Positions 1 to 64,000 of a DNA stretch of 64,000 bases are shown here, in pieces. How positions within the stretch are numbered: position 1 is the first letter of the stretch; every line of letters begins with the position of its first letter. The stretch is from Trueperaceae bacterium (GTDB lineage: Bacteria > Deinococcota > Deinococci > Deinococcales > Trueperaceae). The stretch covers positions 1 to 64,000 of the forward strand of contig JAXHNB010000006.1 in the NCBI GenBank assembly GCA_034520945.1, written 5' to 3'. Under the pieces are notes generated by a model. The model searched no databases. It was not told where the DNA came from and saw only the letters and a program-made list of their open reading frames with translations. The position numbers and the translations under genes are program-made.

Positions 1-5
1 GCAGC

Positions 6-236
6 ATGCCGCAGGTCACCATCTACCTCGACTCAGAGACGGAAGCGCACTTGCGTTCGGCGGCGGAGCAAGCCGGTATGTCCAAAAGCAAGTGGGTCGC
101 CGAACTGATCCGTGCCAAGACGGCGCGGTCCTGGCCGGAAACCGTCCGTGAGTTGGCCGGCAGCTGGCAGGACGTTCCGACGCTCGAGGAGCTGCGCCGT
201 GGGCAGGGAAGCGATGTCCCCCGCGAGGGGTTCTGA
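6..236 (+). CDS. vapB: CopG/RHH-type VapB antitoxin
   Basis: 76 aa with N-terminal ribbon-helix-helix pattern (QVTIYLDSETEAHLRSAAEQAGMSKSKWV); stop abuts the GTG of a PIN gene. Confidence 0.8.
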   Translation: MPQVTIYLDSETEAHLRSAAEQAGMSKSKWVAELIRAKTARSWPETVRELAGSWQDVPTLEELRRGQGSDVPREGF

Positions 237-629
237 GTGTACGTGTTGGATACGAACACGCTGATCCACTTTTTCAAGGGGATGGGGCGCGTCTCCGACC
301 GGATGGTGCACGTGCCACCCGAGGAGATCGGCATTCCTGCGGTAGTGGTCTACGAGTTGGAGGTCGGCCTCGCCAACGCCCCCGCGGGCCAGCGACGCCG
401 CGAGCAGTTGGCCGGTCTGTTCGAGCAAGCCCGGGTGTTGCCCTTCGGTCGTGCCCAGGCTCGAGCCGCCGCTGAACTTCGCACGAAGCTCGACCAGCTG
501 GGCCTGTCCATCGGCCCGCCAGGCACCCTGATCGCCGGCACGGCCCTGGCTGCTTCAGCAACACTCGTAACGCACGACACCCGCGCGTTCGAGCGCGTGC
601 CCGATCTGACGGTGGAGGACTGGTACTGA
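237..629 (+). CDS. vapC: VapC PIN-domain toxin (third acidic residue appears substituted)
   Basis: YVLDTN, VVVYEL, LIAGTA...LVTHD PIN motifs; IGPPGTLIA where family consensus is IGPxDxLIA. Confidence 0.85.
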   Translation: MYVLDTNTLIHFFKGMGRVSDRMVHVPPEEIGIPAVVVYELEVGLANAPAGQRRREQLAGLFEQARVLPFGRAQARAAAELRTKLDQLGLSIGPPGTLIAGTALAASATLVTHDTRAFERVPDLTVEDWY

Positions 630-656
630 GCGCGCAGTGGGGTGGAGAACCGGCGG

Positions 657-2570
657 TCAGTTTGCCACGCCCAAACTACGTACCAGCGCCTCCACGCATT
701 CCTCCACCGTCATGCCCTCGGTGTCCAGGTGCACGTCGGGCCGTTGCGGCCGCTCGTAAGGGGAGTCGATGCCGGTGAAGTTCTGGATCTGGCCGGTGCG
801 GGCCTTGGCGTAGAGGCCCTTGGGATCGCGTTGCTCGGCCAGCTCGAGGGGGGTGTCGACGAGCACCTCGACGAACTCGCCCTGTTCGAACATGTCGCGG
901 ACCAGTTGCCGGTCGCTGCGGAACGGGCTGATGAAGGCGGTGATCACGATCAGGCCGGCGTCGGTGAACAGTTTGGCGACCTCGCCGATGCGGCGGATGT
1001 TCTCGACGCGGTCGTCGTCGCCGAAGCCGAGGTCGCGGTTGAGGCCGTGGCGGACGTTGTCGCCGTCCAGCAGGTAGGTGTGGTGGCCCATGGCGACGAG
1101 TTTCTGTTCGAGGGCGTTGGCGATGGTGCTCTTGCCGGCGCCGGAGAGGCCGGTGAACCACAGCACGCGGGGCGTCTGGTTCTTCTGCGCGGCGCGGGCG
1201 GCCTTGTCGATGCGGGTCTGGTGCCAGGTGACGTTGGTGGCGCGGTCCGGGGCAGTGGTGCGGGCGCTGCGCTGGATCATGCCGGCGCCGACCGTGACGT
1301 CGCTGACGCGGTCGATCACGATGAAGCTTCCTGTGGCCGGCTGGGTGCCGTAGGGGTCGAACGCGACCGGCGACGCGAGGGTGAAGGAACAGTCGCCGAT
1401 CTCGTTGAGGTGCAGCCGGTCGGCGGGCTCGCGCACCAGCGTGTTGGGGTTCTGCTTGTGCGCCAAGCGGCGGACGGTGCCTTGCGTGACCTTGGTGCCG
1501 AGTTTGAGGTCGTACAGGCGCCCGGGTTCGAGCGGCTGCTCGGACATCCACACCACGGTGGCGTCGAATGCGTCGCCGACGGAGGGGGCGTTGCCGGGGT
1601 GGACCAGCATGTCGCCGCGCGTGACGTCCAGCTCGTCCTCCAGGGTGACGGTCACCGCGCGGGGGGCGGCGGCCTGCCGCAGGTCGCCGTCCCAGGTGAC
1701 GATGTGCTTGACGCGGCTGCGCTTGCGGGAGGGGAGGACCATGACCTCGTCGCCGACGCGCAGCGTGCCCGACGCGATGGTGCCGGCGTAGCCGCGGAAG
1801 GCGTGGTCGGGGCGGGAGACGTACTGCACCGGGAAGCGCAGGTCGGTGAAGTTCTGGTCCTGGCGCAGGTCGATCGTTTCGAGGACCCGCATCAGGGGCG
1901 GACCGTCGTACCAGGGCATCGCCGCGCTGGGGTTGACGACGTTGTCGCCGGTGAGGGCGGAGATGGGCACCACGTGCAGGTCGACGTCTTGGGCGTCCAG
2001 CTTGCGCAGGACCTCGCGGTACTCGCGGACGATCTCCTCGAAGCGGTCCTGGGCGTAGTCGACCAGGTCCATCTTGTTGACGGCGACCACCAGGTGGCGG
2101 ATGCCGAGCAGCGTGACGATGCTGGTGTGCCGCTTGGTTTGCGGCAGCACGCCCTTGCGGGCGTCGATCAGCACCACCGCCAGGCTGGAGGTGCTGGCGC
2201 CGGTCGCCATGTTCCGGGTGTACTGCTCGTGCCCGGGCGTGTCCGCGATGATGAACTTCCGCTTCTCGGTGCTGAAGTAACGGTAGGCGACGTCGATGGT
2301 GATGCCCTGCTCGCGTTCGGACTGCAGGCCGTCGACCAGCAGCGCCAGGTCGGGCGCATCGCCGGTGGTGCCGTAGCGCCCGCTGTCGTGCGTGAGGGCG
2401 GCCAGTTGGTCGTCGTAGATCAGGTGCGCGTCGTGCAACAGCCGCCCGATCAGCGTGCTCTTGCCGTCGTCGACGCTGCCGCAGGTGATGAAGCGCAGCA
2501 GGTCCTTGTGCTCGTGCTGCTTGAGGTAGGCGTGGATGTCGGTCTCGATCAGGGGCGACTGGTGGCTCAC
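657..2570 (-). CDS. cysNC: Bifunctional sulfate adenylyltransferase subunit 1 / adenylylsulfate kinase (CysN/CysC, NodQ-like)
   Basis: [37 protein letters not shown] GTPase motifs, plus C-terminal [32 protein letters not shown] kinase. Confidence 0.96.
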
Positions 2571-2619
2571 GAGCGACCTCCCTGCCGCGCCGAAACGCCG
2601 GTGCGCGCGCCGCTCGCCA

Positions 2620-3573
2620 TCAGAAGTACCCCTGCCGCTTCTTCGCCTCCATGCTGCCGGCCTGGTCGAAGTCGATCACGCGGCCTTGGCGTTCGCTGGT
2701 GGTGGTGAGCAGCATCTCCTGGATGATCTTCGGCAGGGTGTCCGCCTCGCTGCGAACCGCGCCGGTCAGGGGGTAGCACCCCAGGGTGCGAAAGCGGACC
2801 TTCTCCATGCGCGGCGTCTCGCCGGGGTTCAGCGGCATGCGGTCGTCGTCGACCATGATCAGGGTGCCCTCGCGCTCGACCACGGGGCGTTCCTTGGCGT
2901 AGTACAGCGGCACGATGGGGATGTCCTCCAGCCAGATGTACTGCCACACGTCCAACTCGGTCCAGTTGGACAGCGGGAACACCCGGATCGATTCGCCCTT
3001 CTTGCGTTTGGCGTTGTACAGGTTCCACAGTTCCGGGCGTTGGTTGCGGGGGTCCCAGGCGTGATTGGCGTCCCGGAAGCTGAACACGCGCTCCTTGGCG
3101 CGGCTCTTCTCCTCGTCGCGGCGGGCGCCGCCGAACACGGCGTCGTAGCCGCCCTGGGTGAGGACCTGCTTCAGCGCTTGGGTCTTCATCACGTCGGTGT
3201 GCACTTGGCTGCCGTGCGTGAACGGGCCGATGCCCTGCTGGACGCCGTCCTGGTTGATGTGCACGCGGAGCTCCATGCCGACCTCGGCGGCGCGGCGGTC
3301 GCGGAACGCGATCATCTCGCGGAACTTCCAGGTGGTGTCCACGTGCAGCAGCGGGAACGGCGGTGTGCCGGGGTAGAACGCCTTCTGCGCCAGGTGCAGC
3401 ATCACGCTGGAGTCCTTGCCGATCGAGTACAGCATCACCGGCGCGTCGAACTCGGCGGCGACCTCACGCATGATGTGGATCGACTCGGCCTCGAGTTGTT
3501 GCAGGTGCGTGAGTCGGGCCGGCGGCGAATGGGCGTGGCGCATATCGGGCGTGGCGTCGGGGGGTGGGGTCAT
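2620..3573 (-). CDS. cysD: Sulfate adenylyltransferase subunit 2
   Basis: [53 protein letters not shown]. Confidence 0.96.
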
Positions 3574-4437
3574 GCGTCCTCCACGGGCGTGTCGGGGTCC
3601 GTTGCCTCATCGGGCAGCGGGGCTTCGGGCCCGTAGGCCACCACGAACGGTGGGTTGCGGAGTTCGCTCTTGGCGTAGGTCAGCGGCTGGCGCGTGCCGT
3701 AGCGCCACACCACCCCGCCGGCCGCCTCGACGACGGCCTGCGCGGCGGCGGTGTCCCACTCCATGGTCGGCGCGATGCGGGGGTAATAGTGCGCGCGGCC
3801 CTCCGCCACGCGGCACAGCTTGAGGGAGCTGCCGCTGCTGGTGCGCTCCACGCGGCCGAACATCGCCTCGAGCCCCGCGATGAACGCATCGGTGGCGGGA
3901 TTGCCGTGCGAGCGGCTGGCCACCACCCGGACCGGCCCGTCCGGCGGGGTGGGCGACAGCTCGGCGCGGCCGCGTTCACTCGTCGCGCCACGCGCCCACC
4001 CCGGCCACGCCGCTGTAGGTCACGCCGGTGACGGGGACGTGCACCACGCCCAGCACCGGCCGGCCCGGACCATCGTGGGTGCCGGCGCGCCCGACCTCGA
4101 TCAGGGCGACGTTGACGGTGAACTCGCCGTTGCGGTTCAGGAACTCCTTGGTGCCGTCCAGCGGGTCGATCAGCCAGTAGCGCGTCCAGTCGTAGCGCGC
4201 GGCGAAGGCGTCCTCGTCGGATTCCTCGGACAGGACCGGCAGGTTGGGCGTGAGTTCTTGCAGGCCCTCCATCAGCACGCGGTGCGCCGCCAGGTCGGCG
4301 CGCGTAAGGGGCGAGCCGTCCTCCTTCGCCGTCTCGTCGGTGGTGTTCGGCGCGTCGTACACCTCCAGGATGGCGCGGCCGGCCTGTTGGGCCAGCTGGG
4401 CCACCTGGGCCGCGAGATCGGCATCCGCACGCGTCAT
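3570..4437 (-). pseudogene. cysQ: 3'(2'),5'-bisphosphate nucleotidase CysQ, split by a frameshift near 3980-3990 (real lesion or sequencing error)
   Basis: N-half: KEDGSPLTRADLAAH, LSEE, WLIDPLDGTKEF; C-half in another frame: VVASRSH, GSSLKLCRVAEG, PTMEWDTAAAQAV. Confidence 0.88.
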
Positions 4438-4444
4438 GCCGGTC

Positions 4445-4463
4445 AACCTATCAAATCGGTGGG
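4445..4463. promoter_or_regulatory. cysQ -10 (TAGGTT, minus strand) overlapped by imperfect palindrome CCTATC-N5-GGTGGG, candidate Rrf2 operator
   Basis: AT-richer 65-bp divergent intergenic region; -10 lies 7 nt before the cysQ ATG. Confidence 0.45.
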
Positions 4464-4502
4464 CAGATGGGGGAGAACGGCGGCAGGTATGGTGAACCCC
4501 AC

Positions 4503-4958
4503 ATGGTCGCCCTCACCCAGAAGGCCAAGTACGCGCTCAAGGCCCTCGCGCACCTCGCCCGCGCCTACCCGGAGGACGGCGCGCCGCCCCAGCCGGTGCT
4601 GGGCGCCCGCATCGCGGAAGGGGAGACGATTCCGCCGAAGTTCCTGGAGGGCATCCTGGCCGACCTGAAGCGGCACGGCTACCTGCAGAGCCGCAAGGGC
4701 CGCGGCGGCGGGTATTGGTTGTCCCGCCCGCCCGAGCAGATCCACCTGGGCGCGGTGATCCGTATCTTCGAAGGCCCCCTGGCGCCCATCCCGTGCGTAA
4801 GCAAGCGCTACTACGCGCCCTGCCCCGACTGCGCCAACGAGGCGGATTGCGAGGTGCGTCGCACCATGCTGGACGTCAAGAAGGCCATCCTGGGCGTGCT
4901 GGACCGGACGTCGTTGCGGCAGATGGTGGAGCGGGCGGGGGAGCCGATCGAGTTGTAG
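4503..4958 (+). CDS. Rrf2 family transcriptional regulator with Cys cluster
   Basis: KAKYALKAL, IPPKFLEGILADLK, SRKGRGGGYWL, PCVSKRYYAPCPDCANEADC; divergent from cys operon. Confidence 0.92.
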   Translation: MVALTQKAKYALKALAHLARAYPEDGAPPQPVLGARIAEGETIPPKFLEGILADLKRHGYLQSRKGRGGGYWLSRPPEQIHLGAVIRIFEGPLAPIPCVSKRYYAPCPDCANEADCEVRRTMLDVKKAILGVLDRTSLRQMVERAGEPIEL

Positions 4959-5010
4959 GAGGAGGTGGGCCGATCAACGCTGATACCTTGTGGAACCAGG
5001 TTGGGTACCG

Positions 5011-6132
5011 TCAGAAGGCGTCCTCTCCCTCCGCGAGGTTCAGAAGCTCGGGGAACGCGAAGATCCCGGACCTGCGGCCGCGGCCTGGCCGAATCGTGCG
5101 GACGAGCCCTGCCTCGCGCAGCAGACGCAGGATGCGCATTGCTGTGGCCCTGGTGGGGATGCCCGAAGCTTCGGCGAGATGCGGGGACGCAAAGATCGGG
5201 TACTGAAACAAGAAGTCGACGGTGCGAACGGCGTACTGCGAGTGGGTCAGGTCGACGACGTCGTTCTTACAGCGCTCGTACAGTTCGAGGATGGCCCGTG
5301 CCTTGCGCTCGTTGGCTGTCGCTTGTCGGATCACGCCATCCAAAAAGTAGGCGCACCAGTCGTTCCATGCATCATTGCTCGAGACGGCGCGCAGCCGCGC
5401 GACGTAGGCATCGTGGTTCCGGTCGAAATAGCCGCTCATGTAGAAATCCGGGCTACGCAACAGGCCACGGGCGTAGAGGTAGAGCGGAATGATCATTCGG
5501 CCCAGCCGGCCATTGCCGTCTTCGAACGGGTGGAGGGCCTCGAACTCGACGTGCGCGACGGCCAATTGGACGATGGGATCGAGCTGGCGTTCATCGAGCA
5601 GGTAGCTGGTCCAGGCGTCCATTCCGGCCGCCAGGTGTTCGGGGGCGATGGGCACGAACGAGGCGTCCTCCAGTCTTCCTCCCTCGGGACCGATCCAGTT
5701 CTGCCTGCTTCGATACGCGCCAGGGGACTTTCCCTGTCCGCGCACGCCTTGCATGAGCATGGCGTGCGCTTCGCGAAGCAGCTGCTGTGACAGCGGGCGC
5801 TCGGTCAACGACTTCGCCATCGTGCTCAAGGCCATCCGGTAGTTTCGGATTTCCTCGATGTCGTTCCGCTTCGCGCGTTCGAAGGTCGACGTCTCCAAGT
5901 CCGCCTCGAACTCCAAGACCTCACCGACGGTCGCGTGCGTGCCCTCGATCTTCGACGAAAGGACGGCTTCTTGGGTGACCAATGGGGACAGAAGAACGGA
6001 TGGGTTCGGAATCGCGACGAGCAGGGCGTTGTATGCCGCCAACGCTGCATGCGCGCGGCCGATCAGCGGCACCAATCGCTCGAGGTCCATGCCCTCCGGA
6101 GGGAACCGGCCGAGATGGTAGTGGACGGGCAC
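5011..6132 (-). CDS. Fic family protein (class II, N-terminal inhibitory helix, C-terminal HTH)
   Basis: HPFEDGNGRLGR Fic motif; SSKIEG matches (S/T)xxxE(G/N); visibly lower GC than flanks. Confidence 0.92.
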   Translation of the reverse strand: MPVHYHLGRFPPEGMDLERLVPLIGRAHAALAAYNALLVAIPNPSVLLSPLVTQEAVLSSKIEGTHATVGEVLEFEADLETSTFERAKRNDIEEIRNYRMALSTMAKSLTERPLSQQLLREAHAMLMQGVRGQGKSPGAYRSRQNWIGPEGGRLEDASFVPIAPEHLAAGMDAWTSYLLDERQLDPIVQLAVAHVEFEALHPFEDGNGRLGRMIIPLYLYARGLLRSPDFYMSGYFDRNHDAYVARLRAVSSNDAWNDWCAYFLDGVIRQATANERKARAILELYERCKNDVVDLTHSQYAVRTVDFLFQYPIFASPHLAEASGIPTRATAMRILRLLREAGLVRTIRPGRGRRSGIFAFPELLNLAEGEDAF

Positions 6133-6184
6133 GAGGACCTCCTTGCCGTGAACGTGGAATTGCTCGACCCCATGACCCTACACG

Positions 6185-6248
6185 TTGTGTCTTACGTAAA
6201 GCCATGCGTGAGACACAAAACCGGGAACCGTCAGCCCGTGAGACACAA
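6185..6248. repeat. Three copies of CGT(G/A)AGACACAA (one inverted, two direct)
   Basis: TTGTGTCTTACG 6185-6196, CGTGAGACACAA 6207-6218 and 6237-6248. Confidence 0.8.
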
Positions 6249-6282
6249 ACCGGTCCCCCGCCGCCGTGACACCATGCGCTCC

Positions 6283-7359
6283 ATGAGCGACCTACGCGAA
6301 CGCCTCGAGACCCTGGCCGCCCTCGACGCCGTTTCCGGCCATGAACAGCCCATGGTGCGCCACCTCCGCGACGTGCTGGCGCCCCACTGCGACGACGTCG
6401 AGGTCGACGCCACCGGCAACCTCTACGCCACCAAGCGCGGTCGTAGCGACGGACCGACGGTGATGATCGCCGCCCACACCGACGAGATCGGGCTTCTGGT
6501 CAAGGCGATCGAGCCCGACGGGTTTCTCCGCTTCGAGAAGATCGGCGGGGTGTTGGACGCCGTGCTGCCGGCCCGACTGGTTCGCGTGCAGGACCAGCTC
6601 GGTGTGATCGGCATGAAGGCCGGGCACTACCAGAGCGAGGAGGAACGCAGCCGCGTGCGGCCCCACACGCAGATGTACATCGACGTCGGGGCGGAATCCG
6701 ACAAGGAGATCGCCGAGCGCGGCATCGAGGTCGGCGACCCCGTCGCGTTCGTCAGCGAGGTCGTGCAGCTGGGCCGCGACACGCCGCTGGTGGCGGGGCA
6801 GGCGATCGACAATCGACTCGGGTGCGCCGTGCTGTGCGAGCTGCTGCTGGGCGACCCTCCGCCCGCCGGCACGCTGGTCGCCGCCTTCACCTGCCAGGAG
6901 GAGGTCGGCCTAAAGGGCGCGGGCGTGGCCGGCACACGCATCCAGCCGGACCTGGGCCTGGCGCTGGACACCATGCCAAGCGGCGACACGCCCGACATGG
7001 ACCGCACCACCGAGCTGAACGTGGCGCTGGGCGCCGGGCCCTGCCTGCAGGTCATGACCGGACCACGCGGCAAGGGCTTCCTGCTGGCCGAGCCCGTGAA
7101 GCGTCACCTCCGCCGCGTCGCCGCCGAGGCCGAGGTGCCCCTGCATCTGGTGACGGCCACCGGCGCGGTCAACGACGCCACCACGGTCGCCTGGTCAGGC
7201 CGCGGCGTGCCGGCCGCCGCGATTTGCCTGCCCCGCCGTTACTCGCACTCGCCGCTTGAGGTCGCCGACATGCGCGACGCCGACGCGACGTTGACGTTGT
7301 TGCGTCAGTTGGTCGGGGGCATGGACGAGCTGCCGGCGTTCGGGTTCTTGGACGGCTGA
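6283..7359 (+). CDS. M42 family metallo-aminopeptidase
   Basis: SGHEQ, AAHTDEIG, AIDNRLGC, QEEVGLKGA, RYSHSPLE metal-ligand motifs; alternative start at 6274. Confidence 0.9.
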   Translation: MSDLRERLETLAALDAVSGHEQPMVRHLRDVLAPHCDDVEVDATGNLYATKRGRSDGPTVMIAAHTDEIGLLVKAIEPDGFLRFEKIGGVLDAVLPARLVRVQDQLGVIGMKAGHYQSEEERSRVRPHTQMYIDVGAESDKEIAERGIEVGDPVAFVSEVVQLGRDTPLVAGQAIDNRLGCAVLCELLLGDPPPAGTLVAAFTCQEEVGLKGAGVAGTRIQPDLGLALDTMPSGDTPDMDRTTELNVALGAGPCLQVMTGPRGKGFLLAEPVKRHLRRVAAEAEVPLHLVTATGAVNDATTVAWSGRGVPAAAICLPRRYSHSPLEVADMRDADATLTLLRQLVGGMDELPAFGFLDG

Positions 7360-7361
7360 AC

Positions 7362-7472
7362 GGGCGGGGCGTGGCGCATCGCCGAGACGCGCGGGGTTTC
7401 GGTCTTTCCTGCGAACGCTGCACGCACGCGATGCGCGACCAAGGTGACGACGCTGGCGTCGAGGAGGTTCAT
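7362..7472 (-). pseudogene. Truncated VapC remnant (extent approximate)
   Basis: ATGA overlap with the antitoxin stop; begins MNLLDASVV like PIN beta1, then loses similarity. Confidence 0.35.
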
Positions 7473-7717
7473 CGGGGCAGCCCGCGTTCGTCGTAGTCCA
7501 GCAGTTCCTCGACGGGGCTGTCGTCGAGAACCGGCAGGCGCGCACAATGGCGGGAGATCTCGTTCAGGCGATCGAGGGTGCGGCGGGTTTCTTCTTCGTC
7601 TTGTAGCAGGGCTTCGTGCAGAGCGTCATGCACGGCCTGCGTGAGCGGGATGCTACGCCGTTCGGCCAGCGCACGGGCGAGTTCATACGTGCTCGGATCC
7701 TCGATGTGCCACGACAT
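7469..7717 (-). CDS. VapB-family (Rv0623-like) antitoxin, orphan
   Basis: IEDPSTYELARALAERRSIPLTQAV...LPVLDDSPVEELLDYDERGLP; GAGGAG RBS upstream. Confidence 0.8.
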   Translation of the reverse strand: MSWHIEDPSTYELARALAERRSIPLTQAVHDALHEALLQDEEETRRTLDRLNEISRHCARLPVLDDSPVEELLDYDERGLPR

Positions 7718-7759
7718 GGCCGAACTCCTCTCGCCCCCACCGTATGTCAACGGATCCAC

Positions 7760-8055
7760 GCACACGATCGCGGACACGACGTGGGGATCCTGCCTTCGAG
7801 GCAGGCGTTGACAGACACATGCGTTCGCCGCGCGTCGAGGCGAATCACGTCCTGCCGACCCCACGGCCCACGCACGTTAGGGCGCCCGTGCGTACGTGGG
7901 AACTCCGTGCAAATGCGCGGAGACGAGAAATCGAGTGCATGCCTGCAAGGTCGTGATGGGGCTGCGTTGGAGCGTCCCTGACGATATCGGAAGGGCGCTG
8001 CCTACGCACCGTAGGTCGTGGCGCAACGTGCGGCAACTACGTAAGCGACGGTCAA
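7760..8055 (-). pseudogene. Possible decayed PIN toxin
   Basis: TTGA overlap with antitoxin stop, early stop; fragments RAWAV...ANACVCQRL..HVVSA echo RAWxL...YDAxYV..LVTAD; about toxin-sized, lower-GC gap. Confidence 0.25.
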
Positions 8056-8282
8056 TGCGAGGCTCGGTCGCCTCGTAGCACCGCGACCGCATACGCGAAC
8101 GGGACCGACCCGCCGCTTCTGCCCTCTGCACGGTCCAGCACCTCGTCCAGCGTCGGTTGGCGTGCCATCTCGATCAGCTTGGAGCGCAAGTATTGCTGTA
8201 GTGACGTGCCGCGGGCCGCCGCGCGGCGACGAAGGGCGTCGTGGACGTCCTCGGGGACGTCTCGAATCTGGATCCGCGGCAT
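8052..8282 (-). CDS. FitA-like ribbon-helix-helix antitoxin, orphan
   Basis: MPRIQIRDVPEDVHDALRRRAAARGTSLQQYLR; TATCCT-N6-ATG. Confidence 0.82.
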   Translation of the reverse strand: MPRIQIRDVPEDVHDALRRRAAARGTSLQQYLRSKLIEMARQPTLDEVLDRAEGRSGGSVPFAYAVAVLRGDRASH

Positions 8283-8363
8283 GTCCTAAGGATAGCGTCG
8301 CCGGCGCGGTCGGGTGATGCAAACGGCATCGGTGAAGCGCCTTGGCGACGCGGGGCATGCGCC

Positions 8364-11276
8364 TCACGCATGCACGTCTTCGCCCGACGCTTCACGCGCG
8401 CCCTCGTCGCCCCGCGCGGGGTAGAGCACGCGCAGCGTGCCCTCCGGCGTGTCGCACGTGGTGTCGAACGCCCGTGCGCGCGGGCCCTTGCGGCCGGCAC
8501 GGTCCGCCACCACCCGCAGCAGCGCGGCGTACACCGCCGCGCCGTGGCGCGGGCGTGCCATCCGCTCCGGCGTGAAGCGATGGAGCGTCGCCACCTCGCC
8601 GTCGACGTCGGGACCGACGTCGAGCTCCAGGTAGCGGGCCGCGTCCAGCGGCGACAGGCTGCCCAACGGCGAGAGGCTGAGGCCTTCGAAGTCGCCCGTC
8701 GCCTTCAGGCGCGCGGACGCCTCCTCTTGCGACTCGGTGGGACCCCCCTCCGTGAACGCCTGGAGATGGTCCCAACCCTCGAACATCGCCATGCCGAACT
8801 CGTCGCCGAGGTGCCCCATGATGCTGGCGTAGCGCCACGGGCCTTCGCCCACGCGGAACGCCAGGTAGCCGTCCGGCGGAAAACGCTCCCACGGGATCGC
8901 GTCGTAGAAGTCGTCGGTCGCCTCGAGGAAGTCGAGGGCGTCGTTCTCGTCTTCGTTCGCCAGCCAGGCGGGCACGCCGCTGCCGAGCGCCTCCGTCATC
9001 TGCTCCAGCAGTTCGCGCGCCGGGGACGCGTCGCCTTCCTCGACCGGGATGTCGGTGCCCTTCAGGGCGCGACGCAGCTGCACCGCGCGCCGCTTGCTGG
9101 CCACGGTGAGGTGGCGGGGCCGGCCCGGCTCCGCCTCGCTGTCCGTGCCGGCGCAGGCGCGCGCCACCACGGCGTAGGCGGCGTCCGTGTCCAGCGGTTC
9201 GGGGTGCGGCCTCACGGCGCGGGCGTCGCCGGCGTCGCTGACCACCGCCGCCAACCACTGGGTCACGGCCTCGGGCTCCTCCTCGCCGATCATGAAGGCA
9301 GCAGGCGCCACCGCGAAGAACCAACCTTCGTCCAGCACCGGCAGCGCGGCGACCTCCGCGGGGTCGGGTGGGGGCGGCTCGTCTTCGAAATCGTCCAGGA
9401 GATCGTCCTCGAAGTCGTCGTCCGGGTCGGCCGCGCCGTCGCCGTCCCCGTCCAACAGACCGTCCAGATCGCCCCAAGCGACCTCTTCGTCGCCCTCGGC
9501 CTCCTCCGCGGCCAAGCCTGCGTACTCTTCTTCCTCGATGGCGTCGGAGAGCATGCGGTAGGCGGGTTGGTCCTTGCCCATGGCCTCGCCGATGCTGTCC
9601 AGGTGATCATTGGCCAGCTCCATGTCCCCGTGGGCCAACGCCAAGCGGCCCAAGGCGGCGGTGAATGTGACCCACTCCTGCACGTGCACGCGCTCCAGGC
9701 CCTCCGGGATTTGCAGGAGCTCCTCCGCCCGCGCGATGTTGCCCTCCTTCAGCGCCTCCACCCCCAGGTGGGCGCGCGGGAACAGGTAGTGCGGATGCTC
9801 CTCGGTCAGGCGTTCCATACGATCGCGGCCGCGCTGTGGGTCCTCGGGATTCCCCAAGGTTTCGCTGACGGCCAGATTGAACGCCACCGTCGCCGAGTGC
9901 GGGTTCTGCGCGGCCAGCTCCGCGAGCACCGGCCGCGCCTCACCGATGCGGCCCGACGTCAGGTCCTGCAGCGCCTCCGTGAGGCGTGCGTCGTCGGCGT
10001 CGGACAGGCCGGAGGGGGTCGGCTCGCCGGTGACCTCGAGGCTGTGGATGCGCAGGTCGTTGGTGTCCTCGCCGGCCAGGTAGGCGTCACCTACGTCGAT
10101 CACTCCGGCCGCCCCGAGGTACAGCAGCAGCGCGACCCGCGTCTTGCGGATGCCGGGACCCTCCTGCGCCACACGGATCAGCACCTCGGCCCACGGCGCC
10201 TCCGGGGACGGCGGCGCATGGTCCGACAGCAGCGCCACAGCCAGGAGGCGCGCCACCCGAGGCTGCTCGTAGCCGATCCAGCCCGGCAACAGGCCCAGCA
10301 GGCCCGGCACCTGGGCCAGGTCGCGGCCCGCTTCCCGCGCCATGCGCTTCTCGCCCAGGGTCTCCCAGCGGTCGATAGCACCTGCCAGGAGGTCCTCCAG
10401 CCGTACCAGCGGCGTGTCCCGGTCCAGCGACCGCTGCTCCAGCGCGTCGACCAGATCGTCCATGACGGTGTCCTGGGCACGTTCACCTGCGTACGAGGTG
10501 AGCTCGAAGTACTGCATGATCGCGTCGGCCAGCGCCGTGTCCTCGTCCATCAGGGCGAAGGCATAGGCCCGCGCCCACTGCGCGTCGACCGGACTCCGGT
10601 AGGAGCCGGCCGAAGCAACGCGGTCGCGGTACGCCCGCGCGGCCTCCACGCCCTCCTGTAGAAGCGCAGCGCGCACGGCGTTCAGCATGGCGTGCACGTC
10701 GTGCGGAGCGCGCTCGGCCCCTTCGCGGGCGGCCTCCAGGAAGCGCCCGAATTCTCCTTCGGAAATGAGCGCCGTCACCCACAGATTTCGGGCCGACAGG
10801 TAGTCCGGGTGCGCCTCCACCAGCCGCTGCAGGGTCCGTGCAGCACCACGCTCGCCCCGCATCAAGGCGATCCGGGCCTGCTCCAACTCCAGCTGGGCCC
10901 GCGTTGGCACGCTCTCCGGCACGTCGCCGTGTTGGCGCGTCAGCTCCGCTTGCTCGATCTCCGGGTCCTCTACGCCAGCCCCGGCGCGCTTGGCCAACCG
11001 CATGGCGTGCAGCGGCATGGTGAGCGCGAGGTAGGTTTCCATCAAAGCCTGCTGGAGCGCCGGCCGGGGGTCCTTGCCTTCCGCCCACTCCAGGTGCGGC
11101 AGGGCCTCGCTGGGCACGTCGGCGTCGAGCAGGGCGCTGCCCAGCGCGGACCGCACGTCCGGGTCCTTGGGGTACTTGCGCACCAGCGACCGAACCTGCG
11201 CCAGGCCTTCCTCGAGATCGTCTTCGCAGGTATCCAACGCGCGGTGTAGTTTGCCGGGAGGGCATAGGCGGGGCAC
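8364..11276 (-). CDS. Large acidic TPR-repeat protein with uncharacterised C-terminal domains
   Basis: TPR-like helices (YPKDPDVRSALG, HPDYLSARN, HPHYLFPRAHLG), Asp/Glu-rich linker, C-terminal FYDAIPW...YASIMGHLGDEFGMAMF; start set by TACACT-N6-GTG. Confidence 0.75.
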   Translation of the reverse strand: MPRLCPPGKLHRALDTCEDDLEEGLAQVRSLVRKYPKDPDVRSALGSALLDADVPSEALPHLEWAEGKDPRPALQQALMETYLALTMPLHAMRLAKRAGAGVEDPEIEQAELTRQHGDVPESVPTRAQLELEQARIALMRGERGAARTLQRLVEAHPDYLSARNLWVTALISEGEFGRFLEAAREGAERAPHDVHAMLNAVRAALLQEGVEAARAYRDRVASAGSYRSPVDAQWARAYAFALMDEDTALADAIMQYFELTSYAGERAQDTVMDDLVDALEQRSLDRDTPLVRLEDLLAGAIDRWETLGEKRMAREAGRDLAQVPGLLGLLPGWIGYEQPRVARLLAVALLSDHAPPSPEAPWAEVLIRVAQEGPGIRKTRVALLLYLGAAGVIDVGDAYLAGEDTNDLRIHSLEVTGEPTPSGLSDADDARLTEALQDLTSGRIGEARPVLAELAAQNPHSATVAFNLAVSETLGNPEDPQRGRDRMERLTEEHPHYLFPRAHLGVEALKEGNIARAEELLQIPEGLERVHVQEWVTFTAALGRLALAHGDMELANDHLDSIGEAMGKDQPAYRMLSDAIEEEEYAGLAAEEAEGDEEVAWGDLDGLLDGDGDGAADPDDDFEDDLLDDFEDEPPPPDPAEVAALPVLDEGWFFAVAPAAFMIGEEEPEAVTQWLAAVVSDAGDARAVRPHPEPLDTDAAYAVVARACAGTDSEAEPGRPRHLTVASKRRAVQLRRALKGTDIPVEEGDASPARELLEQMTEALGSGVPAWLANEDENDALDFLEATDDFYDAIPWERFPPDGYLAFRVGEGPWRYASIMGHLGDEFGMAMFEGWDHLQAFTEGGPTESQEEASARLKATGDFEGLSLSPLGSLSPLDAARYLELDVGPDVDGEVATLHRFTPERMARPRHGAAVYAALLRVVADRAGRKGPRARAFDTTCDTPEGTLRVLYPARGDEGAREASGEDVHA

Positions 11277-11307
11277 GGGGTGAGTGTAGCGAGGATAGGA
11301 GGCCAGC

Positions 11308-11550
11308 ATGCCGAAGAAGATGAGCGTCACGGCGCTGCGCAAGAACCTGTACCGCGTGGTGGACGAGATCCTCGAGACGGGCGAAGCGGTCGAGGTCGAA
11401 CGGAACGGCAAGACGCTGCTGATCACGCCGGCCCCACCGGAAGTGGGCCGCCTGTCACGACTTCCGCGGCGGGACGAGATCGTCGGGGACCCCGAAGACT
11501 TGGTGTCGCTCCGCGTGGCGAGCTGGGGCGACGGCGAAGTCGAACCGTGA
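11308..11550 (+). CDS. Phd/YefM family antitoxin, orphan
   Basis: SVTALRKNLYRVVDEILETGEAVEVERNGK; AGGAGG RBS. Confidence 0.85.
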   Translation: MPKKMSVTALRKNLYRVVDEILETGEAVEVERNGKTLLITPAPPEVGRLSRLPRRDEIVGDPEDLVSLRVASWGDGEVEP

Positions 11551-11629
11551 CCGGGCTGCCATTTCGAGGACTCGACGCGTCAAGCTTCTCGCACCACGAC
11601 GATCGGGACGCCGTGCCCTACCCCTGCCG

Positions 11630-12500
11630 TCAGCCCTCCCCCAACAACCCCCGCAGGTACGCCCCGTAGCCGCTCTTCGCCAGCGGTTCCGCCAGCGCCT
11701 CCAGTTGCTCACTGCTGATCCAGCCGTTGCGCCAGGCAACCTCCTCGGGACAGCCGATCTTGAGGCCCTGGCGCTCCTCCAGCGTCTGCACGAAGGCGCC
11801 GGCCTGCATCAGCGCGTCGTGCGTGCCGGTGTCCAACCAGGCCATGCCGCGGCCCAGGAGCTCGACGTGCAGCGCGCCGCGGCGCAGGTAGGCGCGGTTC
11901 ACGTCGGTGATCTCGAGCTCGCCGCGCTCGGAGGGGCGGACCTGCTTGGCGGCCTCGACCACGTCAGCGTCGTAGAAGTACAGGCCGGTCACGGCGTAGC
12001 GGCTCTTGGGCTTCTCCGGCTTCTCCTCGATGTCGGTGACGCGCCGGTGCTCGTCGAACGCCACCACGCCGTAGCGACGCGGGTCGCGCACCTGGTAGCC
12101 GAACACGGTGGCGCCCTCGGTGCGCTGGGCGCTGCGCTGCAGCAGGCCGGTCAGGCCGTAGCCGTAGAACACGTTGTCGCCCAGCACCAGGGCGACCGGG
12201 TCGCGGCCGATGAAGTCCTCGCCGATCAGGAACGCCTGCGCCAGGCCCTCCGGCTTTGGCTGTTCGGCGTACGTAGAATTGCACGCCCCAGGCGCGGCCG
12301 TCGCCCAGCAGCTCGCGGTAGCGGGGCAGGTCGTAGGGGGTGCTGATCACCAGGATGTCGCGGATGCCGGCCAGCATCAGGGTGGTCAGCGGGTAGTACA
12401 CCATCGGTTTGTCGTAGATCGGCAGCAGCTGCTTGCTGACCGCCCGCGTCAGCGGGTGCAGGCGCGTGCCGGCACCGCCCGCCAGCACGATGCCCTTCAC
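11630..12500 (-). pseudogene. rmlA: Glucose-1-phosphate thymidylyltransferase, +1 frameshift near 12275 (real lesion or sequencing error)
   Basis: [17 protein letters not shown]...[12 protein letters not shown] in one frame; [36 protein letters not shown] in another. Confidence 0.9.
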
Positions 12501-12531
12501 GGCGTCCCCCGGTCCTGATACCCGCCGCGCG

Positions 12532-13593
12532 TCACGGCAGCACCCCGCGGCGGCCCAGCTCGTGCTCGCCGGCCAGGATCTCCTCGACCCACGCCTCGTG
12601 GTCCAGGTACCAGCGGACCGTCTCGCGCAGGCCGTCCTCGAAGCGGGTGTCGGGGCGCCAGTCCAGTTCGCGTTCGGCGCGGGCGGGGTCGATGGCGTAG
12701 CGCAGGTCGTGCCCCGGCCGGTCCTCCACGAATTCGATCAGCTCGCGGTGCGGCGCGCCGCTCGGGCGCAGCTCGTCCAGCAGGTCGCACAGCATGCGGA
12801 CCAGCGTCAGGTTGTCGTGCTCGTTGCGGGCGCCGAACAGGTAGGTCGCGCCCGGCCCGCCGCGCTCCAGCGCCGCGATCAGCCCGCGGGCGTGATCGCG
12901 GACGTGCAGCCAGTCGCGCACGTTGGCGCCGGTGCCGTACACCGGGATCCGCTGGCCCCGCGCCGCCGTGAGGATCACCGTCGGGATCAGCTTTTCCGGG
13001 TACTGCCGCGGCCCGTAGTTGTTGCTGCAGTTGGTCACCAGGACGGGCACGCCGTAGGTGTGCTGCCAGGCGCGGGCCAGGTGGTCGCTGGCGGCCTTGG
13101 TGGCGGCGTAGGGACTGCGCGGGTCGTAGCGCGTACTGGGCGTGAACGGCGGGTCGTCCGGGTCCAAGCTGCCGAACACCTCATCCGTGCTGACGTGCAC
13201 GAAGCGGACGTCGTCGCGCCCCTGCCAGTGGCGTCGCGCCTCCTGCAGCAGGTGGTAGGTGCCGGTCACGTTGGTGCGGAGGAAGGCGGCGGGCCCGTCG
13301 ATGCTGCGGTCCACGTGGCTCTCCGCCGCCAGGTGGAGCACCGCGTCGGGATGGTGCACCTCGAACGCGGCCTCGACCACGTCCGCGTCGGTGATGTCGC
13401 CGTGCACGAACACGTGCCGGGGGTCGTCCGACACCGCCTTCAGCGAGGCACGGTGGCCGGCGTACGTCAGGGCGTCCAACGTCACCACGCGGTAGCGGCC
13501 GGTGTCCAGCAGCTCGCGCACCAGCGACGAGCCGACGAAGCCGGCGCCGCCCGTCACCAGGACGGTCCGTTCAGGTCGATGGGCTGCGGTCAC
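12532..13593 (-). CDS. rmlB: dTDP-glucose 4,6-dehydratase
   Basis: [56 protein letters not shown]. Confidence 0.95.
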
Positions 13594-14180
13594 GGGGTGT
13601 CACCTCCCACGGCGGGGTACGAGAACAGGTCCTCGGGCGGCAGTTCGTTCAGGGTGGGCCAGGCGCGGTCGCGCTCGGATAGTGCCGGCTCGGACTCGCC
13701 CCAGTCGATGGCCAGGTCGGGATCATTCCAGCGCAGGCCTCGCTCCAACTCGGGCGCGTACTCGGCGGTCGCCTTGTAGTGCACGTCCGCCGAGGCGCTT
13801 CGCACCAGGAAGCCGTGCGCGAAGCCGGCGGGGATCCACAACTGCCGCAGGTTCTCCTCCGACAGCACGGTGCGCACCGCCCGGCCGAAGGTGGGCGCGC
13901 CGCGGCGCAGGTCGACCGCCACGTCCACGATCTCGCCGCGCAGCACGGCGATCAGCTTGCCCTGCGCGGCGGGCGGGAGCTGCCAGTGCAGGCCGCGCAG
14001 CACGCCGCGCTGGCTGCGGGAGTGGTTGTCCTGCACGAAGGGACCCGAAGTGCCGGGAATGCCGTGCCGATCGAAGAGCGAGGCGCGGTAGCGCTCCATC
14101 AGGAAGCCACGGTCGTCGCCGTGCCGTTCCGGCGTCACCACGATCACCTCGGGGATCGCGAGTGGTTCGAACGTCGCCAT
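13590..14180 (-). CDS. rmlC: dTDP-4-dehydrorhamnose 3,5-epimerase
   Basis: DDRGF, FVQDNHSRS, GVLRGLH, QLWIPAGFAHGF, WNDPDLAIDW. Confidence 0.95.
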   Translation of the reverse strand: MATFEPLAIPEVIVVTPERHGDDRGFLMERYRASLFDRHGIPGTSGPFVQDNHSRSQRGVLRGLHWQLPPAAQGKLIAVLRGEIVDVAVDLRRGAPTFGRAVRTVLSEENLRQLWIPAGFAHGFLVRSASADVHYKATAEYAPELERGLRWNDPDLAIDWGESEPALSERDRAWPTLNELPPEDLFSYPAVGGDTP

Positions 14181-14289
14181 CAACGCGCGGGGCAGGAAAG
14201 AGGTCCGGGACGATTCGGCGGCGTCATGGGCGGCATCGTACCCGAGGCGGACGGCCGTGGGGGACGGCGTGATGGTGGCTCCTTGCGAA

Positions 14290-14320
14290 TTGCTCAATGT
14301 ACTGAGCAAAAATACTCAGT
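14290..14320. promoter_or_regulatory. Overlapping palindromes TTGCTCA-N6-TGAGCAA and ACTGAG-N8-CTCAGT, candidate operator
   Basis: AT-rich patch in the rmlD-rmlC intergenic region. Confidence 0.5.
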
Positions 14321-14372
14321 GGAGCGAGAAGCTGGTTCGGTCGATCACGGCATCGGCCTGACGCACCTCGCC

Positions 14373-15119
14373 CTATTCCTCCGCGCCCAGCCGCTTCTCC
14401 CGCTTCCAGTCCCGCCACCGGCGCGTGTCCAACGAGATGTCCGCCGGCAGTGCCACGTTGGCATCCGCGCGGCGGCCCGGCCGCACCTCCGGCGTGCGCC
14501 GCCGCGCCAGCTGATAGGCGCTGGTGCGCGGGCCGGCCACGTGCAGCGTGCCCCACGGCACCTCGGGCGCGTGCGTCACGGCCAGGGCCAGCTCCGGCGC
14601 CAGTTCATCGACGTATGCCTGGCTCGTGAACAGGTCCTCGAACGCGACCGGATGCGGCCAGTCGCGCGGCCGGAAGCTGGTGCGCAGCACCAGCGTGCGC
14701 GGGTGGGCGCGCGCGGCCTCCTCGGCCACCAGCTTGGTGAGGGCGTAGTAGTTCCGCACCGGCCCGGGCGGGTCGTCCTCGGCGTAGCCGCCTTCCTCGC
14801 CCCAGAACACGTAATCGGTGCTGAGGTGCACCAGGGGCGCGTCCACGCTGCGGGCGGCGTCGCGGACGTGCCGGGTGCCTTCGACGTTCAGCGCCCAGCA
14901 GGCATGGCGCTCTCGTTCGGCGCCGGCGACGTCGGTCCAGGCGGCGGCGTGCAGCACCAGGTCAGGGCCCGTGGCTCGGGTGGCCCGCATCACTGCGTCC
15001 GGGTCCAGAACGTCCATTTCGGCGTGGCTAGGGGCGTGCACCTCGTGGCCGTGCGCCGACAGCAGCGGCCGCAGCTCGCGGCCGAGGGTGCCGCTACCGC
15101 CGGTCATCAGGATCCGCAC
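14373..15119 (-). CDS. rmlD: dTDP-4-dehydrorhamnose reductase family protein
   Basis: TGGSGTLG, HAAAWTDV, HLSTDYVF, YALTK. Confidence 0.88.
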   Translation of the reverse strand: MRILMTGGSGTLGRELRPLLSAHGHEVHAPSHAEMDVLDPDAVMRATRATGPDLVLHAAAWTDVAGAERERHACWALNVEGTRHVRDAARSVDAPLVHLSTDYVFWGEEGGYAEDDPPGPVRNYYALTKLVAEEAARAHPRTLVLRTSFRPRDWPHPVAFEDLFTSQAYVDELAPELALAVTHAPEVPWGTLHVAGPRTSAYQLARRRTPEVRPGRRADANVALPADISLDTRRWRDWKREKRLGAEE

Positions 15120-15128
15120 GCCGGCTGC

Positions 15129-16475
15129 TTACGCCTCCGAGGGCGTGTCGGCGGGTGCGCGTGGGCGGCTCGCGTCGGGTGACGCCTCCGGGTCGCGCAC
15201 CGCTTCGCGCAGGAACACGAACAGGGTCGCCAGCATGCCCATCACCACCACGCTCAGCGCCGTGATCAGAAGCTTGCGTGGCCCGGTGGGCTCCAGCGGC
15301 GCCTGGGCGCTGTTGATCATGCGGGTGTTGCCGGGCGTCAAGTCGGCGACGTAGTCGATCAGCGGTTGCAGCTCGGCGACGCTGGTGTACGCCTCGCGCG
15401 CCTGCCGCACGCGCCGCTGTAGCTCCTCGCCGCGACGGTCCAGTTCGGCCAGGCGGGTGCGGAGCTCCCGGCCCTGCGTCTCGAAGCGTGAACGCAGCGC
15501 CTCCGCCGCCTCTCGTTCCCGCAGGGCGCCGGCCAGGTCGGCGGCGGCCAGGTCGGCCAGCACAGCGGCGTTGGGGCCTTCGATCAGCAGCGCGTCGTTC
15601 GGAAGCGCCTCGTCCGCGGACTCGCCGTCCGGCGCCTCCTCGGCGGTGGGTCCCGGTGCGCGGCGCAACAACTGCAACGAGGCGTCGTCCAGCGCCGAGG
15701 CCGGTGCGCGGCCCATCGCCGCCAGCCGTCCGCGCGCGTCGGCGATGCGGCGGTCCAGCGTGTCCAATCGGGCGTCGTTGCTGGCGTGGCGCTGCGCCAG
15801 GCCGCTGAGCCGCTGGCGCAGCTCGTCGCGCGGGTCCTGCGACGAGAACGCCTCGAGTTCCGTTTCGATCTCGTCCAGGGCGGCGCGGCGGCGCTCCACC
15901 GTCTCCGCGGTGTCCTCCTGGGTGGGGGCGAGGTTGGCCAGCAGCGTGTCGCGCACCTGCTGCACCGTCGCCTCGCTCCAGGCGTTGGTGAACGCCGCCG
16001 CCAGCTCCGGGTCGTTCCAGGAGATGCGGTGCGCCACGATCAAGGACGCCTGGCCGTTCCCTTGGCTTCCGGCCACGCGTTCGACTTCGGCGACGCCCTC
16101 CAGGTCGCGATAGCCGAGCGCATCGTCGCCGAGTGCGTCGTCCAGGCGTTGCAGCGTGCGTTCGAACACCGCACGGCTGGTGGCGATCGTCTCGTAGGCG
16201 TCGAAGCCGATCACGTCGCCCGGCTCGAACTGAAGCGTCCCCTGGTCGCGGACGCGGACGGCGCTGGGGCTGGACAGGACGGTCGCTTCCGCCTCGTAGC
16301 TGTTGGGCCGGACCGACGTGACGACGTAGGCGGCCACGCCGGCCAGCAGCGCCAGGCCGAGGATCAACGGCAGCCCGCGCCGCAGGATCAGGTACAACTC
16401 ACGCAGGCTGATCTCGTCGTCGTAGGGCGGAGGGTAGGGCCGCCCTGGTGGGTTGGAAGAGTGCGAAGTCGACAT
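15129..16475 (-). CDS. Wzz-like polysaccharide chain-length determinant
   Basis: DDEISLRELYLIL, N- and C-terminal TM helices around a coiled coil, Pro-rich AQAPLEPTGP before TM2. Confidence 0.82.
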   Translation of the reverse strand: MSTSHSSNPPGRPYPPPYDDEISLRELYLILRRGLPLILGLALLAGVAAYVVTSVRPNSYEAEATVLSSPSAVRVRDQGTLQFEPGDVIGFDAYETIATSRAVFERTLQRLDDALGDDALGYRDLEGVAEVERVAGSQGNGQASLIVAHRISWNDPELAAAFTNAWSEATVQQVRDTLLANLAPTQEDTAETVERRRAALDEIETELEAFSSQDPRDELRQRLSGLAQRHASNDARLDTLDRRIADARGRLAAMGRAPASALDDASLQLLRRAPGPTAEEAPDGESADEALPNDALLIEGPNAAVLADLAAADLAGALREREAAEALRSRFETQGRELRTRLAELDRRGEELQRRVRQAREAYTSVAELQPLIDYVADLTPGNTRMINSAQAPLEPTGPRKLLITALSVVVMGMLATLFVFLREAVRDPEASPDASRPRAPADTPSEA

Positions 16476-16529
16476 CTGCTTCGGAGAATACCCTCAGCCG
16501 TGTGGCTTCCCCAGGGGACGGTCCCCGCG

Positions 16530-17609
16530 TCAGCCGTTCCCGCGAATCAACCCCTCGGCCTCCAAACGCCGCAACCACGCGCCCAGCTGGTCCAGCTCCA
16601 GGTCCAGGACCTCGGCCATGGCGGCCACGGGGTGCCCCTCGCGCACGACCTTGAGGATGCGCTTGCCCGAGGCGCCGATCTCGGCGTCGAAGCGCATCGA
16701 CAGCTCCGTCATGGGGTCCAGCACGTCCCGGCCGCGCAGGGTCAGGTGATACGTGCGGTTCTCCCAGCCGGGCGGGTCCTCCGGTAGGGCCAGGACCGGC
16801 AGTTTGGCCGGGTCGCTGACGGCGCGGAAGCGGCCGATCCGCTCACGCGAGGCGGAGGCGACGCGCAGGACGGGCACGCCGCCCTGCAGGATCACGGCGC
16901 CGGACTCGCCCACGCGGGCGCCGTCGGGCGCGTCGCCGCGCAGGTCGATCGCCATGCCCAGCAGGCCGCGCCGCAACAGGGCGGGCAGCGGGGTGATCGT
17001 CATCATGCAGCCGTCCTGTTCGGCGGCGTGGCGGGTCAGCAGGCGCAGGGCGTCGCCGCGGTGCAGGGTGCGGTCCTCGCGTTCGGCGACCGACGCCACC
17101 AACCGGCCGCCCTCCAGCACCGCCATGACCGCGCCGAACGGGCCGTCGCCCCCCACGACGCCGCTGAAGCCGTGCCGGCCCAGGTCGTGCAGCAGGTCCG
17201 CCAGGCCGACGCGGCCGGCCGGGAGGTCCTCGCCGCCGGGCAGGTCGGGCCACGACTGCAGCGCCGGGTGGTACGCGTCCGGAAGGCGCGAGGGGAGTTC
17301 CGGCACGCCGTGCAGCGCGCCGTTGGGCAGCACGTGCGGGTGGAAGGTGAACGGCAGGTCGGCCACGTCGTCCGGCGGGGCGGTGTCCATCGCGCTGCGG
17401 GCGACCGAGGTGCCGTCCTCCACCAGCGTGAAGCGCACCCCCTCGGGCCCGCGGACCGCCAGCGTGCCGGTGTTTCCGGCCGCCAGGATGGTGCGCAACA
17501 GCGCGGCGGCGTCGGCCGGCCCGGCGTGCCCCCGCAGGGGACGGGACGGCACGGTCCGCCGCGCCCGCGCGTCCGGCTCGGGGGGGACCGGCGTGTCGCT
17601 GGCGCTCAT
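16530..17609 (-). CDS. Hypothetical protein with two DUF4388/PATAN-like segments and C-terminal winged helix
   Basis: LLRTILAAGNTGTLAV and LLHDLGRHGFSGVV...LEGGRLV repeats; VAAMAEVLDLELDQLGAWLRRLEAEGLI. Confidence 0.55.
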   Translation of the reverse strand: MSASDTPVPPEPDARARRTVPSRPLRGHAGPADAAALLRTILAAGNTGTLAVRGPEGVRFTLVEDGTSVARSAMDTAPPDDVADLPFTFHPHVLPNGALHGVPELPSRLPDAYHPALQSWPDLPGGEDLPAGRVGLADLLHDLGRHGFSGVVGGDGPFGAVMAVLEGGRLVASVAEREDRTLHRGDALRLLTRHAAEQDGCMMTITPLPALLRRGLLGMAIDLRGDAPDGARVGESGAVILQGGVPVLRVASASRERIGRFRAVSDPAKLPVLALPEDPPGWENRTYHLTLRGRDVLDPMTELSMRFDAEIGASGKRILKVVREGHPVAAMAEVLDLELDQLGAWLRRLEAEGLIRGNG

Positions 17610-17637
17610 GGGCGTGCCTCGCGCGTCACGGTTCGCT

Positions 17638-18108
17638 TCACGGGGCGCCCCCGGACTCCAGCGACGGCGCCTCGTTCAGGATCCGGTCCAGCAGTTCGCG
17701 GTCCTCGGGGAAGGACAGGCGGGCCCGGGCGTGCTGGGGGGGCAGGAAGGTGCCTTCGGGGAACTGCGTCTCGCGCATCACCGGCGCCGCGTCGCGGGGG
17801 GCGCGGAGGCAGAACCAGGTGATGCGGCGCGGTTGGCCGCGGTCGTTGCGGTAGTGGGTGGTCCAGCGCGCGTGCGGGTTGGGGCAGGTGGCGGCGAGGC
17901 CGGCCTCCTCCTCGACCTCCCGCGTGGCGGCCTGGAGCGGGGTTTCCTGCGCCTCCAGGTGGCCCTTGGGGAACACCCACTCGCCCTTGTGATTGCGGAT
18001 CACCAGCACGTGGCCTTCGGGGTTCAGCACCACGCCGCCCGCGCCCTCCTCAGGCCGCGGCCGAGCGTCCTGACGTGCGGTGCTGCGGGAGTCCTGTGCG
18101 GCGCTCAT
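17638..18108 (-). CDS. NUDIX hydrolase (Ap4A hydrolase-like)
   Basis: GAGGVV, WVFPKGHLEAQETPLQAATREVEEEAG Nudix box; alternative start 18120. Confidence 0.9.
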   Translation of the reverse strand: MSAAQDSRSTARQDARPRPEEGAGGVVLNPEGHVLVIRNHKGEWVFPKGHLEAQETPLQAATREVEEEAGLAATCPNPHARWTTHYRNDRGQPRRITWFCLRAPRDAAPVMRETQFPEGTFLPPQHARARLSFPEDRELLDRILNEAPSLESGGAP

Positions 18109-18190
18109 CGTGGCGGCCATGCTATCACCCGGCGCGCGGCGCCCATCGCGCCGGCGCCCGCGGACGGTTCGCCTGTGGTGGCCGCAGGGC

Positions 18191-19810
18191 TCAGCGCTCG
18201 GCCAGCTCGGTGCCGCCGCCGCGCAGGAAGTTCAGCATCCCGTCTGCCAGCGCGTCGGCCAGGGTTTGCTGGTACGACGCCTGCGTGAGGCGGCGCCCCT
18301 CCTCGGGGTTGCTCACGAAACCCAACTCGACCAGGATGGCGGGGATGCGGGCGGTGCGGATGACGTAGAACAGGTTCTGCCGAACCCCGCGGTCGCGCGC
18401 GCCGGTGGCGGACACCAGGGCGTTCTGCACGCGGTTGGCCAGCCCCAGGCTGTAGTTCAGTTGGGTCTCGCGCAGGATGTCGCCGGCGATGTCGGCCGAG
18501 TCGGCCGCTTGGGCGGTGAGGGTGGCGCCGAGCTCGCCGCCGCCGTTCTCGCGGATGGCGCGGTCGATCAGGCTGGGGTCCAGCGGCCGGCCGAACACCC
18601 AGGTCTCGATCCCCTGCGCCTGACGGTTGGGGGCGGCGTTGGCGTGAATGGACACGAACACGTTCCGCTCGGTCGTCGCGAAGGTGGAGCGTTCCTGCAG
18701 GGTCAGGAACTCGTCCTGGTCCCGCGTGAGGATCACCTCGACCCCCGCGTCGCGCAACCGCTCGGCCAGCAGGGTCGCGACGTTCAGCACGATCTCCTTC
18801 TCCTGCGCCCAACTGCTGACCGTGCCCGGGTCGTGCCCGCCGTGCCCCGCGTCGATCACCACCGTCGGCGTCCGCTCGGGACGGGGCCGCGCCGCCGCCG
18901 GGGTTGGGCGGGCCGTGGCCGGGACCGGGCCCGTGGCGGGGTCCCCCTGCAGCGAGGGGCCGACGTCCAGGTAGGTCACCCCGCCGGCGGTGCGGCCCAT
19001 GCGGTACCCCGCGCCGTTCGCGTCCACGGCGTGCGAAACCTCCAACATCAAGGCCGCCTCGCCGTCCACCTGCCGGCCGTACAGGCGCGTCAGCGGCTCG
19101 GGCCCGCCCCGTTGGTCCAGGGGCGGGAGCCGCATGCCCGGCAGAACGAGGGCCAGCGTGTCGTCCCCGACCCGAAGCTCCGGCGTAACGTCGTTGGGCA
19201 CCTCCAGGGCCACGCGAACGAAGCCGTCGTGCCGCCCGATCCGTGGCTCCGCGACACCGGAGGCGCCGGGATCCGGCGCGCCCACCTCGGCGCTGTCCAC
19301 CGCGATGACCCGCGCCTCCGACGACCATTCGCTGCGGCCACCGAACGCCTCCACCAGTGGGGAGATCGGCACGTAGCTGGTGCCGTCCACCAGGATGGCG
19401 TGGGGGACCGCCCGCGCGAACGGCTGGCCGTCGACGGTAAAGGCGTCGTCGCTGCGCTGCAGCCCGGCCTTCACGTCCGAGGTGATCCGCCACACCGCGC
19501 GCGTGCCGCCGGCCTCGAACAGCAAACGGTCCTGCGCACCGTCGTAGGTGAGGTTCACCTCCAGCGCCTCGGCGAAGGGGGCCGCCTTGGCGTAGGCGTT
19601 GCTGGAGTCGCCGTAGGAGGTGAAGTAGTACGGCCCGACCTCGTCCAGGAGGGAGCCGTCGACGGCCAAGAAGTTCAGCCGTTGCTGGGCGAGGCCCACC
19701 CCCGCCATCAGGGTGCTCACCAGCAGGAGCAACGCCCACGCGAAGACGGCGAATCTTCGCGTCCTACCGTGCGTGGGGCGCAAGAATCGCGCTGCAGGGC
19801 GGCATGTCAT
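18191..19810 (-). CDS. N-acetylmuramoyl-L-alanine amidase (Amidase_3) with N-terminal accessory domains
   Basis: VVIDAGHGGHDPG, EK, LTR, FVSIHAN, ILVELGFVSN; signal peptide. Confidence 0.92.
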   Translation of the reverse strand: MTCRPAARFLRPTHGRTRRFAVFAWALLLLVSTLMAGVGLAQQRLNFLAVDGSLLDEVGPYYFTSYGDSSNAYAKAAPFAEALEVNLTYDGAQDRLLFEAGGTRAVWRITSDVKAGLQRSDDAFTVDGQPFARAVPHAILVDGTSYVPISPLVEAFGGRSEWSSEARVIAVDSAEVGAPDPGASGVAEPRIGRHDGFVRVALEVPNDVTPELRVGDDTLALVLPGMRLPPLDQRGGPEPLTRLYGRQVDGEAALMLEVSHAVDANGAGYRMGRTAGGVTYLDVGPSLQGDPATGPVPATARPTPAAARPRPERTPTVVIDAGHGGHDPGTVSSWAQEKEIVLNVATLLAERLRDAGVEVILTRDQDEFLTLQERSTFATTERNVFVSIHANAAPNRQAQGIETWVFGRPLDPSLIDRAIRENGGGELGATLTAQAADSADIAGDILRETQLNYSLGLANRVQNALVSATGARDRGVRQNLFYVIRTARIPAILVELGFVSNPEEGRRLTQASYQQTLADALADGMLNFLRGGGTELAER

Positions 19811-19897
19811 CGCCCCCCAACCTAGCATGCGACGCCCCCGGAATCCTGAGCAAAATGGCACGAGCGCTTCATGAGCCGGCCGGCGACGTGGCCGCGA

Positions 19898-20476
19898 TCA
19901 GCTGCGCGAGCGATCCCGCTCGGCCTCGCGCTCCGCGTCCGGGCGCTCGTCGTCCGTGGCCGCGCCTTCCTGGGCAGGCGCCGCGTCCGTGCGCCGCTTC
20001 GCTTCGGTCGTTTCGGTCGCTTCGGTCGCATCGGACGGTTCCGACGGGTCGGGCGCTGGGTCCGAGGCGTGCGCCTTGGCATCGCGCGGCGGGGACGCCG
20101 GCGCGTCGTCGGCGCGGGCGTCCTGGGCCGAGGCGGAGAGGCGGCGCGGCGCCAGCCCGTCCAGCGTGACCCGCTCGCTTCGGGTGTTCTTCAGGCGCTG
20201 GCGCAGCTCCTCCTCGCCGACCAAACGGTACGCCCCGTCCTCGAGGTGGTCGTGAACCGACTTGTACGCCTGGGTGAGATGGTCGACGCGTTTGGCGGTC
20301 TCGGCGTAGTGCTCGGCGACCTCGCGGCGGTAGCCCTCCAACTCCTGCTGCAGGGCGCGGACGCTCTCCCGGTCGCCGTACTGGCGGCGCACGATCCACA
20401 GGGCCGCCGCCCCGCCCAGGACGGCGCCGAGAAGGAGGGCGCCAACGATGAACAGCCACGTGGTCATCAATGTCAT
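19898..20476 (-). CDS. YhcB/ZapG (DUF1043)-like membrane-anchored coiled-coil protein
   Basis: N-terminal TM then ELEGYRREVAEHYAETAKRVDHLTQAYKSVHDHLEDGAYRL. Confidence 0.7.
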   Translation of the reverse strand: MTLMTTWLFIVGALLLGAVLGGAAALWIVRRQYGDRESVRALQQELEGYRREVAEHYAETAKRVDHLTQAYKSVHDHLEDGAYRLVGEEELRQRLKNTRSERVTLDGLAPRRLSASAQDARADDAPASPPRDAKAHASDPAPDPSEPSDATEATETTEAKRRTDAAPAQEGAATDDERPDAEREAERDRSRS

Positions 20477-20558
20477 AAGGAGTGAGGCTATCACGGTGGG
20501 GCGGCTGGGCCCGTTCGTCGCGCCGGACCTGCTGCTGGGCGAGCGTTCGACCGCCCTC

Positions 20559-20588
20559 TTGACACCTTATCAATTAAGGCATTAGGCT
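20559..20588 (+). promoter_or_regulatory. sigma70-type promoter TTGACA-N18-TAGGCT with palindrome CCTTA-N5-TAAGG in the spacer
   Basis: Direct reading; GGAGGAG RBS at 20641. Confidence 0.55.
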
Positions 20589-20652
20589 CGCCTTGGTCGC
20601 ACCGCCGTTCCGGCACGAGGTCGGATGGGTGGGACGGCCGGGAGGAGTCGCC

Positions 20653-21096
20653 GTGTCCATGCTCGCCTACCTTGCCCTGGCATTCGCCGCGATCATCGTG
20701 ACCGGCACGGCCGCGGCATGGATACACGACGTCCTGGCCGTGCGCCTGAACCTGCCCTCCGCGGTGCCACCGGCCCAGCGATCCAGCCGGTACGCCGCCG
20801 CGCTCCGGGGCCGGGCACACCCGCGCCACGGGCACGGCGCCCAGGCGACCGCGGTCGCCGAACGGCACGTGCGCGACGCGCCGCGCCACGTCGCCTCCAC
20901 GGCGCGCGCGATGCGCGATTCGGACGTCACCCGCGCTGCCACGATGCCGATCTCGCCCGCCGCGTCCATGGAACGACCGCAGGTGCGGGTACGGCGCACC
21001 GTCCGCCGCGCCGAGACGACCGCCGCACGGGGCCGGTACCTCCCCCCGCTCGCGCGCAGCATCCTGCCCGGCACGGTGCGCGTCCGCGGGACGTAG
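20653..21096 (+). CDS. Hypothetical membrane-anchored basic protein
   Basis: RBS plus promoter upstream; hydrophobic N-terminus LAYLALAFAAIIVTG; Arg/Ala-rich tail. Confidence 0.4.
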   Translation: MSMLAYLALAFAAIIVTGTAAAWIHDVLAVRLNLPSAVPPAQRSSRYAAALRGRAHPRHGHGAQATAVAERHVRDAPRHVASTARAMRDSDVTRAATMPISPAASMERPQVRVRRTVRRAETTAARGRYLPPLARSILPGTVRVRGT

Positions 21097-21247
21097 GGGC
21101 GGCGACTTCGCGAGCGACAACGGCCGGCGCGCCGCCGTCCGCGGCTCTGCGACCGCAGGGCCACGCAGGTACGAGTCCCCCAGATCGCACTCGGTTGGGA
21201 TACCGGCCGTGCCTGAACGCTCAGGCGCCGCCATGACGAGCCCGACG

Positions 21248-23458
21248 TCAGCCCGGCGGGGGGTCGTCCGACGAGACGTCCGGCGCCTCCGGAGCGGTGG
21301 CCGCATCGGTCGAGGTCGACGCGCCGTCGGCGGGTGCGTTCGCCCCCTGCCGCGCCTCGGCCAACTCGCGCTCGAGCCGCGCACGCACCTCGCTCAGGTC
21401 CGCGTGCGCCTCCGGCCCCGACCGCGCGATCCACGGTTCCGCCCGCGCCACCTGCGCCGCGGCGGCCGAGGCGTCCCCCGACTCCAGGGTGTGCTGCGCC
21501 CGCGACAACAACGCCTGCGCGCGCAGGCTCGGCGGCACCTCCAACGATGAGGCGCGCTCGAACAAGGCATCGGCCCGCCCCAACGCGCCCTCCGACACCA
21601 ACTGCTCCGCAGCCGCCATGAAGTGGGCGTAGGCCGCGTCGTCCACCTGGCCCAGGCGAAAATGTTCACCGATCGCCTCCGACAGGGCCAGCGGGGCGCG
21701 CTCCTCCAGCCACGTCGCGATGCGCACGTGCACGTGCGGCCGGTCCGAGAACGGCACCATGCGCATCACCGCCCGGCGCAACAGTTCGCTCTGGAAGCGG
21801 TACTCCCGCTGTTCCGTGATGGACGAACCCGCCACCGGCACCAGCAGGTCCTCCGCCACCAACTGCTCGAACACGGCCCCCTGCGGCTCCGGCGACAACT
21901 CCCGCAACAGGCCGTCCCACACCCGCTCGCCCACCAACGAGGCGTGCGCCAACAACTGGCGGGCCGACGGCGGCACCCGGTCCAAACGCGCCTGCAGCAG
22001 CGACGCCAACGACAGCGAAACCGCCACGTTTTCCTGAAGCGACAACGCCCGCCCCAACTCGATCAGGTGCGACGGCGTGCCGCCCAACTGCTCCACCAAC
22101 GACCGCGCCGCCGGCACCATCGCCGGCTCGATCAACTGCCGGACGAGCGCCATGCACGCCTCCGGTGGCAGCGGCGCCAAGTGGACCGGCTCCACGCCCG
22201 AGGGCACCTCGCGCAGGCGCGCCGTCCGCACCACCAGGATCGGCGCTTCCTTCTCCAACAACAGCGACACGAACTGGTCCACCGACGCGGCCCCCGGATC
22301 GTCGTCCACCACCAGGATCAACGCGCCGCCCAACGTGCCCGCGTACGCCGCCAGTAGGTCGCGCCACGCCACGCTGGTCCGATCGGTCGAACGACGGTCC
22401 AGGCGACGCCACGTCGCCTGCTCCAGCAACGCCAAGCTGGCCAGGATCTCCCGGTGCCAACGCGGCTCCCCCGGCAACAACGCCTCCAAGGTGCGCTGGA
22501 CCCGCTGCTCCGTCGCCACCGAGTGTGCCGCCTCGTCCACGCCGAACACCACCGACGCCAGCTGCGACCACGGCATCTCCTCGCCCACCCCGACGCGCAA
22601 CCACACCAAGCGATCGGTCGGCGCCTCCGTCGCGCCCGCCCTGCCGCCGAACGTCTCGTGCAGCAGGCGGGTCTTTCCGCTTCCCGCCTCGCCCGCCAGC
22701 CAGCGGACGCGCGGCTGTTGCGAGGTCACCACCTGGTCCCGGTCCGCCCACAACCGAGCCCGCTCCTCCTCGCGCCCCACGAACGCCAGGTGACCGAACG
22801 GATCGGTCGGGCTTTCCTCCTCCAACGGTCGCATCCGGTACGCCCGCGTCACGTCCGGAAAGCCGTGCAGCGTCACCGGGCCGGTCTCCTCGAACGACAC
22901 GCGGTGCCGCACCGCCTCGAACGTCTCCGGCCCCACCCACACCTCGCCCGGTCGGGCCGCCGCCTCCAGGCGCGCCGCCAGGTTCACCGCGCTGCCCATC
23001 ACCGTGTAGTCGCGCACGCGGCCCGACCCGATGGCGCCCGCGATCACCACGCCGGTGTTCACGCCCGCCCGGCCGCGCAACGGAATGCCGCGCTGCGCGC
23101 CGATCCGCTCGATCGCGCGGAGCGACGCCGCCGCGGCCCGCACCGCACGCTCCGGATCGTCCGCATGCGAGTGCGGCGCGCCGAACAGCGCGATCAGGCC
23201 GTCCCCCCGGAAGGCGTCCACGTAGCCGTCGTACTCCCCCACCACCGCCGCGACGACCGTCAACACCTCGTCCGCCAGGTCGCGCAACTCCTCGGGATCC
23301 TGATCGCGCGTCACCTCGCTGAACGCCGCCAGGTCGACGAACATCACGCTCACCCAGCGCCGCTCGCGCCCCGTCCGCACGTCGTGCAACGGCCGGCCGC
23401 ACATGCCGCAGTAACGCATGCCGCCCGGATTCGACGCCCCGCAGCGCTGACAGGTCAT
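21248..23458 (-). CDS. Zinc ribbon + class III nucleotidyl cyclase + P-loop ATPase (STAND-like) protein
   Basis: CQRCG..YCGMCG; FVDLAAFS, FRGDG, YTVMGSAVNLAARLE; FVGREEE, GEAGSGKT; TATACT-N6-ATG. Confidence 0.88.
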   Translation of the reverse strand: MTCQRCGASNPGGMRYCGMCGRPLHDVRTGRERRWVSVMFVDLAAFSEVTRDQDPEELRDLADEVLTVVAAVVGEYDGYVDAFRGDGLIALFGAPHSHADDPERAVRAAAASLRAIERIGAQRGIPLRGRAGVNTGVVIAGAIGSGRVRDYTVMGSAVNLAARLEAAARPGEVWVGPETFEAVRHRVSFEETGPVTLHGFPDVTRAYRMRPLEEESPTDPFGHLAFVGREEERARLWADRDQVVTSQQPRVRWLAGEAGSGKTRLLHETFGGRAGATEAPTDRLVWLRVGVGEEMPWSQLASVVFGVDEAAHSVATEQRVQRTLEALLPGEPRWHREILASLALLEQATWRRLDRRSTDRTSVAWRDLLAAYAGTLGGALILVVDDDPGAASVDQFVSLLLEKEAPILVVRTARLREVPSGVEPVHLAPLPPEACMALVRQLIEPAMVPAARSLVEQLGGTPSHLIELGRALSLQENVAVSLSLASLLQARLDRVPPSARQLLAHASLVGERVWDGLLRELSPEPQGAVFEQLVAEDLLVPVAGSSITEQREYRFQSELLRRAVMRMVPFSDRPHVHVRIATWLEERAPLALSEAIGEHFRLGQVDDAAYAHFMAAAEQLVSEGALGRADALFERASSLEVPPSLRAQALLSRAQHTLESGDASAAAAQVARAEPWIARSGPEAHADLSEVRARLERELAEARQGANAPADGASTSTDAATAPEAPDVSSDDPPPG

Positions 23459-23594
23459 ACCTCGAGTATACGTACGGGCGTGCGCGCGTCCGGTCGTTCG
23501 GGGCGGTGGCGCGCGCGGCAACGCGGCGCTCCCACGCATCGCGCAGGAAGCGCTCGCCCCGACGCCGTCGCGGCCCGCGGTCCAGCCCCGACCG

Positions 23595-24887
23595 TTACAA
23601 CCCCAGAAGCGGCAACGGATCCACGAACGCCTCGCGCGTGCCATCCGACAGGCGCGCGTACAGCCGCAACACGTCCGGAGGCGGCAGCGTGCCGCCGCCC
23701 AGGTACCCGATCACCTGGCCGCGCTGCACCCGGTCGCCCACCTGCACCTCCGGGTCGGTCAGGTTGGTGTACACCGTCGTCAACGCCTCGTCGTGCCGAA
23801 CCGCCACCATGAACCCGTCGTTGGCGCCGATCGACTGCGCCGCCGTCACCACGCCGCCCTGCACCACGTACACCGGCGCGCCCTCCTCCTCGGCCCGGAT
23901 CGCCACGAACGAGTTGTTGCCGTCCCCGTATTCGCTCACCAGCGTCCCCCCGTCCAGCGGACCCACGAAGCCCGAGGGGTTCGGCTCCTGCGGCGAGGTG
24001 AGCGCCCGGATCCGCTCGGCGGTCCGGTCCGCCTCCGCCTCCAACGCCTCGCGCTGCTGCCGGTCGTTCACGAACGCCTCCGCCTCCTCGCGCAGGCGCG
24101 CCTCCTCCTCCCGCAAGCGCTGAATCTCGGCCTGCAGCCGCTCCTCGGTGCGGGCCAGCTCCGCCTCCAGCCGCTGCTGCGCCGCCATCAGCTCGGCCCG
24201 CTGCGCCTGCTGGCCCTCCTCCGACTGGTTCAACTGCGCGATGATCGACTCCAACTCGGCCCGCGCGTCCTCCTGCGCCGACCGCGTCGCCGCCAGCTCC
24301 TCCCGCGACGCGCTCAGCTCCGCCAACTGCTGCTCCAGGTCGGCCCGCAGGTCGCGCAACGACGACAGCCGCGCGTTCACCTCCTGGACCAACGCCACGT
24401 GCTGTTGCGACAGGATCGACAGGTACCGGTTCTTGACGCGCACGTCGTGCAGGCTGTCCGCCCCCGCCAACGCCGTCACGCTGCGCCCCTGCCGCTGCCG
24501 GTGCAGGCTCACCAACAGGGTCTGGATGCGGCCCTCCAGGCGCGCCAGATCCTCCTGCTCCGTCTCGATGCGCGCCTGCGTGTCCGCCCGTTCCGCCTCC
24601 AACTCCGCGATGCGGGCCTCCAGCGCGCGTTCCTCGGCCGCCAACTCCGCGATGCGGGCGCTGACCCGGTCGCGCTCGGCGATGCGCGCCTCCAGCTCGC
24701 CGCGCGTGTCGCCCAGCGCCTCCTCGATGCGGGCGATCTCGGCCTGGCGCTCCTCCAGCAGCGTCTGGTACTCCGACGCCTGCCGTTCCAGCTCCTCGCG
24801 CAACTGGCTGTCGACCTGCGCCGGCGCGACCGCCAGCAGACCCACCAGCAGGCACGCCAACGACGCCGCGAGCAGCCGCGCCGTCAT
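23595..24887 (-). CDS. envC: EnvC-like murein hydrolase activator (coiled coil + degenerate M23 domain)
   Basis: Signal peptide, long coiled coil, VQVGDRVQRGQVIG lacking HxxxD/HxH; ATGA overlap with ftsX. Confidence 0.78.
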   Translation of the reverse strand: MTARLLAASLACLLVGLLAVAPAQVDSQLREELERQASEYQTLLEERQAEIARIEEALGDTRGELEARIAERDRVSARIAELAAEERALEARIAELEAERADTQARIETEQEDLARLEGRIQTLLVSLHRQRQGRSVTALAGADSLHDVRVKNRYLSILSQQHVALVQEVNARLSSLRDLRADLEQQLAELSASREELAATRSAQEDARAELESIIAQLNQSEEGQQAQRAELMAAQQRLEAELARTEERLQAEIQRLREEEARLREEAEAFVNDRQQREALEAEADRTAERIRALTSPQEPNPSGFVGPLDGGTLVSEYGDGNNSFVAIRAEEEGAPVYVVQGGVVTAAQSIGANDGFMVAVRHDEALTTVYTNLTDPEVQVGDRVQRGQVIGYLGGGTLPPPDVLRLYARLSDGTREAFVDPLPLLGL

Positions 24888-25744
24888 TCGGACTCCTGCA
24901 GGTGCTGCGACACGCTGATGGCGCTGCCGACGATGCCGACCAGCAGCGAAAGGATCGCCAGCAACAGCGCCACCTGCGCCAGCACCCACGGGTCCTGCAC
25001 GAACGGCACGAACGTGAGTTGCGACTCCAGCCGCGCCACCACGTACTGGTACCCGGGGATCACCAACGCCAAGGTCAGCACCGCGCTGAACAGGCCCAAC
25101 AGGAACCCCTCGATCAGGAACGGCGCGCGGATGAACCCCCGTGTGGCGCCCACCAACCGCATCACCTCGATCTCCTTCTCCCGCGCCGCGATCGCCGCCC
25201 GAATCGAGTTCACGATCGCGAACAGCGCCGCACCCAGAAGCACCACGATCAGGATCGAGCCGCCCACCCGCAACGCGTCGTTGATGGCCAGGAACGTCTC
25301 GACCGCCTCGCTGCCGTCCTCCACGTCGCGCACCCCGGGCAGGCCCAACAACCGCTCGCGCACGTCGGGAGTGAGGGAGGGATCCAGCAGCCGCAACTCG
25401 ATCACGTCCGGCAACGGATTCTCGACCAGTTCCGCCGCAGGTTGCAGCGACGGCAGGTCGGACACCATCTGCGACAGCGCCCGGTCGCGCCCCACGAACT
25501 CGGTGGTGGCCACCTCCTCCCACTGCGAGACGGTGCGCATCAACAGGTTCGGATCGGCGTCGCGCGCCAGGAACGCCGTCATCTCCAGTTCCGTCTGCAG
25601 ATTGCGCAGCACGGCGTTCAGGTTGAGGCTGACCAGGCTGAAGCCCGCCAGGATCGTCAACGACAACGCCATGGTGGTAATGGTCGCCACGGAGGCGACC
25701 CAGTTGCCGCGGATGGCGCGCATGGCCTGTTGGAGCGCGTACAC
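24884..25744 (-). CDS. ftsX: Cell division permease FtsX
   Basis: ENPLPD, IVNSIR..IAAREKEIEVMRLVGATRGFIRAPFLIEG. Confidence 0.92.
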   Translation of the reverse strand: MYALQQAMRAIRGNWVASVATITTMALSLTILAGFSLVSLNLNAVLRNLQTELEMTAFLARDADPNLLMRTVSQWEEVATTEFVGRDRALSQMVSDLPSLQPAAELVENPLPDVIELRLLDPSLTPDVRERLLGLPGVRDVEDGSEAVETFLAINDALRVGGSILIVVLLGAALFAIVNSIRAAIAAREKEIEVMRLVGATRGFIRAPFLIEGFLLGLFSAVLTLALVIPGYQYVVARLESQLTFVPFVQDPWVLAQVALLLAILSLLVGIVGSAISVSQHLQESE

Positions 25745-25825
25745 GGTCGTCGTTCTATCCCGTCCGGCGGGCGCGCGGGTGAGTGCTGCCCGCACGCGTG
25801 TGGTGAAGGAAGGCGGCGGGCCCGC

Positions 25826-27112
25826 TCAAGGCATCGGGTGCCGCGCGGCCAGCGCCGTCACCTCGCCGGCCAACGCCGAGACGTCGGCGTCATCGGCGTC
25901 GTCCGGCATGGTCAGGGCCCGGTCGATCAGGTCGGCGACGGTGACCATCTCGTCGGCCTCGAAGGCGCGGGTGGCCAGCGCCGGCGTGCCCAGGCGGATG
26001 CCCGAGGTCACCCACGGCTTCTCCGGGTCGCCCGGCACCATGCTCTTCGACACGGTGATGTGAGCGCGCTGCAGGCGGGCGTTGGCCTTCTTGCCCGTCA
26101 AGCCCTGACCGCGCAGGTCCAGCACGAAGCAGTGATTGTCGGTCCCGCCCGACACCACGCGGTAGCCGCGCGCCGAGAGGGCGTCCGCCAACGCCGCCGC
26201 GGTGTCGACGATCCGCTGGGCGTAGGCGCGAAACGCCGGCTGCAGCGCTTCGAAGAACGCCACCGCCTTCGCCGCCACCACGTGCATCAGCGGCCCGCCC
26301 TGAATGCCGGGGAAGATGGTGCGGTCGATGCGTTTGCCCAGCTCGGCGTCGTCGCCGAAGATCACGCCGCTACGGGGGCCGCGCAGCGTCTTGTGCGTGG
26401 TGCTGGTCACCACGTGCGCGTGCGGCACCGGGTTCGGGTGCAGGCCCGCCGCGATCAGCCCCGCGATGTGCGCCACGTCCGCCAGCAAATACGCCCCCAC
26501 CTCGTCCGCCACCGCCCGGAACGCCTCGAAGTCCAGAATGCGGCTGTAGGCGCTGGCGCCCACCAGGATCATGCGCGGCCGGTGCTCCCGCGCCAACGCC
26601 CGCACGCTCTCCATGTCGACCCGTTCCGTCTCGGGATCGACCGGGTAGCCCACGATGCGGTAGTCCTGCCCCGAGAAGTTGACCGGGCTGCCGTGCGTCA
26701 GGTGCCCGCCGTGATCCAGGTCCATGCCCATCACGGTGTCACCGGGCTCCAGCAACGCCCGGTAGACCGCCATGTTGGCGCTGCTGCCCGAGTGCGGCTG
26801 CACGTTGGCCCAGGACGCCCCGAACAGCTCCTTCAGGCGCCGCGACGCCAGCCGCTCGACCTCGTCCACCACCTCGCAGCCGCCGTAGTAGCGCCGGCCC
26901 GGGTACCCCTCGGCGTACTTGTCGGTCAGGACGCTGCCGGTCGCCTCCCGCACCGCCGCGCTGGTGAAGTTCTCCGAAGCGATCAACTCGAGGCCGCCTC
27001 GCTGCCGCGCCTCCTCCCGCGCGATCAGCTCGAACAGGGTCTCGTCGCGTGGCAGCTGAGGCGACGCCTGGTCGGCACGCCCGGCGGCGGGGTCGGATCG
27101 GGACACGGTCAT
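25826..27112 (-). CDS. glyA: Serine hydroxymethyltransferase
   Basis: [48 protein letters not shown]. Confidence 0.97.
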
Positions 27113-27231
27113 ACCGGCGAGGATATCAGGGCCGGATCCCCCGGCCCGGCCGTCGCGCAGCAGCGCACAGCGGGCCCGCGCCTGCCTACGATGGGGGTGA
27201 CGCCCCGCCCCGTGCCTGCCGGAGGTGCCGC

Positions 27232-30200
27232 GTGCCCGCCGACCCCGCCACCGACGCGCCGAGCCCGAACGACCCGCCGCTGCAGCTGCGCCTGCTGGGT
27301 GTGCCGGAGGCCCGGTGGCGTGGGGCGCCGGTGGTGCCGCCGACCCGCAAGGCGCTGGCTACGGTGGCGTACACGGCGCTTCGCGGCGGGTGCGCTACCC
27401 GCGACGAGCTGGCCGAACTCCTCTGGGGCGCCGCCGGCCGCCGCAACGTCCGCCAAGCGCTGCACCGCCTGCGCGCCCTCCCCGGCGCCGACGCCTGGCT
27501 GGAGGCCGGCGAGACGGTCCGCGTGCACGCGGACACGGACGTGGCGGCGTTCGAGGCGGCGTTGGCCGACGGCGACGCCGCCCGCGCCGTGGCGCTGCAC
27601 GACGGCCGCACTCTCCTGGAGGGCTTGAACCCGCGGGCCGCGCCCGCCTTCGAAGCGTGGCTGGAGGAGGCGCGCGCCCGGCTCCAGGGCCGCTTCGCCG
27701 AAGCGCTGCGCACGCTGGCCGGGCAGCAGGAACGCGCAGGCCAGGCCGCCGAGGCCCTGGCGACCAGCCGCCGCCTGCGCAGCCTGGACCCCCTCGACGA
27801 GGCGAATCACCGCCGCATCATGCGCCTGGCGTGGGGGGCCGGCGACGTCCAGGCCGCCTGGCGCGCCTACGAGGAGTGTCGCCGCACGCTCCGGGAGGAG
27901 CTCGGCGTCGACCCGACCGAGCCGACCCAGCGCCTGGCCCGCGCCGCGTTCCACGGCCGGCGCGACACGCGGCGCCGCGCGCGCCGCGTCCGGCGCGGCG
28001 CGCCGCCGCCCATGCCGCGGGCGCTGCTTCGCCCCCCGGTGCTGGCGGGGCGCGAGGCCGCCTGGCGCCAACTGGCCGCGACCTGCCGCGAGGGGCGCGT
28101 GGCGGTGCTCAGCGGCCCGGCCGGCATCGGCAAGACCCGCCTGATGATGGACTACGGCCAGGCACGCGGGCGGATCCTGCTGGCCAGCGGCCACGCCGGC
28201 GACGACGCCGTCCCGCTCGCCAGCTTCACGCGCGCCCTCCGCGACTGGTTCGAGGCGGTGCCCGAGCTGCAGGGCGCCCTCCCGCCCTGGGTCCGGCGCG
28301 AGGCGGCGCGCCTCGTCCCGCTCAGCGACGCCGCACCCCCGGAGCCCGTCGGCTCCGAGGAGGAACGCGCCCGCTTCGCGGGCGCCATGACCGAACTGAT
28401 CCGCCGCGTAACCGCTCACGCCGACCTGATCGGGATCGACGACCTGCACGCCTTCGACGACGCCAGCCGCGACCTGATGCTGCGCGCCTGCGCCGAGCTG
28501 AGCGCCCGACATGCCGGCGGCGCCGAGGCGCACGCGCACCTGGTCGCCTGCCTCCGCAGCGACGAGCCCACCCCTGCGCTGGCGCGTGCCCTGGCGCGCC
28601 AGGAAGGGGCCGGCACCGCGACGCGCGTCCCCCTGGCGCCCCTGGACCCAGACGGCGTGGCGGCCCTGCTGGACGGCATGGGCTACCCCGGCGGCGCGCT
28701 GGCGGCGGCGCTGCACCGCCACGCGGGCGGCACGCCGCAGCTGTTGATCGAGGTTCTCAAGGACCTCCACGAGCGCGACCGGCTTCCCCCCGACGCGGAC
28801 GAGATCGGCGCGCACGGCGTGGAGGGCGCCCTGCCGGCCCGCGCGGGCGCCATGATCGGCGGGCGCCTGGCGCGGCTTCCCGCCGCCAAGCGGGCCCTAT
28901 TGGAGGTGCTGGCCGTGCTGGGCACACCCGTCGAGGCGGAGGTGCTGGCCGCCGCACTGGACCGGCCCGAGGCGGAGGTGCGCCAGCAGGTCGCGCGGCT
29001 GGAGGCACGACAGTTCCTGGAGGCCGGGCGACCCGCGCACGAACTGCTGCGCGACACCGTGCTGTCCAGCCTCGCGGAGCCGGCGCGACGCGGCTGGCAC
29101 CGCCGGATCGCGCACGCCCTGGAGGCGCGCGGCGCCACCCCCGCCCGCATCGCGCATCACGCCTGGGAGGCGGGCGCGCCCGCCTGGGCGCACGCCCGCT
29201 GGCTGGAGGCCGCCGAACGCGCCCACGCGCAGGGAGCCACCGAGCAGGCCCGCACCTGGCTGGCCGACCTGGCCGCGTCGGACGATGTCTCGCCCCAGCT
29301 GCGCGCCCGCGCGCTGTTGCGTTTGGGCCGCCTGCGCATCGACCGGGACGTCGCGGCCGCCGGCGCCGACGTGCAGCGCGCCCTGGACTTGGCTCGCTCG
29401 GTCCACGACGTCGCGTTGGAGCCGTGGTGCCTGCTGGCCGCCGCCGACGTGGCCACCTTCGCCGGCTCCTCGGACCAGGCGGCGGCGCGGCTGGGGGAAG
29501 CCCGCAGCCTGGCGCGCGAGGTGCTGGAGGAGGGCGAACGCGACGCACTCGTGCAGGCCGCGACCGGCGTCGCCTGGGCGCTGGGCGACTTCGCCGGCAC
29601 CGAGCGCGGCATCCACGCCGCCCTGGCGCGCCAGCCCCGCGCGCGCGAGCCACGCCTGAACCTGGCGATGCTGCGCTGGCACCAGGGCCGCTTCCGCGAG
29701 GCCGCCGCGCAGCTCACGGCCCTGCTGCGCGACGACCCCGACGCGGCGCAGGTCACGCTGCTCTACCACGACCTGGGCGTGGCGCAGTGGACGTTGGGTC
29801 GCTTGGACCGGGCCGCCTGGTACCTGCAGCGAAGCCGCGAGGTTTGGGACGACTCCGGCAACACCTACGCCGAAGCGATGACGGCGATGGCCTGGGGCAC
29901 GCTGGACACCAGCCGGGCGCGCCTCGACGCGGCCGAGCAACAGCTCCGGCGCGCCCGCGAACTGTTCGAGGCGCAGGGCAATCACGTCCGCAGCGCCGAC
30001 GTGGACGTGCGCCTGGCCCACGTCGCGCATCACCGCGGCCACGATGCCGACGCGCGCAGCCTGTGCGACCGCGCCCAGGCGCGCCTGGCCGACGTCCACT
30101 TCCCCTACCTCACCAGCTACCTGCACGCCCTCAGTGCGGTGAACCACGCCCGCCGGGGCCATGCGGCCTGCGCCCAGCGCGAGGCGGCCACCGCCCTGGA

Positions 30201-30531
30201 CGAGGCGCGCGAGACCCGGCACGGCTTGGCGCTGGTGCTGGCCTACCGCGCCGTAGCCGAGGTGGCGTTGCTCACGAACGACGCCGCCACGGCCCGCGCC
30301 CACGCCTGCTGCGTCACCTCCCTGGCGCGCCGCCACGAGATGCCCGAACACATGGGCCACGGCCTGCTGCTGGAGGCCCGCGCCCGCGCGGACGACGCGC
30401 CCGGCGGCGCCGCCCAGCACGCGCGCCACGCGTGGCAGGTGGCACGCGCGCACGACCTGGCCCAGCTGGCGTCGGCGGTGGCCGACGTCCTGCCCACCCT
30501 CGAGGGGGCGCAACCGGACCGCGTCTTGTGA
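27232..30531 (+). CDS. SARP/AfsR-like regulator: wHTH-BTAD + P-loop ATPase + TPR
   Basis: [43 protein letters not shown]-terminal TPRs; GGAGG RBS. Confidence 0.88.
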
Positions 30532-30559
30532 CGCCCCTGTAACGGTCGCTTCCTATCCT
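30527..30559 (+). promoter_or_regulatory. SARP-type heptamer direct repeat TGTGACG-N4-TGTAACG, 9 nt before -10 TATCCT
   Basis: 11-bp period repeat at 30527-30544; TATCCT at 30554-30559. Confidence 0.6.
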
Positions 30560-30612
30560 GCCCCGCGACGCGTGAACGTGGGCCCGGCCCGCGCGCGGGA
30601 AAGGACCCGAAC

Positions 30613-33063
30613 ATGCCGAGCCATCCTTGGAGACTTCTTACGAAACCGCGGCGCACCGCCGCCTGCCGCACCTCCCCCTGGCGGGGGGCCGCCCGGCTCG
30701 TCACCCTCGCGGCCCTCCTGACCGCCCTGTTGGCGGCCTGCAACGGCGGCGGCGGGGGCCTCTCGGTCGGCCTCTCGCAGGACGCCCTCGAGATCGGCCG
30801 CGGCGAAGCAGGCGCCGGCACCATCACCGTGACCCTGCAAGGCACGGACGGCGAGCCGGCCACGCTGAGCGTCGATGGCGCCCCAGGCGGCGTCGCCGCC
30901 ACCTTCGACCCCAACCCCGCCAGCAGCGAGAGCACCCTCACGCTGCAGGCCGACCTGGACGCCGAGGGAAGCGAATCGACGCTGAGCGTGCGCGCCACCC
31001 GCGGCAGCGCCGAAGCCACCGCCGAGCTGGCGCTCACCGTCCAACCGAACCCGGCCCTGGTCGAACGCTACAGTCGCGAGCCCGGCGAGGTCCGCACCCT
31101 CACCGCCGGCGGCGTCGAACTCACCTACGAGCTCATCGACGGCCTGGTCATCTACCAGGGCGACATGGTCCTCGGCACGCCCGCGGAGGCCGAAGCGTTC
31201 CTCGAGCGGGCCGCCGCGGGCGGCGGAGACGCCCTGTCCGCCCAGGGGATCGGCCTGAAGGACGACATCGACCGCTGGCCGAACGGCGTGGTGCCCTACG
31301 AGATCGACGTGGACGAATACGATCCCGCCAACCGCAGCGCCATCCAGGACCTGGTGGATCGCGCCGTGGCGCACATCGAGGACCGCACCCACATCGACAT
31401 GCGCCCCCGTTTCGGGCAGAGCGACTACCTGCGGCTCATCCCGCCCGACGACGCCCGCGTCTGCGGATCCTCCGCCGTCGGCATGAAGGGCGGACGGCAG
31501 ACCCTGCGCATGAGCGCCGGCTGCAGCATGGGCACGCTGGTGCACGAGATCCTGCATGCCCTCGGCGTCGCGCACGAACAGTCCCGGTCCGACCGCAACG
31601 CCTTCGTGAACGTCAACTTCTCGAACCTGGCCGCCATCGACCTGCGCAACAACCTCACCATCGCGCCCACCGACGTGTTCAATGACTACGGCGCCTACGA
31701 CTTCGACTCGATCATGCACTACCCGGCCTTCATCGGTTCGTGGAGCGTCGATCCGAGTGTCCCGCTGATCACTCCCACCGACCCCAGCATCTCCCTCGGC
31801 CGCCTGGGCCAACGCAGCGGCCTCAGCGACGGCGACGTCACCGCCCTCTGCGAGTTCATGTACCAAGGCATCGGGCCGAACGTGTTCGTGTCCTCGCCCG
31901 CCGACGGCGCCACCTTCGAGGTAGGCGACACCGTGCAGCTCATGGGCCGCATCGAGAGCCGCTTCGGGGTGCAGGAGCCCTACCTGGCCCGCTGGGTCAG
32001 CGACGTCGACGGCGAGCTCCGCCGCGCCGGCTACCCCACCGGCGTGATCCGCATCGACGACCTCTCGCCCGGCACGCACACCCTCACGCTGGAGAGCCGC
32101 ACCGGCTGCGACGACGACGCCGATTCCGTCACGATCACGGTCACCGGCGACGCTTCGATGCAGATCGCCTCGCCCAGCGACGGCGCAAGCTACGAGCGCG
32201 GCGTGGAGAGCGTGCTGCTGCGCGTCACCACCGAAGGCTTCCCCGACCCGCCCGAGGTGTCCTGGGAGAGCGACGTCGACGGCGACCTCGGCACCAGCAG
32301 CGAGGAACTGTCCCACCTCGACCTCTCCTACGGCGACCACACCATCACCGCCACCGCCACCGCGCCCAGCGGCGCTACCCTCAGCGATTCCGTCGACATC
32401 ACCATCACCAACCGCCCGCCCAGCGTCGAGATCATCCAGCCCGCGGACGGCGCGAGCTTCTGCGAGGACGAGGACATCGACTTCCGCGCCAGCGTCACAG
32501 ACCTCAACGAACTGCCGGACCGCACCGTGCCCCCGAGCGACGTCGACTGGCGCGTCGACGAAGGCGCCCCCTTCGCCACCGGCAAGGACGTCACGCGCGC
32601 CTTCGCGTCGAGCGGCACGCGCACCGTCACCGCCCGTGCCACCGACGCCCAGGGCGAGACTAGCGAGACCAGCGTCGCGGTCGAGATCGTCGAATGCAGC
32701 GACCAGCCCCCCGACCACGTGGCCATCACCGAACCCCCCGAGGACAGCGGGCCCAGCGACTCCAAGTACGTGCACGACGGCTACGACGAGAGCCGGAACC
32801 AGTGGTACACCGACGTCCAACTCGAAGGCGAGGCGACCGACCCCGAGGACGGTACGCTCACCGGCAGCGACCTGATCTGGACCACCGACCGCAGTGATCT
32901 GCAGGACCCCGAGCTGGGTACAGGCGAGAGTCTCACCGTCCGCCTGTACGACGACAACGACGCCTGCAGCAGCGACACGCACGCGGTGACGTTCACCGCG
33001 ACCGACAGCGACGGGAACGCGCGAAGTGCGGTCCGTCGCATCACCATCTGGACGTTGTGCTGA
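30613..33063 (+). CDS. Astacin (M12A) metalloprotease lipoprotein with Ig/PKD-like repeats
   Basis: LAAC lipobox; YQGDM propeptide motif; WPNGVVPY, HEILHALGVAHEQSRSDR, SIMHY Met-turn; repeated SPxDGA...WxSDVDGxL. Confidence 0.9.
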   Translation: MPSHPWRLLTKPRRTAACRTSPWRGAARLVTLAALLTALLAACNGGGGGLSVGLSQDALEIGRGEAGAGTITVTLQGTDGEPATLSVDGAPGGVAATFDPNPASSESTLTLQADLDAEGSESTLSVRATRGSAEATAELALTVQPNPALVERYSREPGEVRTLTAGGVELTYELIDGLVIYQGDMVLGTPAEAEAFLERAAAGGGDALSAQGIGLKDDIDRWPNGVVPYEIDVDEYDPANRSAIQDLVDRAVAHIEDRTHIDMRPRFGQSDYLRLIPPDDARVCGSSAVGMKGGRQTLRMSAGCSMGTLVHEILHALGVAHEQSRSDRNAFVNVNFSNLAAIDLRNNLTIAPTDVFNDYGAYDFDSIMHYPAFIGSWSVDPSVPLITPTDPSISLGRLGQRSGLSDGDVTALCEFMYQGIGPNVFVSSPADGATFEVGDTVQLMGRIESRFGVQEPYLARWVSDVDGELRRAGYPTGVIRIDDLSPGTHTLTLESRTGCDDDADSVTITVTGDASMQIASPSDGASYERGVESVLLRVTTEGFPDPPEVSWESDVDGDLGTSSEELSHLDLSYGDHTITATATAPSGATLSDSVDITITNRPPSVEIIQPADGASFCEDEDIDFRASVTDLNELPDRTVPPSDVDWRVDEGAPFATGKDVTRAFASSGTRTVTARATDAQGETSETSVAVEIVECSDQPPDHVAITEPPEDSGPSDSKYVHDGYDESRNQWYTDVQLEGEATDPEDGTLTGSDLIWTTDRSDLQDPELGTGESLTVRLYDDNDACSSDTHAVTFTATDSDGNARSAVRRITIWTLC

Positions 33064-33089
33064 CGCTCGCCGCCGATCGAACGTAGGCC

Positions 33090-33119
33090 GAGGGGGCGCG
33101 CTTCGCGGCGCGCCCCCTC
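33090..33119 (+). terminator. 12-bp perfect hairpin after the astacin gene
   Basis: GAGGGGGCGCGC-TTCGCG-GCGCGCCCCCTC between convergent genes; weak U-tract. Confidence 0.6.
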
Positions 33120-33179
33120 TCCATGCCTCCGCGTTTCGAACCTCCGAGGCCTTGAGGCGATGCCGGTACCCCGCGTACC

Positions 33180-33407
33180 TCAGTCCTCCGGCGGCGGCTC
33201 CTCCTGCCGCGCCGTACCCCACTCGTCGCGGTTCTCGATGTCCAGCTGGTAGTCCTCCCACGCCTGCTCGCGCCAGGCGAGCACCTCGTCGGGCGACCCG
33301 CCGTCCGGTGGCGTCAGGCCGGTGCGGGCCGCCAGACGTTCCAGCGGCATCTCCATGAAGTCCTCTCGGGTGAGGCGCGGGGCGTTCACCGGGTCGCGTT
33401 CGGGCAT
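33180..33407 (-). CDS. Small acidic hypothetical protein (75 aa)
   Basis: GGGAGG RBS, typical codon bias. Confidence 0.6.
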   Translation of the reverse strand: MPERDPVNAPRLTREDFMEMPLERLAARTGLTPPDGGSPDEVLAWREQAWEDYQLDIENRDEWGTARQEEPPPED

Positions 33408-33684
33408 CGAAGCCTCCCTGAGGGCAGCGTAGGCGCACGGGTTGGCGGCGGCCGTCGTGCAGGCTGCCTCGCGGAGGTGGGGAGATCGCTGCATGGTTCG
33501 GTGATGCCCATGGGCATCACCGCCGCCGGAATACCCAACCCTAGAATCGCGATGCGTCAGGGACGATCGTTCTCGTCGCATCACGGGCGAGGATGCGCAC
33601 GTTCGGCCCGCTGATGCCCATGGGCATCAAGGGGGCCCCAAGAAGGAGCCACGCACCGCGTGCCCCCGCCCCGCGCCCCGAGCG

Positions 33685-34650
33685 TCAGGCGGTGGGGGTG
33701 TGGCGTTTCAGGAGCGACTGGGCCGCGTGCTCGATGGCGCCGAAGCGGAACTCGAAGCCGGCCTCGCGGAGGCGGGCGGGCAGGACCCGCGTGCTGGGGA
33801 GGATCACCTCGTCGGCCATCCGGCCCAACAGCAGGCGCAGCGCGAAGGCCGGAACCGGCACGAAGGCGGGCCGCCCGAGCGCCCGGGCGATGGCGCGGGT
33901 GATGCGGATCTGCCGCGCGGGTTGTGGGGCGACCACGTTGAACACCCCCGAGGGCGGGTCCGTGCCCACCGCCGGGTCGATCAGGAACAGCAGCGCCCGG
34001 GCCAGGTCGGCGGCGTGGATCCAGGGCCACCACTGCTGCCCGCTTCCCAGCGGGCCACCCACGCCCAGGCGGACGGGCAGAACCAAGCGCCGCCACGCCG
34101 CCGCGTCGCGGGAAAACACCACGCCCAAGCGGGCCACCACCAAACGCGTGATGTCGGCGGCGGGGGCGGCGGCCTCCTCCCAGGCGCGGCCGATCTCGCA
34201 CAGGTACAGGTCGTTGCCGGGCGGCGCGTCCTCGGTGATCAGTTCGTCGCCGCGGTCGCCGTACAGGCCGACGGCGGAGGCCTGCAGCCAGGAGCGGGGC
34301 GGGGCGAAGGTGAGCTCGGCCGCTCGCACCAGGGTGGTGGTGGCGTCCACGCGGCTCTCGCGAATGGCGCGGCGATGACGAGGCCCGAAGCGGCCGTCGA
34401 TGCTGGCGCCCGCCAGGTTGACGATCGCGTCGGTGCCGTCCAGGATGCTGGCCAGGGCCTTGAGCTGGGCGTGATCGTTCTGCCGTGCGGCGCGGGGGTT
34501 CCACGCCACCGCTTCGGTGCCCGGCGGTTCGCGTCCGTCCAGCGTGCGGGTAAGGACGAGCACCCGCCAACGGGGTGCAGCCCGCGCGATCAACGCGCGC
34601 CCGATCACGCCGGACGCGCCGGCGATCACCAGGCTGGGACGGAGCGGCAT
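33685..34650 (-). CDS. TIGR01777/YfcH-like NAD-dependent epimerase family protein
   Basis: AGASGVIG, VNLAGASI, SRV, ASAVGLYG, GGPLGSGQQWWPWIH, P.RLREAGFEFRF. Confidence 0.9.
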   Translation of the reverse strand: MPLRPSLVIAGASGVIGRALIARAAPRWRVLVLTRTLDGREPPGTEAVAWNPRAARQNDHAQLKALASILDGTDAIVNLAGASIDGRFGPRHRRAIRESRVDATTTLVRAAELTFAPPRSWLQASAVGLYGDRGDELITEDAPPGNDLYLCEIGRAWEEAAAPAADITRLVVARLGVVFSRDAAAWRRLVLPVRLGVGGPLGSGQQWWPWIHAADLARALLFLIDPAVGTDPPSGVFNVVAPQPARQIRITRAIARALGRPAFVPVPAFALRLLLGRMADEVILPSTRVLPARLREAGFEFRFGAIEHAAQSLLKRHTPTA

Positions 34651-34830
34651 GCGCCTAGCGTACCGGTCGGGGGCCCCGCGCGTGCGGCACGGGCCTGGCC
34701 GCCCAAGGTCCGCGGGCGCGACGACGGCGAACCGCAACGTGCACGCCGGCGGGCGGTTCGGATAGGATCGACGAATCCGGCCGGCCGGCGCGCTATGGTG
34801 CGTCCCATCGAAAGATATGGAGGTACTGCC

Positions 34831-34980
34831 GTGGACGAACGTCCGCCCCACGATCCCGATGAGACCCCCCCCGAAGACCAGGACACGCCCAAAGGGGCGA
34901 TCGCAGTGACGTTGTTCCTGGCGGCCACCATCCTGGTGCTGTGGTTCTCCATGTACGCCCTCAACGTGGTGAGGAACTGA
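34831..34980 (+). CDS. cbaD: ba3-type cytochrome c oxidase subunit IIa
   Basis: PKGAIAVTLFLAATILVLWFSMY resembles Thermus subunit IIa; GGAGG RBS; directly before subunit II. Confidence 0.82.
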   Translation: MDERPPHDPDETPPEDQDTPKGAIAVTLFLAATILVLWFSMYALNVVRN

Positions 34981-34981
34981 C

Positions 34982-35911
34982 GTGGACGAGCGTCAGCATC
35001 AGCAGATCGCGCGCTGGGAGCGTGCCTGGTTGGCGGTGTCCGGCCTGATGACGCTCATGTTCGTGCTGCTCATCGCCTACAACCTGGCGGTGGAGGGGGC
35101 CCACATCGCGCAGCGGACCGACAAGGCCACGCCCGAGCAGATCCTGGCGCAGGACCTGTTCGCCGAGCCGGGGGTGCGGGCGGCGGGGCCCGGCCGGGTG
35201 CAGGTGACCAGCGTGGCGCAGGCGTTCAACTTCCAGCCGTCCGACATTCGCGTGCCGGTGGGCAGCGAGGTGGAGTTCTACCTCACCAGCCGCGACGTGA
35301 TTCACGGGTTTCAGGTCGAACGGACCAACATCAACGTCGAGGTCATCCCCGGCGAGGTCTCGCGCCTGCACTACACCTTCCGCGAGCCGGGCACCTACCG
35401 CGTCACCTGCAACGAGTACTGCGGCATCGGGCACCACGACATGCTGGGCACGGTCACGGTGGTGCCGGCGTCGCAGTGGCGCGCGCAGGCCGACGAGGCC
35501 GCGCCTGCCGATGACGAGGCGGACGGGGCGCCGGGTGGCGCCGAGGTGTACGCCGCCAACTGCGCGTCCTGCCACCAGGCGCAGGGGCAGGGCATTCCCG
35601 GCGCGTTCCCGCCGCTGGCGGGGCACGCCGCCGACCTGTTGGAGACGCAGGGGCGGGACTACCTCCCGTTGGTGCTGTTGTACGGACTCGAGGGACAGAT
35701 CGAGGTGGAGGGCGCCAGCTACGCCGGGGCGATGCCCGCCTGGGGGCAGTTGTCCGACGGGGCGTTGGCGGCGGTCAGCAACTACGTGCTGGAGGAGCTC
35801 AGCGCTGAGGACCTGCCCGAGGACTTCGAGCCGTACGCCGCCAGCGAGTTCGCCGAGGCGCGCGGGCAGGGCCTGTCCGCGTCCGACGTGCACGCGCGGA
35901 GGACCGAATGA
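34982..35911 (+). CDS. cbaB: ba3-type oxidase subunit II fused to a C-terminal cytochrome c552-like domain
   Basis: Single TM; DVIHGF and CNEYCGIGHHDM CuA ligands; CASCH, GQGIPGAFPPLAGH, GAMP. Confidence 0.92.
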   Translation: MDERQHQQIARWERAWLAVSGLMTLMFVLLIAYNLAVEGAHIAQRTDKATPEQILAQDLFAEPGVRAAGPGRVQVTSVAQAFNFQPSDIRVPVGSEVEFYLTSRDVIHGFQVERTNINVEVIPGEVSRLHYTFREPGTYRVTCNEYCGIGHHDMLGTVTVVPASQWRAQADEAAPADDEADGAPGGAEVYAANCASCHQAQGQGIPGAFPPLAGHAADLLETQGRDYLPLVLLYGLEGQIEVEGASYAGAMPAWGQLSDGALAAVSNYVLEELSAEDLPEDFEPYAASEFAEARGQGLSASDVHARRTE

Positions 35912-37596
35912 GCGACATGACCGCGACGAGCGCGACGACGACCCCCCGTTCCGAGGTGACCGGCCTGCGCGGCGAGCGGCGGGTCACCTTCGCCTTCCTG
36001 CTCACCGGGCTGATCGCGCTGCTTGTGGGGGCGCTGTTGGGGCCGCTGCAGGCGCTGAACTACGGCGGCATCGACCTGTACCAGTACCTGCCGTGGCTGC
36101 AGTCGTACTACCAGGGCCTCACCCTGCACGGGGTGCTGAACGCGCTGGTGTTCACCACCTTCTTCAACGCGGGCGTGCTGTTGTACCTGCCGGCGCGGGA
36201 GCTGGACGTGCGCATGAACCTGGGGTTCGTGTGGGCGTCGTACGGGGTGATGGTCGGGGGTCTCGCGATCGCCGGCCTGGCGATCCTGTCGAACACCTCG
36301 AACGTGCTGTACACCTTCTACCCGCCGCTCTCGGGGCACTGGGGGTTCTATCTGGGCTTGGCGCTGGTGGTGGTGGCCAGCCTGATGGTGGCGGCGGAGA
36401 CGCTGCGCCTGCGGCACGCCTGGCGGCGGGCGAACCCCGGCAAGGTCACGCCGATCGTGACGTACATGGCGGTCGCCACGCAGCTGATGTGGATCCTCGC
36501 CTCGGTCGGGATCGTGGTCGAGGTGGTGGTGTTCCTGCTGCCGTGGTCGCTGGGGTGGATTCAGGGCGTCGACCCGGGCTTGGCGCGGACGCTGTTCTGG
36601 TGGACGGGGCACCCCATCGTGTACTTCTGGCTGCTGCCGGCGTACATCAGTTGGTACACGCTGGTGCCGAAGCAGGTGGGGGGCACGCTGGTGTCCGACC
36701 CGCTGGCGCGGCTGGCGTTCCTGATGTTCCTGTTGTTCAGCACGCCGGTCGGGTTCCACCACCAGTTCACCGACCCGGGCATCCCGGCTGGGTGGAAGAT
36801 GGTGCACTCGCTGCTGACCATGTTCGTCGGCATCCCCAGCCTGATCACCGCGTTCACGGTCGCCGCCTCGATGGAGATCGGCGGCAAACGGGCCGGCGGA
36901 CGGGGCGTGTTCGGCTGGATCGGCAAGCTGCCGTGGCGCGATGCGGCGTTCACCGCGCAGGCGTTGGCGATGATCGCGTTCATCTTCGGCGGGGCCGGGG
37001 GGATCGTGAACGCCAGCTTCAACCTCGACATCCTGGTGAACAACACCGCCTGGATCCCCGGGCACTTCCACCTGACCGTCGGCACGGCGGTGACGCTGAC
37101 GTTCTTCGGCATGACCTTCTGGCTGGTGCCGCACCTGACCGGCAAGCGGCTGTTCTCGAACGGCCTGGCGTTGGCGGCGTCGTGGACGTGGTTCGTCGGC
37201 ATGATGGTGTTCGCGCTCGGCATGCACTGGCAGGGCATCCTGGCCGTGCCGCGCCGCGCCCTGATCAGCGCCGCGCCCGAGGGCACCTACGCCGACGCCT
37301 GGCTGCCGATGGTGTTCACGGGCGTCAGCGGCGTGATCCTGCTGGTGGCGGTGGTGCTGTACTTCACGGTGCTGTTCGGGACGCTGTTCGCCCGTTCCAG
37401 CATGAGCGAAGACGAGCGGCCCGCCATCCCGTTCGTCGAGGCCGCGTCGTTCGAGCGGACCGGCCTGCTCAGGCTGCTGGACTCGCTGTACGGCTGGTTC
37501 GCGCTGGCGTGCCTGCTGGTCGCCGTCGCCTACCTTCCGACGCTGATCGACATGCTGCTCAACCAGGTGCCGATCCAGCGGTACCAGCTCTGGTAG
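35908..37596 (+). CDS. cbaA: ba3-type (B-family) heme-copper oxidase subunit I
   Basis: QGLTLHGVLN, VLYTFYPPL, FWWTGHPIVYFW, GFHHQF, GHFH, VPRR. Confidence 0.95.
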   Translation: MSDMTATSATTTPRSEVTGLRGERRVTFAFLLTGLIALLVGALLGPLQALNYGGIDLYQYLPWLQSYYQGLTLHGVLNALVFTTFFNAGVLLYLPARELDVRMNLGFVWASYGVMVGGLAIAGLAILSNTSNVLYTFYPPLSGHWGFYLGLALVVVASLMVAAETLRLRHAWRRANPGKVTPIVTYMAVATQLMWILASVGIVVEVVVFLLPWSLGWIQGVDPGLARTLFWWTGHPIVYFWLLPAYISWYTLVPKQVGGTLVSDPLARLAFLMFLLFSTPVGFHHQFTDPGIPAGWKMVHSLLTMFVGIPSLITAFTVAASMEIGGKRAGGRGVFGWIGKLPWRDAAFTAQALAMIAFIFGGAGGIVNASFNLDILVNNTAWIPGHFHLTVGTAVTLTFFGMTFWLVPHLTGKRLFSNGLALAASWTWFVGMMVFALGMHWQGILAVPRRALISAAPEGTYADAWLPMVFTGVSGVILLVAVVLYFTVLFGTLFARSSMSEDERPAIPFVEAASFERTGLLRLLDSLYGWFALACLLVAVAYLPTLIDMLLNQVPIQRYQLW

Positions 37597-37612
37597 GGGG
37601 GAGGAGCGCGCC

Positions 37613-38128
37613 GTGTTCACGATCCTGTTTTTGTCCTCGGTGATCACCGGTCTGATGGCGACGGGGGTGATGGTCGCCTTCCTGTACCTGCCGGCCGCGT
37701 GGAACGGCATGTACTACGACACGCTCGGCGCGATCGGCACGGTGTGGACGCGCACGCTGGACGTGCGTGCCCGCCTGCTGGGGGCGGTCGCGCTGGGGCT
37801 CGGCGGCATCGCGTTCGCCATGTTCTACGGCGCGTTCGCGCTGATGTTCATGCAGCAGGCCGGCGGGGCGTTCGTGGCGCCCGCCTACGCCATCCTGCCG
37901 GGCCTGCCGACCACGGTGGACCTGTTCTACCCGCTGCTGGGGCTGGTCGGCGGCTTCGGCCACGGCATCTTCATGTCGCTGATCGGCGGGTTCATCGTGA
38001 CCGACTTCCATCCGTTGGCGCGGTTCCGCGACCCGTTCCCGCTGATCGCGTCGTTCCTGATCGGGCACACCGTGTTTGGCGTGGTGGTGATGTTCTTCCA
38101 GCACCAGTTGTTGCAGCTGCTGCTTTGA
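37613..38128 (+). CDS. Hypothetical multi-TM membrane protein at the end of the oxidase operon
   Basis: GGAGGAG RBS, four hydrophobic helices, His in GHG and GHT. Confidence 0.7.
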   Translation: MFTILFLSSVITGLMATGVMVAFLYLPAAWNGMYYDTLGAIGTVWTRTLDVRARLLGAVALGLGGIAFAMFYGAFALMFMQQAGGAFVAPAYAILPGLPTTVDLFYPLLGLVGGFGHGIFMSLIGGFIVTDFHPLARFRDPFPLIASFLIGHTVFGVVVMFFQHQLLQLLL

Positions 38129-38154
38129 GGCGCTGAACGCCGGCCGGCCCGCGC

Positions 38155-38820
38155 CTACTCGTCCAGGGCCGCGCCCAACGACAACAGGGCGCGTGCCCGT
38201 TCCAGCTTGGTGTGGCTGGCCGGCACCAGGGCCACCACCGTGCCGATCGCCTCGGCCGCCCGCCGCAGGGCGTCCTCGCGGGCGGCCTCGCCGCCCTCCT
38301 CCGGCGCCACCGCTTCGATCTCGAGCTCGTTCCAGTGCACCGTGCGTTCGGAGGTGGTGCGGCGCGCCGCGACCGCGTCGAAGCTGGCCACCGCCACGCG
38401 CCGGCCTGCGTCCAGCAGGTCGAACAGCCGGCGTTCGGTGGTCAGCTCGAACGCGCCGCGCAAGGAGCGCACGTCGGTGACCATGCCGATGCGTTCGCTG
38501 ATCGCCGCCGGCCACGGGTTCCAAGCCGGCGCGTCGGCGGGGATCTCGTCCTCCAGCTCGTCACGGCGGTGCAGGGCACCCTCGACCGAGCCCAGCGTCT
38601 TCAGGGTCGCCAGCATGCGGCCGTCCGCCATGCGCCGGCGCAGCGCGTACCCGGCGCGCGACAGGCTCAGGCGGGCGTCGTCGTAGTAGCGGTCCTTGTG
38701 CACCACCTGCGAGGCGCGGCCCAACGTCAGGCCCACCGGCTGCAGCGCCGCGGCCAGCACGCCGGCCTCCGGCACCTCCTCCACGGTGAGGGAAAACTTG
38801 AGTTCGGTTTCTTGCGGCAC
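38155..38820 (-). CDS. CYTH domain protein
   Basis: ETELKF (ExExK), YYDD, ALRRR, TLKT, RDELE, ELEIE. Confidence 0.85.
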   Translation of the reverse strand: MPQETELKFSLTVEEVPEAGVLAAALQPVGLTLGRASQVVHKDRYYDDARLSLSRAGYALRRRMADGRMLATLKTLGSVEGALHRRDELEDEIPADAPAWNPWPAAISERIGMVTDVRSLRGAFELTTERRLFDLLDAGRRVAVASFDAVAARRTTSERTVHWNELEIEAVAPEEGGEAAREDALRRAAEAIGTVVALVPASHTKLERARALLSLGAALDE

Positions 38821-38823
38821 GCC

Positions 38824-39384
38824 TCAGCCCCGTCCGAACAGGCGGCGCAGCAGGCCCGCCACGCCGCCGTGACGATCCTCGCCTCCGCGTCGTGCCTCAT
38901 CGTCCCGCCACCCGTCGGTATCGGCTACGTCCTCGTCGCCTCCGACGGTCTCCCCCTCGTCCTCGGCCGCCTCCGCCTCGTCCCGCCCCGCCTCGTCCTC
39001 CGCGTCGGCCTCCGCGAAGGCGCGGGCGTCCAGCAGGTCCTGGTCGATCAGGCGGCCGTCGCCGGCCAGCGACTCGACGTGGTGCTGGAGCTCGTGGGTG
39101 AGGGTCTCCCAGATCTCCTCCTCCCAGTCGAAGTCCGGGTCGTTCTCGGCGATGCGCCGGAACGAGCCCCAATAGAGCGCCACGTGGCGGCCCAGGCCGT
39201 CGTTGCCGCCCAGGAGGTCGTCGGGGCCGGGGTCGAGGTACTCGCCCATGCGCCACACGTCCTGGTAGCCCTCCTCGCGCTTCGCCTCACGCAGGGCGTG
39301 GACCCCCTGCAGGTCGGTCATGAACACCTCGGGGATCTCGTCCACCATGTCGGCCACGCTCTCGCGGAACTGGCGGTAGGTCAC
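38824..39384 (-). CDS. Zincin-like metallopeptidase (DUF1025-like) with acidic tail
   Basis: LYWGSF, WEEEIWETLTHELQHH (HExxH); start 39384 or 39390. Confidence 0.8.
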   Translation of the reverse strand: MTYRQFRESVADMVDEIPEVFMTDLQGVHALREAKREEGYQDVWRMGEYLDPGPDDLLGGNDGLGRHVALYWGSFRRIAENDPDFDWEEEIWETLTHELQHHVESLAGDGRLIDQDLLDARAFAEADAEDEAGRDEAEAAEDEGETVGGDEDVADTDGWRDDEARRGGEDRHGGVAGLLRRLFGRG

Positions 39385-39511
39385 GTCCATACTGTACCGG
39401 CCGGCGCCCTGCGCTCGCGGAATCCGCGCTGCCGACGCTGCTATACTCGCCGCCAACGAAACCCGTCTCGCCCGTCGCCGCCCGGGCCGCCAGGCCGGAA
39501 AGGATCCGGAG

Positions 39512-41554
39512 ATGTCGGAACTCAGGAACGTAGCCGTCCTGTCGCACAGTGGCGCAGGCAAGACCTCGCTGGTGGAGGCGATGCTCTACCGCGCCGGGGC
39601 GATTACCGAGATGGGACACGTCGAGGAGGGAAGCACCGCCTCCGACCGCCTGCCCGAGGAGGTGCGGCGCAAGATCAGCATCACCTCCACCATCCATCCG
39701 ATCACGTGGCAGGGTCACCCGTTCAACCTGATCGACGCGCCCGGCTACGCCGACTTCGTGGGCGAGATCCGGGGCGCCCAGGCCGCCGCCGACGCGGCCC
39801 TGATCGTGGTGTCGGCCGTGTCCGGCGTGGCGGTCGGCACCGAGCGCGTGTGGACCGCCAGCGCCGAGCGCGAGCTGTCCAGCATGTTCGTGATCAACAA
39901 GATGGACCGCGAGAACGCCGACTTCTTCCGCACCATGTCGGGCATCGAGCAGAGCCTGGCCGGCAACATCGCCGCCATTCAGGTGCCGATCGGCCAGGCC
40001 GAGGACTTCCGCGGGCTGGTGGACGTGCTGCACATGCGCGCCTACGTGTGGCCGGAGGGCACGCCGGTCGAGGTCGACATGCCGGACGAAGTGGCCGGCG
40101 TGGCGCAGGAGTACCGCGAGCGCCTGATCGAATCGGTCGTCGAGACCGACGACGACCTGATGATGCAGTACCTCGAGGACGCCGAGATCTCCGCGGAGGC
40201 CATCGCCCGGGCGTTCTACGCCGCCGTGCGCGGCGGGCAACTCACCCCGGTGCTGCTCACCTCCGCCGAGCGGGCGATGGGCGTGTCGATGCTGCTGGAC
40301 TTCATGGCCGAAGGGGTCCGCTTCGTCGAGGATCACGCCCCCCTGCCGGTCGTTCAGGGCGACCCGCCGGTGCTGGGCGAGGACCAGCCGTTTTCGGCGC
40401 GCGTGTTCAAGACCACCGTCGACCCCTACCTCGGCAAGATCAACTACCTGCGCGTGCTGTCCGGGGTGCTGCGCGCGGGCGACACGGTGCTGGACACGAC
40501 GCAGCAGTCCAAGGTGCGGCTGAGCCACCTGTACGTCCCCAAAGGGCGCGAGGTGAGCGAGGTCAAGGAGCTCCGCGCCGGCATGATCGGCGCCATCACC
40601 AAGGTCGAGGCGGTGCATACCGGCGACACCCTGGCGGCGGAGGAGCGCCCCTTCACGCTGCAGCCGATCCGCTTCCCGCCGCCGGTGATGGCGGTGGCGC
40701 TGGAGCCGGCCACCCGCGCCGACGACGACCGCATGGGCGACGCGCTCCACAAGTTGTTGGAGGCCGACCCGACGCTGGCGCTGGAACGCAACCCGGAAAC
40801 GCGCGAGACGGTCCTGTGGGGCATGGGCCACGTGCACCTCGAGGTGTCCATCGCGTTGATGAAGGAACGTTACGGCGTGAACGTCGCCCACCGTCCCCCC
40901 AAGGTCGCCTACCGGGAGACCCTGCAGGGCCAGGGGGAGGCCCGCTACCGCCACAAGAAGCAGAGCGGCGGCGCCGGGCAGTTCGCCGAGGTGGCGCTCC
41001 GCGTCGCCCCGGGCGAGCCGGGCTCGGGCCTCACCTTCGCGTGGGGCGTGGTAGGCGGCGCCATCCCGACGCAGTTCCAGACCAGTTGCGAGAAGGGCGC
41101 CCAGCAGGCCATGCAGGGCGGCGTGCTGGGCGGGTTCCCCGTCTCCGACGTGGCGGTGACGGTGTTCGACGGCAAGCACCACCCGGTCGACAGCAAGGAC
41201 GTCGCCTTCCAGATCGCGGCGGCGCAGGCGTTCAAGGAGGCGGTGCTGCAGGCCGACCCGGTGCTGCTGGAACCGGTCGCGCTGCTGAAGGTGCGCGTGC
41301 CGGACCGCTTCACCGGCGACGTGATCGGCGACCTGAACGCGCGCCGCGGCCGCATCCTCGGCATGGACAACGAAGGCTCGGTGTCGACCGTCAGCGCGCA
41401 CGTGCCCGAGGCGGAACTCAGCGCCTACTCGCCCGAACTGCGCTCGCTGACCGGCGGGCGCGGGGCGTTCTCGCGCAAGTTCGATCACTACGCGGCCGTG
41501 CCGCAGCACCTGGCGGACAAGATCCTCGAGGAGGCCCGCGCGGCGGCCAACTAG
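39512..41554 (+). CDS. fusA2: Elongation factor G paralog (EF-G2)
   Basis: SHSGAGKTS, RKISI, DAPGYADF, NKMD, KKQSGGAGQF, HPVDS; not in an rpsL-rpsG-tuf context. Confidence 0.9.
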   Translation: MSELRNVAVLSHSGAGKTSLVEAMLYRAGAITEMGHVEEGSTASDRLPEEVRRKISITSTIHPITWQGHPFNLIDAPGYADFVGEIRGAQAAADAALIVVSAVSGVAVGTERVWTASAERELSSMFVINKMDRENADFFRTMSGIEQSLAGNIAAIQVPIGQAEDFRGLVDVLHMRAYVWPEGTPVEVDMPDEVAGVAQEYRERLIESVVETDDDLMMQYLEDAEISAEAIARAFYAAVRGGQLTPVLLTSAERAMGVSMLLDFMAEGVRFVEDHAPLPVVQGDPPVLGEDQPFSARVFKTTVDPYLGKINYLRVLSGVLRAGDTVLDTTQQSKVRLSHLYVPKGREVSEVKELRAGMIGAITKVEAVHTGDTLAAEERPFTLQPIRFPPPVMAVALEPATRADDDRMGDALHKLLEADPTLALERNPETRETVLWGMGHVHLEVSIALMKERYGVNVAHRPPKVAYRETLQGQGEARYRHKKQSGGAGQFAEVALRVAPGEPGSGLTFAWGVVGGAIPTQFQTSCEKGAQQAMQGGVLGGFPVSDVAVTVFDGKHHPVDSKDVAFQIAAAQAFKEAVLQADPVLLEPVALLKVRVPDRFTGDVIGDLNARRGRILGMDNEGSVSTVSAHVPEAELSAYSPELRSLTGGRGAFSRKFDHYAAVPQHLADKILEEARAAAN

Positions 41555-41567
41555 CGCGCGCAGGCGC

Positions 41568-42404
41568 TCACAGCGCCGCCAGTTGTTCCTTGACGTCCTC
41601 GGCCAGCTCGCGGCCCAGCTGCTCCGCCTCCTTGGCGTCGCCGCTGACGCTGGCTTGCAGGCTGCGGCCGTCCTCGGCGACGGCGCCGAACAGGCGCATC
41701 TCGCCGTCTTCGCTGACCGAGGCCAACGCCCCCACCAGGTGCCCGTCCAGGGCGGCGGCGAAGGCGCGTTCGGCGCGGACGCGGTCGTAGCTGGGGCGGT
41801 GTTGCAGGGTGTACGCCAGTTCGAACGCCAGGTCGTCGTTTTCCTGCACCAGCAGCCCCAGCGCGCCCTGGCCCGGCGCCGGCGCGAAGGTTTCGGGCTC
41901 CAGCAGCGCGTCGATGCGGTTGCGTTGGTCCAGGATCCACAGCGTGGCGCCCGGCAGGATCAGCGCCTGCAGCTCGTCCCGGGTCATGCGGGCCAGGTCG
42001 TCGTCCAGCGAGGTGCCCAGCGGCAGTGAGCGAAGGTCGGGGCGGAGCGCCCGCAGGAAGGCTTCGTCGCGGCCCTCCCGCACGCCGACGACGCTGCCGG
42101 CCGCCAGGCCGGCCAGCTCCTTCGCGCGGCGGGAGACCAGCGCGCATCGCGGTTCGAGGCGACGGGCGACGGCGGCCAGCACCACGCCGCCGGGCAGGGC
42201 GGGCGGCAGCGTGTCCAGGGGTTGCACGGCGATGCCGATCGTTTCCTGCGCCAACGCGTCGGCCAGGGCCGCGGGGGCGTCCGCACGGACCGTCTTCTGG
42301 GTAATCTGGACGTCGGGCCATTCGGCGTTCAGTTCCGTGAGGACGGACCGCGCCTGGCGAAGTGCCACGGCGCCGTCGCGATTCCCCATCACGATGCGAG
42401 CCAT
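41568..42404 (-). CDS. HemC (porphobilinogen deaminase) homolog lacking catalytic and cofactor residues
   Basis: RPDL, PAPGQGALG, AERAF and overall colinearity with HemC; HSxKD, TSSxRR, RGNxxTR and GGC motifs absent. Confidence 0.85.
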   Translation of the reverse strand: MARIVMGNRDGAVALRQARSVLTELNAEWPDVQITQKTVRADAPAALADALAQETIGIAVQPLDTLPPALPGGVVLAAVARRLEPRCALVSRRAKELAGLAAGSVVGVREGRDEAFLRALRPDLRSLPLGTSLDDDLARMTRDELQALILPGATLWILDQRNRIDALLEPETFAPAPGQGALGLLVQENDDLAFELAYTLQHRPSYDRVRAERAFAAALDGHLVGALASVSEDGEMRLFGAVAEDGRSLQASVSGDAKEAEQLGRELAEDVKEQLAAL

Positions 42405-42553
42405 GACCTCGTTCTATCACAGTCGCGTACCGGGGGCGCACGGCACCTGCCGCGTGCCCGGCGCGCTCCAACCTGCGCTGGCCGGAGCGTGGCCTAGCGG
42501 TGCGCGTCGATGACGGGTCCGACGGCGTCGACGGTCCGGCGCGCATCGTCGCC

Positions 42554-43729
42554 TCAGCCCTGCGCCGCCGCCGCCTGTTGCAGGTCCGCCACCCGGTCGG
42601 TGCGTTCCCAGGGGAAGTCGTCCCGCCCGAAGTGCCCGTAGCTGCTGGTCGGCACGTAGATGGGGCGGCGCAGGTCCAACTGCTCGATGATGGAGGCCGG
42701 CCGAGCGTCGAAGGTGTCCCACACGATGCGGGATAGGGTTTCGTCGGACAGGCGCGAGGTGCCGAAGGCGTCGACGTACAGCCCGACGGGTCGGGCGACG
42801 CCGATGGCGTAGGCCATCTGCACCTGGCAGCGGCGCGCCAGGCCGGCCGCGACCACGTTCTTGGCGATGTAGCGTGCGTAGTAGCTGCCCGAGCGGTCGA
42901 CCTTGGTCGGGTCCTTGCCGCTGAACGCGCCGCCGCCGTGCGGCACGGCGCCGCCGTAGGTGTCCACGATGATCTTGCGGCCGGTCAGGCCGGCGTCGGC
43001 CTGCGGCCCGCCGCGCACGAAGCGGCCGGTGGGGTTGATGTAGTAGGTGGTGTCGGGCGTGACCAGGTCGGCGGGGACGACCGGCCCCACCACGTGCGCG
43101 AGCACGTCGGCGCGGAGCTGCTCGATGTCGATGTCGTCGCTATGCTGCGCCGAGATCACCACCGCGTCGACGGCGGCGGGGGTGTCGCCCTCGTAGGCGA
43201 TGGTGACCTGCGCCTTGCCGTCCGGCCGCAGGTAGGGCAGGGTGGCGTCCTTGCGGACGGTGGCCAGGCGCTGCGCCAGGCGGTGCGCCAGCGTGATCGG
43301 CATCGGCATCAGCGCGGTGGTGTCGTCGCTGGCGTAGCCGAACATGATGCCCTGGTCGCCCGCCCCGATGCGGTCGAAGCGATCGCCGCTGCCGGCGTCC
43401 ATGGCGCTGTCGACGCCGCGGGCGATGTCGGGCGACTGTTCGGTGATGGCGATCAGGACCGAGGCGTGGTCGGCGTCGATGCCGTAGGAGGCGTCCACGT
43501 AGCCGACCTCGCGCACGGTCTCGCGCACGATGCGTTGCAGGTCCACGTACCCTTCGCAGCGGATCTCGCCGGCGATGAGGGCCAGGCCGGTGGTGAGGAT
43601 CGTCTCCGCCGCGACGCGGGCGTCGGGGTCGCGTTGCAGGATGGCGTCCAGCACCGCGTCGCTGATGCGGTCGGCGAGCTTGTCGGGGTGTCCTTCGGTG
43701 ACCGATTCGGCGCTGATGAGTCGTCGCAC
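42554..43729 (-). CDS. metK: S-adenosylmethionine synthetase
   Basis: [39 protein letters not shown]. Confidence 0.97.
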
Positions 43730-43886
43730 GGCATCCTCCAAGCGGAACGCGGGTGGACGCGCGCCCGTTGCGGAGGCGCGCATCGGTGCGCCTGCGCCGG
43801 CGTTCGCCCGCTCCAGTTCGGGAATGCTACCAGAGCCGCCCCCGCGGGCCATCGCCCGCCCGCGCGCCAGCCGCTACACTCGGGGA

Positions 43887-44450
43887 GTGGACGCCTCCCG
43901 GCACGCGACCGCTACACCGCCCCCGAACGCCGCGCCCGTACGGATCCGCGCCGCCACGCCCGGCGACGCGCGCGCCCTGGCGGCGTTGATGGAGGGAATC
44001 TACCGCGAGGGACGGTGGTTCGTGGGGGACGAGGGGCCCACGTCGGGGCTGCTGGCGCGCCGCCTGCGCGGGCTGGATCCGGCGCGGGAGCTGATGCTGG
44101 TGGCGGAGGCGGGGGCCGCCCCCATCGCGTGGCTGGAGGCCGGCCGGTACCTGCCGCGCCGCTTGGCCCACGTGGCCACCCTCACCCTGGGGGTGGCGCC
44201 GGAGTGGCGGGGCCGCGGCGTGGCGACCCGCCTGCTCCGTGCCGCCCTGCCGTGGGCGCAGCGGGTAGGGGTGGCCAAGCTGCGCCTGGACGTGCGGGCG
44301 GGCAACAGCGCCGCGCGGGCGTTGTACGAGAAGGAGGGGTTCGTGCTGGAGGGCCGCGAGGTGGGGCACGTCCGCACCGAGGGCGGCTACGAGGACAACC
44401 TGTTGATGGGCCGCTGGATCGGGGGCGAGGCGCCGGCGGACGGCGGCTAG
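43887..44450 (+). CDS. GNAT family N-acetyltransferase
   Basis: VAPEWRGRGVA, NSAARALYEKEGF; TACACT-N6-GTG. Confidence 0.9.
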   Translation: MDASRHATATPPPNAAPVRIRAATPGDARALAALMEGIYREGRWFVGDEGPTSGLLARRLRGLDPARELMLVAEAGAAPIAWLEAGRYLPRRLAHVATLTLGVAPEWRGRGVATRLLRAALPWAQRVGVAKLRLDVRAGNSAARALYEKEGFVLEGREVGHVRTEGGYEDNLLMGRWIGGEAPADGG

Positions 44451-44492
44451 GGCGGGCGGCGCGGTCGGGTCGCCCGGCCGGTACACTGCCGC

Positions 44493-45026
44493 ATGCCGGA
44501 GGCGAACCCTGCCGAGTGGCCCGCGCAGCGCGTGGGGCTGTTCGTGGACACGCAGAACCTGTACTACGCCGCCCGCGACGGCCACGGGCGGCACGTGGAC
44601 TACGCGCGGCTGCTGGTGCACGCCGCGCGGGGGCGGCGCCTGCAGCAGGCCAACGCCTACGTGGTCGAGCGGGAGGGCGAGCGCGCCGCCTACGGCTTCG
44701 TGACCAAGCTGTCCGCCCTCGGCTACCGGGTGCACCGCCGCACGCTGCGGGTGCACCGCGCCGACGACGCCGGGCGCACCGTGATGGAGGGCGACTGGGA
44801 CATGGGCATCGCCGCCGACATGGTTCGTGCGTGGGACGCGCTGGACGTGCTGGTGCTGGCCAGCGGCGACGGCGACTACGTGCCGATGCTGGCGCTGGCG
44901 CAGGAGCGCGGCGTGCGCGTCGAGGGGATGGCGTTCCGCAGCACCACCAGCCAGGCGCTGATCGACCGGGTCGACCGGTTCGACGACCTCGCGGCGATGG
45001 AGGGGATCTTCGTCGGGGCGGAGTGA
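44493..45026 (+). CDS. NYN domain (LabA/DUF88) protein
   Basis: FVDTQNLY, GDWDMGIAAD, LASGDGDY. Confidence 0.9.
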   Translation: MPEANPAEWPAQRVGLFVDTQNLYYAARDGHGRHVDYARLLVHAARGRRLQQANAYVVEREGERAAYGFVTKLSALGYRVHRRTLRVHRADDAGRTVMEGDWDMGIAADMVRAWDALDVLVLASGDGDYVPMLALAQERGVRVEGMAFRSTTSQALIDRVDRFDDLAAMEGIFVGAE

Positions 45027-45045
45027 GCGGCGGGGCGGCGCGCCG

Positions 45046-46461
45046 TCACTCCTGCGCGATGCGGGCCTCCAGCAGCCTGCGCACCACCGCCGGGTCGGCC
45101 GTGCCGCCGCTCTCCTTCATCACCCGCCCCAGCAGGGCGTTGATGGCCTTGGGCTGTTGCCGGGCGGAGTCGACGATGGCGGGATGGGCGGCCATCACCG
45201 TGTCGACCAGTTCGCCGATGGCGTCCTCGTCGGCGACGCGGGCCAAGCCGCGTTCCTCGACCAGCGCGGCCGGATCGGCGCCGGCCATCACCTCGCCCAG
45301 GATCTCCTTGGCGGCGGCGTTGGAGATGGTGCCGTCCTGCACCAGCGACAACAGCGCCGCCAGCCGCGCTGGGTCCAGCTCGGCCTCCGCCAGGGTGGCG
45401 CCCTCCTGGCGCACGCGGCCGGCCACCTCGCTCAACAACCAGTTGGCGACGGTCTGGGCGGGCCCGTCGAAGGCGGCATGGACGGCGTCGAACGCCGCGG
45501 CGGCCGCCGGGTCGTAGGCGAGGGTGGCGGCGTCCTCGGCGCGGACGGCCAGCGCCACGTACCGCGCCCGCTTCTCGGCCGGCCGTTCGGGCATGGTGTC
45601 GCGCAGGCGCGTCAGCCACGCGCGGTCGATGTGGATCTCGGGCAGGTCGGGGTCGGGCATGTAGCGGTAGTCGGCGGAGCCCTCCTTGGTGCGCAGCGGC
45701 ACCGTCTTCTGGCCGCCCTCGTTCCAGCCGCGGGTCTCCTGGGTGACCCAGGAGCCGTCCTCGATCAGTCGCTCCTGGCGCCGGATCTCGAAGTGCAGCG
45801 CCGCTTCGACGCTGCGGAAGCTGTTCAGGTTCTTGACCTCGACCTTGGTGCCGAACGACCCGTCCTGGTGGCGCAGCGACACGTTCACGTCGGCCCGCAT
45901 CTTGCCCTCCTCGGGGCTGGCCTCGCTGACGCCCAGCGCGCGGGCCAACGCCCGGACCTCCTGCAGGAACGCGCGCGCTTCCTCGGGCGAGGCCACGTCC
46001 GGGTCGGTGACCATCTCGATCAGGGGGGCGCCCGCCCGGTTCAGGTCCACCAGGCTGTAGCCGGCGTAGGCGGGGTGCACCAGACGCCCGGCGTCCTCCT
46101 CCAGGTGGCAGCGCGTGATGCCGATCTCGCGTCCGTCGGGGACGTGCAGCACGCCGTGCTCGCCGATGGGGCGGTCGAACTGGCTGATCTGGTAGTTCTT
46201 GGGCGCGTCCGGGTAGAAGTAGTGCTTGCGGTGAAACTGGGTGCGCGCCGGGACCTGGCAGTCCAGCGCCAGCGCCAAGCGGATCGCCTTCTCGATGGCC
46301 TCGCGGTTGGCGACCGGCAGGCTGCCGGGGAGGCCCATGCACACGGGGCAGACGTGGGTGTTCGGCGCCGCGCCGAACCCCTGGGCGTCGCAGCCGCAGA
46401 ACATCTTGCTGCGGGTCGCGACGGCGAGGTGGATCTCCAGTCCGATCACCGGGTCCGGCAT
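45046..46461 (-). CDS. gatB: Asp/Glu-tRNA amidotransferase subunit B
   Basis: IGLEIH, RKHYFYPD, HLEEDAG, NRAGAPLIE, EVKNLNS, DYRYMPDPDL. Confidence 0.96.
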   Translation of the reverse strand: MPDPVIGLEIHLAVATRSKMFCGCDAQGFGAAPNTHVCPVCMGLPGSLPVANREAIEKAIRLALALDCQVPARTQFHRKHYFYPDAPKNYQISQFDRPIGEHGVLHVPDGREIGITRCHLEEDAGRLVHPAYAGYSLVDLNRAGAPLIEMVTDPDVASPEEARAFLQEVRALARALGVSEASPEEGKMRADVNVSLRHQDGSFGTKVEVKNLNSFRSVEAALHFEIRRQERLIEDGSWVTQETRGWNEGGQKTVPLRTKEGSADYRYMPDPDLPEIHIDRAWLTRLRDTMPERPAEKRARYVALAVRAEDAATLAYDPAAAAAFDAVHAAFDGPAQTVANWLLSEVAGRVRQEGATLAEAELDPARLAALLSLVQDGTISNAAAKEILGEVMAGADPAALVEERGLARVADEDAIGELVDTVMAAHPAIVDSARQQPKAINALLGRVMKESGGTADPAVVRRLLEARIAQE

Positions 46462-46564
46462 GGCGGCCAGTCTAGCAGGGCCCCGCGCCACGGGGCGGGC
46501 CGGTTCCGTCCTGGAGCGTCCTCGCGCCACCGAAGGCCGGGCCCGGGTGCGCTATGCTCGGGTC

Positions 46565-46990
46565 ATGGTCCGTATGCAGCTGGACGACATCGCCGTCTCG
46601 GGCGAAAGCAATCAGTTCCTGCTCCTGTTGCGGAGCGAGGACGACCGCATGCTGCCGATCGTCGTCGACGCCATGCAGGCGCTGGCGATCGCGGCCGGCC
46701 GCAGCGGCGAGAAGAGCGAGCGGCCCCTCACGCACGACCTGGTGTTGTCGCTGCTGGAGGTGCTGGGGGCCGAGGTGAACCAGGTCGAGATCACGGACCT
46801 GTCCGAAGGCACCTTCTACGCCATGCTCAGCGTCGAGCGGGGCGGCGTCCGCTTCGACGTCGATGCGCGGCCCAGCGACGCGCTGGCGGTCGCCGTCCGC
46901 ACCGGCGCGCCGATCTACGTCGCTGAACACGTGCTGGAGGACTCCGGCCTGTCCGACGATACCGAGACCCAAGGCGGGTTCGAGGCCTGA
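46565..46990 (+). CDS. Bifunctional nuclease family protein (DUF151)
   Basis: RPLTHDL, GTFYA, DARPSDALAVAVR. Confidence 0.92.
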   Translation: MVRMQLDDIAVSGESNQFLLLLRSEDDRMLPIVVDAMQALAIAAGRSGEKSERPLTHDLVLSLLEVLGAEVNQVEITDLSEGTFYAMLSVERGGVRFDVDARPSDALAVAVRTGAPIYVAEHVLEDSGLSDDTETQGGFEA

Positions 46991-47074
46991 GCCGGCGAGG
47001 GCGTCCGCGCCATCGACGGCGCCCGTACGAACGACGCATGCGCGACCGCGCCCAAGCGTGGGCGGCGGGCGTGG

Positions 47075-47374
47075 TCAGTCCGGGACGGGCAACGCGTCGC
47101 CGGTGTCGAGGGCCCGCAACGCCTTGGCCAGTCGGACCAGCCGCGCAGTGAGCGTCCGTACGTCGGCTTCCAGGTGGCGGGCGTCGGCGAGGGCGGGCGC
47201 CAGCGGCACGTCCAACTCCTGGCGCAGCGCCTCGCGTTCGGCCAGGGGCCGCTGCGGCCAGTCGGGGTGGCGGGTCATTCGGGTCCACAACCGTGCGAGC
47301 TCGAAGCCGAGCCGGCGCCGGTCGGCGAGGTGCTGGTAGCGGAGGCGGTGGTCGGAGGGCGGCCGCTCGTTCAT
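47075..47374 (-). CDS. Hypothetical protein (99 aa)
   Basis: TAGAAT-N8-ATG; helical pattern; no family recognised. Confidence 0.5.
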   Translation of the reverse strand: MNERPPSDHRLRYQHLADRRRLGFELARLWTRMTRHPDWPQRPLAEREALRQELDVPLAPALADARHLEADVRTLTARLVRLAKALRALDTGDALPVPD

Positions 47375-47461
47375 TTCAGAGTATTCTACTCAGGGTTTGG
47401 GTGGGGGGACGAGGGACGGACGACCCGCGGCGCGGCGGCGACCCGTATGGCGACCCCAAAC

Positions 47462-47488
47462 ACGCGCCCCGCCGGGGGCGGGGCGCGT
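47462..47488 (-). terminator. Hairpin downstream of dps
   Basis: ACGCGCCCCGCC-N3-GGCGGGGCGCGT followed by GTTT on the minus strand. Confidence 0.6.
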
Positions 47489-47512
47489 TCAGGTTCGGCC
47501 TGAGAGCGGGGC

Positions 47513-48010
47513 TCAGCCCTGCAGGTGCGCTTCGAGGAAGTACAGCGACTTGTCGATCTCGCGCGAGATCTCGGTGAACAGGTCCTCGGTGGTGGGGTCG
47601 CCCAGCTCGCCGGCGCGTTGCAGCGCGGCACGGGTGCTGGCGGCGTAGGCCGCCCAGCGCTCGGACAGGGCCTTCAGGTGCGCATTGCCGTCGGTGGCGT
47701 CGGTCGGGAATTCGGGGAGGGTGGAGGTTTCGGCCGCCATGCGGACGGTGCCGGTGGCGTACCCGCCGAGGGCGGTGACGCGCTCGGCCAGCTCGTCCGT
47801 GAACGGCTCGACCACGCCCGCGACCTGGTCGAACAGCAGGTGCAGCTGCATGAAGTCGGGCCCCTTGACGTTCCAGTGGGCCTGCTTGGTCTGGCTGTGC
47901 AGGTCGGCGTTGTCCGCCATCTGCTGGTTCAACAGCGAGACCAGTTCCTTGCGGGCGTCGTTCGCGATGTCGATGCGGGTCTGGAAGGTGCGATCGGTGG
48001 TGGTGGGCAT
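47513..48010 (-). CDS. dps: DNA protection during starvation protein
   Basis: KQAHWNVKGPDFMQLHLLFD, DELAER, DKSLYFLEAH. Confidence 0.95.
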   Translation of the reverse strand: MPTTTDRTFQTRIDIANDARKELVSLLNQQMADNADLHSQTKQAHWNVKGPDFMQLHLLFDQVAGVVEPFTDELAERVTALGGYATGTVRMAAETSTLPEFPTDATDGNAHLKALSERWAAYAASTRAALQRAGELGDPTTEDLFTEISREIDKSLYFLEAHLQG

Positions 48011-48077
48011 GGGATCCTCCTGTACTTCGAAGTGACGTTGGCGCGTCCCTCATGGGGGCGCGTCGGGTACGAGGCGT

Positions 48078-48108
48078 AGTCTAGCACATTTCTCGGAACC
48101 ATTCCGAG
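48078..48108 (-). promoter_or_regulatory. dps extended -10 (TGCTAGACT) with perfect 7-3-7 palindrome CTCGGAA-CCA-TTCCGAG over the -35 region
   Basis: Palindrome at 48092-48108; -10 at 48078-48083. Confidence 0.6.
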
Positions 48109-48132
48109 TTCTTTGGGCGACGTGCCAGCGTG

Positions 48133-49350
48133 TCAGCCGTTCGCCTCTCCCCGTAGCGCCGCCCGTGCCGCGGTCAGCGCCGCGTCGAGTCCGGCCGGCT
48201 CATGGCCCGCGCCCTGCGCCCGGTCGGGCCGGCCGCCGCCGCGCCCCTGCACCGCGGGAAGCGCGGCGTCCAGGAGCGGACGCACGTCCACGCCGGCGTC
48301 CGGACCCGCCTGGAACAGCAGCGTGACCCGCTGCGCCTCCCGCGCCGCCAACAACGCCACCGCGTCCGGGGCGTGCGCGGCGCAGGCCGTGGCCAACGCC
48401 TCCAGCAGGGCGGGGTCCTCTACCACCCGGCGTAGCACCCGTGGGCCCTCGCCCGCCCCCGTCTCGGCCGCGGCCTGTCGAACCGCGGCGTCGGCCCAGG
48501 CGGCACGGGCCTCGGCCGCGGCGCGTTCGGCGCTGCCCAGCGCGTCGCGCAGGCCCGCCACGCGGTCGGGCAGCTCGTCCCAGCGGCTGCTGAACGACTG
48601 CGCCAACGCCTCCGTCATGCGCACGGTGGCCTCCGCCCGCTCGCCGGCCTCCAGGCCGGCCCGGAAGGTCACGCGCGTGGCGCCCCCGCGGACCCGCTTG
48701 GTGCCGAGCGGCAACAGCGGCAGCGCCTCCGCGGTGCGGGCCAGGTGCGTGCCGCCGCACGCGGCCAGCTCGACCTCGCCCATTCGCACCAAGCGCACGC
48801 GCCCCGACACCTTCGGCGGGCGCCGCAGCGGCCAGCGGTCCAGCTCGGCCTCGTCCACCTCGAACGCGTCGACCTGTAGGTTGGCGTACCCCCAATCGCG
48901 GGCCAACGCGAACGCCTCTGCGACTGCGTCGGCGTCGGGCGCGCCGGCCAGGTCCAGCGTGGCGTCGGGCGCCTCCAGCGACACCGACGTCGTCTCGAAC
49001 GTGGGCGAGACCCGCACGAACGCCTGCGACAGCAGGTGCTGCGCGCTGTGGCGTTGCATGTGGCGGTAGCGGCGCGGCCAGTCGATCCGGCAGGTCACCA
49101 CCTCGCCCTGGCGCGGGACGGCGCCCTCCACCCGGTGCAGCACCGCCTCGGGCCCCGCCGCGGCCACGTCCACCACGCGCGCCTCGCGGCCCGCGAAGGC
49201 GATCACGCCGGTGTCGAACGGTTGGCCGCCCGAGGTGGGGTAGAACAGGCTCTCCTGAAGCGCCACCCAGGTGCCCGACGGCGCGTGGCGCAGGGCCAGC
49301 ACGCGCGTGTCCAGCGTGGTGCGGTAGGGGTCGATCTGTTCGGGTCGCAT
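48133..49350 (-). CDS. Alanyl-tRNA editing protein (AlaX-like with DHHA1 domain)
   Basis: FYPTSGGQPFDTG, HMQRHSAQHLL, ACGGTH, GRGGG. Confidence 0.88.
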   Translation of the reverse strand: MRPEQIDPYRTTLDTRVLALRHAPSGTWVALQESLFYPTSGGQPFDTGVIAFAGREARVVDVAAAGPEAVLHRVEGAVPRQGEVVTCRIDWPRRYRHMQRHSAQHLLSQAFVRVSPTFETTSVSLEAPDATLDLAGAPDADAVAEAFALARDWGYANLQVDAFEVDEAELDRWPLRRPPKVSGRVRLVRMGEVELAACGGTHLARTAEALPLLPLGTKRVRGGATRVTFRAGLEAGERAEATVRMTEALAQSFSSRWDELPDRVAGLRDALGSAERAAAEARAAWADAAVRQAAAETGAGEGPRVLRRVVEDPALLEALATACAAHAPDAVALLAAREAQRVTLLFQAGPDAGVDVRPLLDAALPAVQGRGGGRPDRAQGAGHEPAGLDAALTAARAALRGEANG

Positions 49351-49563
49351 CGCGGACGAAGGTAGCACGCACGGCGGCGCGTGCGCGTGCCGGTGGCGTC
49401 GCCGCGGCGTCCCTACCGGTCGCGCGGTCGCGCGCGCGCCGGGCGGCGCAGGCCGCGCCTCCGCGCTCGCCCAAAGCCGCGCACGACACGAAACCGCGGG
49501 GCCGGCGTGCGGCCCCGCGGGGGAGGAGGCGGCCAGGCGGGCCGCCCGGCGTCAGGGGTGGTG

Positions 49564-50148
49564 TCAGTTTCCGTCGACTGCGGCGTCCGCCGTGCTGAGC
49601 GAAGCGTCGAACACCCAGTCGTTGTCCTCGACCTGCACGTGGCAGCCGACGCAGCCCGCAGGCGTGCCCGCAGCGTCGACGTTGCCGTCCGCGGCGATCT
49701 TGGCCCAGAACCAGTCACCCGAATCGGGGGCGTAGCCCGGCACCTTGACCATGAACGTCCACGCGGCCAGGTCTCCCTCGAATCCCTCGACCGGCGCCTT
49801 GGCGTCCAAGGCATCCCGGTCCACGCCGGTCGGCATGTGATTCTCCTTCACGAACACGGCGCCCTCCGAGAAGGTGGCGCTCCCTTCGGCGATGTCCGCC
49901 ATGGCGACGTCGTTCACGAAGGTGCGCAGCACCATGCCGTGCGGCGGGGAGCCGGCGTAGAACCCTTCGGGCACGTCGGGCTCGTACGCCCACTCCTGGT
50001 ACTGCCCGTCGTAGGCGTCCAGCAGGACGGTGGCGAAGGCCCCGTCGACGGTGGGACCGCCGTCCTGGGCCAGGGCGGTCAGCGGCAGGCTCAGCAGGGC
50101 CAGCCCGCCGAGCGTGGCGACGAGACGCGGAACGATGGATCGGCGCAT
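49564..50148 (-). CDS. Cytochrome P460/c'-beta family periplasmic heme protein
   Basis: Signal peptide; FSEGAVFVKEN, MVK..GY...GDWFW, C-terminal CVGCH followed by DWVF. Confidence 0.78.
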   Translation of the reverse strand: MRRSIVPRLVATLGGLALLSLPLTALAQDGGPTVDGAFATVLLDAYDGQYQEWAYEPDVPEGFYAGSPPHGMVLRTFVNDVAMADIAEGSATFSEGAVFVKENHMPTGVDRDALDAKAPVEGFEGDLAAWTFMVKVPGYAPDSGDWFWAKIAADGNVDAAGTPAGCVGCHVQVEDNDWVFDASLSTADAAVDGN

Positions 50149-50407
50149 ACGTGTCCTCCTCTTTCTTCTCTCCGTGTAGTGCGACGCATGGGGACGTCAC
50201 CGGGTCGGACGATGTTCACTATGAAGCGCCGCGGGCCGGCGGTTCCGTCAAGCGGTTGACGCGGCGGCCCGCACCTTGCACCGTGCCTCGGGCGGTGCGA
50301 GGTGCGGAGCCAGGAACCGTGCCAGGAACGACGCGACGCACGGGTGCGGCGTCGTAGGCTTCCCCTCACGACGGGTCGCGGGCCGGCGGCCCGCCTGAGA
50401 GGACGAC

Positions 50408-51070
50408 ATGAACGATCCAAACGAGCGCGCCCCCCACACCGGACCGCTGGACGTCGACGCCGGCGTCCGGGACGAGGCGCACCTTCCGGACCCTGCCGGT
50501 CCCGAGTTCGACGAGGTCGGCGAGGCGCCGCTGGCGCCCCTGGTGGCGCGGTTCATCACCGGCCTGGGCGAGGACGTCGGGCGCGCCGGGATGGTCCGGA
50601 CGCCCGAGCGCGTCGAGCACGCGTTTCGGTTCCTGACCAGCGGCTACCACGCCGACGTGCACCAGGTGATCAACGGCGCGCTGTTCGAGGCGGAGGGCTC
50701 CGAAATGGTGGTGGTCAAGGACATCGAGTTCTACTCGTTGTGCGAGCACCACATGCTGCCGTTCTTCGGCCGCGCCCACATCGCCTACATCCCGGACCGC
50801 ACCATCCTGGGCCTGTCGAAGTTCGCCCGCGTGTTGGACGTGTACGCGCGCCGGATGCAGGTGCAGGAGCGCATGACCTCGCAGGTGGCCGACGCCCTGG
50901 TCGATGCGTTGCGGCCGCGCGGCCTGGCGGTCGTCACCGAGGCGCACCACCTGTGCATGATGATGCGGGGGGTAGAGAAGCAGGGGTCGTCGACGCGTAC
51001 GCACGCCATGCGCGGCGCCTTCCAAGACGACGCCCGCACGCGGCAGGAGTTCCTGGACGCCATCCGCTGA
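50408..51070 (+). CDS. folE: GTP cyclohydrolase I
   Basis: [37 protein letters not shown]. Confidence 0.95.
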
Positions 51071-51115
51071 CGCTCGACGCCCCGCGGCGCGTCGTGCGTC
51101 GCCAACGCCATCGGC

Positions 51116-51204
51116 ATACCAGACCAAGTCACTCGGGTATTGACACGGGGGGCCGGGCCCGGTACGTTTCCTCCCGGGGAAACTTGATCACATCACTCGG
51201 GAAT
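51116..51204 (+). promoter_or_regulatory. Promoter TTGACA-N17-TACGTT flanked by two 25-bp IscR/Rrf2-like boxes
   Basis: ATACCAGACCAAGTCACTCGGGTAT 51116-51140; AAACTTGATCACATCACTCGGGAAT 51180-51204; -35 at 51140, -10 at 51163. Confidence 0.65.
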
Positions 51205-51269
51205 GGGCTGCCCCGGCCCGACCCGGACCGGCACGGCGCCCGGGCGCGGCCGGTGGATTGGAGACCCGC

Positions 51270-52310
51270 ATGACCCTCAGCCGTACCGCGCAGAGCGCAC
51301 GTCCGCTCCTCCTGGCGCTGCTCCTCGCCGCCCTCGCCGGGGCCGCCATGGCGCAGGACGCCGTGGTGAACGTGTATACCGCCCGCCACTACGACACCGA
51401 CGAGACCCTCTACCAGCGCTTCGAGGAACTGACCGGCATCGAGGTCAACGTGATCGAGGGCGACTCGGATCAGTTGATCTCCCGCATCACCAGCGAAGGC
51501 GACAACAGCCCCGCCGACGTGTTCATCACCGTCGACGCCGGCCGGCTGTGGCGCGCCGAGCAGGCCGGCCTTCTGGACGCCGTGGACGCGCCGGTGCTGA
51601 ACGCCGTGGTGCCCTCCTCGCTACGGCACCCGGACGGCCTGTGGTTCGGCCTCACACAGCGCGTGCGCGGCATCGTCTACGCCACGGACGCGGTCGACGC
51701 GGATGCGCTGCCCAGCTACGAGGAGCTGGCCGATGATCGCTGGGAGGGCCGGCTCTGCATCCGCTCCTCCAGCAACGTGTACAACCAGTCGCTGCTGGCC
51801 TCGCTGATCGCCTCGCACGGCGCCGAGCAGGCCGAAGCCTGGGCCGCGGACGTCGTCGACAACCTCGCCCGCTCGCCGCAGGGCGGCGACACCGACCAGA
51901 TCCGCGCCGTCGCCGCCGGCCAATGCGACGTGGCCGTGGTGAACCACTACTACCTGGCGCGGCTGATCGCCTCGGACGACCCCGCGGACCAGGAGGTCGT
52001 GGCGCAGGTCGACTTCCACTTCCCCAACCAGGACGGCCGCGGGGCGCACGTCAACGTCAGCGCCGCCGGCGTGGTCACCACCGCGCCGCACCGCGCGAAC
52101 GCCGTCCGCTTCATCACCTACCTCACCTCGCCCGCCGCGCAGGAGGTGTTCGCCGCCGGCAACCACGAGTTCCCGGTGGTCGCAGGCGTCCCCGCCTCCG
52201 AGGTCGCCAGCGGCTTCGGACCGTTCCAGACCGACGCCGTCAACGTCTCGGTGTACGGCGAGAACAACCCCGAGGCGGTCCGCATCTTCGACCGCGTCGG
52301 GTGGCGCTGA
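51270..52310 (+). CDS. Fe(III) ABC transporter substrate-binding protein (FutA/IdiA-like)
   Basis: VYTARHYDTD, SPADVFITVDAGRL, RSSSNVYNQSL, GGDTDQIRAV, NHYY. Confidence 0.92.
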   Translation: MTLSRTAQSARPLLLALLLAALAGAAMAQDAVVNVYTARHYDTDETLYQRFEELTGIEVNVIEGDSDQLISRITSEGDNSPADVFITVDAGRLWRAEQAGLLDAVDAPVLNAVVPSSLRHPDGLWFGLTQRVRGIVYATDAVDADALPSYEELADDRWEGRLCIRSSSNVYNQSLLASLIASHGAEQAEAWAADVVDNLARSPQGGDTDQIRAVAAGQCDVAVVNHYYLARLIASDDPADQEVVAQVDFHFPNQDGRGAHVNVSAAGVVTTAPHRANAVRFITYLTSPAAQEVFAAGNHEFPVVAGVPASEVASGFGPFQTDAVNVSVYGENNPEAVRIFDRVGWR

Positions 52311-52340
52311 GCCACCGCGCCATCCCCGCTTCTCCATGAA

Positions 52341-52376
52341 GGCGCGCCCCCGGACCCGGGTCCGGGAGCGCGCGCC
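52341..52376. terminator. GC-rich hairpin between convergent Fe transporter genes
   Basis: GGCGCGC..CCCGGACC-CG-GGTCCGGG..GCGCGCC. Confidence 0.45.
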
Positions 52377-52389
52377 CTGGGCGCCGGCG

Positions 52390-54111
52390 TCACCGCCCCG
52401 TCGTCTGTGCCCGCCCGCGCGCGATGCCCCAACTGAGCAGCACCACCGGCACCAGCCCCACCAGGGCGATCGCCAGCGCGCCCGGCGCGGCCTGCGCCAG
52501 GCGTTCGTCCGACGCCAGCCGGTAGACGCGCACCGCCAGCGTGTCGAAGTTGAACGGCCGCACGATCAGCGTGGCGGGCAGCTCCTTCATCACGTCGACG
52601 AACACCAGCAACGCCGCGGTCAGCAGGCTGCCCCGCAACAGCGGCACGTGCACCCGTATCAACGTGCCCAAGGACCGCCAGCCCAGGCTGCGCGCCGCGT
52701 CGTCCATGCTGGCGGTGATCTTGCTCAGGTTCGCCTCGACCCCGCCGTAGGCGACGGCCAGGAAGCGCACCAGGTAGGCGAACACCAGCCCCGCGATCGT
52801 GCCCGACAACAGCAATCCGGTGGACAGGCCGAAGCTGGCCTCCAGCCAGGCGTCCAGGCGGTTGTCGATCCAGCCGAGGTGCATCAGCACCCCCACCGCG
52901 ATCACCGAGCCCGGCACCGCGTACCCCATCGAGGCCACCCGCGTGGCGATGCGGACCATCCGGCTGGGGCGCAACCGCCGCCCGTACGCCAGCACCAACG
53001 CCGCAAGGATCGTCAGCACCGCGGTCAGGCCTGCCACGCCGACCGTGTTGCGGAGGTGCGTGAAGAAGCCGGCGTCCAGCCGGGCCTCGTGGCTGAAGGT
53101 CATGACGGCCAGGACGGTGGCGGGCAGGAGGAAGCCGAGCACCACCGGCAGGGCGCAGAAGGCGCTGGCCCCGGCCGCCCGCCACCCCCGCAAGCGGTAG
53201 CGGGCCAACGGTTGGAAGCGGCTGGTGAGCGGCTGGGCCGCGGGCCGCTGGCCCAGCGTTCGCTCCATCACCAACAGCACCAGCACGAACCCCAGCAGCA
53301 GCGCCGCCAGTTGCGCGGCCGCGGCGGGCTCGCCCAGGCCGAACCAGGTGCGGTAGATGCCGGTCGTGAACGTGATCACCCCGAAGTACTCCACCGTCCC
53401 GAAGTCGGCCAGCGTCTCCATCAGCGCCAGCGCCGTGCCGGCCGCGATCGCGGGCCGCGCCAGCGGCAGGGAGACCAACGCGAAGCCTTTCCACGGGCCG
53501 CGGCCCAGGCTGCGGGTGGCCTCCAGCATCGAGTTGGACTGCTCCAGGAACGCCGTCCGGGTCAGCAGGTAGACGTACGGGTACAGCGCCAGCGTCAGCA
53601 TCGCCACCGCGCCGGGCAGCGACCGGATGGTCGGGAACCAGTAGTCGCGGCCGCTCCAGCCGGTCATATCGCGGAGCCACGACTGGAGCGGCCCCGAGAA
53701 CTGCAGGAAGTCGGTGTAGGCGTAGGCCAGGATGTACGCCGGGATCGCCAGGGGCAGCAGAAGCGCCCACTCCGCCACGCGCCGGCCGGGGAAGGTGGTC
53801 ATGGTGATCAGCCAGGCGCCGCCCACCCCGAGCACCAGGGTTCCGGCCGTGACGCCCAGCATCAACAGCACAGAGTTGCGGACGTACTCCGGCAGCACCG
53901 TGGTCGCCAGGTGCGTCCAGATCTCGCCCGCGGGCGTGAACACGCTGGCCACCACCACCAGGATCGGCGCGGCGATCAGCAGCGCCACCCCGATCACGAC
54001 GAGCTCCCACAGCCAGGAGCGGCCGCGGAAGCGGCCACGCCCGCCCGGTCGCGCAGGCGTGGCGGCGCGGGGGGCGAACGGGCGGGGGAGGGGGACGCGC
54101 GGCCTGTCCAT
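52390..54111 (-). CDS. Fe(III) ABC transporter permease (FutB-like)
   Basis: LLPLAIPAYILAYAY, LYPYVYLL, two EAA-like loops, DVMKELPATLIVRPFNFDTLA. Confidence 0.92.
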   Translation of the reverse strand: MDRPRVPLPRPFAPRAATPARPGGRGRFRGRSWLWELVVIGVALLIAAPILVVVASVFTPAGEIWTHLATTVLPEYVRNSVLLMLGVTAGTLVLGVGGAWLITMTTFPGRRVAEWALLLPLAIPAYILAYAYTDFLQFSGPLQSWLRDMTGWSGRDYWFPTIRSLPGAVAMLTLALYPYVYLLTRTAFLEQSNSMLEATRSLGRGPWKGFALVSLPLARPAIAAGTALALMETLADFGTVEYFGVITFTTGIYRTWFGLGEPAAAAQLAALLLGFVLVLLVMERTLGQRPAAQPLTSRFQPLARYRLRGWRAAGASAFCALPVVLGFLLPATVLAVMTFSHEARLDAGFFTHLRNTVGVAGLTAVLTILAALVLAYGRRLRPSRMVRIATRVASMGYAVPGSVIAVGVLMHLGWIDNRLDAWLEASFGLSTGLLLSGTIAGLVFAYLVRFLAVAYGGVEANLSKITASMDDAARSLGWRSLGTLIRVHVPLLRGSLLTAALLVFVDVMKELPATLIVRPFNFDTLAVRVYRLASDERLAQAAPGALAIALVGLVPVVLLSWGIARGRAQTTGR

Positions 54112-54123
54112 GACGCACCTGGC

Positions 54124-54897
54124 TCAGCGCAGCAGGGCGGAAAGCCAGTCGGCCACGCCGAGCTCTTCGGGGGCGGCGATCCGTTCGTCCGCGACCGCGA
54201 GCACCTCGGCCGTGGGGCGGGGACCGACGACGACGCCGCGACCGGCCCAGGCCAGCATGGTGACGTCGTTGGCGCCGTCGCCGAAGGCGACCGTTTCACT
54301 GCGGGGCACGCCCAGCCGCTCGGCGATGAGGGCCAGCGCCGCCCCCTTGTCGGCGTCGGTGGCGGTGATCTCGAGGTTGCCGTCGTCCCACGCGTAGGTG
54401 GTCACGTCGAACGACGCCCGCACCTGCGCCTCGATCGTGCTGGAGGAACCGTTGCCTCCGAACACGATCTTGTCGGCGTCCCGGACGGCGTCGATCTCGA
54501 AGCGGGCGACCGCGCGGCCCGTGGTGTGCGCCCAGGCCCAGCGGGGGTCGTCGGGGTCGTTCACGTGCAGCACGTCGTCGATGATGCACGCGAACGGCAC
54601 GCCCCCGGGCAGCAGCGGCGGCGACAGGATGGCGCGGACGGCGTCGGCCGGCATGCGGCGGCGTTTGAGCACCTCGCCTCCTGGGCCGACGACCATGGCG
54701 CCGTGATTCACGCTGTACGGACCCGGCAGCACCTTCAGGTGCGCCAGCATCGGCTGCGCCGCCCCTGGCGGCCGGCCGGTGAGGACGGTCACGTGGTGGC
54801 CTTTCGCCCGGGCGGCCGCGATGGCGGCGGCGATCTCGTCCGGGATGCGGTGGTCGGCCGTGACGACGGTGTTGTCGAGATCGAAGGCCAGCAACAT
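54124..54897 (-). CDS. Cof-like HAD hydrolase
   Basis: AFDLDNT, LTGR, DKG, AFGDGANDVTM. Confidence 0.9.
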   Translation of the reverse strand: MLLAFDLDNTVVTADHRIPDEIAAAIAAARAKGHHVTVLTGRPPGAAQPMLAHLKVLPGPYSVNHGAMVVGPGGEVLKRRRMPADAVRAILSPPLLPGGVPFACIIDDVLHVNDPDDPRWAWAHTTGRAVARFEIDAVRDADKIVFGGNGSSSTIEAQVRASFDVTTYAWDDGNLEITATDADKGAALALIAERLGVPRSETVAFGDGANDVTMLAWAGRGVVVGPRPTAEVLAVADERIAAPEELGVADWLSALLR

Positions 54898-55092
54898 TAC
54901 CGACCAGCCTACTCCGGATTGGCGCTGCGCGCGTCGCCCAAGCACGTGCCGGCGACCGGGCCGGCGCCACGCCGGCCGGGGCGAGCGCGTGGATCGCGGC
55001 CGCAGGCCGCGTGATATCGTCTTAGCAGACCGCGTTCCGCAGGCGGGGCCTCCCCGCGCCGCCGCCTAGGGAAACCCGAGGAGGTCATGCGT

Positions 55093-55452
55093 ATGTACAG
55101 GGGACGCGAAGGCCAATGGGCCTTCATTTTTCACCGCCTGTCGGGCGTGGCGCTGGCGTTGTACCTGCTGCTCCATGTGATCGACATCAGCTTGGTGATG
55201 TACGGGCCCGACGGCCCGTTCAACGCGTTCTTGGCCTTCTATCACCAGTGGCCCTTCCGCGTGGGCCTACTGTTGGTGATCGCGGGCGTGGTGTATCACG
55301 GCCTGAACGGCCTCCGCATCATCTTGATGGACTTCACCGGTTGGGGGGTGCGCTACCAGGGCGCCCTCTGGTACGGCGTCCTGGGTCTCACCACCGTGAT
55401 CGGCATCCCGGTGCTGATCAAGATCGTGCCCGAGATCGTCGGAGGCGCCTGA
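55093..55452 (+). CDS. sdhC: Succinate dehydrogenase cytochrome b556 subunit
   Basis: MYRGREGQWAFIFHRLSG, YHGLNGLRIILMDF. Confidence 0.92.
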   Translation: MYRGREGQWAFIFHRLSGVALALYLLLHVIDISLVMYGPDGPFNAFLAFYHQWPFRVGLLLVIAGVVYHGLNGLRIILMDFTGWGVRYQGALWYGVLGLTTVIGIPVLIKIVPEIVGGA

Positions 55453-55453
55453 G

Positions 55454-55873
55454 ATGGCCACGCGCCCCCGCACCTTCCAGCAGGCCCGCAGCACGTATCG
55501 CACCAACCCCGAGTTGGCCTGGTGGGTGTTCATGCGCATTTCGGGCATGTTGTTGATCTTCCTGGCGTTCGCCCACGTGTTCTTCAACAACATCCTGATC
55601 GACGCGGCCACCATCGACTACGAGTACGTCGCCGAGCGCCTCAGCCAGCCGGCGGTGAAGGTGTTCGACACCTTCTTGCTGGGCCTCGCCATGTTGCACG
55701 GCACCAACGGCCTGCGCTACTCGGTCGAGGACTACGTCCGGCGCCCCGGCCGCCGCTTCTGGACCAAGACGATCCTGTACACCCTCGCCGCCATCATTTT
55801 CGTGCTGGGCGTCATGACGCTGTGGGCGTTCAGCTACGACGAGATGGGCGCCGCAGTCCAGGCGCTCGACTGA
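55454..55873 (+). CDS. sdhD: Succinate dehydrogenase membrane anchor subunit
   Basis: [23 protein letters not shown]. Confidence 0.92.
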
Positions 55874-55904
55874 CCGTGCGAGCCTTCGGAGGAACCCACC
55901 CACG

Positions 55905-57641
55905 ATGAGACCCCATAGGTACGACGTGATCGTGGTCGGCGCCGGCGGCGCCGGCCTGATGGCGGCGAAGTACGCGGCCCAGCAGCCCGGCGTCTCCGTC
56001 GCCGTGATCAGCAAGCTCTACCCCACCCGCTCGCACACCGGCGCGGCGCAGGGCGGCGTCGGCGCCGCCCTCGGCAACGTGAGCGAGGACCACCCCGCCT
56101 GGCACGCCTTCGACACCATCAAGGGGGGCGACTACCTCACCGACCAGGACGTCGCCGAGAGCTTCGCGCACGAGGTGATCGAGGCGGTGTACGAGCTCGA
56201 GCACATGGGCCTGCCGTTCAGCCGCACGCCCGAGGGCCGCATCGCGCAACGCAAGTTCGGCGGGCACACCCGCGACTACGGCAAGAGCGCCGTCGAGCGC
56301 GCCTGTTACGCCGCCGACCGCACCGGCCACATGATCCTGCAGACGCTGTACCAGCAGTCCATCAAGGACCAGGTCACCTTCTTCAACGAGTACCACGTGC
56401 TCGACGTGATCCTCGACGAGGGCGAGTGCCGCGGGGTGGTGGCGTACGAGCTGGCCACCGGCGCGCTGCACACCTTCCACGCCAAGTCGGTCATCATCGC
56501 CACCGGCGGGTTCGGCCGCATGTTCAAGGTCACCTCCAACGCGCACGCGCTGACCGGCGACCTGAACAGCATCCTGTACCGCCGCGGCCTGCCGATGGAG
56601 GACCCCGAGTTCTTCCAGTTCCACCCCACCGGGCTGTACCGGATCGGCGTGCTCCTCACCGAGGGCGCCCGCGGCGAAGGGGGCGTTCTGCGCAATTCCG
56701 AGGGCGAGCGGTTCATGGAGACGTACGCCCCCTCCATCAAGGACCTGGCGCCCCGCGACATGATCTCGCGCGCCATGTACCTCGAGGTGGCGGAGGGGCG
56801 CGGCGTCGGTCCCGACAAGGACTACCTGCTGCTGGACCTCACCCACATCGACGCCGAGATCATCGAGGAGCGCCTTCCCGACATCACCGAATTCGCCCGC
56901 ATCTACCTGGGGGTGGACCCCATCCACGAGCCGGTGCCGGTGCAGCCGACCGCGCACTACGCCATGGGCGGCATCCCCACCACCGACGGCACGCACGTCA
57001 TCACCGACGGCCAGAACACGGTGGTGCCGGGCCTGTACGCCGCGGGCGAAGTCGCCTGCGTCAGCCTGCACGGCGCCAACCGGCTCGGCACCAACAGCCT
57101 GGGCGACCTGATCGTCTACGGCCGCCGCGCCGGCCAGAACGCCGCCGCCTTCGCCGCCGAGACGCCGTGGCACGACCTGCCCGCCGGCGTGGAGGACCGC
57201 ACCCGCGAGCAGTTGGACGGCATCCGTGCCGCGTCGGGCTCGGAACGCGTCTCGCACCTGCGCAAGGAACTGCAGGACTCGATGATGGACAACGCCTCGG
57301 TGTTCCGCACCGACGAGACGCTGGCGCGCCAGGTCGACAAGCTGAGCGAGCTGCAACGGCGCTACCGCGAAGTGTCGGTCGACGACACCGGCTCGGTGTT
57401 CAACACCGAACTGATGGAGGCGGTCGAGCTGGGCTACCTGCTGGACAACGCCGAGATGCTGGTGCACGCCGCCCGCAACCGGACCGAATCGCGCGGCGCG
57501 CACTCCCGCGAGGACTACGCCGACCGCGATGACGAGACCTGGCTGAAGCACACCCTCGTGTACAGGGAGGGCGGCGGGGTCCGCATCGACTACAAGCCCG
57601 TGACGCTCGGCCGCTACGAGCCCAAGCCGCGCGTCTACTGA
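55905..57641 (+). CDS. sdhA: Succinate dehydrogenase flavoprotein subunit
   Basis: [41 protein letters not shown]. Confidence 0.97.
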
Positions 57642-57651
57642 GGGGGGCGAC

Positions 57652-58359
57652 ATGGACACCGTGCAGGTCAGCATGAAGATCAAGCGCTTCGATCCCGACA
57701 AGGACACGAAGTCGCACTGGGAGGAGTACCGCGTCGAGGCGCGCCCCACCGACCGCGTGTTGGACGTCCTGCACCACATCAAGTGGGAGCTCGACGGCAC
57801 GTTGACCTTTCGCCGCAGCTGCGCCCACGGCATCTGCGGCAGCGACGCCATGATGATCAACGGCGTGAACCGCCTGGCCTGCAAGCTGCTGGTGCGCGAC
57901 GTCGGCACCGACGTGCGCATCGAGCCGCTCCGCGGCCTGCCGGTCATCAAGGACATGATCGTGGACATGGACCCGTTCTTCGAGTCGTACGAAGCGGTGC
58001 TGCCGTACTTCGTCAACGACGACCCCGCCCCCGGCGCCGAGCGGTACCAGAGCCCCGAGGACCGCGAGCGCTTCGACGACACCACCAAGTGCATTCTCTG
58101 CGCCGCCTGCACCACCAGCTGCCCGGTGTTCTGGACCAACGAGAGCTACATCGGCCCGGCCGCGATCGTGAACGCGCACCGCTTCATCTTCGACTCGCGC
58201 GATCAGGGCGCCGACGCGCGCCTGGAGGTGTTGGGGCAGGCCAACGGCCTGTGGCGCTGCCGCACCGCCTACAACTGCACCGAGGCGTGCCCCCGCGACA
58301 TTCCCGTCACCCGCGCCATCCAAGAGGTCAAGCGCGAGATGCTGAAGCGCAGCGCCTGA
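57652..58359 (+). CDS. sdhB: Succinate dehydrogenase iron-sulfur subunit
   Basis: RSCAHGICGSD, CILCAACTTSCP, CRTAYNCTEACP. Confidence 0.97.
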   Translation: MDTVQVSMKIKRFDPDKDTKSHWEEYRVEARPTDRVLDVLHHIKWELDGTLTFRRSCAHGICGSDAMMINGVNRLACKLLVRDVGTDVRIEPLRGLPVIKDMIVDMDPFFESYEAVLPYFVNDDPAPGAERYQSPEDRERFDDTTKCILCAACTTSCPVFWTNESYIGPAAIVNAHRFIFDSRDQGADARLEVLGQANGLWRCRTAYNCTEACPRDIPVTRAIQEVKREMLKRSA

Positions 58360-58453
58360 TCCCGTCGCCGACGCGCGCCGGGCTCGGTGCCCGGCGCGCG
58401 TCGTAGCACGTACCGCCGGGCGCGCCACGCGCCCGGCGGTACCTCGCGACGGG

Positions 58454-59206
58454 TCACTGCGCCGTGTACGCCCCGTCGACCAGGTGGTAGGAGCCGCTGA
58501 CGAACGAGGCGTCGTCGGAGGCGAGGAACGCGACCAACGCCGCCACCTCCTCGGGCCGGCCCAGCCGGCCGACCGCGTGCATGCCGGCCAGCGCTTCCTG
58601 CGTCTCCGCGTCGAGGTTCTGGTCGATCAACGGCGTCCGGATGAACGCCGGCCCGACCGCGTTCACGCGCACCCCCTGCCCGCTGTACTCCAGCGCCGCC
58701 GCCTTGGTGAGCCCGACCACGCCGTGCTTGGCGGCGACGTAGGCCGAGGCGGTCGCGAACCCGACGCTGCCGAGAATCGAGGACATGTTGACGATGCTGC
58801 CGCCGCCCCGGGCCAGCATGGCGGGGATCTGGTAGCGCATGCCGTAGAACACGCCGTTCAGGTTCACGTCGATCACCTTGCGCCAGCCGTCCAGCGGGTA
58901 CTCGCCCGCCGGGGCGGCCGGGCCGGCGATGCCGGCGTTGTTCACGGCGACGTCCAGCCCACCGAAGCGGCGGGTGGCCTCCTGCACCATCGCCTCCGCT
59001 TGGGCGGCGTCGGAGACGTCCGCGGCGAAGAATGCGGCGTCGCCGCCGATCTCCTGCGCCACGCGGCGTCCGCCGTCCTCGTCCATGTCCACGATCAGCA
59101 CCTTGGCGCCACCGGCGGCCAGCGTCTTGGCGCAGGCCTCACCGATGCCGCTGCCGCCCCCGGTGACCAGGGCGACCTTGCCGTCGATGTCGTAGCGCGT
59201 GCCCAT
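58454..59206 (-). CDS. SDR family oxidoreductase
   Basis: TGGGSGIG, NNAG, YVAAK. Confidence 0.93.
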   Translation of the reverse strand: MGTRYDIDGKVALVTGGGSGIGEACAKTLAAGGAKVLIVDMDEDGGRRVAQEIGGDAAFFAADVSDAAQAEAMVQEATRRFGGLDVAVNNAGIAGPAAPAGEYPLDGWRKVIDVNLNGVFYGMRYQIPAMLARGGGSIVNMSSILGSVGFATASAYVAAKHGVVGLTKAAALEYSGQGVRVNAVGPAFIRTPLIDQNLDAETQEALAGMHAVGRLGRPEEVAALVAFLASDDASFVSGSYHLVDGAYTAQ

Positions 59207-59356
59207 GATGAGCCTCCTTGCGCCCCAGGAACGTACGGGGCGTTCTGGACCCATCGTCGCGCGATCGGGTCGGCACGGCGAGAGGCGGACGTCCCCCGAA
59301 CCCCGTGCCACGAGCTCGCGCCGGCATGGCGCAGCCGGCGCAGCCGCCCAGCGGGC

Positions 59357-60112
59357 TCACTCCGGCGCGATGGTGCCGGCCGTCACGCCGTAGGAGAGGG
59401 CGGGCTCGTCCTCGCCGACGTAGACGTTGACCGTGCGGGAGCGTCCCGGGTTCATGGTGTCGGCCACCACCGCCTCGAAGCTGGTGCGGCCCGCGGTCTC
59501 GTCGGTCAGGGTGACGGTGACCTCCGCCCCGCAGCCGTAGGCGTCCAGCAGCTCGCGGCTCACCGCCACGTGCGTCCAGGGTTCCAACACGACCCCGCAG
59601 GCGCCGGCGCCGCCGGTCACGAAGCTGAACCCGACGCGGCCCAGCTCGACCGGTTCCGAGGTGGGCACCGGCGGTGCCTCGGCGGCCGGAACGTCGGGAT
59701 TGGGCCGGCCGCCTTCCAGCGTGAGTTCCTGTGGACCGCCGTCCTCGCCGTCCGCCGCGTCGTCCTCGTCGGGATCGGCGGCAGCCGCGCTGGGGCCGTC
59801 GTCGGCGGCGTCCTGTCCGTCCTGATCGCCGTTCCCGTCCCCGTCCTGCTCGGCGCCGTCCGGCGGCAGGGCGACCACGCCGTCGTTCCCGTCCGCACCG
59901 TCGCCGTCCTCCTCGTCGGGGGATACCGGCACGATGCCGCCGTCTTCGCCGCCCCCGGCATCCGGCTCCGAGGAGGACGCGTCCTGGCCGCGCGACCCAC
60001 CCGCCTGCGTGGGGGCCGGGTCGCTCCCCAACGAGAACAGGGTCCACACGATCGCACCGGCCACCACCACCAAGCCGATGATCAACGCGAGGTCGATCAC
60101 GCGGCGGGTCAT
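59357..60112 (-). CDS. Membrane-anchored protein with acidic linker and C-terminal RlpA/expansin-like double-psi beta-barrel
   Basis: N-terminal TM; D/G/P-rich linker; GACG..VAVS..CG..VTV..VVAD. Confidence 0.65.
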   Translation of the reverse strand: MTRRVIDLALIIGLVVVAGAIVWTLFSLGSDPAPTQAGGSRGQDASSSEPDAGGGEDGGIVPVSPDEEDGDGADGNDGVVALPPDGAEQDGDGNGDQDGQDAADDGPSAAAADPDEDDAADGEDGGPQELTLEGGRPNPDVPAAEAPPVPTSEPVELGRVGFSFVTGGAGACGVVLEPWTHVAVSRELLDAYGCGAEVTVTLTDETAGRTSFEAVVADTMNPGRSRTVNVYVGEDEPALSYGVTAGTIAPE

Positions 60113-60241
60113 CGGACGCCTCCAGGGATCAGGGCCATGAAGGCATGATCCCAGGCCGGGCGCGATCCTGCAACGCGCCGTGGTACGGGGCGCGCCGGCC
60201 CAGCGTCGAATGCCGTGCAGCACGCACCGCCCCGCCAGCGT

Positions 60242-60955
60242 TCACGCGCCCTCCTCCAGCGCCACGGCGTCGCGCAGGCCCCACGGGTTGCGGCCCCGGA
60301 ACGCCCAGACCGCCGCCACCAGGGCCACCGACGCCACCGCCGAGATCGCCAACGAGCCGATCAGGCCCAGGTTGAAGCCGCGGCCCAGCGTGGTGAACGC
60401 CAGCGTGGACGGGATCAGGCCGAAGAACGTCGCGGGCGCGTAGACGCGGACCGGCACGGCGCTCACCCCTGCGGCGTAACTGATGGCGTCGAACGGAAAC
60501 AGCGGGATGGCGCGGCTCGCGAAGATGACCCATCCCAGCGGGCGCACCCCGCTCGGGTCACGGAACACCACCACGCGCCCCACCAACAGTCGCATGATGC
60601 CGCGTCCCAGGCTGCGCCCCAGGGCGTACGCCGCCATCGCGCCCAGAAAGTTGCCCAGCACCGTGTACGCGGTGGCCGGTCCGATCCCGAACGCGGCGCC
60701 GGCCGCGACGGCCAGGGGCACGCCCGGGATCTGGCTCACCACCACCGCCACCGCCACCGCCAGCACGAACACGACGGGGGCCCGCCAGCCGAGGTCGCTC
60801 AGCAGACGCTGCATGCCCTCGGCCGTGAACGGGTCGAACGGCGTGGCGGAGCGCAGCCAGGCCAAGCCGGCCAGGATCGCGACCAGCACCACTAAGGCCG
60901 CCAGGTTGGCCGGCGTGAACAGCGTGCGCAGGCGTCGTCGCCATCGCGGAGGCAC
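60242..60955 (-). CDS. TVP38/TMEM64 (DedA superfamily) membrane protein
   Basis: IPGVPLAVAAGAAFG, YALGRSLGR, RAIPLFPFDAISYAAG. Confidence 0.9.
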   Translation of the reverse strand: MPPRWRRRLRTLFTPANLAALVVLVAILAGLAWLRSATPFDPFTAEGMQRLLSDLGWRAPVVFVLAVAVAVVVSQIPGVPLAVAAGAAFGIGPATAYTVLGNFLGAMAAYALGRSLGRGIMRLLVGRVVVFRDPSGVRPLGWVIFASRAIPLFPFDAISYAAGVSAVPVRVYAPATFFGLIPSTLAFTTLGRGFNLGLIGSLAISAVASVALVAAVWAFRGRNPWGLRDAVALEEGA

Positions 60956-61036
60956 GTCCGGATGCTACCCGGGCGGTGGACCCCAGCGGGCGTCGTGGAC
61001 GTGGGCGGGCGCGGGCGGCGGTGCTACCCTACGCCG

Positions 61037-61982
61037 GTGAGCGTCTTGTTGCTGGTGGCGGGGATCGCCATGCTGGTCGTGGGCGGAGACGTGCTGGTGC
61101 GGAGCGCTGCGGCCCTGGCGGTCCGCCTGGGTGTGAGTTCGTTGGTGATCGGCCTCACCGTGGTGGCGTTCGGGACCAGCGCCCCGGAGTTGGCCGCCAC
61201 GCTGGTGTCCAGCCTGCGCGGCGTCCCCGACCTGGGGGTCGGCAACGTGCTGGGCTCCAACGTGGCCAACGTGGGGTTGATCCTGGGGCTGACCGCGATG
61301 ATCGCCCCGATCGCCAGCAGCGCCAGCCTGGTCCGGCGCGAACTGCCGGTGGTGGTCGCTACCATGCTGCTGCTGTTCCCCCTGATGTGGAACGGCGTGC
61401 TGGGCCGGCTGGAAGGGGCGCTGTTGCTGGTACTGCTGGTCGGCTACCTGGGGATCATGGTGTGGCAGGACGAGGGGGCCCTGGACGAGGAACTTCCCAG
61501 CGACGCGGACCAGGTGCCGACGTGGCGGGCGGCGGGGGGCGCGGCGGTGGGGATCCTGCTGCTGGTCGCTGGCGCGGAGCTGCTGGTGCGCGGCGCGGTC
61601 GACATCGCCAGCGCCCTCGGCGTGTCCGAGCGGGTGATCGGGCTGACCATGGTGGCGGTCGGCACCAGCCTGCCGGAGTTGGCCAGCGCGCTGGCGGCCG
61701 CGGCAAGGCGCCAAGGGACGATGATCCTGGGCAACGTGGCCGGGTCCAACATCTTCAACGTACTGGCCGTGTTGGGTGCCACCTCGGCGATCACGCCGAT
61801 CCCGATCGATCGGGCCGCCGTGTTCGGCGACCTGGCGGTCGCGACCGCGTTCTCGCTGGCGCTGCTGCCGATGATGGGGTTGCGGGCCGGCCTGGGCAAG
61901 AAGCGGGGCGCGCTTCCTGTTGGCGGCCTACCTGGCGTACGTGGCGGTCGTCTACCTGCAGCGCGTCCCGCAGGGGGGCTGA
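61037..61982 (+). CDS. Ca2+/Na+ antiporter (YrbG family); +1 frameshift near 61915 before the last helix
   Basis: GTSAPE/GNVLGSNVAN and GTSLPE/GNVAGSNIFN repeats; final helix LLAAYLAYVAVV lies in a shifted frame ending TGA 61982. Confidence 0.88.
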
Positions 61983-62022
61983 GCGACGGGTCCGGCGGCG
62001 CGCCCGCCCGAGGGTGCGCGGG

Positions 62023-62406
62023 TCAGTCGCACAGCGCAACGGCCTCCATCTCGACCGACACGTCGAACGGCAGCCGCGCCACCTCCACGGCCGTCCGGGC
62101 CGGCGGCGCGTCCGGGAACGTCTCGGCGTAGACGGCGTTGACCCGGCCAAAGTCCGCCATGTTCTGGAGGTACACGTTCACCTTGACCACTCGGGAGGGG
62201 TCCGATCCGCCCGCCCGCAGCACCGCCCGCAGGTTGGCCAGCACCTGCTGCGTCTGCGCCTCCACGTCGCCTTCGACCTGCGTCCCGCCGGGCGTCAGCG
62301 GGATCTGGCCGGCCGTGAACAACAGGTTCCCGGCGCGGACGGCCTGCGAGTAGGGGCCGACGGCGGCGGGGGCGGCATCGGTTTGGATGATGCGTCGGTC
62401 GCTCAT
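62023..62406 (-). CDS. ridA: RidA family reactive enamine deaminase
   Basis: APAAVGPYSQA, AGQIP, PARTAVEVARLP, VEMEA. Confidence 0.93.
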   Translation of the reverse strand: MSDRRIIQTDAAPAAVGPYSQAVRAGNLLFTAGQIPLTPGGTQVEGDVEAQTQQVLANLRAVLRAGGSDPSRVVKVNVYLQNMADFGRVNAVYAETFPDAPPARTAVEVARLPFDVSVEMEAVALCD

Positions 62407-62477
62407 GCCGACGAGGATAGCAAGCGCTGCACGCGGTCGCGTGCGACCTGCGCGAGGCCGACAGCGTCCGCGCCGGC

Positions 62478-63446
62478 TCAGCGCACCAGCAGGAACGCCA
62501 GCAGCAACAAGAACAGGTACAGCGAGCCCAGGATCCACAAGCGGTAGGGGTACCACGACTGCCGCCTCGCCCACCGCAGCGGTCCGCGGCCCGGGTAGCG
62601 GTCCTCCACCTGACGGATCCCGCTGAGCGTGTCGCCCACGTCGACCGTCCAGGGCACCGCGGCCGGCAGCTCGTAGGGGCGCGGCCCGTGTTGCGCCGCG
62701 TCCACCACCGCCACCGCGGCCGTGACGTTGTCCGGGCTGCCGCGGGCGTCGGCGGCGTCCAGCAGCCGGGCGACGACCTCGTCCGGGGCGCCCTCCGCGA
62801 GCATTTCGGCCAACTCGCCCTCGGGGATCAGCGCCGTCACGCCGTCGCTGGCGACCAACAGCCGATCGCCGGCCTGCAGCGCGACGTGCGCCAAATCCAG
62901 TCGGAAGCGGTCGGTGGCGCCGAGGGCGTTGGTGATCACGTTGCGCCAGCGGTGCTGCCGCGCCTCCTCTTCGGAGAGGAGCCCCTGCCGGACGCGCTCG
63001 GCGACCCAACTGTGATCCTCGGTCAGGGGGTGGAGCGCGCCGTCGCGCCACAGGTACGCGCGCGAGTCGCCCACGTGCGCGATCAGGCCGATGTCGTCGT
63101 CGATCAGCACGGCGGTGAGCGTGGTGCCCATCCCCTCGTGCTTCGGGTCGGCGCGCGCGTGCGCCAGCACCTCGTGGTTGGCGCGCTGCAACGCCCGCGC
63201 CAGCGCCGCGGGCGGATGCGCGCGGGACGACGCCAGTTGTGCCCGGATCGCCTCGGTGGCCTGGGCGCTGGCGACCTCGCCCGTTTGGTGCCCGCCCATG
63301 CCGTCCGCCACCAGCAGCAGGGTGCGCGCGCCCACCTCGCCGGCGAAGTGGGCGTCCTGGTTCACGCTGCGGACGTGGCCGGGACGGCTGGCGCCGGACA
63401 CGCGGATGCGCGTCCCGAGTTCGTCGGCCTGGGCGGGCGTGGACAT
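62478..63446 (-). CDS. PP2C-family Ser/Thr protein phosphatase with C-terminal TM
   Basis: RSVNQD, VADGMGGH, MGTT, HVGDSRAY, ASDG, DNVT. Confidence 0.93.
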   Translation of the reverse strand: MSTPAQADELGTRIRVSGASRPGHVRSVNQDAHFAGEVGARTLLLVADGMGGHQTGEVASAQATEAIRAQLASSRAHPPAALARALQRANHEVLAHARADPKHEGMGTTLTAVLIDDDIGLIAHVGDSRAYLWRDGALHPLTEDHSWVAERVRQGLLSEEEARQHRWRNVITNALGATDRFRLDLAHVALQAGDRLLVASDGVTALIPEGELAEMLAEGAPDEVVARLLDAADARGSPDNVTAAVAVVDAAQHGPRPYELPAAVPWTVDVGDTLSGIRQVEDRYPGRGPLRWARRQSWYPYRLWILGSLYLFLLLLAFLLVR

Positions 63447-63543
63447 ACCGGCACAGGCTACGCCCACGGCGGTCCGTGGGGCATGAAACTCCGCACGTTC
63501 ACGCCTGAGTGGGGCCGTGCGGGACGGTGCTATGCTCGCGGTC

Positions 63544-64000
63544 ATGCCTGCTGGGACCCGCGCGCTTTCCGCCCACGAGATCCACCGGCGCATCGCGGCC
63601 GGGGAAGTGACCGCTCGCGGTGTCGCCGAGGCGGCGCTGGCCGAGGCCGAGCGGGTGCAGGCCCGAAGCAACGCGTTCGTGACCCTCACGCCCGACGCGG
63701 CGCTGCATGCCGCGGACGCCGTCGACGAGGCGGTGCGCGCCGGCGACCCGCTGCCGCCGCTGGCCGGGGTGCCCTACGCCGCCAAGGACAACCTGGCCCG
63801 CGGGGGGGCGCCCACCACGGCGGGCGCGCGCGTCCTGCGCGATTTCGAATCGCCGTATCAGGCGACGGTCATCGCCCGGCTCGAGGCGGCCGGCGCCGTC
63901 CCGATCGGCAAGACCAACCTGGACGCGTTCGGGATGGGGAGTAGCACCGAAGCATCCGACTTCGGCCCCGTCCTCAACCCCTGGAACGACCAACGGGTCG
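63544..64000 (+). CDS. gatA: Asp/Glu-tRNA amidotransferase subunit A (runs off window end)
   Basis: PLAGVPYAAKDN, TTAG, IGKTNLDAFGMGSSTE, NPW; another amidase-family gene not fully excluded. Confidence 0.82.
   Translation, partial: MPAGTRALSAHEIHRRIAAGEVTARGVAEAALAEAERVQARSNAFVTLTPDAALHAADAVDEAVRAGDPLPPLAGVPYAAKDNLARGGAPTTAGARVLRDFESPYQATVIARLEAAGAVPIGKTNLDAFGMGSSTEASDFGPVLNPWNDQRV

Follow-up and report, generated by a model that had tools for sequence, protein, structure and literature searches.

A cofactor-less HemC homologue of Trueperaceae, probably a pseudoenzyme kept for a non-enzymatic role

The window analysed here is a stretch of 64,000 nucleotides from the genome of a Trueperaceae bacterium, in which an S-adenosylmethionine synthetase gene (metK) is followed on one strand by a gene for a HemC-like protein (Table 1). 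This order is conserved in most Trueperaceae loci. The intact open reading frame described in an earlier sequence-only reading is confirmed, running without interruption from start to stop, and all the strings quoted from it (RPDL, PAPGQGALG, AERAF, QPLDT, VREGRD, GTSLDDD and ALDGHLVG) are found in the translation. A GAGG element lies 5 nt ahead of the ATG, and GC3 is 0.91 vs 0.94–0.95 in the flanking genes. Since alignments of metK set in only near residue 40, its true start probably lies downstream of the one in the ORF. Simple promoter and terminator scans of positions 41300–44300, spacer included, gave no terminator-like or sigma-70-like site, and the HemC-like gene is probably co-transcribed with metK. 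No Rfam family is matched in the whole window at the gathering threshold and none at E ≤ 1 within positions 41300–44600, so that a SAM riboswitch ahead of metK was not detected there. JGI pipelines label the protein hydroxymethylbilane synthase, and NCBI labels it hypothetical.

Table 1. Positions, within the window, of the HemC-like gene, its parts and its neighbours.
Feature	Position	Strand	Description	Basis
EF-G-like GTPase gene	39512..41554	+	Convergent, conserved neighbour; end 14 nt from the HemC-like stop	
HemC-like protein CDS (P0001)	41568..42404	-	ATG start, 278 aa plus TGA stop	ORF call, profile searches, structure model
PF03900 match (HemC C-terminal domain 3)	41589..41783	-	Residues 208-272	Profile search
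Cofactor turn LDGHLVGA	Within PF03900 match	-	Residues 219-226, without cysteine	
PF01379 match (HemC domains 1-2)	41832..42269	-	Residues 46-191	Profile search
Motifs	Inside PF01379 match		Degenerate QPLDT (61-65), VREGRD (108-113), GTSLDDD (130-136); retained PAPGQG (175-180)	
Codons R112-D113	42066..42071	-	R131 kept, R132 to Asp; each invariant in 120/120 family members	
Lid-loop deletion site	42270..42275	-	About 14 residues removed, between residues 44 and 45	Alignments
Spacer between metK and HemC-like gene	42405..42553	-	149 nt	
metK (S-adenosylmethionine synthetase)	42554..43852	-	Directly upstream, same strand	

The homology of the 278-aa protein to HemC is far beyond chance. PF01379 is matched with an E-value of 6.2e-25 (88.4 bits, cut-off 22.1) and PF03900 with 3e-6 (27.9 bits, cut-off 26), in the canonical domain order, and phmmer aligns the protein to E. 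coli HemC (1pda) with an E-value of 3.3e-25. On TIGR00212 it scores 128.9 bits (121.7 on the genome scan), under the equivalog cut-off of 164 bits. The AF2 model has a pLDDT of 95.4 and a pTM of 0.91, and its top Foldseek matches are E. coli HemC structures (TMq 0.90–0.92, rmsd 2.0–2.3 Å, 31–32% identity), which bears out the earlier claim that the fold is kept. The protein shares with HemC (EC 2.5.1.61; PF01379 and PF03900; TIGR00212; PDB entries 1pda, 1ah5, 1ypn and 2ypn) the three-domain fold, the domain order, the motifs RxDPR, PAPGQG and AERAF and the residues R11, Q19, R131, Q198/G199 and R232. Lower Foldseek matches are SsuA, TauA, MetQ and OxyR regulatory domains, at the level of the fold only (TMq 0.41–0.50, rmsd 5–9 Å); profile searches with the HemC-like protein gave no family-level match to type II periplasmic-binding-protein-like binders. 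Fused forms were not found among longer proteins at E ≤ 1e-20, which is weak evidence. A feature search of the ESM Atlas without the HemC families reached 0.88 at best, with archaeal clusters, and was dropped as under the lead level of 0.9.

Unlike HemC, the window protein has neither the active-site loop nor the cofactor cysteine. Its lid segment comprises 8 residues, where canonical copies from the same genus have 21–22, as expected from the proposed lid deletion. In E. coli HemC this flexible loop spans residues 40–63 or thereabouts and includes D50, K55, K59 and F62. An ungapped HMMER alignment to 1pda, in which the query residue plus 19 gives the E. coli number, shows how the remaining motifs have changed. 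HSxKD, which carries the catalytic D84, reads QPLDT (H80 to Q61, S81 to P62, K83 to D64, D84 to T65). TSSxRR reads VREGRD, with S128/S129 replaced by R109/E110 and R132 by D113, while R131 is kept as R112. RGNxxTR is degenerate (R149 to G130, N151 to S132, R155 to D136), R176 has become I157, and L223 stands at the position of Cys242. The only Cys of the protein is C87, which is not conserved in the family, where Ser is commonest. Q198/G199 and R232 are kept as Q179/G180 and R213, and a MAFFT alignment adds R11 as R9 and Q19 as Q17. Thus each of the motif losses read from the letters stands, the reported change from Arg to Asp is exact for R132 and R155 with K83 also becoming Asp, and alignment to HemC brought back no equivalent of D84 or C242. 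According to the part of a paper on E. coli HemC that is drawn on here (PMC3945110), R11, R131, R132, R149, R155, R176 and R232 are the conserved arginines of the enzyme; K83, R132 and R155 are among the contacts of the resting cofactor, C242 is its attachment site, R131L and R132L are cofactor-binding defects, and D84A/N is inactive. From this list of arginines the window protein keeps only R11, R131 and R232. The stand-alone copy has been stripped of its lid loop, of the Asp needed for catalysis, of the Cys that bears the dipyrromethane cofactor and of five of the eight basic residues.

These changes recur among the 120 sequences of the family. Asp is found at position 84 in none of them, the six commonest states being T, A, G, R, S and L. 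K83 is replaced by D/E in 118/120, R132 by D in all 120, and R155 by D/E in 82; R149 is kept in 10 and R176 in 8. There is no Cys anywhere in 81 of the 120 proteins and none in the turn region in 111, and the lid measures 8–9 residues in 75 of them vs 21–22 in canonical copies. The retained residues are R11 (118/120), R131 (120/120), Q198 (118/120), G199 (119/120) and R232 (120/120). Hydrophobic replacements are common or near-fixed at two further positions, A170 to P (111/120) and R176 to A/V/I (89/120), and the positions of H80, S81, S128, S129, R149, N151 and R176 vary freely among family members. With K83, R132 and R155 turned into carboxylates, R131 and R232 invariant and R11 nearly so, the cleft is remodelled, not decayed. 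Free variation at most ex-cleft positions fits a disused cleft, and fits a specific cleft ligand less well. Few family-specific invariant residues were seen beyond those of canonical Deinococcota-type HemC, so no clear new interface emerges.

That the protein still works as a porphobilinogen deaminase, by way of an atypical active site, would agree with the whole fold, with the retention of R11, Q19, R131, Q198 and R232, and with the JGI name. We regard this as barely credible, since the lid and the cofactor Cys are gone, no member has the catalytic Asp, and the changes D84A/N and R132L are inactivating in E. coli HemC in the cited part of PMC3945110; furthermore, the genome has a canonical hemC, and the gene is kept where hemB, the maker of the substrate, is not found. 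A new enzyme, using the scaffold for a different catalysis that does not need the dipyrromethane cofactor, would explain strong purifying selection and the invariant polar residues R9, R112, D113, Q179, H202, R203, S205, D207 and R208 in or near the cleft. Most of these invariants are, however, also present in canonical Deinococcota-type HemC and look like scaffold, no new conserved nucleophile was seen in the family and the ex-catalytic positions vary, which makes this explanation improbable.

The sequence-only reading had predicted that the cell would need a second hemC or would import haem. The second hemC is present elsewhere in the same genome, in a hemA-hemC-hemD-hemB cluster on contig C1 (G000 C1:58994-59785), and scores 266.9 bits on TIGR00212. 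A protein search with this operon-type hemC gave 120 matches of 60–96% identity, and the four of them with an NCBI organism name are all Trueperaceae. The import alternative is realised in sister genera: these retain the HemC-like gene, and searches of them for hemB, hemE and a canonical hemC came up empty. In genus g8 the only hemC copy is below the cut-off (85–102 bits in 3/3 genomes), and neither an ALAD nor a URO-D match was found in 4/4 genomes, including a single-contig genome rated 98% complete. hemB was found in none of nine g8 genomes, five g33 genomes and one g21 genome. COX1 is still encoded in the hemB-less lineages (5/5). The two tested Trueperaceae genomes lacking the HemC-like gene (G176 and G242) have canonical hemC and hemB.

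The window protein is 46–50% identical to the single canonical hemC of Thermus-like genomes vs 33% to the active hemC of its own genome. The canonical stand-alone hemC of the Thermus-like (g36), f4 and Deinococcus-like (f2) groups are its closest active relatives and form one clade with it, the Deinococcota-type hemC clade, with 100/100 support; the Deinococcus-like proteins are 35–44% identical to it, over the full length as for the Thermus-like ones. The lineage motifs WP[DE], LDxRNRID, PAPGQGALG and Hx PSxDR are common to all. These relatives are the sole hemC of their genomes and have all the catalytic elements, namely the lid, HSLKD, TSSxRR, RGNVDTR and GAGC, which the window protein lacks. 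By identity and phylogeny, the dead copy is the vertically inherited, stand-alone Deinococcota-type hemC, an ancestral orthologue and not a young duplicate. The stem branch of the Trueperaceae family measures 0.84 substitutions per site.

Degenerate copies also occur in the Meiothermus-like Thermaceae g37, g39 and g40, in family f5 and in one f2 genome (G187). As in the window protein, the lid is deleted or shortened, the Cys and R149 are lost and acidic replacements have entered the RGNVDTR segment, so that independent lineages are alike in lid loss, Cys loss and the change of RGNVDTR to xGD[VIL]DDx. They differ from it in having R131/R132 in most cases and D84 or K83 in several, and they are not linked to metK. 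They are also less degenerate, with 195–252 bits on TIGR00212, over the cut-off. Each of the five tested genomes of g37, g39, g40 and f5 has a second, canonical hemC, which is operon-type in four and of another kind in g40, while G187 has none. In the tree, the Trueperaceae clade has the f5 copies and G187 as its sister (95/99 support). The Thermaceae degenerate group arose separately: it is sister to canonical Thermus, with which it shares a hemC-fur-folC-like synteny, and a single clade of degenerate copies is rejected by the AU test (p 0.014). On this phylogeny, stand-alone copies degenerated at least twice, beside an operon-type hemC in most genomes tested.

The HemC-like gene was found in 81 of 102 sampled Trueperaceae genomes, in more than 25 genera, and 80 of the 81 carriers have no stop. 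It is dispensable in some lineages, because 21/102 genomes are without it and one copy has an in-frame TAG. The NG86 dN/dS values are 0.25–0.34 against the window gene vs 0.29–0.36 for metK, and 0.125 and 0.134 within the hemB-less genus g8 vs 0.08 and 0.129 for metK, where only the comparison with metK is meaningful, as a GC3 of about 0.9–0.95 compresses dS and makes absolute values unreliable. One row (L010), with a stop in the reference, was left out of the metK alignment. The claim that the gene is not in random decay therefore holds, as nearly all carriers are free of stops and dN/dS is similar to that of metK. The gene is under selection even in genera without detected hemB, hemE or canonical hemC. 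A neutral relic, a redundant hemC slowly decaying after its displacement, would account for the genomes without the gene, for the interrupted copy and for the long family stem branch. This is highly improbable given an intact frame in 80 of 81 carriers from more than 25 genera, a low dN/dS in close pairs, on a level with metK, a very confident AF2 model, charge swaps that are fixed and non-random, and persistence of the gene in genera without a detected haem pathway.

More specific roles can be proposed for the remodelled cleft. As a tetrapyrrole chaperone, buffer or sensor, the protein would bind haem or porphyrin, the equivalents of R11, R131, R232, Q19 and Q198 gripping both haem propionates in a cleft that has lost basic character and gained hydrophobicity. 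The scaffold evolved to hold pyrrole carboxylates, and each of the five cleft residues still present makes contact with pyrroles in the E. coli enzyme (PMC3945110). The hydrophobic replacements at A170 and R176 point the same way, as do the genera which lack a detected haem pathway, still have haem-copper oxidases and so must handle imported haem. Neighbours related to haem or iron exist in other lineages, though not at the window locus: Thermaceae have the order hemC(-like)-fur, and in genus g9 the HemC-like gene is followed by a ResA/TlpA-like redoxin and CcdA. However, the conserved acidic residues D/E64, D113 and D/E136 in the cleft should repel propionates, and no newly conserved cleft His, Cys, Met or Tyr was seen in the family alignment as an axial ligand. 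The genomes without the gene also speak against this role, with canonical hemC and hemB in both of those tested. We consider haem binding unlikely.

A slightly less likely role is that of a small-molecule sensor or carrier. Here, the re-charged cleft, with an Arg on domain 1 and an Arg-Asp pair on domain 2, would act as in type II periplasmic-binding-protein folds, perhaps by analogy with the Arg/Asp of amino-acid binders, and its ligand would be a divalent metal or a metabolite that is cationic or zwitterionic. The linkage to metK, which most of the family has conserved, makes a compound connected with methionine or SAM a candidate. HemC domains 1–2 have a type II binding-protein fold, as the matches to SsuA, TauA, MetQ and OxyR illustrate, invariant R9, R112, D113 and Q179 face the ex-ligand cleft, and independent lineages have each acquired the acidic cluster 134–136 along with D/E64 and D113. 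Against this, the rest of the cleft is mostly variable, the Rfam scans gave neither a riboswitch nor any other element that would put the operon under SAM control, and every HemC resembles binding proteins in this way.

Our preferred reading, to which we give a probability of roughly 0.6, is that the product of the gene is a pseudoenzyme, a HemC without cofactor or catalysis that has been retained for some non-enzymatic task. The homology and the fold are shown, as are the missing defining residues, the purifying selection and the retention of the gene in genomes without a detected porphobilinogen pathway. In this family a second, distinct hemC, the one in the hemA-hemC-hemD-hemB cluster, does the enzymatic work. 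The Asp/Glu residues introduced into the cleft would stand in for the carboxylates of the cofactor and form pairs with the remaining arginines in a putative salt-bridge lock, which would yield a stable apo protein. This apo protein may act as a soluble cytoplasmic binding or regulatory protein, and the repurposing suggested by the sequence-only reading is to be taken in this sense. HemW, a HemN-like haem chaperone, is likewise a homologue of a haem-pathway enzyme kept as a binding protein without the ancestral activity; it has a radical-SAM fold unrelated to HemC, and its haem binding has been shown experimentally.

The non-enzymatic job may even be older than the loss of chemistry. A doubtful extension is that the stand-alone HemC of Deinococcota has from the start combined catalysis with another task, such as sensing the state of tetrapyrroles, iron or metals or passing it on to a regulator, of which the Fur-family protein encoded beside it in Thermaceae would be an example. 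An ancestral second job would by itself explain the parallel loss of chemistry in lineages with another hemC, the similar re-charging of the cleft and the long retention even without a detected haem pathway. HemC-derived proteins for signalling or binding would then form a new class, with the window protein as its most derived member.

Tetrapyrrole synthesis is generally taken to include HemC as a step that is conserved everywhere and has one function only. Our search of the literature on porphobilinogen deaminase pseudoenzymes, Deinococcus hemC paralogues, inactive hydroxymethylbilane synthase homologues and Truepera heme biosynthesis, by titles and the starts of abstracts, turned up no account of HemC pseudoenzymes or paralogues. 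A dead HemC can make haem-auxotrophic Trueperaceae seem hemC-bearing, and pathway reconstructions need correction for this. The family would also offer a clean natural experiment in the passage from enzyme to pseudoenzyme, in which a second gene copy displaced the orthologue, two lineages shed the same elements in parallel and carboxylates of the protein itself replaced the charges that bound the cofactor. The finding points to a role in the cell that is open to study in family members that can be grown, Truepera radiovictrix among them.

The uninterrupted 278-aa HemC-like reading frame claimed in the sequence-only reading is real, and it matches both HemC Pfam domains (PF01379, 6.2e-25; PF03900, 3e-6). 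A GAGG sits five bases 5' of its ATG, and its GC3 of 0.91 is similar to that of adjoining genes. The AlphaFold2 model, built with 61 family sequences as input, is very confident (pLDDT 95.4, pTM 0.91); its superposition on the E. coli enzyme gives a TMq of 0.90-0.92 and an rmsd of 2.0-2.3 Å. Residue numbers (query + 19) follow an ungapped phmmer alignment with E. coli HemC (1pda). In this alignment H80, S81, M82, K83 and D84 are replaced by Q61, P62, L63, D64 and T65; S128/S129 by R109/E110; R132 by D113; R149, N151 and R155 by G130, S132 and D136; and R176 by I157, while C242 is aligned with L223. R131 (as R112), Q198/G199 and R232 are retained, as are R11 and Q19 (R9 and Q17). The lid segment comprises 8 residues, compared with 21-22 in the canonical copies of the same genus. 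Since the confident model superposes on E. coli HemC and these residues are lost, the protein retains its fold but has a dismantled active site, which bears out the earlier proposal.

PMC3945110 describes C242 of the E. coli enzyme as bearing the cofactor via a thioether link, D84A/N variants as inactive, cofactor loss in R131L/R132L variants, detrimental changes R11H, R149H, R155H, R176H and R232H, and an active-site loop of residues 40-63. Of the seven HemC-defining features that could be tested, the window protein falls short on five, and it is therefore not classed as a hydroxymethylbilane synthase; a working deaminase is effectively excluded. JGI pipelines nevertheless give it this name, and NCBI records call it hypothetical; the operon-type copy (the second, active HemC described below) carries the hydroxymethylbilane synthase name. 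Its TIGR00212 (NCBI equivalog) score is 128.9 bits, below the cut-off of 164. We rate it as a pseudoenzyme that stems from a metabolic enzyme. The open-access full texts searched contain no account of a HemC pseudoenzyme or of this paralogue.

In the 120 sequences of the family, changes at the cleft amount to remodelling rather than randomisation. K83 is changed to Asp/Glu in 118, R132 to Asp in all 120, R155 to Asp/Glu in 82 and A170 to Pro in 111. R131 and R232 are retained in every member, G199 in 119, and R11 and Q198 in 118 each. Positions H80, S81, S128, S129, R149, N151 and R176 are variable, and 81 members have no cysteine whatever. Family-specific invariant residues are few beyond those common to active Deinococcota-type HemC. 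The three residues that turned from basic to acidic (K83, R132 and R155) are among those that PMC3945110 names as contacting the resting cofactor. In the reading proposed here, the protein's own carboxylates would fill the place of the acetate and propionate groups of the cofactor and pair with the retained arginines, which would stabilise the cofactor-free protein. Alternatively, it could bind haem or porphyrin, sense a metal or a cationic or zwitterionic ligand, or be a new enzyme. Nine of the 120 Trueperaceae HemC-like proteins (P0052, P0054, P0055, P0059, P0076, P0079, P0081, P0091 and P0116), not including the window's, carry a CxxC-bearing insertion at the former cofactor turn, where one subclade may thus have a metal or redox site.

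The window protein has matches in 81 of 102 sampled Trueperaceae genomes at E <= 1.4e-40 (the sample leaves out the window's own genome, and the 81 include genome G256, which is flagged as unpublished). The next weakest match is at 1.2e-21, so that carriers and non-carriers split cleanly. The gene has no stops in 80 of the 81 carriers; the remaining copy, in genome G292, has an in-frame TAG, which reflects either recent pseudogenisation or a sequencing error. Nei-Gojobori dN/dS against four species of the same genus is 0.25-0.34, compared with 0.29-0.36 for metK, which three of these four loci hold. With GC3 near 0.9, dS is compressed, and the values have meaning only when set against those of metK. 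On that basis, constraint on the gene at short range is about equal to that on an essential housekeeping gene, whereas at longer range its dN exceeds that of metK about 1.5-2-fold. For the two closest pairs within Trueperaceae genus g8, the ratios are 0.125 and 0.134 versus 0.08 and 0.129 for metK. A neutral relic is effectively excluded.

A second hemC, or else haem import, had been predicted from the several haem proteins of the window. These are indeed encoded (cytochrome oxidase, cytochrome P460 and succinate dehydrogenase cytochrome b), and searching the complete assembly for the family located a second HemC on contig C1 (266.9 bits) with the canonical motifs HSFKD, TSAVRR, RGNVPTR and GGCQ. 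It is flanked by hemA-like and hemD-like ORFs, with hemB and hemE shortly downstream. The window protein is only 33% identical to this active copy (E 2.5e-12), versus 46-50% to the single hemC of Thermus-like genomes (E about 1e-56) and 35-44% to that of Deinococcus-like genomes; these single copies are fully canonical. In an IQ-TREE tree of 45 rows (LG+C20+F+G4), one clade (100/100) holds all stand-alone Deinococcota-type copies, active and dead. Within it, family f4 and Thermaceae are grouped (97/95), and the Deinococcus-like copies cluster with a degenerate set (95/99) of genome G187, family f5 and all Trueperaceae. The Trueperaceae clade is the most derived, its stem measuring 0.84 substitutions per site. 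A separate, long-stemmed clade (100/100, stem 1.03), placed among unrelated HemCs of other bacteria, comprises the additional active copies of Trueperaceae, f5 and two Meiothermus-like genera; these are here termed operon-type. To judge from these sequence relationships, the dead HemC is the ancestral orthologue and no young duplicate. The second hemC of the Meiothermus-like genus g40, partly masked in sequence, lies outside the operon-type clade, with other bacterial HemCs.

Three Thermaceae genera (g37, g39 and g40) likewise have degenerate stand-alone copies, which are sister to the canonical Thermus copies and share with them a hemC-fur-folC-like gene order. Constraining all 22 degenerate rows to one clade lowers the log-likelihood by 46.1 units (AU p = 0.014, for a group named only after the tree was seen). 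The independent lineages have in common a lost or shortened lid, the loss of the canonical Cys and of R149, and the change of RGNVDTR to xGD[VIL]DDx; similar acidic replacements in the other degenerate lineages would fit the carboxylate-arginine pairing proposed for the window protein. With TIGR00212, the copies from Thermaceae and f5 still reach 195-252 bits. All five tested genomes of g37, g39, g40 and f5 hold a canonical second copy, as do the window's genome and genus; the exceptions are degenerate-HemC lineages in which no haem pathway was found. In G187, of the Deinococcus-like family, the sole HemC (204.8 bits) has neither lid nor Cys, and hemB and hemE were not found; in G243, a genome of the same genus, HemC is canonical and hemB is present.

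In most Trueperaceae loci the HemC-like gene follows metK on the same strand at a distance of 20-150 nt, plausibly co-transcribed with it, and is convergent with an EF-G-like gene. All orthologue alignments begin about 40 codons into the metK ORF of the window; the true start of metK is probably near 43732. In Thermaceae and f4, a gene for a Fur-family regulator (131-144 aa) directly follows the stand-alone hemC on the same strand, whether canonical or degenerate, and a Mur-ligase/FolC-like gene (413-414 aa) comes next in three of four loci; this conserved linkage may bear on the retained function. In one locus of genus g9, the gene lies away from metK; the genes that come after it on its strand encode a TlpA/ResA-like thioredoxin-fold protein and a CcdA/DsbD_TM protein, functions of the cytochrome c maturation type. 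Elsewhere in the window, a regulator gene precedes that of an astacin-family metallopeptidase; astacins are uncommon in bacteria.

Positions of the genes and loci discussed
Feature	Location	Strand	Details
HemC-like CDS	window 41568..42404	-	ATG start, 278 codons, TGA stop
metK ORF	window 42554-43852	-	
Cytochrome oxidase subunits II and I	window 34982-37596		
Cytochrome P460	window 49564-50148		
Succinate dehydrogenase cytochrome b	window 55087-55873		
BTAD/AAA_16/TPR regulator, then astacin-family metallopeptidase	window 27049-33063	+	1160 aa; 816 aa with Ig-like domains
Canonical hemC	contig C1 58994-59785	-	
HemC-like gene with in-frame TAG	G292:C7:1510042-1510878		
Sole HemC of G187	G187:C1:97637-98485		L057/L078
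Second hemC of g40	G171:C7:342316-343254		L072/L073
hemC-fur loci	L043:4233-6835, L047:3657-6335, L052:5535-6945, L048:5722-8364		
HemC-like gene away from metK	L056:4849-7130		G156, g9

The dead HemC is present in all 14 sampled g8 genomes. In the three tested, the sole HemC is this sub-cut-off copy (85-102 bits), and no canonical hemC was found, including in a single-contig genome rated 98% complete; ALAD (hemB) and URO-D (hemE) matches are absent from all four g8 genomes tested for them. Across the family, 85 of 111 genomes have a hemB match, with 0/9 in g8, 0/5 in g33, 0/1 in g21, 1/3 in g6 and 4/9 in g12. Genomes without it include G150, G151, G168, G170, G175 and G183 (g8), G275 (g33), G201 (g21) and G134 (g6). 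Haem-copper oxidase (COX1) is still encoded in all five tested genomes of hemB-less lineages, so haem import is presumed, and these genera look like haem auxotrophs respiring with imported haem. The reverse case is seen in some Trueperaceae genomes, G176 and G242 among them, which have the operon-type hemC without the dead copy. Because the dead HemC persists where no haem pathway was found, its role, judged from gene content, is neither porphobilinogen deamination nor tied to making early tetrapyrrole intermediates. Its history is unusual, combining a displaced orthologue, parallel loss and persistence in such lineages, and this persistence without haem synthesis is the most informative result.
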